Positions 1-24,020 of a stretch of DNA of 24,020 bases are shown here, piece by piece (position 1 is the first letter of the stretch; each line of letters begins with the position of its first letter). Source of the stretch: an uncultured Candidatus Poseidoniales archaeon (GTDB lineage Archaea > Thermoplasmatota > Poseidoniia > Poseidoniales > Thalassarchaeaceae); NCBI GenBank assembly GCA_964645485.1, contig CAZXZO010000025.1, positions 1 to 24,020 on the forward strand. Reading direction: 5' to 3'. The notes under the pieces were generated by a model that did not search any database, was not told where the DNA came from, and was given only the letters and a program-made list of their open reading frames with translations. A program made the translations under genes and the position numbers.

Positions 1-72
1 GACCCTTGTGCTTCTGGACATAAGGTGTCAAATAGCCTGAGATTTTACTTGTTTATATTAAGAAAACAAGAG

Positions 73-411
73 TCATTCGTCTTCTACAATGTCACGTTCC
101 ATCTGCTCGTACAAGGTTGGTTCATCCAGACCTTGTGCAAACAACCAATTTTGATCAATAGAGATAGACCCTCCTACAATCCAATTGACTACCCAAGAAA
201 GAATTAACATACCACCACAAGTCATCATCGGTAAATAAATCAGTATCATAAACCACCACGTTAGATCATAAAAAGGCAGATCATCACCTAGCACGAAATC
301 AGACTCAAACCAGGAGATGCTACACATACAGACAGCTGAAACAACTAGAGTTCTTCTGTTCCACCACCGAAATATCGCGCCTTCATCTCTTCCATCGGTG
401 AAACTTGACAT
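73..411 (-). CDS. Hypothetical small membrane protein (112 aa)
   Basis: ATG at 411, TGA at 73-75. Two hydrophobic segments (TLVVSAVCMCSISW; WWFMILIYLPMMTCGGMLILSWVVNWIVGG) and an acidic tail. TATA-like GGTTAAAC on the minus strand at 441-448, about 30 nt upstream. Confidence 0.7.
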   Translation of the reverse strand: MSSFTDGRDEGAIFRWWNRRTLVVSAVCMCSISWFESDFVLGDDLPFYDLTWWFMILIYLPMMTCGGMLILSWVVNWIVGGSISIDQNWLFAQGLDEPTLYEQMERDIVEDE

Positions 412-506
412 GGATGTTGGTATAGGCCAATTCTATTTCTGTTTAACCTATGTGATAATTAGCTTATCTAGGCCTTGTGGGTCTGAACTCTTGTGAGTTG
501 ACCCAG

Positions 507-515
507 TATATTTAT
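507..515 (+). promoter_or_regulatory. Putative archaeal TATA box for the 539 gene
   Basis: TATATTTAT lies 24-32 nt upstream of the ATG at 539, a spacing consistent with a leaderless archaeal transcript. Confidence 0.45.
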
Positions 516-538
516 GACTTACATCCTCAGGCTAACTC

Positions 539-934
539 ATGGATGAAGGAGCCCCTAATTCTGATTCCCCTAGCCCAACTTTGGGCGATATGGACTCAGT
601 CGATAATTTTCTTAGGCCATCACAAAAAAACAAGATTGTCGGATTTTTGATTGGGTTTTTCCTTCCAATTGTAGTATTGATTGTTGTATTGTTAATCCTG
701 TCAATGCCCTATTTTGCACTTGGTGATACGATTCACGATGAAAATCTTGGATTGGCTTTATTGATTATGGGACTAGGATTATTGTCTTGCCTAATTCTTG
801 TACCTATTACTAGCGCAGTCATTTTAATTAAGTCAAGTAATCCAACTACAGCACGGGGATATGGAGCACTTAGTATACTTGTTATTTGGCTAGTTAGCAT
901 ATTATTCTTATTCTTATTTTTAATGACCTTCTAA
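539..934 (+). CDS. Hypothetical membrane protein (131 aa, about 3 TM)
   Basis: Polar N-terminus followed by three long hydrophobic stretches. Divergent from the 73-411 gene. Confidence 0.75.
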   Translation: MDEGAPNSDSPSPTLGDMDSVDNFLRPSQKNKIVGFLIGFFLPIVVLIVVLLILSMPYFALGDTIHDENLGLALLIMGLGLLSCLILVPITSAVILIKSSNPTTARGYGALSILVIWLVSILFLFLFLMTF

Positions 935-997
935 GTTGATGAAATACAATTTCATTTCCTTGTGAGTCTAAACCCCTGAAGTAAGGGCCTCATCCAT

Positions 998-2299
998 TCA
1001 TTTTGAACCATTAACGCCAATCAATTCTAAATCCACCATGACTGCGTTGTGATCGGTTATGTCTAGATCAATACAATTGATGACATGGTAGGAATCCGGC
1101 TTAAACTTCAATCCACATGACTCGCCTAACAGGATGTAATCAACTCGTGTCCTATAGGGCGTTGTTGCCTTGAATTCTTGAGATTTACCTGTATCGAGCA
1201 TCCCATGATGACAGGTAAGTTGGTCCATGACATCCCATCGTGGCGGACTTTTGTTTGCATCCTCTCTTGATTGACGTAAGTATGCCAACCCTACTCCGTG
1301 ATAATCAGATTCGGTGTGGGAGTTGAGATCTCCAACCAAAACTGAATCAGATAATCCAATCAATTCATCGAGCAGGCTCACTTGTTCCAATCTCGAAGCT
1401 TCATCACTGACCTCGAGGTGAGTACCAATCAAACGAATCGTGGTGGACTTTGAGAATGAAACTTCTGCCACAACCGCTGACCGCACCTCACTAGGTCTAC
1501 AACTCAATGGTACAGGTTCAGAATTAATCAAATTTAAGGTGCGAGTTAAGATTCCGTTACCCCAATAATCTGCATCAGCGTATGCGGAGTCATTACAACT
1601 TAGACGCTCCCCTAATTCCTGAAATGCCTCCTCCCCACATTCTGTGAGTACGATGATCTCCGCCTCTGAGTCATTGATAATTTCAAGGATGTTATCAAGT
1701 TCAATCGAACCGGGTAATGGATTGAACACATTGAGCGTGAATATCCTGATGGTTGGCGTGAATCGCTGACCTGCGTTCCTGATGGCCCAGTATTCTTGGT
1801 TGTCGTTTTCAATCGCCCCAGGTCTTACGTTCCTTACCTCTGCTATTGCTTCATGTCCAGAGCGTCCAAAGTGGGTTAACAGCCATGCTGCTATTGTGCC
1901 AGCTCTTCCAAGACCACCCTTGCAGTGAATGAAAATAGAATCTCCCGCCTCAACTCGTTGGAGCACGTCCATAAGCACGGTATAATTGGCATGTGTAGGC
2001 GTTGATTGATCCACGATAGGTGACCATAACCAGTCCATTCCAGAATCACGCACTGCCTCAGATTGGAGGTCCTCAACCTTCAACTCCTGAAACTCAAAAT
2101 CCTCTATAAGAGTAAGAACTACATCGTAATTGAGTGATTGAATGACTTCCAAATCGGTTTCTAGGTTTCGCTTCCATGGCCCACTCATCGCGTGAGGCTG
2201 GGTTTTTCCGGGACAGAAACTTAATCCAATTTTTATATTTTTAGGAAGTAGAATTTCAGCAACTAAAAGAGGGTGTGATTGGGACGTTTTCCATTTCAT
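998..2299 (-). CDS. Fusion of a CDKN3-like/dual-specificity (CX5R) phosphatase and an endonuclease/exonuclease/phosphatase (EEP) domain
   Basis: N-terminal half: GLSFCPGK...W.RNLETDL and the P-loop HCKGGLGRAG. C-terminal half has the EEP motifs in order: FTLNV, VLTEC, GTHL, VGDLN, RVDYIL, TDHNAV. SD GGAGGAG upstream; the start overlaps the upstream stop (ATGA, 2296-2299). Confidence 0.88.
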   Translation of the reverse strand: MKWKTSQSHPLLVAEILLPKNIKIGLSFCPGKTQPHAMSGPWKRNLETDLEVIQSLNYDVVLTLIEDFEFQELKVEDLQSEAVRDSGMDWLWSPIVDQSTPTHANYTVLMDVLQRVEAGDSIFIHCKGGLGRAGTIAAWLLTHFGRSGHEAIAEVRNVRPGAIENDNQEYWAIRNAGQRFTPTIRIFTLNVFNPLPGSIELDNILEIINDSEAEIIVLTECGEEAFQELGERLSCNDSAYADADYWGNGILTRTLNLINSEPVPLSCRPSEVRSAVVAEVSFSKSTTIRLIGTHLEVSDEASRLEQVSLLDELIGLSDSVLVGDLNSHTESDYHGVGLAYLRQSREDANKSPPRWDVMDQLTCHHGMLDTGKSQEFKATTPYRTRVDYILLGESCGLKFKPDSYHVINCIDLDITDHNAVMVDLELIGVNGSK

Positions 2300-2628
2300 A
2301 CTAACTCCTCCCTTAGGACCGTATCATCAAAACTCACCCTGCAGTATCTAATTCTAAACTGTCTCGGTGTTTCACCATCCTTCAATTGAACCTCTCTAAC
2401 TTCACCAATATGCTCTTGAGCATCTTGTATAATATTTGGGTAAACATTTCTTATCCATTCGCCATATTTTGAGCCCATATTGTCCGCAGATATCTTATTT
2501 TTTTGCAATAATGCTCTGGTGATTTGATTCTCAGCAGCATATACTGCACCTTGAGGGGTTGATTTAGGTCTAGTAATGGGGAAGTTACCAATGAAAGTTG
2601 CTGCGATGTACATCCTAATTCCGGTCAT
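2296..2628 (-). CDS. Hypothetical protein (110 aa)
   Basis: SD GAGGTG, ATG directly after the upstream TGA (2629-2631), and its stop overlaps the start of the phosphatase fusion. No family recognised. Confidence 0.75.
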   Translation of the reverse strand: MTGIRMYIAATFIGNFPITRPKSTPQGAVYAAENQITRALLQKNKISADNMGSKYGEWIRNVYPNIIQDAQEHIGEVREVQLKDGETPRQFRIRYCRVSFDDTVLREELV

Positions 2629-3081
2629 TCAAGCCACCTCCATACCATATTTATCCAGTGAAGCCTGTGCTGCCTCCTTCACCCTGGAGGGTTTTTCACT
2701 CTTATCGTCTCGACCTACCGTATCTTTCTCTGCATCATCTTTAGCCCCAAGTACCGCTTTTTTCATTGGGGTAATGATAACAATTGGATCTATTTCAAAT
2801 TCAATATTCGCACATTTGAATTGCTCTAGAGCAACACTAAGGCAATACCATGCACCAGGGTCATCAAATAGCCTAATGCAACGAACCTTTTTCTCAGACA
2901 CTATTTGTAAAGTGACGCCATTTCCTTCGTTGTGGATATCACCTTTATTATAATGTTCAATTACGGCATACACCCATTTTTTACTTTCTTCATTCGCTGC
3001 CAACGCCATGTGCTCTTGGCTCAGTTTTGGCATGCGATCTTCAACACTCCCTTCATCTATATATTTTTCATTTTCACTCAT
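2629..3081 (-). CDS. Hypothetical protein (150 aa from MSENEKY)
   Basis: Start moved from the track's 3114 to the ATG at 3081, which has an SD-like GGGAAGTGA upstream. First gene of a three-gene coupled operon. No family recognised. Confidence 0.72.
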   Translation of the reverse strand: MSENEKYIDEGSVEDRMPKLSQEHMALAANEESKKWVYAVIEHYNKGDIHNEGNGVTLQIVSEKKVRCIRLFDDPGAWYCLSVALEQFKCANIEFEIDPIVIITPMKKAVLGAKDDAEKDTVGRDDKSEKPSRVKEAAQASLDKYGMEVA

Positions 3082-3258
3082 TTTTTCACTTCCCTTTTTC
3101 CTTGCTAATTTCATATTTTAATCTCAGTTTGTATATATTTTTTTTGAAATTTTTATTGTATCCTTTTGTTATGAGTTATTTCGTTCTTGGTTTGATTGTT
3201 TTTCACAATGTTCCAGTTCCCATCCATTATTACATACAAGTGGGTTATTAATAAACCA

Positions 3259-3281
3259 ACCGCCCCCCGAAGGGGGGCGGT
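3259..3281. repeat. Perfect GC-rich inverted repeat (10-bp stem, GAA loop)
   Basis: ACCGCCCCCC-GAA-GGGGGGCGGT read directly, embedded in very AT-rich sequence. Function not determined. Confidence 0.9.
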
Positions 3282-3343
3282 GAAATAATAGTATGTTGAA
3301 TCATAATTAACCCCTTAATTTTGATTATTTCGTTTACAATTTA

Positions 3344-3424
3344 CAATCCATTGTCGGTATAAATATATTCTAAAATAAAGCCTGTCGGCCCTCTCTAACT
3401 TCCAATCCAATGTCGGTTTAAATA
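3344..3424. repeat. 22-bp imperfect direct repeat, each copy ending in a TATA-like octamer
   Basis: CAATCCATTGTCGGTATAAATA (3344-3365) versus CAATCCAATGTCGGTTTAAATA (3403-3424): 20/22 identical, 59 nt apart. A third TGTCGG core lies at 3383-3388. Confidence 0.8.
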
Positions 3425-3505
3425 CTAAATTATTTTCCTGCGAATAATTGAAATAGACAACTGATTGAGTTCACTTGATGGCAGTGGCCGTTAGGTGGAA
3501 TTGAA

Positions 3506-5029
3506 TTGCAACGAGCAGATATAAGAAGAAATGAAGAAGAGACGGCGGTAAGCCCTGTGATAGCGACCATTCTGATGGTTGCAATCACGGTTGTACTTGC
3601 GGGTGTCCTGTATGTGTGGGCTAACAGTCTAGCCAGTGAAGGTACCGACACCTCAGTGGGCACACTGAATACTTACACCACCGAGGATGCTGATGATGAA
3701 ACTGGTCCTGGAGCAGATGACACATTGGTCAGAATGCAAGTAACGGGCAAGGATGACTTGGCTTGGTCATTCATCAAAATCACATTATCAGTTGGCGATA
3801 ATGTCTACACTTGTAGCGTTGTTGCTGGTGATGATTGTGAGATCAATCAAGCGGCTGGTGACAACGATAATGCTTGGGAACCAGGGGAGTATCTCTTCCT
3901 CTCAGAAGGAACTGAGGACATTTGTACCGAGGCTGAATGTTTACTTGAGATATCTGTGACCTACAACGGACGCACACTTGCTGGCGATGGAGTTAGTGGA
4001 CAAGGCGGTAATACGGGCAGTAATACAGGTGGCAGTACTGGCGGCGCAGTTAGTTATACTGTTGTGACGATAGATGATGAAGGTAACACACTCTACAGCT
4101 CTGGCGCTCAATCATGGGCATCAGGAGACGTGTTACCATTTGATTCGGGTGGCTATGCTCCCGACTTGGAGTATGGTGAAGGCAAGTTTGTGACCACTTC
4201 TAACGATGGCAACGACATGTACTTCGCTTACTCTAGTGATGGTGATACATGGACTGAGGATAAAATCACAAAGAGTTACTACAATTACAACAGCCTCGCT
4301 TATGGTAATGGCATGTTTGTTTCCGCAGGACAGGGTTCTGGTGGTTGGGTAATGTACAAGTCAACTGATGGCATGTCTTGGACCAATACACAGGATGATG
4401 TGAGTTCTAATTCAGGAACAGCATGGCTCTCTTGTACAATGTATGGAGAGGGGACCTTCGTATCTATTGCTAGTTCTGGGGCGGTGTATTCTACTGATGG
4501 AGAGAACTGGGATACAGCGACCAATTCACCTTCAGGATATATCGTTCATCCTGATTCCTGTGCTTATGCAGACGGCAAATTTTGGGCTGTTAAGAAGAGT
4601 GCAGGGGGTAGCGGGCCTTGGATAGTTGCTCAATCTGATGATGGAACTGATTGGTCATCCGAATCATTTGACAAGATTTCTTGCAGTTATTCTGGTTGTG
4701 GTGTAATGAAGCGCCTAATCCATGATGGAAATCAATTTATTGCAACTGACGGGGGTAGTGGAGGAAGTGAAACTGATTCTCGGGGAGTATATTCAAGTGA
4801 TGGGGAAACATGGACAACATTCTACAACCCAATGTATACTGGTGCTACAATGACTTATGTTGATGGAACCTATGTTCTTGCAGGGATGATTGATGGTACT
4901 GTAGGAGGTTCACAAGAACACTATAATGCAATCTATACGAGTACAGATCTATCAACTTGGACTTTACAATATCAGAGTGGTGATGTGGGTTGTTGTGGTG
5001 ATAAATCAATTGCAACTTCTTTAGATTAA
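3506..5029 (+). CDS. Archaeal type IV pilin-like protein (class III signal peptide) with a C-terminal Asp-box/BNR-like repeat domain
   Basis: TTG start with SD AGGTGGA. N-terminus AVSPVIATILMVAITVVLAGVLYVWA is typical of archaeal pilin/archaellin N-domains. A Cys-containing core and Gly-rich linker precede six S-x-D-G/L-x-x-W repeats. Confidence 0.85.
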   Translation: MQRADIRRNEEETAVSPVIATILMVAITVVLAGVLYVWANSLASEGTDTSVGTLNTYTTEDADDETGPGADDTLVRMQVTGKDDLAWSFIKITLSVGDNVYTCSVVAGDDCEINQAAGDNDNAWEPGEYLFLSEGTEDICTEAECLLEISVTYNGRTLAGDGVSGQGGNTGSNTGGSTGGAVSYTVVTIDDEGNTLYSSGAQSWASGDVLPFDSGGYAPDLEYGEGKFVTTSNDGNDMYFAYSSDGDTWTEDKITKSYYNYNSLAYGNGMFVSAGQGSGGWVMYKSTDGMSWTNTQDDVSSNSGTAWLSCTMYGEGTFVSIASSGAVYSTDGENWDTATNSPSGYIVHPDSCAYADGKFWAVKKSAGGSGPWIVAQSDDGTDWSSESFDKISCSYSGCGVMKRLIHDGNQFIATDGGSGGSETDSRGVYSSDGETWTTFYNPMYTGATMTYVDGTYVLAGMIDGTVGGSQEHYNAIYTSTDLSTWTLQYQSGDVGCCGDKSIATSLD

Positions 5030-5080
5030 TCTGAACAATAAAACAGGTGAAATGAAATACCTCATGACAAACGTGAGGTT

Positions 5081-5323
5081 ATGGGATTTATTCAGAAATG
5101 GTTCGGGTTCAATGGATGGAAGGCTCTATCCACAAAGGGGAGTGTGTTCGCAACAATTCTGTATCGCATTTTGTTCGTAGTTGGTTTGGCTGCAGCCATT
5201 ATCACTTACTCTTAGATTTCAGGAGGCGAAGATCCTTCCATTATTTGGATTGCTATAGTGGGGATATTTTGGTTCCTTATCTTCCAATTTTCCATCAATC
5301 TGATATTTGTGAACAGTTCTTAG
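5081..5323 (+). pseudogene. 80-codon two-TM membrane protein gene with an in-frame TAG at codon 45 (5213-5215); not in the ORF track
   Basis: SD GTGAGG (5073-5078) and ATG at 5081. Hand translation: MGFIQKWFGFNGWKALSTKGSVFATILYRILFVVGLAAAIITYS*ISGGEDPSIIWIAIVGIFWFLIFQFSINLIFVNSS*. The frame stays protein-like, with a second TM segment after the stop. Confidence 0.75.
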
Positions 5324-5408
5324 TCAATAGAATAAATTTCTGATATAGTCACACTTTATCCAGACCTTGTAGGCCTAAAACCAGGATGCTCGATTTTATT
5401 CAACAGCA

Positions 5409-6437
5409 CTACTCGTTACTAGGCGAATAAACACCATCCGGAGCGTTTTGAGGCAACTTGTATTGTGCGTCAGTTATCAGTGCGAACATCAGTGTATCCA
5501 TACTCTCTAACAAATCTCTTGAACATGGCTCCCATTCATTTGCAATCCCATCACAAGTTGCAGCGTCATTGAGAATACCCATGTTAGTGACCTGAGCCCA
5601 GTACACATACTCTATTGCCATGCATTCGTAATCGCAAGTCTCGTCATCGTAGTGATACCATGCCTCCTCAGGATAACTGGAAGGGTGTGTGACAAATTGA
5701 CCACCTCGTGCTTCGTCCATCGCTTCGGTCAACAGGGATGAATCTGGCTCAAGGCCAAAAGCGTCGGGATAAATGTAGACATGACCTCGGTGATTGATTG
5801 TGTGCATAATTTCCTCAACAGTGGCATCATAACCCCAGTGTCCCGGTTGACTCGCATCAACCTCATCAGCAAATAACACTGCACTAGCGCCTTCTCCGCG
5901 ATATTCCTTCTCAAAAACGTAGTATCCTAACGACCTATCATGATTGAACATTGGAATTATTGCATTTACTTCTTGAAGTCTGGTGAGTAATGCAGCATCA
6001 TCGGCAACTCCATCCTCATCGTTGTCAAGTAATTCGCCAAGAACGGAGGCCGCGTGGAGGACCTGTGCATCGGTTAGCCCTGACTCTGCGTATATCCCCA
6101 AACCAAAGACTTCAACATACTTAGTAAGGCAATACATTCCGGGAACTTCGCGATTCGGGTTTTCTTTGATTTCAAAGTAAGAAGAATTAGAACCTATTTC
6201 ATCATTTGAATCCTGAGACCCTTCACATGCACCTGGATCGGTTCCGTAATGACCAAGGTCTTCAATTGACAATATGTAATCAACGAGTAAAAATCCTCCG
6301 AGAATTATACCGAGTAGGATAAATGCGAGTATGGCGACTCTCCCATTTTTTTTGAGGGCCGGCACGATTCGACCGGGTCGAAACTCACTACCTCTAACTG
6401 TTGTGGGGTGAGATGGATTGGTTGGTGATTGTTTCAT
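5409..6437 (-). CDS. Membrane-anchored hypothetical protein with a zincin-like EExxHxxxH motif (putative metallopeptidase)
   Basis: One N-terminal TM (VAILAFILLGIILGGFLLV) and the motif DATVEEIMHTINHRG, followed by Cys/Glu-rich YECMAIEYVYW. The functional call is tentative. Confidence 0.7.
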   Translation of the reverse strand: MKQSPTNPSHPTTVRGSEFRPGRIVPALKKNGRVAILAFILLGIILGGFLLVDYILSIEDLGHYGTDPGACEGSQDSNDEIGSNSSYFEIKENPNREVPGMYCLTKYVEVFGLGIYAESGLTDAQVLHAASVLGELLDNDEDGVADDAALLTRLQEVNAIIPMFNHDRSLGYYVFEKEYRGEGASAVLFADEVDASQPGHWGYDATVEEIMHTINHRGHVYIYPDAFGLEPDSSLLTEAMDEARGGQFVTHPSSYPEEAWYHYDDETCDYECMAIEYVYWAQVTNMGILNDAATCDGIANEWEPCSRDLLESMDTLMFALITDAQYKLPQNAPDGVYSPSNE

Positions 6438-6544
6438 GTCTATGTTTGCTTGAATTCAATCATGGCAATAAACTCATTCCCGACATCGTTCATTTTTCCA
6501 TTTTAATTTCTAATTTAATCTGGACGCTTGGAGTCTGAAAGCGT

Positions 6545-8155
6545 TTATGTTTCGCCGGCAGAGCCATCGGATTTTTCCCAATCTGGAATTGATGGGTCTT
6601 GATTAGCCCACAATACATCATCTATTCTAAGCACAGATACTGCTGCTTCCATAGCACCTGAAATCGCATTCAGGCTAACTGCTAACGGCTCAATTATACC
6701 AGCATCATACATTGATTCTGTCTCACCTGAATACATATTGAGGCCAATCCAATCTCCTCCTTTTTCTTGTGCTGCATTGAGTTTGAGCACCTCATCAAGA
6801 GGAGAAAGTCCAGCATTCTCAGCGAGGATTCTTGGAATAGATTCTAGTGCGCCAGAAAATGCCTCGATTGCTAATTGTTCTCGTCCAGGGACAGTTGGTG
6901 CAATCTTTCGCAAGTGGCGCGCTAAAGCCATCTGAGTTGCGCCGCCACCTGGCAAAATTCGTGGGTCCCTTACAAGGCCACAGGCAACTCCTGATGCATC
7001 ATCAAAGCCTCGGGAGACTTCGTCAATCCGTGTCTTAGTAGTACCGCGAACAACCAAAGTAAGACCTCCTTTTTCGCTACCGATGAGTTGCATCTGTGAG
7101 ACACCGTTCCAATCCTGGGTGTTGAGTGAAGCGAAGTTTCCAAGGTCTTCACTCTTGGCTAAAGTGGGCTCATGAACTATCAAAGCACCAGTGGTTCGGG
7201 CCAATAATTCTAGGTCCGGCTTCTCAATTCTACGGTAGGCTGTAATCCCTGCATCAAGTAACATGCCACGAGCATCATCATCTATTCCATCACGCGCACA
7301 TAGAAGGTTACAGCCAGTTGCTGCAATGACATCTACGCGATTTCTAATGTCCTCAATCTCTTGAGCATTGAGGGCTGATGTCATACCAATATCAGTAACT
7401 TTGAGACTGATTTCAAGGTCGGGTTTACGGCGACTTATTCCGCCATCAAGAATGAGGATTTTACCACCATCTGGGAACATCTGCATTTCAGGGTGAATGG
7501 GCTCTTTTGCAATCACCAATCCCGACACTAATTCGCTTTCTGTACTAGGCCGCCCCTGATCATTTACCTTCTTGACTAAAGTTGAGTCTGCCTCAATTTT
7601 ACCATTAGCCTCCGTTGCTAGTGCTGTCGCCGCAGAAACTGCTAGTTGTGATAGGTGCCTGCGAACTCCCTCGTCTGATTTACCTGATAGTGAAGTCATT
7701 ACTGAGCGAAGTGAATCTTCTTCAGTTGCTTCTTTTGAAATCTCTTGGAGGTGCTCCATTGCTTCCTTACTTGCCAATCGGTATCCTTTCTCAACAAGTG
7801 TAGGATGAACTCCCATCTCTATCAATTCCAATGCATTTTGAAGTAATTCTGCAGTCAAAATAACCGTACTTGTTGTGCCATCTCCTGCCTCTCTATCTTG
7901 GGCACTTGATTGTGCAATCAACATCTTGGCGGTTGGATGCTCAACCTTAGCGGTTTCAAGCACTGTGACACCGTCATTGGTGACAGTAAGCGCTCCCTCA
8001 CCGCTGACTAACATCTTGTCAAGACCCTTCGGACCTAAGGTGCTACGGACTGCATCTGCCAATGCAGAGGCTGCAGCAACGTTGTTGCGCAATGCTACGC
8101 GACCCTGTGAACGCTCGGTCTCACTGAGTAGAGACTCGTGCTCTTGAGTTACCAT
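6545..8155 (-). CDS. ths: Thermosome subunit (group II chaperonin, Cpn60/TCP-1 family)
   Basis: Motifs STLGPKGLDKML, TNDGVTVL, GDGTTSTV, PGGGA, GIIEP and RIDD. ATG at 8155 preferred over TTG at 8158. Subunit identity (alpha/beta/other) is not assignable by eye. Confidence 0.95.
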   Translation of the reverse strand: MVTQEHESLLSETERSQGRVALRNNVAAASALADAVRSTLGPKGLDKMLVSGEGALTVTNDGVTVLETAKVEHPTAKMLIAQSSAQDREAGDGTTSTVILTAELLQNALELIEMGVHPTLVEKGYRLASKEAMEHLQEISKEATEEDSLRSVMTSLSGKSDEGVRRHLSQLAVSAATALATEANGKIEADSTLVKKVNDQGRPSTESELVSGLVIAKEPIHPEMQMFPDGGKILILDGGISRRKPDLEISLKVTDIGMTSALNAQEIEDIRNRVDVIAATGCNLLCARDGIDDDARGMLLDAGITAYRRIEKPDLELLARTTGALIVHEPTLAKSEDLGNFASLNTQDWNGVSQMQLIGSEKGGLTLVVRGTTKTRIDEVSRGFDDASGVACGLVRDPRILPGGGATQMALARHLRKIAPTVPGREQLAIEAFSGALESIPRILAENAGLSPLDEVLKLNAAQEKGGDWIGLNMYSGETESMYDAGIIEPLAVSLNAISGAMEAAVSVLRIDDVLWANQDPSIPDWEKSDGSAGET

Positions 8156-8180
8156 CAACCAAGCCGAGAGACGGGGGTGT

Positions 8181-8187
8181 CTTAAGG
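8181..8187 (-). promoter_or_regulatory. Putative TATA box of the thermosome gene
   Basis: CCTTAAG on the minus strand, about 26-32 nt upstream of the ATG at 8155. Confidence 0.35.
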
Positions 8188-8307
8188 CCGATGGAGGCGG
8201 GAGCGTGGGGTGAATTAACCATCATCAGCAGCCAAAATTGTCAATGATTTAGATATTTGACTTGTGAATTCTGTATGTTACATACTTGATGCGCGAATTT
8301 GGTGAAT

Positions 8308-8324
8308 CAAAAGGGTTCATATAT
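8308..8324 (+). promoter_or_regulatory. Putative BRE/TATA promoter of the hsp20-like-dnaK operon
   Basis: Purine-rich CAAAAGGG followed by TTCATATAT (8316-8324), about 50 nt upstream of the ATG at 8375. Confidence 0.5.
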
Positions 8325-8374
8325 GGCGGGCCATTCGCACTATACAACCACAGGTTAACAAGTGAGTGTTCGGC

Positions 8375-8944
8375 ATGTCAGAGGAAGGATTTACACCAGG
8401 CGGAGAAGATTGGGAAGAGCAACTCCTAGAGCAGCTCTCAAAGATGTTTAACGACATGGGTATGCCGATGGATACGGCAACAATTAGAGGAATGATGGAT
8501 CAAATTCGTGGCCAATTCGAAGAGATGGGTATAGACCCAGAAAAGATGGCTGGCGAGAAAATTGAATTGAACTTAGAAGCCACCATGAATGATTTGGCAA
8601 AAATGATGGGAGGGAAATTCCCCAAAAAGAAACCAGTATCCGTTGAAGTAGAAACTTTGGAAGAAGAAAAATCTGATTCCGAAGCGTTGGTACCTGTTAA
8701 CGAAGAAGATATTTTTATTGATGGTGACAAGATGATTCTAACTCTTGATTGTAGTCGAATTGATGAGATTGATGATGATGGTGAAGGTGTTGAAGTCGTC
8801 TTAACCAATGATAACTCAGTTGTCAGCATAATGGTTGAAGGAAGGCCAAGACCAGTACGAAAGTACAACATTGGTAGAGTTGTTGAAGCGATGGATGGAT
8901 GGTCGATTAACAACGGAATTTTGGATATGACTCTAATAATTTGA
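8375..8944 (+). CDS. Divergent small heat-shock (Hsp20/alpha-crystallin-like) protein
   Basis: Long Met/Glu-rich N-region and a C-terminal beta-rich region ending [10 protein letters not shown], which resembles the Hsp20 NGvL signature. Lies immediately upstream of dnaK. Start could be GTG at 8366. Confidence 0.65.
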
Positions 8945-8958
8945 AGGAAGTGAAAAAT

Positions 8959-10842
8959 ATGGTAAAAAACCCAGTAATTGGAATTGATTTAGGAACGACA
9001 AATAGTTGTGTAGCGACTATTGAAGGTGGAGAAGCGATAGTAATTGCAAACGCAGAGGGAGCGCGTACTACACCAAGTGTAGTCGCTTTTGCAACTGATG
9101 GAGAGCGCATGGTCGGTGTAACCGCAAAGCGTCAGGCAGTAACCAACTCTGATCGCACCATTCTTTCTGTAAAAAGAGAGATGGGTAGCGATTGGACTCA
9201 GAAAATTGATGATGCTGAATACACTCCTCAAGAAATTTCAGCGTTCATTCTGCAGAAGATGAAAGCAGATGCTGAAGCATATCTTGGACAAGAAGTAAAG
9301 CAAGCAGTAATTACTTGCCCGGCATACTTCACCGATGCTCAGCGCAAAGCAACTAAGGATGCTGGTAGAATTGCTGGCCTTGAAGTCCTTCGTATCATCA
9401 ACGAACCAACAGCAGCAGCTTTGGCCTTTGGAGTCGACAAAGAAGATGACCAGACTATTTTAGTCTACGATTTAGGTGGCGGAACATTCGATGTATCGGT
9501 CCTAGAAATCTATCTAATTGATGGACAACCACAAATTGAAGTCAAAGCAACTGCAGGAAATAACAAACTTGGTGGCGATGATTTTGATGAAGAAATAATC
9601 AATTGGGCAGTTGCTGAATTCAAGAAATCCAGTGGTATTGATTTGTCAAAAGATTTGCAGGCAATGAGTCGTCTCAAAGAATCAGCAGAGAAGGCAAAAA
9701 TTGAACTCTCAGGGAATTCCCAGGCACAAATGAATCTTCCATTCATCACTATGGTGGATGGCCAACCTGCTCACCTTGACCTTACTTTGTCCAAGGCAAA
9801 GTTCGAAGACTTGATCGGCGGTCTTATTGAGAAATCAATGAAACCAACTAGGCAAGCAGTCAAAGACGCTGGGATTTCAGCATCAGAAATTGACAAAATC
9901 TTACTGATTGGCGGATCAACTAGAGTTCCAGCAGTCCAAGAAGCTATCGAGAAAGAACTCGGAAAGAAACCCTACAAGGGAATCAATCCTGATGAAGCAG
10001 TTGCACTTGGTGCAGCACTTCAGGCTGGCATTATCGTTGGCGATGATGCAGTAACCGATGTACTTCTACTCGATGTGACACCACTTAGCCTTGGGATTGA
10101 AACTCTTGGTGGTGTAACTACCTCAATGATTGAGAGAAATACCACAATTCCTACAAAGCGCTCGGAAACGTTCTCCACTGCAAGCGATAATCAGCCAGCG
10201 GTTGAAATCCATGTGTTACAAGGAGAGCGAGAATTCGCTCGTGACAACATAACACTAGGACGATTCTTCCTTGAAGGAATTCCTGCGGCTCCAAGAGGTA
10301 TGCCACAGATTGAAGTCGCATTCGACATTGATGCTAACGGTATTGTAAGCGTTTCAGCAAAGGATTTGGGTACTGGCAAAGAGCAGTCCATCCGAATTGA
10401 ATCTGCAACTTCACTAAGTGAAGAGGAAATCCAGCAAAAAATTGCTGATGCGGAGAAATTCGCCGAAGAAGATAGTTCAAGAAAAGGAAAAGTCGAGATT
10501 CGAAACTCCGCAGACAGTATCATCTACCAGACTCGTAGAACCTTGAAAGAGGCAGAAGATAAAATCACAGATGAAGACAAAGAACCTGTTGAAGAAAAAC
10601 TCACAGAACTTGAGGACCTCATTGTTGAAGATGGTACACCAAAAGAAATTGACGATATTGACGAGGAAGCAATCCAAGCCAAAGTCAAGGAATTGGAAGA
10701 GGCAATGCATGCGATCTCTGCAAAGTTGTACGAAGCAGCCTCAGCCCAGATGGAATCTGAGGAAGCGGCAGAAGAAGCAAGTGCTGATGGCAACGATGTG
10801 GTTGATGCTGACTTCGAAGTCGTTGACGAAGAAGAAAACTGA
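8959..10842 (+). CDS. dnaK: Chaperone DnaK (Hsp70)
   Basis: [65 protein letters not shown] and acidic C-terminus [12 protein letters not shown]. Short N-terminal region as in archaeal/Gram-positive DnaK. ATG at 8959 preferred over TTG at 8941. Confidence 0.98.
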
Positions 10843-11173
10843 GATAATACCCAATAATTCCAAAAAACCATACCACCTGCCAACTAATATTGAGTATTAC
10901 ATTGTGGTTGATAGAATTTCATACTGAAAAAAAGTAATCGTTCAGACATCTCTGAATGCTGCACAGGCAACCTATGCGGCCGTCATAACCTCTCTCCGCT
11001 GGACTAGGTTCAATTGGAGCATCAGCACACCGAACGATTTTGAACAGATAGCGCATTCGCGCAGTACCACGAATGGAGAAGGCTGAACGCTTTCAAAAAA
11101 AATGCAAATCTATACTGGTTACTGCAATTATAAACGGTTTAAATTATATCATAGCAGAGCAGAGCATTAGTTA

Positions 11174-12481
11174 GTGCCTCATCAAACTACGCTCTCGCGC
11201 CTGCTAGTTTTTTTGGTGGCGAGTGCCTTAATCTCATCCTTCTATCTGCCTTCTGCTATCGCAACTCTATCCACTGATGAGGACGAGCCTGAGGGCGAGT
11301 CTGAGGATGATGATGGAAACGATGCAGAGGATGTTCAAAATGAGGAAGACGAGCCTGAGGATGATGAGGATGACGAAGAAAATAGACATTCGGGCGAACA
11401 TCAAGTGAATATTGAAACCTCAGGCGATGAAGTAAAAATAGAACTTGAACGCGAAACTGAGACATTTGAATCAAAAATTGAAGTACGGTTTGATACCTCA
11501 AAAGCAAAAGTTGACCTTAAATTTGAGGAAGAAATTGGCAATATTGAAACCGAACAAAAAATGGAAATGGAGTTTGAACAAGTCTTCGAATTTAACGATT
11601 CAAATAGCAATGGAATATATGATGCGGGAGAGGAAATATTGGCAACTTGGGAGTTGCACAATAATGCCAAAACCATCTCTGGCTCACTAACTCCAGGCGA
11701 AGCAACTTGGGCCGACCCAACAGTTGCCCCTATCAGTTCAAACAATGTTTCAGGATGGCAAATAACAGCGCAAGCCCAACTTGAAAGTACTGGAGGGACT
11801 TTCAAAATAATTCTCTATGTTTTTGGCCAACAAACCAACCTCGCTGGCAATCAATTATCCCCTACAGATGTGAAAATTGACCTTGAATACCACGGGATTC
11901 CAACCCAATCTAATAACAGCGCTATTGGGCTATTATTTGAAGTTGAATCGGAACAAGAAATTGAAATTGAAGACGATGAAGATGAATCGGGATTTTATTC
12001 AAAGGGCCAGAGCGGGGATGTCGGAGTTAATCTCTCATTCTGTTGGCTTGAATATGCATCTGTTGATGGATTAAATCAATCAATTGGAATGACAATAATT
12101 GAATCAAACACAAACAGCGACAATTCTGAATTTAGTTTTGAAAGATTGGCAGTTTTCTCGTATCCAGCAGGAACAGAAATCATCCATGACCCTACAATAT
12201 CGGTAAAATATGGTGTTTTAAGCGACTCAACAGGCGGAATTACAGACAATTCCGGCAAAAATGAAACTTGGTACTCGAGTCTTAATTCTGCCTCTGTAAT
12301 CATCTCTCTAGCAGTCTTATTACCCATGTTCCTACTTGTAATAGGAGTCATTTTACGCGGTGGACGAATCCAAACTGAAGATTCAGATCTCAAAGAGCCT
12401 CTACTCCCGTGGCTATTACCAATGCCACCAATTGGTATAAATGTCAGCCAATTAGATTCGCAAAAGGAGGATGGCACATGA
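11174..12481 (+). CDS. Exported, C-terminally membrane-anchored acidic protein (paralog 1)
   Basis: GTG start, signal-peptide-like N-terminus, D/E tract, calcium-loop-like DSNSNGIYD, IIHDP motif, and a C-terminal TM. Clear paralog of 13657-14847. Confidence 0.85.
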   Translation: MPHQTTLSRLLVFLVASALISSFYLPSAIATLSTDEDEPEGESEDDDGNDAEDVQNEEDEPEDDEDDEENRHSGEHQVNIETSGDEVKIELERETETFESKIEVRFDTSKAKVDLKFEEEIGNIETEQKMEMEFEQVFEFNDSNSNGIYDAGEEILATWELHNNAKTISGSLTPGEATWADPTVAPISSNNVSGWQITAQAQLESTGGTFKIILYVFGQQTNLAGNQLSPTDVKIDLEYHGIPTQSNNSAIGLLFEVESEQEIEIEDDEDESGFYSKGQSGDVGVNLSFCWLEYASVDGLNQSIGMTIIESNTNSDNSEFSFERLAVFSYPAGTEIIHDPTISVKYGVLSDSTGGITDNSGKNETWYSSLNSASVIISLAVLLPMFLLVIGVILRGGRIQTEDSDLKEPLLPWLLPMPPIGINVSQLDSQKEDGT

Positions 12482-13329
12482 ACATAGAAGGTTGGACAAC
12501 TCGCCAGAGAGTACTCGCTTGCCTGACTGGGTCAAGCAATCACAGCCGCTCAGCAATAGCACCTACTAGATGGACGAGAGAAGGAATTTCTGAGCGGTTA
12601 GAAATTGACCAATCCGTTGTTTCGCGACATCTAAAATCACTATTTGATGAAGGCCTAATTATTTACGAACTCAGGCGAGTTCATGGATTGAGTCGACGCA
12701 GAAAAGTACCCGTACTCTCTAAACTTGGAGAGGAAAGGTTGCTAGACTTGCGCACGGTTTTACTTTCAGAACCTGTGGAGGTTGAACTACGGAGTGGAAG
12801 AGTGGAGAGAAGAGCGCTAGGCACCCTAAACCACCTATGGCCTGACTTGTCACTCGTTGATACTCTTGGACTGGTCGAATGGTACAAAAGAATCCGGCAA
12901 CCCATCCCTCTGAATTCTGGGCCGAACGCTGAAGCCGCCGGACGGCTTGACGAAACAATGGTTCACTGGGTGATGGAAGGGGCTGACACGCGCAACGATG
13001 CGATTGAAAGGGCCGCTTTGTTATTGACTCGCAATCTTTCTGTTAGCGCATTACTACGCTGGCAACTTGAATTGTTAGCAAGTGAAGGTCAAGCTGATTC
13101 TTGGAAACCTGATGCGATGCAAGGTAACGGCAGCGAGGTTACTGAATTCCTGCTGACTTGTGACTGGCAAAATGTGCCAACTGGCTGGTCGCCCACAATA
13201 GATGCTGCCAATAGATTACTCCTCGGTGAAGCAAATCGGCGCGATTTGAAATTGGTTGCATTAGCGGTTCAAAATGGGGCTCACGATGAATGGAATGCAC
13301 TTATTGGTGAAATCGACATTAGCCAATAA
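12478..13329 (+). CDS. Winged helix-turn-helix (MarR/ArsR-like) regulator with an uncharacterised C-terminal region (283 aa)
   Basis: Start reassigned to the ATG at 12478 (SD GGAGG, ATGA overlap with the upstream stop). wHTH-like segment TREGISERLEIDQSVVSRHLKSLFDEGLI...RRRKVPVLSKLG. Confidence 0.8.
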   Translation: MNIEGWTTRQRVLACLTGSSNHSRSAIAPTRWTREGISERLEIDQSVVSRHLKSLFDEGLIIYELRRVHGLSRRRKVPVLSKLGEERLLDLRTVLLSEPVEVELRSGRVERRALGTLNHLWPDLSLVDTLGLVEWYKRIRQPIPLNSGPNAEAAGRLDETMVHWVMEGADTRNDAIERAALLLTRNLSVSALLRWQLELLASEGQADSWKPDAMQGNGSEVTEFLLTCDWQNVPTGWSPTIDAANRLLLGEANRRDLKLVALAVQNGAHDEWNALIGEIDISQ

Positions 13330-13339
13330 TTCAACTACC

Positions 13340-13414
13340 TCAGGTTGTCGGCGTGGAAAAAACATTTTTATGCTTGTAATTTGTCATCATTTTGAGGAGC
13401 CTGATATTAGCCAT
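13340..13414 (-). CDS. 24-aa micropeptide coupled to the 48-aa ORF, possibly frameshifted
   Basis: Has its own SD AAGGAG and a TGATG stop/start overlap at 13412-13416. Translation: MANIRLLKMMTNYKHKNVFSTPTT. Removing one base from a T6 run restores RRQPEVVELLA, matching GQPETVELLA in the first ORF. Confidence 0.4.
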   Translation of the reverse strand: MANIRLLKMMTNYKHKNVFSTPTT

Positions 13415-13560
13415 CAATTCTCCTTGCTTTGGCTTAGCCGCTCGTAATCTGCCATCATTTTGAGTACATTGAAATGCGCCAATAATTCAACTGTCTCGGG
13501 TTGTCCTCTTGAGTTGTTCTCTTGAAAATACATCATTTTGAGGGAATTGACATTTGTCAT
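13414..13560 (-). CDS. Unannotated 48-aa micropeptide with two LKMM motifs
   Basis: SD AAGGAG upstream of the ATG at 13560. Translation: MTNVNSLKMMYFQENNSRGQPETVELLAHFNVLKMMADYERLSQSKEN. Below the track's 60-aa cutoff; expression unproven. Confidence 0.5.
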   Translation of the reverse strand: MTNVNSLKMMYFQENNSRGQPETVELLAHFNVLKMMADYERLSQSKEN

Positions 13561-13580
13561 TAATTCTCCTTTCTCAGGGT

Positions 13581-13625
13581 CTCAATTTTGCAAATGTGCA
13601 GTTATTTTGCAAAAATGCTCAATTT
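13581..13625. promoter_or_regulatory. Putative operator region with TTTGCAAA palindromes
   Basis: TTTGCAAA at 13587-13594 and TTTTGCAAAA at 13605-13614, with CTCAATTT at 13581 and 13618. Lies between divergent starts at 13560 and 13657. Confidence 0.35.
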
Positions 13626-13656
13626 GCCTTAATAGGTTAAGCCCTCAGTTGAAACC

Positions 13657-14847
13657 ATGCAACAAAGTGTGCGGTGGTTAATTGCTCTGTTGCTGGCATT
13701 GATGCTTGCCTTACCGGGAAGTGTTGTAGCCAGTGGTGGTGATGATGATGAAAATGATGACGATAGCGATAATGACGCTAACGGCACTGACGAGGATAAT
13801 GACGATGACGAACGAGAGGACCAAGAGAAACACAAAGTCGATGTCGATGTCTCGGGAGATGAAATAAAAGTTGAACTAAAGCGGGAACTCGGTGACGATG
13901 AAACCAAGATTGAGTTCAAGGTTGACCTTTCTGAGGCGAAATTCAAGTTGAAGTTTGAAGAGGAAACCGGTCAATTGGAAACCGAACAAAAACTCGAGGT
14001 CGTGATGCAACGCCTCTTTGAGTATGTCGATACGAACGGAAACGGGGCATATGACGAAGGCGAGGTGATCGCTTCTGGCTATCGAATTGGTGATTCTGGT
14101 GACTCACTTTCAGATTCTCCGGACAACGGTTCGGTTAACTGGGACCAACCAACGCTTAGTGACATCACTACAGGTGGGATCTCTGGTAAGGCTATGAGTG
14201 CAAGAGGGACTGTTGGACAAAATAGTGAAGGCGTGTTCGGTCTTGACATCAAAGTATATGGCGATTTTACCATGATGAATGGGAGTCAACTTCTTCCAAC
14301 CGAAGTCAAGATTGATTTCATAATTGAGAATTACCCATACACACAAAACGACACTGTACTCGGACTGTTACTCAAAACCAAAACCAAGCAAGAGCAAGAG
14401 CGAGACCACTCAGACATCGACACCGATGAAGAAGGAGTGGTCGCCTCCTCTAGCACCGATGTTAACGCCATCAGCCTCGGCTTTTCATGGAAACAGACTG
14501 CAACTGTCGACGGAGTCGACCTGCCCGTTCACACTACTGTATTGAGTTCCGAGACTGAGACAAGCGCGGATGAATTTGAGTTCAAACAACGCTTCGTTCT
14601 TGGATACGCTCGCGGGGCTGTGATTGTCCATGACCCAGTTGCAGGGGTTAGTTACGCCTCCACAGCAGCAGCAGTGGATGAAGGGGCATGGTACAGCAAC
14701 ATTCTACCTGGCTTCGGCTTGGTGGCAACTCTCGGAGCATTCATGGGTACTGCATTCCTAGTTCGACCTCGGACTGTGAACCGAATAATGGATTCAAAAG
14801 AGGCCCTAAGACTATCAGAAAGTGAGGGGCTCAGAGGCTACAACTGA
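13657..14847 (+). CDS. Exported acidic protein (paralog 2) with a PGF-CTERM-like anchor segment
   Basis: Signal peptide, D/E/N tract, DTNGNGAYD loop, IVHDP motif, then ILPGFGLVATLGAFMGTAFLVRPR. 32/56 identical to paralog 1 over a hand-aligned segment. Confidence 0.87.
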   Translation: MQQSVRWLIALLLALMLALPGSVVASGGDDDENDDDSDNDANGTDEDNDDDEREDQEKHKVDVDVSGDEIKVELKRELGDDETKIEFKVDLSEAKFKLKFEEETGQLETEQKLEVVMQRLFEYVDTNGNGAYDEGEVIASGYRIGDSGDSLSDSPDNGSVNWDQPTLSDITTGGISGKAMSARGTVGQNSEGVFGLDIKVYGDFTMMNGSQLLPTEVKIDFIIENYPYTQNDTVLGLLLKTKTKQEQERDHSDIDTDEEGVVASSSTDVNAISLGFSWKQTATVDGVDLPVHTTVLSSETETSADEFEFKQRFVLGYARGAVIVHDPVAGVSYASTAAAVDEGAWYSNILPGFGLVATLGAFMGTAFLVRPRTVNRIMDSKEALRLSESEGLRGYN

Positions 14848-14933
14848 TTCAGACCATAAGGGATGAACAGCGGTTTTGAAGGTTTCAAGAAATAGCCAAA
14901 GATTAATTTCAAGGTGTTGTTGAGGTCCATTGC

Positions 14934-15467
14934 ATGGGAATCAATTATCGGTGGCTCCTTCTCGCCGCGCTTCTATCGATTTGCCTGTTGGCTGCCCCTG
15001 TTTTAGGTGACGGCGACGACAATGATGACGACGATGGCTGGGGAGAAGACGGCGGTAAAGGCCTAGGAGTTGCTTCCGCAGTTTTACTCGGCTTGACTAT
15101 GAGTATCGTAGTGTGGAAACCAGGTCTCAAGTATTTGAGAAAAAATGCCAACAGTATAGTTGAGGATGGCCGGTGGCTGAAGAAAGAACTCGGAAAAGCA
15201 AATCGATGGTACATGAAAATCCACTATTGGATTGGCACGGGCGCGGTAGTCACTGGTCTAATCCACGGCATCGCGATGAACAAATGGGAGGTGGTGTTTT
15301 GGGCCGGTTGGGTAGGTATGCTCCTCATGTCTATCTCTGGAGGGTTATTGCTTTGGAAGTGGCCCCCTAGAGAGGTGAAAAAGGGTGCGCGACTCCTCCA
15401 TGCACAGCGGGCAATTCTAGTCATCACTGTTGTTCTAATCTTCATATCTCACGAAGGTTTTGATTAA
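14934..15467 (+). CDS. Membrane protein with four His; ferric-reductase-like/cytochrome b-like TM domain (tentative)
   Basis: Signal peptide, D/G tract and about four TM segments. His pair IHYWIGTGAVVTGLIH (14 apart) and a second pair LH...SH (17 apart). No FAD/NAD-binding domain. Confidence 0.65.
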   Translation: MGINYRWLLLAALLSICLLAAPVLGDGDDNDDDDGWGEDGGKGLGVASAVLLGLTMSIVVWKPGLKYLRKNANSIVEDGRWLKKELGKANRWYMKIHYWIGTGAVVTGLIHGIAMNKWEVVFWAGWVGMLLMSISGGLLLWKWPPREVKKGARLLHAQRAILVITVVLIFISHEGFD

Positions 15468-15472
15468 TTCGG

Positions 15473-18340
15473 ATGGGATTATTCATGTTGAAAAATGCAA
15501 TTTTGTTAAGTTTTCTGATGTTATCAACGAGTCTTGCCCCTCTGATTGCGGGGGGGGATAGCCTTGACAATTCTGATGAAGAATTGCTGGCCGAAGAGCG
15601 CGATGCACTATTCATTTCAAACACTGGTGGGCGGGAAGCACTAAATTTCTCACCCGATGTCTCTTTTAGATTTATACAAAACTCGCAAAATATTCAACTC
15701 AATCGGATGAAAGACTTGAACGATATTTTCCATTTCCTCAACATTTACTCACAAACAAGTGGAGTTGCTTCAATCAACTCAACGACTCGAAGCGAATTGA
15801 TTGTTCAAGTGCAATCATATCAAAATAGTGATGGAGGTTTTGGTGATTGGTTGAATGACCGTTCCAAAGCAGGTAGTACTAGAATTGCCGTTGAATCACT
15901 CGCTTTATTGGGCGCTCAACCACTGAATCTGACTTCACTCGAATTGTTCATTAACAGACTTCAAGTTAGTGGACTAGCATACGGAAACTTTGGATTCCGT
16001 TCAACAATTACCGAATCCGATGCTGATATCTCGACTACATATGATGCTGTGAGAGTGTTGACAATGCTGGGTATAACAGTCCCTAATGGCAGTGGGGTTG
16101 AAGAGTACATCCACCAGCACCGAAATTTGGATGGCGGCTATGGATATCAGACAAACCGTGAGGCTGGAATCTTTTGGCCCTCAACAACAATCCACACAGA
16201 ACGTGCTCTACTTGCACTACAAGCGATGGGAACTACAGCCGAGGAACCTGTCTTGACTACTGACTTCCTTCGCTCTGTTCAAGCGCCTGATGGGGGATTT
16301 TCGAATGAACCGACTACGATAGCAAAAGTGTCCTATACTTGGGACGCAGTGTTAGCTTTTGATGCGTTGATGGTCCCTTTACCTCGGCCAGCTGATGTCG
16401 CCGCTTTCACAAAATCAAATCAAATGCCATCGGGTGGGTGGCTTGAATACGCACTTGACACTAAGACTGGGATACACTCAACTCATTTCGCGGTGCGCAC
16501 ATTAAATTCACTCTCTGAACAGTTTGACCATGACTCTGTTTTGTCATATTTGGAGGCTGACCTCAACGCCAGCCTTGATGGTGGTTTTGGCAACCAACCT
16601 GGAATGGATTCCAATATTCGTATAACTTTTGACGCGATTACTGCTCTTAATCAGATTGGTCGAACACCCAACAATCGCACTGCGGCAAGCGAGTTTATTC
16701 TCAATGCTCAAAATCTAGATGGGGGATTTGGAGTAGGTGGTTCATCCGTTGAGTCAACCTATCGAGCAGTGGCAACCTTGCACCGCGCTGGAATTGATGT
16801 GCCAAATGGTAGTGCAACAGTCAATTTCATCAGAAACGCCCAGAATTTGGACGGCGGATTTGGTTTCAAGCCGGGTAGACCTTCCACTGCGGCTTACACT
16901 TATCGTAGTTTGATGGCTCTAAACTTACTCGCCTCCGAACCAATCAACAAAAATGGAACTATAACATATCTTCAGAATCTACAAAATCCTGATGGCGGAT
17001 TTGGTAGCACATTTGGAGACCAGTCATCTGCAATCGGTTCAACATACAGATGTATCCGAGGACTGACAATTTTAAACGCTCAGCCTTTGAATGTTGATAA
17101 CGCTGAAACATTCATTCTCTCAACCCAAAATCTAGACGGAGGATTTCGACTTTCCCCGGATTCCACCATGAGCCCAAACAATCTTTCAACAGCAGTTCGC
17201 ACCTATGACGCTGTAACCGCGTTGAGATATTTAGACCGACCACTCACATCAACAAATTCGGTAGACAATTTCATCAAAACTTTAAGAAACCCTGACCTTG
17301 GATTTGGTTCAAAACCATTCTTCACCTCAGAAGTGGAAGACTCATTCACCAGTGTATCCTCTCTCTATGCCCTACACCCAGAGTTGGACACCCCCCCTCA
17401 AATTCTCTCTAGTGGAGCGAGCATCCCTACCACATCCGCTGGACAAGAAATTTGGTTCAATCTCTCATACAATGATACCGATAACCAACTACCCGACAGA
17501 GTTGCTCTGGAAATTGACGGCACTCTGCAATTGATGCCATTGAGTACTAGGTTGCCTGCAATATCAAATCTAAATTTGACTTTACCAGTTGGCAACCATA
17601 CATTCCGCTTCATCATCTCATCAAACACTCACGAAGTATCCTCAGTTTTGAGTCAAGTTACAATTGAGCCAGTTGGCTCTCCACCCACCATCAACATCTC
17701 AGTGTCTCCAGATGAAGGTGACATTGAAACGGTTTTCACTTTCAAATCGTATCACTATGACGCGGATGGAGATGTACCTACATCAGTCCGTATTTCTATT
17801 GACGGTGGAGACTGGTTAGATATGAGCCTAGATTCAAGCGCGGAGAATGGCACCTACCTCTACCAGACAACACTTCTACCCGGACGTCATACGGCCAAAA
17901 CTCGGGTATCGGATGGAATTAATGTGGTTATTTCTGATAATATTCAATCACCTCTAGTCCTCTCGCCTGACTCATCAAGACCTGATTGGAAAACATTCCA
18001 AAAAATTGAACTTTTGATTCTAGACAAGAAAGGTGTGCAAATAGAAATAAATGATGTTCGCCAAACTATCCATGAAGGCCAACAAGCCTGGTTAGTAACA
18101 ATCCCGGATGAATTGGTGTATGTCAGTCATGATGGAAGTAATATTCTTGTCACCGCAGAAGACTCTTCACTTATTCCACAAGAATTTTCAGAACTTTTCA
18201 GTGCAAAGATTTTAATTTTTAGTGCGATAATATTAGCCACGCTCCTGATGCTAATTGGTTTGAAGGGTAGAGTAAAGAAGCGGCGAAAACGGAAGGATTT
18301 GGACCCGTGGCTAACCTCTGATGATTATTGGGGAGACTGA
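15473..18340 (+). CDS. Exported prenyltransferase/squalene-oxidase (PFTB)-repeat protein with Ig-like modules and a C-terminal TM anchor (955 aa)
   Basis: Eleven Q/R-N-x-D-G-G-F-G-like repeats (e.g. QNSDGGFG, RNLDGGYG, QNLDGGFG, QNPDGGFG). Two D-x-D...IDG...G-x-HT beta modules. TM followed by KKRRKRK. Confidence 0.88.
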   Translation: MGLFMLKNAILLSFLMLSTSLAPLIAGGDSLDNSDEELLAEERDALFISNTGGREALNFSPDVSFRFIQNSQNIQLNRMKDLNDIFHFLNIYSQTSGVASINSTTRSELIVQVQSYQNSDGGFGDWLNDRSKAGSTRIAVESLALLGAQPLNLTSLELFINRLQVSGLAYGNFGFRSTITESDADISTTYDAVRVLTMLGITVPNGSGVEEYIHQHRNLDGGYGYQTNREAGIFWPSTTIHTERALLALQAMGTTAEEPVLTTDFLRSVQAPDGGFSNEPTTIAKVSYTWDAVLAFDALMVPLPRPADVAAFTKSNQMPSGGWLEYALDTKTGIHSTHFAVRTLNSLSEQFDHDSVLSYLEADLNASLDGGFGNQPGMDSNIRITFDAITALNQIGRTPNNRTAASEFILNAQNLDGGFGVGGSSVESTYRAVATLHRAGIDVPNGSATVNFIRNAQNLDGGFGFKPGRPSTAAYTYRSLMALNLLASEPINKNGTITYLQNLQNPDGGFGSTFGDQSSAIGSTYRCIRGLTILNAQPLNVDNAETFILSTQNLDGGFRLSPDSTMSPNNLSTAVRTYDAVTALRYLDRPLTSTNSVDNFIKTLRNPDLGFGSKPFFTSEVEDSFTSVSSLYALHPELDTPPQILSSGASIPTTSAGQEIWFNLSYNDTDNQLPDRVALEIDGTLQLMPLSTRLPAISNLNLTLPVGNHTFRFIISSNTHEVSSVLSQVTIEPVGSPPTINISVSPDEGDIETVFTFKSYHYDADGDVPTSVRISIDGGDWLDMSLDSSAENGTYLYQTTLLPGRHTAKTRVSDGINVVISDNIQSPLVLSPDSSRPDWKTFQKIELLILDKKGVQIEINDVRQTIHEGQQAWLVTIPDELVYVSHDGSNILVTAEDSSLIPQEFSELFSAKILIFSAIILATLLMLIGLKGRVKKRRKRKDLDPWLTSDDYWGD

Positions 18341-18349
18341 GGTGAGATA

Positions 18350-19984
18350 ATGAAATGGGAAGAGAGATTATCGGTAATGAGTCTATTGTTTTTCGTCGGC
18401 ATTGCAGTTGTTTGGACGCGCCAAAATCTCGTCCACATGCAACCAATTCTCGCCGCTTCAACGCTATTTTTCGAATTGATAATTGGTGCACTTTTCATCG
18501 TAATTATGCGCAACGTAGTCGGCGTGAAAACATACGGAGTTTTCGGACCTGTGGTGGTGGCTCTTGGTTTGAAAACCAGTGGGTTGCTCACCGGTGTACC
18601 TCTTTACATTGACTTATTTATCGTCGGGATGCTCGTCTCAATGATCATTCATCCTCTAGCCTTACCGGGGTCATTCCGAGTAGCGGTTGTACAGACAATT
18701 ATCGCGATAACTCTAACCGTGTTTGAACTGGTTGGTGAGGTCTATCACCTTACAACTTTTGAGATGGCTATTTTCTTCCCAGTCATCGTTCTTTCATGGC
18801 TCGCTGACCGTTATGTTGCGCAAGTGGTAGAAACCGGATGGGTAGAGCCGACCAAGCAATTGCTCGGGACCATCTTTGTGGTGATTACCGCACAGATGCT
18901 GATTATTCAGGATTCTATTGTCAACTTCGTAGCCCTCAACCCAGAAACTTGGTTGGTTGGTCTAATTGTTCTTATTCTAATTGCAAGGAGTACTGGCATG
19001 AGGCTGTCTGAATATATCCGCTTCAAATTTGTCACTCAAAAAGATGGCCGCAAAGGGGTATTGGGGATTGATAAACGGAATCGCCACTTTGTGGCACGGT
19101 ACAACCCATGGACTCTATTCTCTTTCACCTCAAAAGATGCAATGAAACGCACCTTGATGCAATTAGAGATTCCAACCCCAACAACTTACTCAATTATTTC
19201 AGAGAGACATGAACTGAAAATGGTAAGGAAAGTTGCCGAAGAACATCAGGAATTTGTCATCAAACCTTCAAACGGATTTGGTGGTGAAGGAATTATTGTT
19301 CTAGGCGGAAAACATGAGGGAAAGGTGCCGGTTTTTCAGGCGAGGGGAAAAGATTGGTCGGTAAAAGATTTGGAAAGGCATGTCCTCTCAATTCTTGATG
19401 GGCAATACTCAGGGGGCAACAAAGATGTGGCAATTCTCGAGCGTCGAATAGTTCCAGACAAGAGATTAGAAAGATTCTGTTATGATGGTCTACCGGATAT
19501 TCGCGTTATAATTCTTGAGGGATTCCCGGTAATGGCAATGTCGCGGCTACCGACAAAGATTTCGGATGGCGCGGCTAACCTTCACAAAGGAGCTATTGGA
19601 CTCGGGCTGTCTCTACAAGATGGTTCAGCACTGCAAGCGGTATGGAAAGGCCGTGTGATAGAACACCACCCTGACACTGGGGCTGACCTGTCTGAGTTTA
19701 TTGTGCCTCATTGGGATGATGTGTTACGCTTGTCGATGCAAGCTCAAGCCGCAAGTCGGCTCGGTTATGTTGGTGCTGATATCGTCATGGACGAGGAGTT
19801 CGGGCCGATGATTTTGGAGGTCAATAAGAGGCCCGGGCTCGGCATTCAAAATACAAATCAGGCTGGGTTGCTGAGGCGGTTGACATTCATGGAAGCAAAT
19901 ATGCTCGAACACAAATTCAAGACAATGGATGACAGAATTGATGTGATGAAAAACTGGGATGCAAGGGGGTGGAAGAATGCGTGA
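18350..19984 (+). CDS. 7TM (7TM_transglut-type) domain fused to an alpha-L-glutamate-ligase-like ATP-grasp (ATPgrasp_ST/RimK-related)
   Basis: N-terminal: IGALFIVIMRNVVGVKTYGVFGP, FPVIVL, TGMRLSEYIRF. C-terminal: GVLGIDKRN, FVIKPSNGFGGEGI, GLPDIRVI, MAMSRLPT, ANLHKGA, GADIV, LEVNKRPGLGIQ. SD GAGGTGAG. Confidence 0.9.
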   Translation: MKWEERLSVMSLLFFVGIAVVWTRQNLVHMQPILAASTLFFELIIGALFIVIMRNVVGVKTYGVFGPVVVALGLKTSGLLTGVPLYIDLFIVGMLVSMIIHPLALPGSFRVAVVQTIIAITLTVFELVGEVYHLTTFEMAIFFPVIVLSWLADRYVAQVVETGWVEPTKQLLGTIFVVITAQMLIIQDSIVNFVALNPETWLVGLIVLILIARSTGMRLSEYIRFKFVTQKDGRKGVLGIDKRNRHFVARYNPWTLFSFTSKDAMKRTLMQLEIPTPTTYSIISERHELKMVRKVAEEHQEFVIKPSNGFGGEGIIVLGGKHEGKVPVFQARGKDWSVKDLERHVLSILDGQYSGGNKDVAILERRIVPDKRLERFCYDGLPDIRVIILEGFPVMAMSRLPTKISDGAANLHKGAIGLGLSLQDGSALQAVWKGRVIEHHPDTGADLSEFIVPHWDDVLRLSMQAQAASRLGYVGADIVMDEEFGPMILEVNKRPGLGIQNTNQAGLLRRLTFMEANMLEHKFKTMDDRIDVMKNWDARGWKNA

Positions 19985-21134
19985 AGATAAAGAGCGAATG
20001 GCGCTCTTTTTAGCGATTCTAATCACCTTAACATCGGTTGGAGTCTATCCAATCGTGGTCCAGCAACCACTGCGCGACCCTTGGCAAGTGACAGATATGG
20101 ATTTCACAGTCAATGTTAGTGTCAAGAACCTAGGTCTGAACCCTGCCCGAGATGTTCCCCTCCGATTAGCCCTACCAATGAGCGATATGGATGACCAAGA
20201 GTTGTTGTCTTACACATTTTCAGAACCTCTAGAGAGAGAGAGCAATGATACACTTGGTAACAAATTTGTCCACTTTGTGATTCCAAATATTGACCCAGCC
20301 ACAGAACATGTTATCACTATGAATATCTCGATGCGACTTTGGTCAGTTGACTATGATATTGAACCAGACATGGTGGGAGATTACCTAGGCGACCAGGATG
20401 TGTGGCTTGCCGAAAGCACCTACATCAATGTCAACGACCCAATTGTTCAGGAGGTAGCAGACCAAATTGCAAGTGAGAGCGAGTGGGCTGTTGATATCGG
20501 TTGGAACACCTACACTTGGATTATTGACAATATCTACTATCAACAAATTGCCGGTGAAAATGATGCTCGGAGCACGATTGAACTTGGTGAAGGTGGTTCG
20601 GCGGAATTTGGCAACTTATTTGTTGCATTGATGCGAGCAAATAACATTCCAGCTCGACGGCTCTCAGGCTGGGGTTCCCACTTTGACATCGACGATTCAT
20701 TACCCGACAATCGCTTTGCGCATGGTTGGGCTGAATTCTATCTTCCAGATGTTGGATGGCTTACTGCTGACCCAACTTGGGGTATCACAAATCGCTTTGA
20801 TAATTATGGAAATAGTGACGATAATCATATCGTCTTGACTAGGGGTGCCGGAATTCACTATCGCACGAGGGGGCCATATTCTGCCCCATTTGGGGAAACA
20901 ACATTAGACACTGATTACGATGTTTGGGTTACCGGAAAAACCGAGGAAAATTTATCACCAATCCGAACTGTTTTGACGACGATTTTGTTTGCAATGCCAT
21001 TCATATTCGCATTATTTGTAATATCAAGAGTGCGAACTCAGCGAAATGAAGTAAGTATTGATTTAACGCGCCCGCCACTAAAACTCAAAGAGCCTTTGGT
21101 TGCCGAAGCAGAGCCGAAACCTCCTCCGAGTTGA
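19977..21134 (+). CDS. Transglutaminase-like protein with Ser at the catalytic Cys position and TM segments at both ends
   Basis: GEGGSAEFGNLFVALMRANNIPAR and HGWAEFYLPDVGWLTADPT. ATG at 19977 overlaps the upstream stop by 8 nt and is preferred over 19959. Confidence 0.88.
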   Translation: MREDKERMALFLAILITLTSVGVYPIVVQQPLRDPWQVTDMDFTVNVSVKNLGLNPARDVPLRLALPMSDMDDQELLSYTFSEPLERESNDTLGNKFVHFVIPNIDPATEHVITMNISMRLWSVDYDIEPDMVGDYLGDQDVWLAESTYINVNDPIVQEVADQIASESEWAVDIGWNTYTWIIDNIYYQQIAGENDARSTIELGEGGSAEFGNLFVALMRANNIPARRLSGWGSHFDIDDSLPDNRFAHGWAEFYLPDVGWLTADPTWGITNRFDNYGNSDDNHIVLTRGAGIHYRTRGPYSAPFGETTLDTDYDVWVTGKTEENLSPIRTVLTTILFAMPFIFALFVISRVRTQRNEVSIDLTRPPLKLKEPLVAEAEPKPPPS

Positions 21135-21358
21135 AAAAAACTATTCCACCACCGACCTGACTTTTTATCGGAGATAATTAGTAAGCGTTCAAATCAAGGG
21201 AAATTTGACAAAATGTGCCCAAGTTGGAAATTTCGGTTAATAAATTGGCTCAATTTTGCAAAATATAGGTTGAAATTGGTTGGGAACGACAAATATCAAC
21301 GCAAAATTGGAGTTTTTTCGCTGAATGTGATACAAATAGGTCTGAACGCTACCAATAA

Positions 21359-21802
21359 TTATTCGTTTAAAGTATGTCTTAAACTAGAAAAATCCGGATT
21401 GCCATCGTCCCACAATACAACCTCAATCTCCCAGCCAGTTGGGTCTTTGAGGTACCATGCAGTTGAATGAGGGAATTTGCAAGCCCCACCATACAGGATA
21501 GACAATTTCTCACTTTCGATTATCGCTTCCCACGCCCCGCGATCGGTAATTTTTAGACCAAAATGTGCTAAATAATGCAAGCCGGAATCTTTCGCTTGGA
21601 AGCGGTCTTTTACAACCAAATTTGGCTGTTCGTAAAGACAGAGAAGTGCGTCGTCACACGCAAGCACACCCCACAGTTTCCCCTCATCTTCGCCGCGCTC
21701 TCGCAACTCAAACCCAAAAACTCGGGAGTACCATTCTACGCTCTCTGCAAAACTCGCCACACTCATGTTGAGGTGGTCCAAACACTTCACCAAACCGGCC
21801 AT
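21359..21802 (-). CDS. VOC/glyoxalase family protein
   Basis: LDHLNMSV...WYSRVFGF, HFGLKI, and YLKDPTGWEIE motifs. ATG at 21802 preferred over the track's 21850. Confidence 0.88.
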   Translation of the reverse strand: MAGLVKCLDHLNMSVASFAESVEWYSRVFGFELRERGEDEGKLWGVLACDDALLCLYEQPNLVVKDRFQAKDSGLHYLAHFGLKITDRGAWEAIIESEKLSILYGGACKFPHSTAWYLKDPTGWEIEVVLWDDGNPDFSSLRHTLNE

Positions 21803-21865
21803 GTGCCAAGCCACACACGGTTCTACTTTCAAAGCCTTGTCAGCGAGCAAGTGTTCAATTTCCTG

Positions 21866-22351
21866 CTAAATCCAGCGCCGAACTTTGTCCATGTATTCGT
21901 TATACGCTTCACCAATCGTTTGTTTAAGATACTCTTCTTCTGGTAAGACAACTAGGTAATGCAAAATTGGATAACCGAGGATATGGAAGGTAATGAATAA
22001 CCACGCATTATTGACAATTATCGCTACCCCTGCAACAATGAATCCCATTGCTAGGTAGACGGGATTTCTAGTGTAGCGGAATGGGCCATTTGTGACCACT
22101 TTATTGGTTGGAACATTATGTGAAAAATGTTCATCATGACTGCTGAAAGTTCGTCGAGCAGAAGCCATAAGTAAAACCCCAATAAAAATGCAAGGCAGAC
22201 CTAAGATTGCCCGAAGATAACCTTGTTCTAACACTGAAATCGGAAATGCATAATTGATGGCAAAACCGACTCCAACAAGAATCAGCACTAAGATGGGTGG
22301 TTTGAAGGGAAGGCGAATTTGATTATTATTTTCTTGCAACTTTATCACCAA
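21866..22351 (-). CDS. Isoprenylcysteine carboxyl methyltransferase (ICMT/PEMT) family membrane protein
   Basis: VVTNGPFRYTRNPVYLAM and EEEYL...GEAYNEYMDKVRRWI motifs, with several TM segments. Confidence 0.88.
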   Translation of the reverse strand: MVIKLQENNNQIRLPFKPPILVLILVGVGFAINYAFPISVLEQGYLRAILGLPCIFIGVLLMASARRTFSSHDEHFSHNVPTNKVVTNGPFRYTRNPVYLAMGFIVAGVAIIVNNAWLFITFHILGYPILHYLVVLPEEEYLKQTIGEAYNEYMDKVRRWI

Positions 22352-22373
22352 ATTAGGTATTCATTACATATGA

Positions 22374-23894
22374 TTATTCGCCGTTGATCAAACGCACCAG
22401 CGTTCGTACATGGACACCAGTCGCACCGTGAGCAACCATGGCGTTGGTTGAGGTGCCCCAGGCAGTTCCGGCGATATCTAAATGCGCCCACGGATATTGC
22501 TTTGCGTCATCCCCTTCTCCATTCTTAGGAACGAATTGTTTGAGGAATCCTGCCGCGGAATTAGAACCACCATATCTTTCTCCAAGATTTTTGACATCTG
22601 CAATTTTTGAACCTGTCATTTGCTTTTCAAACGCAGGCAACAGAGGCATCGGCCAAGCCAATTCACCACTATCTGCCGCTGCCTTGCGCAAATTCTCCAA
22701 CAAGTCATCATCGTTTGACCACAAACCACTGGCTTCGTGACCTAATGCAACAACGCAGGCACCAGTCAAAGTAGCAAGGTCAATGATGTATTCAGGATTA
22801 TACTCGCCAGCTTTCCACAATCCGTCAGCAAGAACAAGTCTACCTTCAGCGTCTGTGTTCAGCACTTCAACGGTTTTTCCTGAGTATGTAGGAATAACGT
22901 CACCCGGCCTGTAAGCGGTTGAACTAGGGCTGTTTTCTGCCATGCAAGAAATCGCCATCATGTGGCCTTTGTGGCCAACACCATGTAATGCAACCATCAA
23001 TCCAAACACGGTTGCGGAACCGTGCATGTCAAACTTCATTTCATCCATTCCAGCACCTGGCTTCAATGAAATTCCACCGGTATCAAAAGTGATTCCTTTG
23101 CCTACAATAATTGGACAGGGTCCATCCTTAGCCTTAGCATTTAATTCCCAAATCACCATGCAGGGAGGGTGTTCACTACCCTTCCCAACATTGATGAGGC
23201 CACCCATTTTGTTCTCTAGTAGGTCGTCCCACTCTAGAACAGTCACCGACAAGTTGCCTTTCCCTTTGGCAAATGCTTGGGCCCGTGCGGCATACTCCAT
23301 TGGAGTCAATTTGTTGGCTGGTTCGTTTCCGAGGTCTCTCGCAATATGTACCCCTGTGGCCATTGCTGATACACGGTCGCAACCTGCAGAAAGTTTGTCG
23401 AGATGACGGTTTGATGCTTGGAAAGTCACTGTGTATGGTGTATCATCATCATCGTCATCATCATCCTTTGAAAGATACTTGTCAAACTTGTAATCTCTCA
23501 GCATCATACCTTCCCCAAATGCTGTCATCATTGAGGATTTCCAACCACTTGTGAATCGGACAATGATGGACTTTCCATGTGATTTATTGAGGCCTGCTAG
23601 TGTGTTAGCGCCCACGTCTCTAACTGAATTGGATTTCAAATCGCTGGATTTTCCTACACCTACAAGAACAACTTTACAATCTTCGTTCCAGAGTGAAATC
23701 ATCTTCCCGGATTTACCATCAAAATCCTCACTTCCAATTGCAGATTTCACCTGTGCTTGACCTGCTCGACTCAAACCTGTTAGAGAGCGATTTGGTGGTT
23801 TATCTACACCCTCAAAAAGAGGAATTATCAGTGTAGTTGGTCCAGGGCCTTCATTCTCATTCCAATTATAAATCGCGCTTACTTGATGTTCCAT
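22374..23894 (-). CDS. pepA: Leucyl aminopeptidase (peptidase M17)
   Basis: VGKGITFDTGGISLKP, MKFDM, NTDAEGRLVLAD, IDLATLTGA, and WAHLDIAGT motifs. ATG at 23894 or GTG at 23900. Confidence 0.96.
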   Translation of the reverse strand: MEHQVSAIYNWNENEGPGPTTLIIPLFEGVDKPPNRSLTGLSRAGQAQVKSAIGSEDFDGKSGKMISLWNEDCKVVLVGVGKSSDLKSNSVRDVGANTLAGLNKSHGKSIIVRFTSGWKSSMMTAFGEGMMLRDYKFDKYLSKDDDDDDDDTPYTVTFQASNRHLDKLSAGCDRVSAMATGVHIARDLGNEPANKLTPMEYAARAQAFAKGKGNLSVTVLEWDDLLENKMGGLINVGKGSEHPPCMVIWELNAKAKDGPCPIIVGKGITFDTGGISLKPGAGMDEMKFDMHGSATVFGLMVALHGVGHKGHMMAISCMAENSPSSTAYRPGDVIPTYSGKTVEVLNTDAEGRLVLADGLWKAGEYNPEYIIDLATLTGACVVALGHEASGLWSNDDDLLENLRKAAADSGELAWPMPLLPAFEKQMTGSKIADVKNLGERYGGSNSAAGFLKQFVPKNGEGDDAKQYPWAHLDIAGTAWGTSTNAMVAHGATGVHVRTLVRLINGE

Positions 23895-24020
23895 AAGCAC
23901 CCCGATTGGGCGACACTATTCAAAGGTGAGTGTTACCAAAAATAAACTAAAGTGGTAATTTTTCGGTTCGGCCAGCATTTTTTTCATGGAAAAACATGGT
24001 TTCACGCCGTTCCGAAGCGA

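Follow-up and report, generated by a model that had tools for sequence, protein, structure and literature searches.

Seven co-oriented open reading frames (ORFs) on the + strand were found at the positions given by the first-pass annotation within the window, by which we mean the whole 24,020-nt stretch of DNA that was analyzed. They belong to a variable island that is bounded by dnaK and an M17 peptidase gene, and g5, g6, and g7 are referred to below as the triad.

8941 to 10842, + strand: dnaK, left flank of the variable island
11174 to 12481, + strand: g1, ORF for an exported acidic protein
12478 to 13329, + strand: g2, ArsR/SmtB-type HTH regulator; longest ORF from 12409
13657 to 14847, + strand: g3, exported acidic protein with a PGF-CTERM-type tail
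14934 to 15467, + strand: g4, small four-helix membrane protein
15473 to 18340, + strand: g5, exported alpha-alpha toroid protein; first triad gene
18350 to 19984, + strand: g6, fusion of an RloB-type membrane domain with an ATP-grasp domain
18350 to 19069, + strand: N-terminal part of g6, RloB-type multi-helix membrane domain (PF14402, residues 43 to 227)
19076 to 19984, + strand: C-terminal part of g6, cytoplasmic RimK/RloC-like ATP-grasp domain (PF14397, residues 243 to 512; TIGR02291)
19977 to 21134, + strand: g7, transglutaminase-fold enzyme; third triad gene
22374 to 23900, - strand: M17 aminopeptidase gene, right flank of the variable island

Reading of the junctions from the sequence showed an ATGA overlap between g1 and g2, in which the g2 ATG overlaps the g1 stop codon, followed by gaps of 327 nt (g2/g3) and 86 nt (g3/g4). 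The last four genes are nearly contiguous, as had been noted, with gaps of 5 nt (g4/g5) and 9 nt (g5/g6, with GGTGAG inside) and an 8-nt overlap (g6/g7). Likewise, by a hydropathy scan all products except that of g2 carry a signal or membrane segment, which agrees with the earlier count of six. The stretch was present in three DNA runs, all of them subsurface metagenomes, and no RNA run was among the matches.

The product of g6 combines a membrane domain with an ATP-grasp ligase. Residues 43 to 227 matched PF14402 at 86.3 bits (cut-off, 25), and the RloB model NF052267 matched the same part of the protein. PF14397 was the best family for the ligase (residues 243 to 512; 238 bits, E value of 1.3e-70), and the score against TIGR02291 (296.6 bits) was slightly below the cut-off of 314.2 bits. 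Judged by its sequence score, the ligase is a relative, not a member, of the TIGR00768 family of RimK alpha-L-glutamate ligases (41.5 bits; cut-off, 143.4), and RimK is the nearest solved relative of this domain. The nucleotide and Mg motifs are kept (K305, D477, E490, and N492). The membrane domain was modeled with confidence (pLDDT, 89.9), and no solved structure is clearly related to it: no Foldseek match was obtained at an E value of ≤0.001, and the best Z scores in a wide structure search, 7.3 for RnfA/NqrE and 6.7 for an ALMT channel, lie within the noise range of helical proteins. Naming the 7TM fold after either of these proteins was rejected, as such scores are insufficient. Fusion of the 7TM domain to the ligase is a common arrangement: many cultured haloarchaea have an annotated, though uncharacterized, protein of this kind, and the fusion was present in 18 of 301 sampled genomes of the class containing Halorubrum. 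A literature search found no paper combining 7TM, inactive transglutaminase, and ATP-grasp, nor related terms.

Previous research has described the RloABC operon of Pseudomonas aeruginosa, Rlo standing for retropepsin-like osmotic stress tolerance (PMC11957051, bioRxiv 10.1101/2025.03.18.643919). RloA cleaves runs of at least eight Glu residues, and mutants lacking the protease are relieved of their defect when rloB or rloC is also lost (PMC11957051). This operon is the bacterial set of ATP-grasp, inactive-transglutaminase-7TM, and peptidase genes to which the first-pass annotation had related the locus (PMC11957051), and both that relationship and the suggested rewiring of the parts were recovered here. 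The two systems share a PF14402 membrane domain and a PF14397/TIGR02291 ATP-grasp domain in the same order, and each includes an extracytoplasmic transglutaminase-fold domain and an extracytoplasmic hydrolase. Indeed, in proteobacteria the 7TM part of RloB is followed by RloC in this order, with the RloC start located in frame one codon past the RloB stop. In contrast to RloB, in which the 7TM domain is fused to the transglutaminase, the 7TM domain of g6 is fused to the ligase and carries no ectodomain, and g7 is a separate gene. Moreover, g7 keeps Ser-His-Asp residues whereas the RloB transglutaminase is inactive, a large exported toroid protein is added, and the archaeal host has no outer-membrane-bounded periplasm. 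The RloA retropepsin is missing: PF05618 was not found in this genome (82% complete), while control genomes gave matches, in agreement with the reported lack of a pepsin-like peptidase.

The g7 product matched PF01841 (60.6 bits; cut-off, 23; E value of 2e-16) and is predicted to be held outside the cell by an N-terminal and a C-terminal transmembrane (TM) helix. Its triad consists of Ser208, His249, and Asp265, and thus departs from the canonical Cys-His-Asp triad of transglutaminases in that Ser replaces Cys. A separate, Ser-bearing transglutaminase had been proposed; the alignment supports this and shows that His and Asp are retained. Both residues are invariant among the g7 sequences compared (10 Ser type and 4 Asgard type), and the nucleophile is Ser in the 10 Thermoplasmatota/Micrarchaeota sequences, including that of the window, and Cys in the 4 Asgard-type loci. 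Ser is unusual in a transglutaminase/papain fold, and the activity could be low or altered. The nearest solved structure is 3isr, a putative cysteine protease, and the N-terminal domain of g7 gave nothing usable in a relaxed Pfam scan. PF14400, the inactive transglutaminase of RloB, did not match g7, and the g7 and RloB ectodomains gave a colinear, weak alignment (hhalign probability of 35%; E value of 4e-4). On sequence grounds, g7 may be a catalytically intact relative of the dead RloB ectodomain that has been split off as a gene of its own.

Complex modeling had been put forward as a check on the operon products, and the g6 membrane domain and g7, which correspond to the halves of one bacterial gene, did dock in the model. 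The pair scored 0.64, compared to 0.00 for the best of three controls, and the runs shared at least 77% of contacts, with a partner pLDDT of at least 81. A score of 0.64 is reached by 58 of 80 solved complexes and by 2 of 110 mismatched pairs, counts that hold roughly here as the alignments were our own. The modeled interface uses the C-terminal helix of g7, which contains the invariant P341.

The exported g5 protein consists of toroid repeats (approximately residues 100 to 640; PF00432, 210.5 bits, E value of 5e-62, in five stretches) and a beta-rich region toward the C terminus, where a TM anchor is also located. The PFTB-repeat, 7TM/ATP-grasp, and transglutaminase-like domains initially assigned to g5, g6, and g7 were all recovered. 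A relaxed Pfam scan gave nothing usable for the C-terminal region of g5, and an impression of a PepSY-like segment there was dropped as unsupported. That g5 is exported argues for a binding role. The toroid is nearest in sequence to terpene cyclases and prenyltransferase beta subunits, which would suit a cassette for making or remodeling an isoprenoid-linked molecule or a glycoconjugate of the cell surface instead of a peptide, its toroid being the part that binds the polyprenyl or terpenoid group. Isoprenoids make up the lipids and glycan carriers of archaea, and the best family for the ligase, PF14397, bears the Pfam name "sugar-transfer associated." However, no glycosyltransferase or polyprenyl-phosphate gene was present in the examined triad loci, the nearest relatives of the ligase are TIGR02291 and RimK, and g5, which contains only one Cys, did not match the catalytic parts of terpene cyclases. 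We consider such a role very improbable.

A gene neighborhood survey, also suggested by the first-pass annotation, separated the seven genes into two groups: g5, g6, and g7 co-occur across archaea, while g1 to g4 were found only in this genus. All 10 genomes with the full fusion among the 401 sampled in the phylum have a colinear triad. The triad is colinear in G001 and in seven further genomes of the phylum, and likewise in Thermoplasmatales and Micrarchaeota loci (L003 and L004) and in two Heimdallarchaeota, one Thorarchaeota, and one unclassified archaeal locus (L010, L012, L042, and L048). As it recurs colinearly in four archaeal phyla, the arrangement is far beyond chance. Elsewhere its parts are fused, with toroid, 7TM, and ATP-grasp domains in one protein in L010 and L048 and transglutaminase, 7TM, and ATP-grasp domains in one protein in the gammaproteobacterial locus L082. 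Other archaeal 7TM-ligase genes have a subtilase beside them or in frame with them (L007, L008, and L009). The Asgard cassettes contain the same colinear toroid, 7TM/ATP-grasp, and transglutaminase genes but differ in three respects: a second toroid module is fused to their 7TM-ligase (approximately 1,370 to 1,395 amino acids), which has no ectodomain in the window; their nucleophile is Cys instead of Ser; and the window cassette adjoins g1 to g4. Both the colinearity and the fusions agree with the earlier view of the last three genes as one conserved unit, and it is very likely that g5, g6, and g7 form a conserved, Rlo-related unit with g1 to g4 as separable neighbors.

Overall, the best explanation, to which we assign a probability of about 0.6, is that the triad is an undescribed archaeal version of the bacterial Rlo envelope system, in which, as modeled, the C-terminal helix of g7 would provide the contact with the membrane domain of g6, and in which a product is made inside the cell and processed outside. 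The mechanism, taken separately, is proposed tentatively. The ligase would build an acidic peptide or amino acid oligomer at the inner membrane face, possibly of the glutamate type by analogy with RimK and with the poly-Glu specificity of RloA. The membrane domain would pass this product across the membrane or couple to it; as the domain has no clear transporter relative, we infer export rather than read it from the fold. Outside, g5 could serve as a toroid scaffold that holds the product, and the Ser-His-Asp enzyme could trim or transfer it. In this way, g7 would fill the role of the secreted retropepsin of proteobacteria and of the subtilase in some other archaea.

With a cytoplasmic enzyme joined through a multi-helix membrane domain to an ectodomain, the layout is also receptor-like. 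The toroid and transglutaminase-fold ectodomains might sense or bind an envelope ligand and the membrane domain might relay this inward, upon which the ATP-grasp domain would modify a cytoplasmic target, much as RimK glutamylates ribosomal protein S6, with no export involved. The ligase necessarily works in the cytoplasm, where the nearest solved relatives of this domain also have their protein target; no transporter fold is recognizable in the membrane domain; and the suppression of protease loss by rloB or rloC loss would also fit a protease that switches a receptor off. However, the intact triad conserved across phyla in the outside enzyme points to chemistry outside the cell, beyond binding. 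Furthermore, the secreted partner protease of bacteria cuts poly-Glu, a typical product of RimK-like ligases, and protease-type partners outside the cell recur in three different forms. Outside-in signaling thus appears rather unlikely.

Three observations together point to a design in which the product is made inside and processed outside, and make it testable. In archaeal gene fusions, the inside ligase and outside modules are physically connected; the transglutaminase-fold domain on the outside, judging from its residues, appears catalytic where a separate protease is missing and dead where one is present; and three unrelated folds serve in the protease role. Several cultured haloarchaea carrying the 7TM-ligase fusion are possible hosts for genetics.

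A pairing of ligase and hydrolase is also known from RimK/RimB, the poly-alpha-L-glutamate ligase of ribosomal protein S6 and its trimming protease, although RimK is a soluble enzyme with a cytoplasmic protein as its substrate. The PgsBCA/CapBCAD systems for the poly-gamma-glutamate capsule of Bacillus are alike in logic only, with a membrane ATP-dependent amide ligase, membrane partners, and an outside transpeptidase/depolymerase; there is no sequence relationship, PgsB being a Mur-ligase-type enzyme and CapD a gamma-glutamyltranspeptidase. That the triad is itself the synthase, exporter, and transferase of an anionic, poly-Glu-like peptide polymer, which the outside transglutaminase-fold enzyme would anchor or trim on the cell surface, with the tailed proteins g1, g3, and g4 as its primers or acceptors in this lineage, seems improbable. 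If true, archaea would have a peptide capsule or polyglutamylated proteins on their surface, and the product of the bacterial Rlo system would be given as well. A link to archaeal poly-gamma-glutamate or glutaminylglycan gained no support: no protein of Natrialba or Natronococcus, the known archaeal producers of poly-gamma-glutamate, was among the named relatives of a Natrialbaceae ortholog, and the fusion has the limited occurrence in the Halorubrum class given above.

The four upstream genes encode products of a different kind. g1 (pI 4.05; signal peptide, beta-rich body, EF-hand-like loop at residue 142, and a C-terminal TM segment without the PGF motif) has no Pfam family and is a paralog of g3 (pI 4.18; beta-sandwich body, EF-hand-like loop at residue 125), with 36% identity and a D/E-rich N-terminal tail in both. 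The g3 tail is of the PGF-CTERM type (LPGF, a TM segment, and basic residues), and the LPGF tail was found in g3 and in 12 of 13 g3 homologs. The short NCBIfam PGF-CTERM tail model gave no match in g3. The genome encodes archaeosortase A (TIGR04125, 85 bits, above the cut-off), and by its sequence g3 is a probable substrate of this enzyme. Structural neighbors of g3, which serve as leads only, were NCU-G1/GLMP (TM score of 0.55) and the N-terminal sandwich of GH65. A Pfam search identified g2 as a cytoplasmic protein with an ArsR-type HTH domain; its C-terminal half and the bodies of g1 and g3 yielded nothing usable in the relaxed scan.

g4, which had been called cytochrome b-like, is a four-helix protein with a signal peptide and an outside tail of poly-Asp. 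In support of that name, four His residues are invariant in nine sequences with 40 to 71% identity to the window g4 (H97 and H111 on TM2; H156 and H173 on TM4), and the fold matched Dcytb (Z of 10.1; root mean square deviation of 3.4 over 147 aligned residues) and b561 (Z of 9.2). However, g4 had no Pfam, NCBIfam, or PDB sequence match, and Z scores of 9 to 10 are not decisive, as helical bundles reach this range by arrangement alone. Like the di-heme cytochromes b (Dcytb/cytochrome b561 and the superoxide oxidase CybB), g4 is a four-helix membrane bundle in which two helices carry two His each, with a pair close to either face of the membrane; the poly-Asp outside tail is unlike them. Based on the model, g4 is a candidate di-heme cytochrome b-like electron carrier. 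Outside poly-D/E tails are present on g1, g3, and g4. The four genes, with g1 as the duplicate of g3, would pair acidic, cation-binding surface proteins that carry lipid anchors with a four-His membrane protein, and they probably form an ArsR-type-regulated metal, cation, or redox surface module. Handling of metal or calcium had been raised as an alternative function for the whole locus, which fits g1 to g4 better and the triad less well.

All seven genes could still be one surface modification system in which g7 attaches or cross-links the ligase product to g1 and g3. Spacing from g3 to g7 is tight (gaps of 86, 5, and 9 nt and then the 8-nt overlap), the seven-gene order is kept in G001, and the poly-D/E tails of g1, g3, and g4 are similar to the polyanions that the partner protease of bacteria cleaves. 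In addition, sister genome G016 retains a deletion scar of g5, which indicates that an ancestor had g3-g4 joined to the triad. Yet at least 13 other archaeal loci in four phyla carry the triad without any g1 to g4 homolog, and sister genomes G009 and G016, both without the triad, have kept g3 and g4 intact. Moreover, of 61 relatives, 18 have a member of the g4 family and 2 have g6; the g4 family mostly stands alone in unrelated contexts and is independent of the triad. Close relatives of g3 numbered only 13 by sequence search, all within this marine lineage, and the search gave no family for g3. A single seven-gene system is accordingly improbable, and a role for the acidic proteins as required acceptors is not supported.

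Instead, the locus is very likely a composite of two modules with separate histories inside a variable island, and tight spacing gave them the appearance of one system. In sister genome G005 the M17 gene directly abuts dnaK, and in G011 only a glyoxalase gene lies between the two. The 5-nt g4/g5 gap and the gene order in G001 make cotranscription and a functional link possible in this genus, and g1 to g4 may use the triad without depending on it. The apparent stops within g3 of G009 and G016 were not accepted as signs of pseudogenes, as they are natural stop codons that end shorter proteins.

Seven co-oriented plus-strand genes (g1-g7) lie between dnaK and an M17 aminopeptidase gene in the window, which is archaeal (G+C ~44%) and also has genes for a thermosome, an archaeal pilin and GrpE-DnaK:

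8941-10842: dnaK, to the left of the seven-gene stretch
11174-21134, plus strand: g1-g7
22374-23900, minus strand: M17 aminopeptidase gene, to the right of the seven-gene stretch

Reading of the sequence confirmed the count, orientation and coordinates in the first-pass annotation, as well as the presence of signal or membrane segments in six of the seven products. The junctions, also read directly, comprise an ATGA overlap (g1/g2), gaps of 327 nt (g2/g3), 86 nt (g3/g4), 5 nt (g4/g5) and 9 nt (g5/g6, with GGTGAG inside the gap) and an overlap of 8 nt (g6/g7). Based on this spacing, two transcription units are predicted, probably g1-g2 and g3-g7. Elsewhere in the window, a minus-strand gene (998-2299) encodes a 433-aa protein with dual-specificity/PTP-type phosphatase and endonuclease/exonuclease/phosphatase-family domains.

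The last three genes form a cassette that is conserved as a unit. The product of g5 (955 aa) is exported and carries prenyltransferase/terpene-cyclase-type alpha-alpha toroid repeats (PF00432, 5e-62), followed by a beta-rich region and a C-terminal anchor. The product of g6 (544 aa) joins a membrane domain of the type 7TM usually fused to an inactive transglutaminase (PF14402, residues 43-227) to a RimK-related alpha-L-glutamate ligase-like ATP-grasp (PF14397/TIGR02291, residues 243-512). The ATP-grasp motifs, including K305, D477, E490 and N492, were invariant among 16 diverse homologs, and the closest solved relative of the ligase is RimK. In the g7 product (385 aa, with the ATG at 19977 as start), one N-terminal and one C-terminal membrane helix flank a transglutaminase core (PF01841, 2e-16). 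Among 14 aligned g7 orthologs, His249 and Asp265 were invariant, while the nucleophile position was Ser (motif EGGSA) in all 10 Thermoplasmatota and Micrarchaeota sequences and Cys in all 4 Asgard-type sequences. Judged from this alignment, the catalytic triad of g7 is intact.

The 7TM-ligase fusion, with more than 590 homologs in genomes, is widespread yet patchy. Its carriers are Thermoplasmatota, Micrarchaeota, Woesearchaeota, Asgard archaea, some bacteria and many cultured haloarchaea; orthologs in culture include those of Halorubrum kocurii, Natronomonas sp. EA1 and Salarchaeum japonicum. It was detected in 2 of 61 genomes of the window's order, in 18 of 301 genomes of the class of Halorubrum and, in its full-length form, in 10 of 401 genomes of the window's phylum. 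When the open reading frames of all fetched loci were searched with g1-g7, the three cassette genes were colinear in every one of these 10 phylum genomes, and also in one Micrarchaeota, two Heimdallarchaeota, one Thorarchaeota and one unclassified archaeal locus. None of the colinear loci outside the window's genus carried homologs of g1-g4; in a Thermoplasmatales and a Micrarchaeota locus, the genes upstream of the cassette were unrelated to them. Furthermore, the Heimdallarchaeota and Thorarchaeota loci encode toroid, 7TM and ATP-grasp in a single 1374-1395-aa frame, and a gammaproteobacterial locus encodes transglutaminase, 7TM and ATP-grasp in a single frame; the parts of the cassette are therefore physically tied together.

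We conclude that g5-g6-g7 is the system and that g1-g4 are a lineage-specific neighbouring module, independent of the cassette and no required part of it. The first-pass annotation had read all seven genes as one candidate surface-modification system and had proposed a neighbourhood survey seeded with the 7TM-ATP-grasp fusion. That reading is partly supported: g5-g6-g7 are a conserved unit with a link to the Rlo system described below, but the cassette occurs without g1-g4, which were not found beside it at the searched loci outside the genus.

Two variants of the ligase were seen in passing. The haloarchaeal and Methanobacteriota 7TM-ligase proteins (L005:9407-11809; L007:153-2375) have an extra ~190-210 N-terminal residues before the 7TM domain, a region without a Pfam match that may be a further ectodomain type. 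Stand-alone RloC-like ATP-grasp proteins (~365-390 aa) were found in 26 phylum genomes (G118, G113, G187 and 23 others; loci L107-L109), mostly of one family, and no 7TM part was detected near them with the query used.

Among described systems, RloABC of Pseudomonas aeruginosa comes closest; in it, RloA is a secreted retropepsin, RloB an inactive transglutaminase joined to a 7TM domain, and RloC an ATP-grasp (PMC11957051). RloA cleaves stretches of at least eight glutamates, cells that have lost all RloA proteases are sensitive to hypo-osmotic conditions, and this defect is suppressed by loss of rloB or rloC; the product and substrates of the system are still unknown (PMC11957051). RloABC and the cassette have their membrane domain and ligase subfamily in common. 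However, two defining features are missing from the cassette, namely the dead transglutaminase as a fused domain and the retropepsin (PF05618 was not found in the window's genome, which is 82% complete), and a toroid protein is added; the cassette is therefore a variant of RloABC and not a member. In a profile comparison, the full-length g7 ectodomain was colinear with that of RloB, but weakly (probability 35%, E 4e-4). While the transglutaminase domain of RloB is called inactive and lacks the catalytic residues in this alignment, g7 has kept His and Asp and a Ser or Cys nucleophile. A literature search, which did not cover Iyer et al. 2009, found no paper on the archaeal form. Overall, g5-g6-g7 is an archaeal variant of a known, poorly understood kind and nothing categorically new, and the archaeal forms are natural experiments useful for solving Rlo chemistry.

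In ordinary proteobacteria, the RloB 7TM domain is followed by RloC, which starts one codon past the RloB stop and in the same frame. A shared frame with a single stop between the two was found at nearly all proteobacterial loci (L014, L017 and ~65 others within L013-L081); the two junctions read, with the RloC ATG one codon past the stop, were TGA GCC ATG (L014:10555-10570) and TAA GTT ATG (L017:10555-10572). Such junctions suggest that translation of the two is tightly coupled, or that read-through would now and then yield an archaeal-like fused protein. Given the shared frame, the archaeal 7TM-ligase fusion looks like a read-through form of the RloB/RloC junction from which the transglutaminase part has been separated.

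A second archaeal 7TM-ATP-grasp type occurs without toroid and transglutaminase partners. Here, the 7TM-ligase gene adjoins a Peptidase_S8 subtilase gene on the minus strand (L007, 2408-3946; L008, 11603-14020), or the subtilase lies in the 7TM-ligase frame, downstream of the ligase (L009, Bathyarchaeota, 4965-7856). From this small number of loci, we infer that the ligase is always paired with an outside hydrolase or transferase: proteobacteria have a retropepsin in this place, some archaea a subtilase, and the cassette a live transglutaminase-fold enzyme.

In the inferred mechanism, the g6 ligase would make an acidic peptide at the membrane. This product would get outside through, or together with, the g6 membrane domain, where g5 may hold it and g7 may trim or transfer it. 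A serious rival is a receptor-type reading, in which outside sensing controls the inside ligase. The g6 membrane domain was modelled with high confidence (pLDDT 89.9), with several helices short or broken. Foldseek returned no match, and the best match in a VIA search was RnfA/NqrE (Z 7.3), not a clear solved relative; transporter and receptor are therefore not separable by fold.

Complex modelling, as suggested earlier, passed for the g6 membrane domain with g7 (score 0.64 versus 0.00 for the best of three controls; contact agreement between runs at least 77%, partner pLDDT at least 81). Of 80 solved complexes, 58 scored at least this high, as did 2 of 110 mismatched pairs; these counts are rough because the alignments were self-made. 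The model supports, but does not prove, binding of g7 to the g6 membrane domain, and a pass is expected, as both chains are parts of one protein in bacteria. The modelled contact is made chiefly by the g7 C-terminal helix (residues 327-356, including the invariant P341) against g6 helices near residues 83-91, 128-137 and 163-168, suggesting that this helix is a docking element and more than a mere anchor.

The upstream genes are best read as a module for cations, metals or redox at the cell surface, controlled by an ArsR-type regulator, and the metal- or calcium-handling surface module previously offered as an alternative comes close to this for g1-g4. The products of g1 and g3, paralogs that share 36% identity, are very acidic (pI ~4.1) and have N-terminal tails rich in D/E as well as an EF-hand-like loop, and g2 encodes a cytoplasmic ArsR-type HTH protein. 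The g3 family, which has a PGF-CTERM-type tail, comprises only 13 members, all of the window's marine lineage; archaeosortase A is encoded in the window's genome. In the 177-aa g4 product, a signal peptide and a poly-Asp tail accompany four helices, of which TM2 and TM4 each hold two invariant His. The top matches of its model (pLDDT 72) include the di-haem cytochromes Dcytb (Z 10.1), b6 (9.4), b561 (9.2) and CybB (9.1), at Z values that do not settle the matter for helical bundles. The g4 family was found in 18 of 61 relatives, mostly alone and in unrelated contexts. As g1, g3 and g4 carry poly-D/E tails on the outside that are similar to RloA's polyanionic substrates, g1-g4 may be functionally linked to the cassette in the window's genus. 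A distant g1/g3 homolog (E ~1e-14) lies ~1.2 kb downstream of a 7TM-ligase gene in a Methanomassiliicoccales locus (L011:12808-13866), the sole such case outside the window's lineage.

The island between dnaK and the M17 gene (window 10843-22373) was compared with loci L084-L087. The contents in other genomes of the genus were as follows:

G001 (sister genome): all seven genes in the same order
G005: nothing; dnaK directly adjoins the M17 gene
G011: a glyoxalase gene alone
G009: g3-g4, no cassette
G016: g3-g4, followed by 50 codons that remain of the g5 N terminus (72% identity) and by a second g4

Five island contents thus occur in the genus: nothing; glyoxalase; g3-g4 with glyoxalase; g3-g4 with both a g5 scar and another g4; and the full set, which also has PEMT-like and glyoxalase genes. 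As the content differs among these genomes, the dnaK/M17 junction is a hot spot of changing gene content. An ancestor of the genus had the seven genes linked, and g3-g4 are still intact where the cassette was lost. A short way downstream of the g1-g7 cluster, a minus-strand gene (21866-22351) adjoining a glyoxalase-fold gene encodes a PEMT/ICMT-family membrane methyltransferase (isoprenylcysteine carboxyl methyltransferase-like); it is present in G001 too and elsewhere is no part of the g5-g6-g7 cassette.
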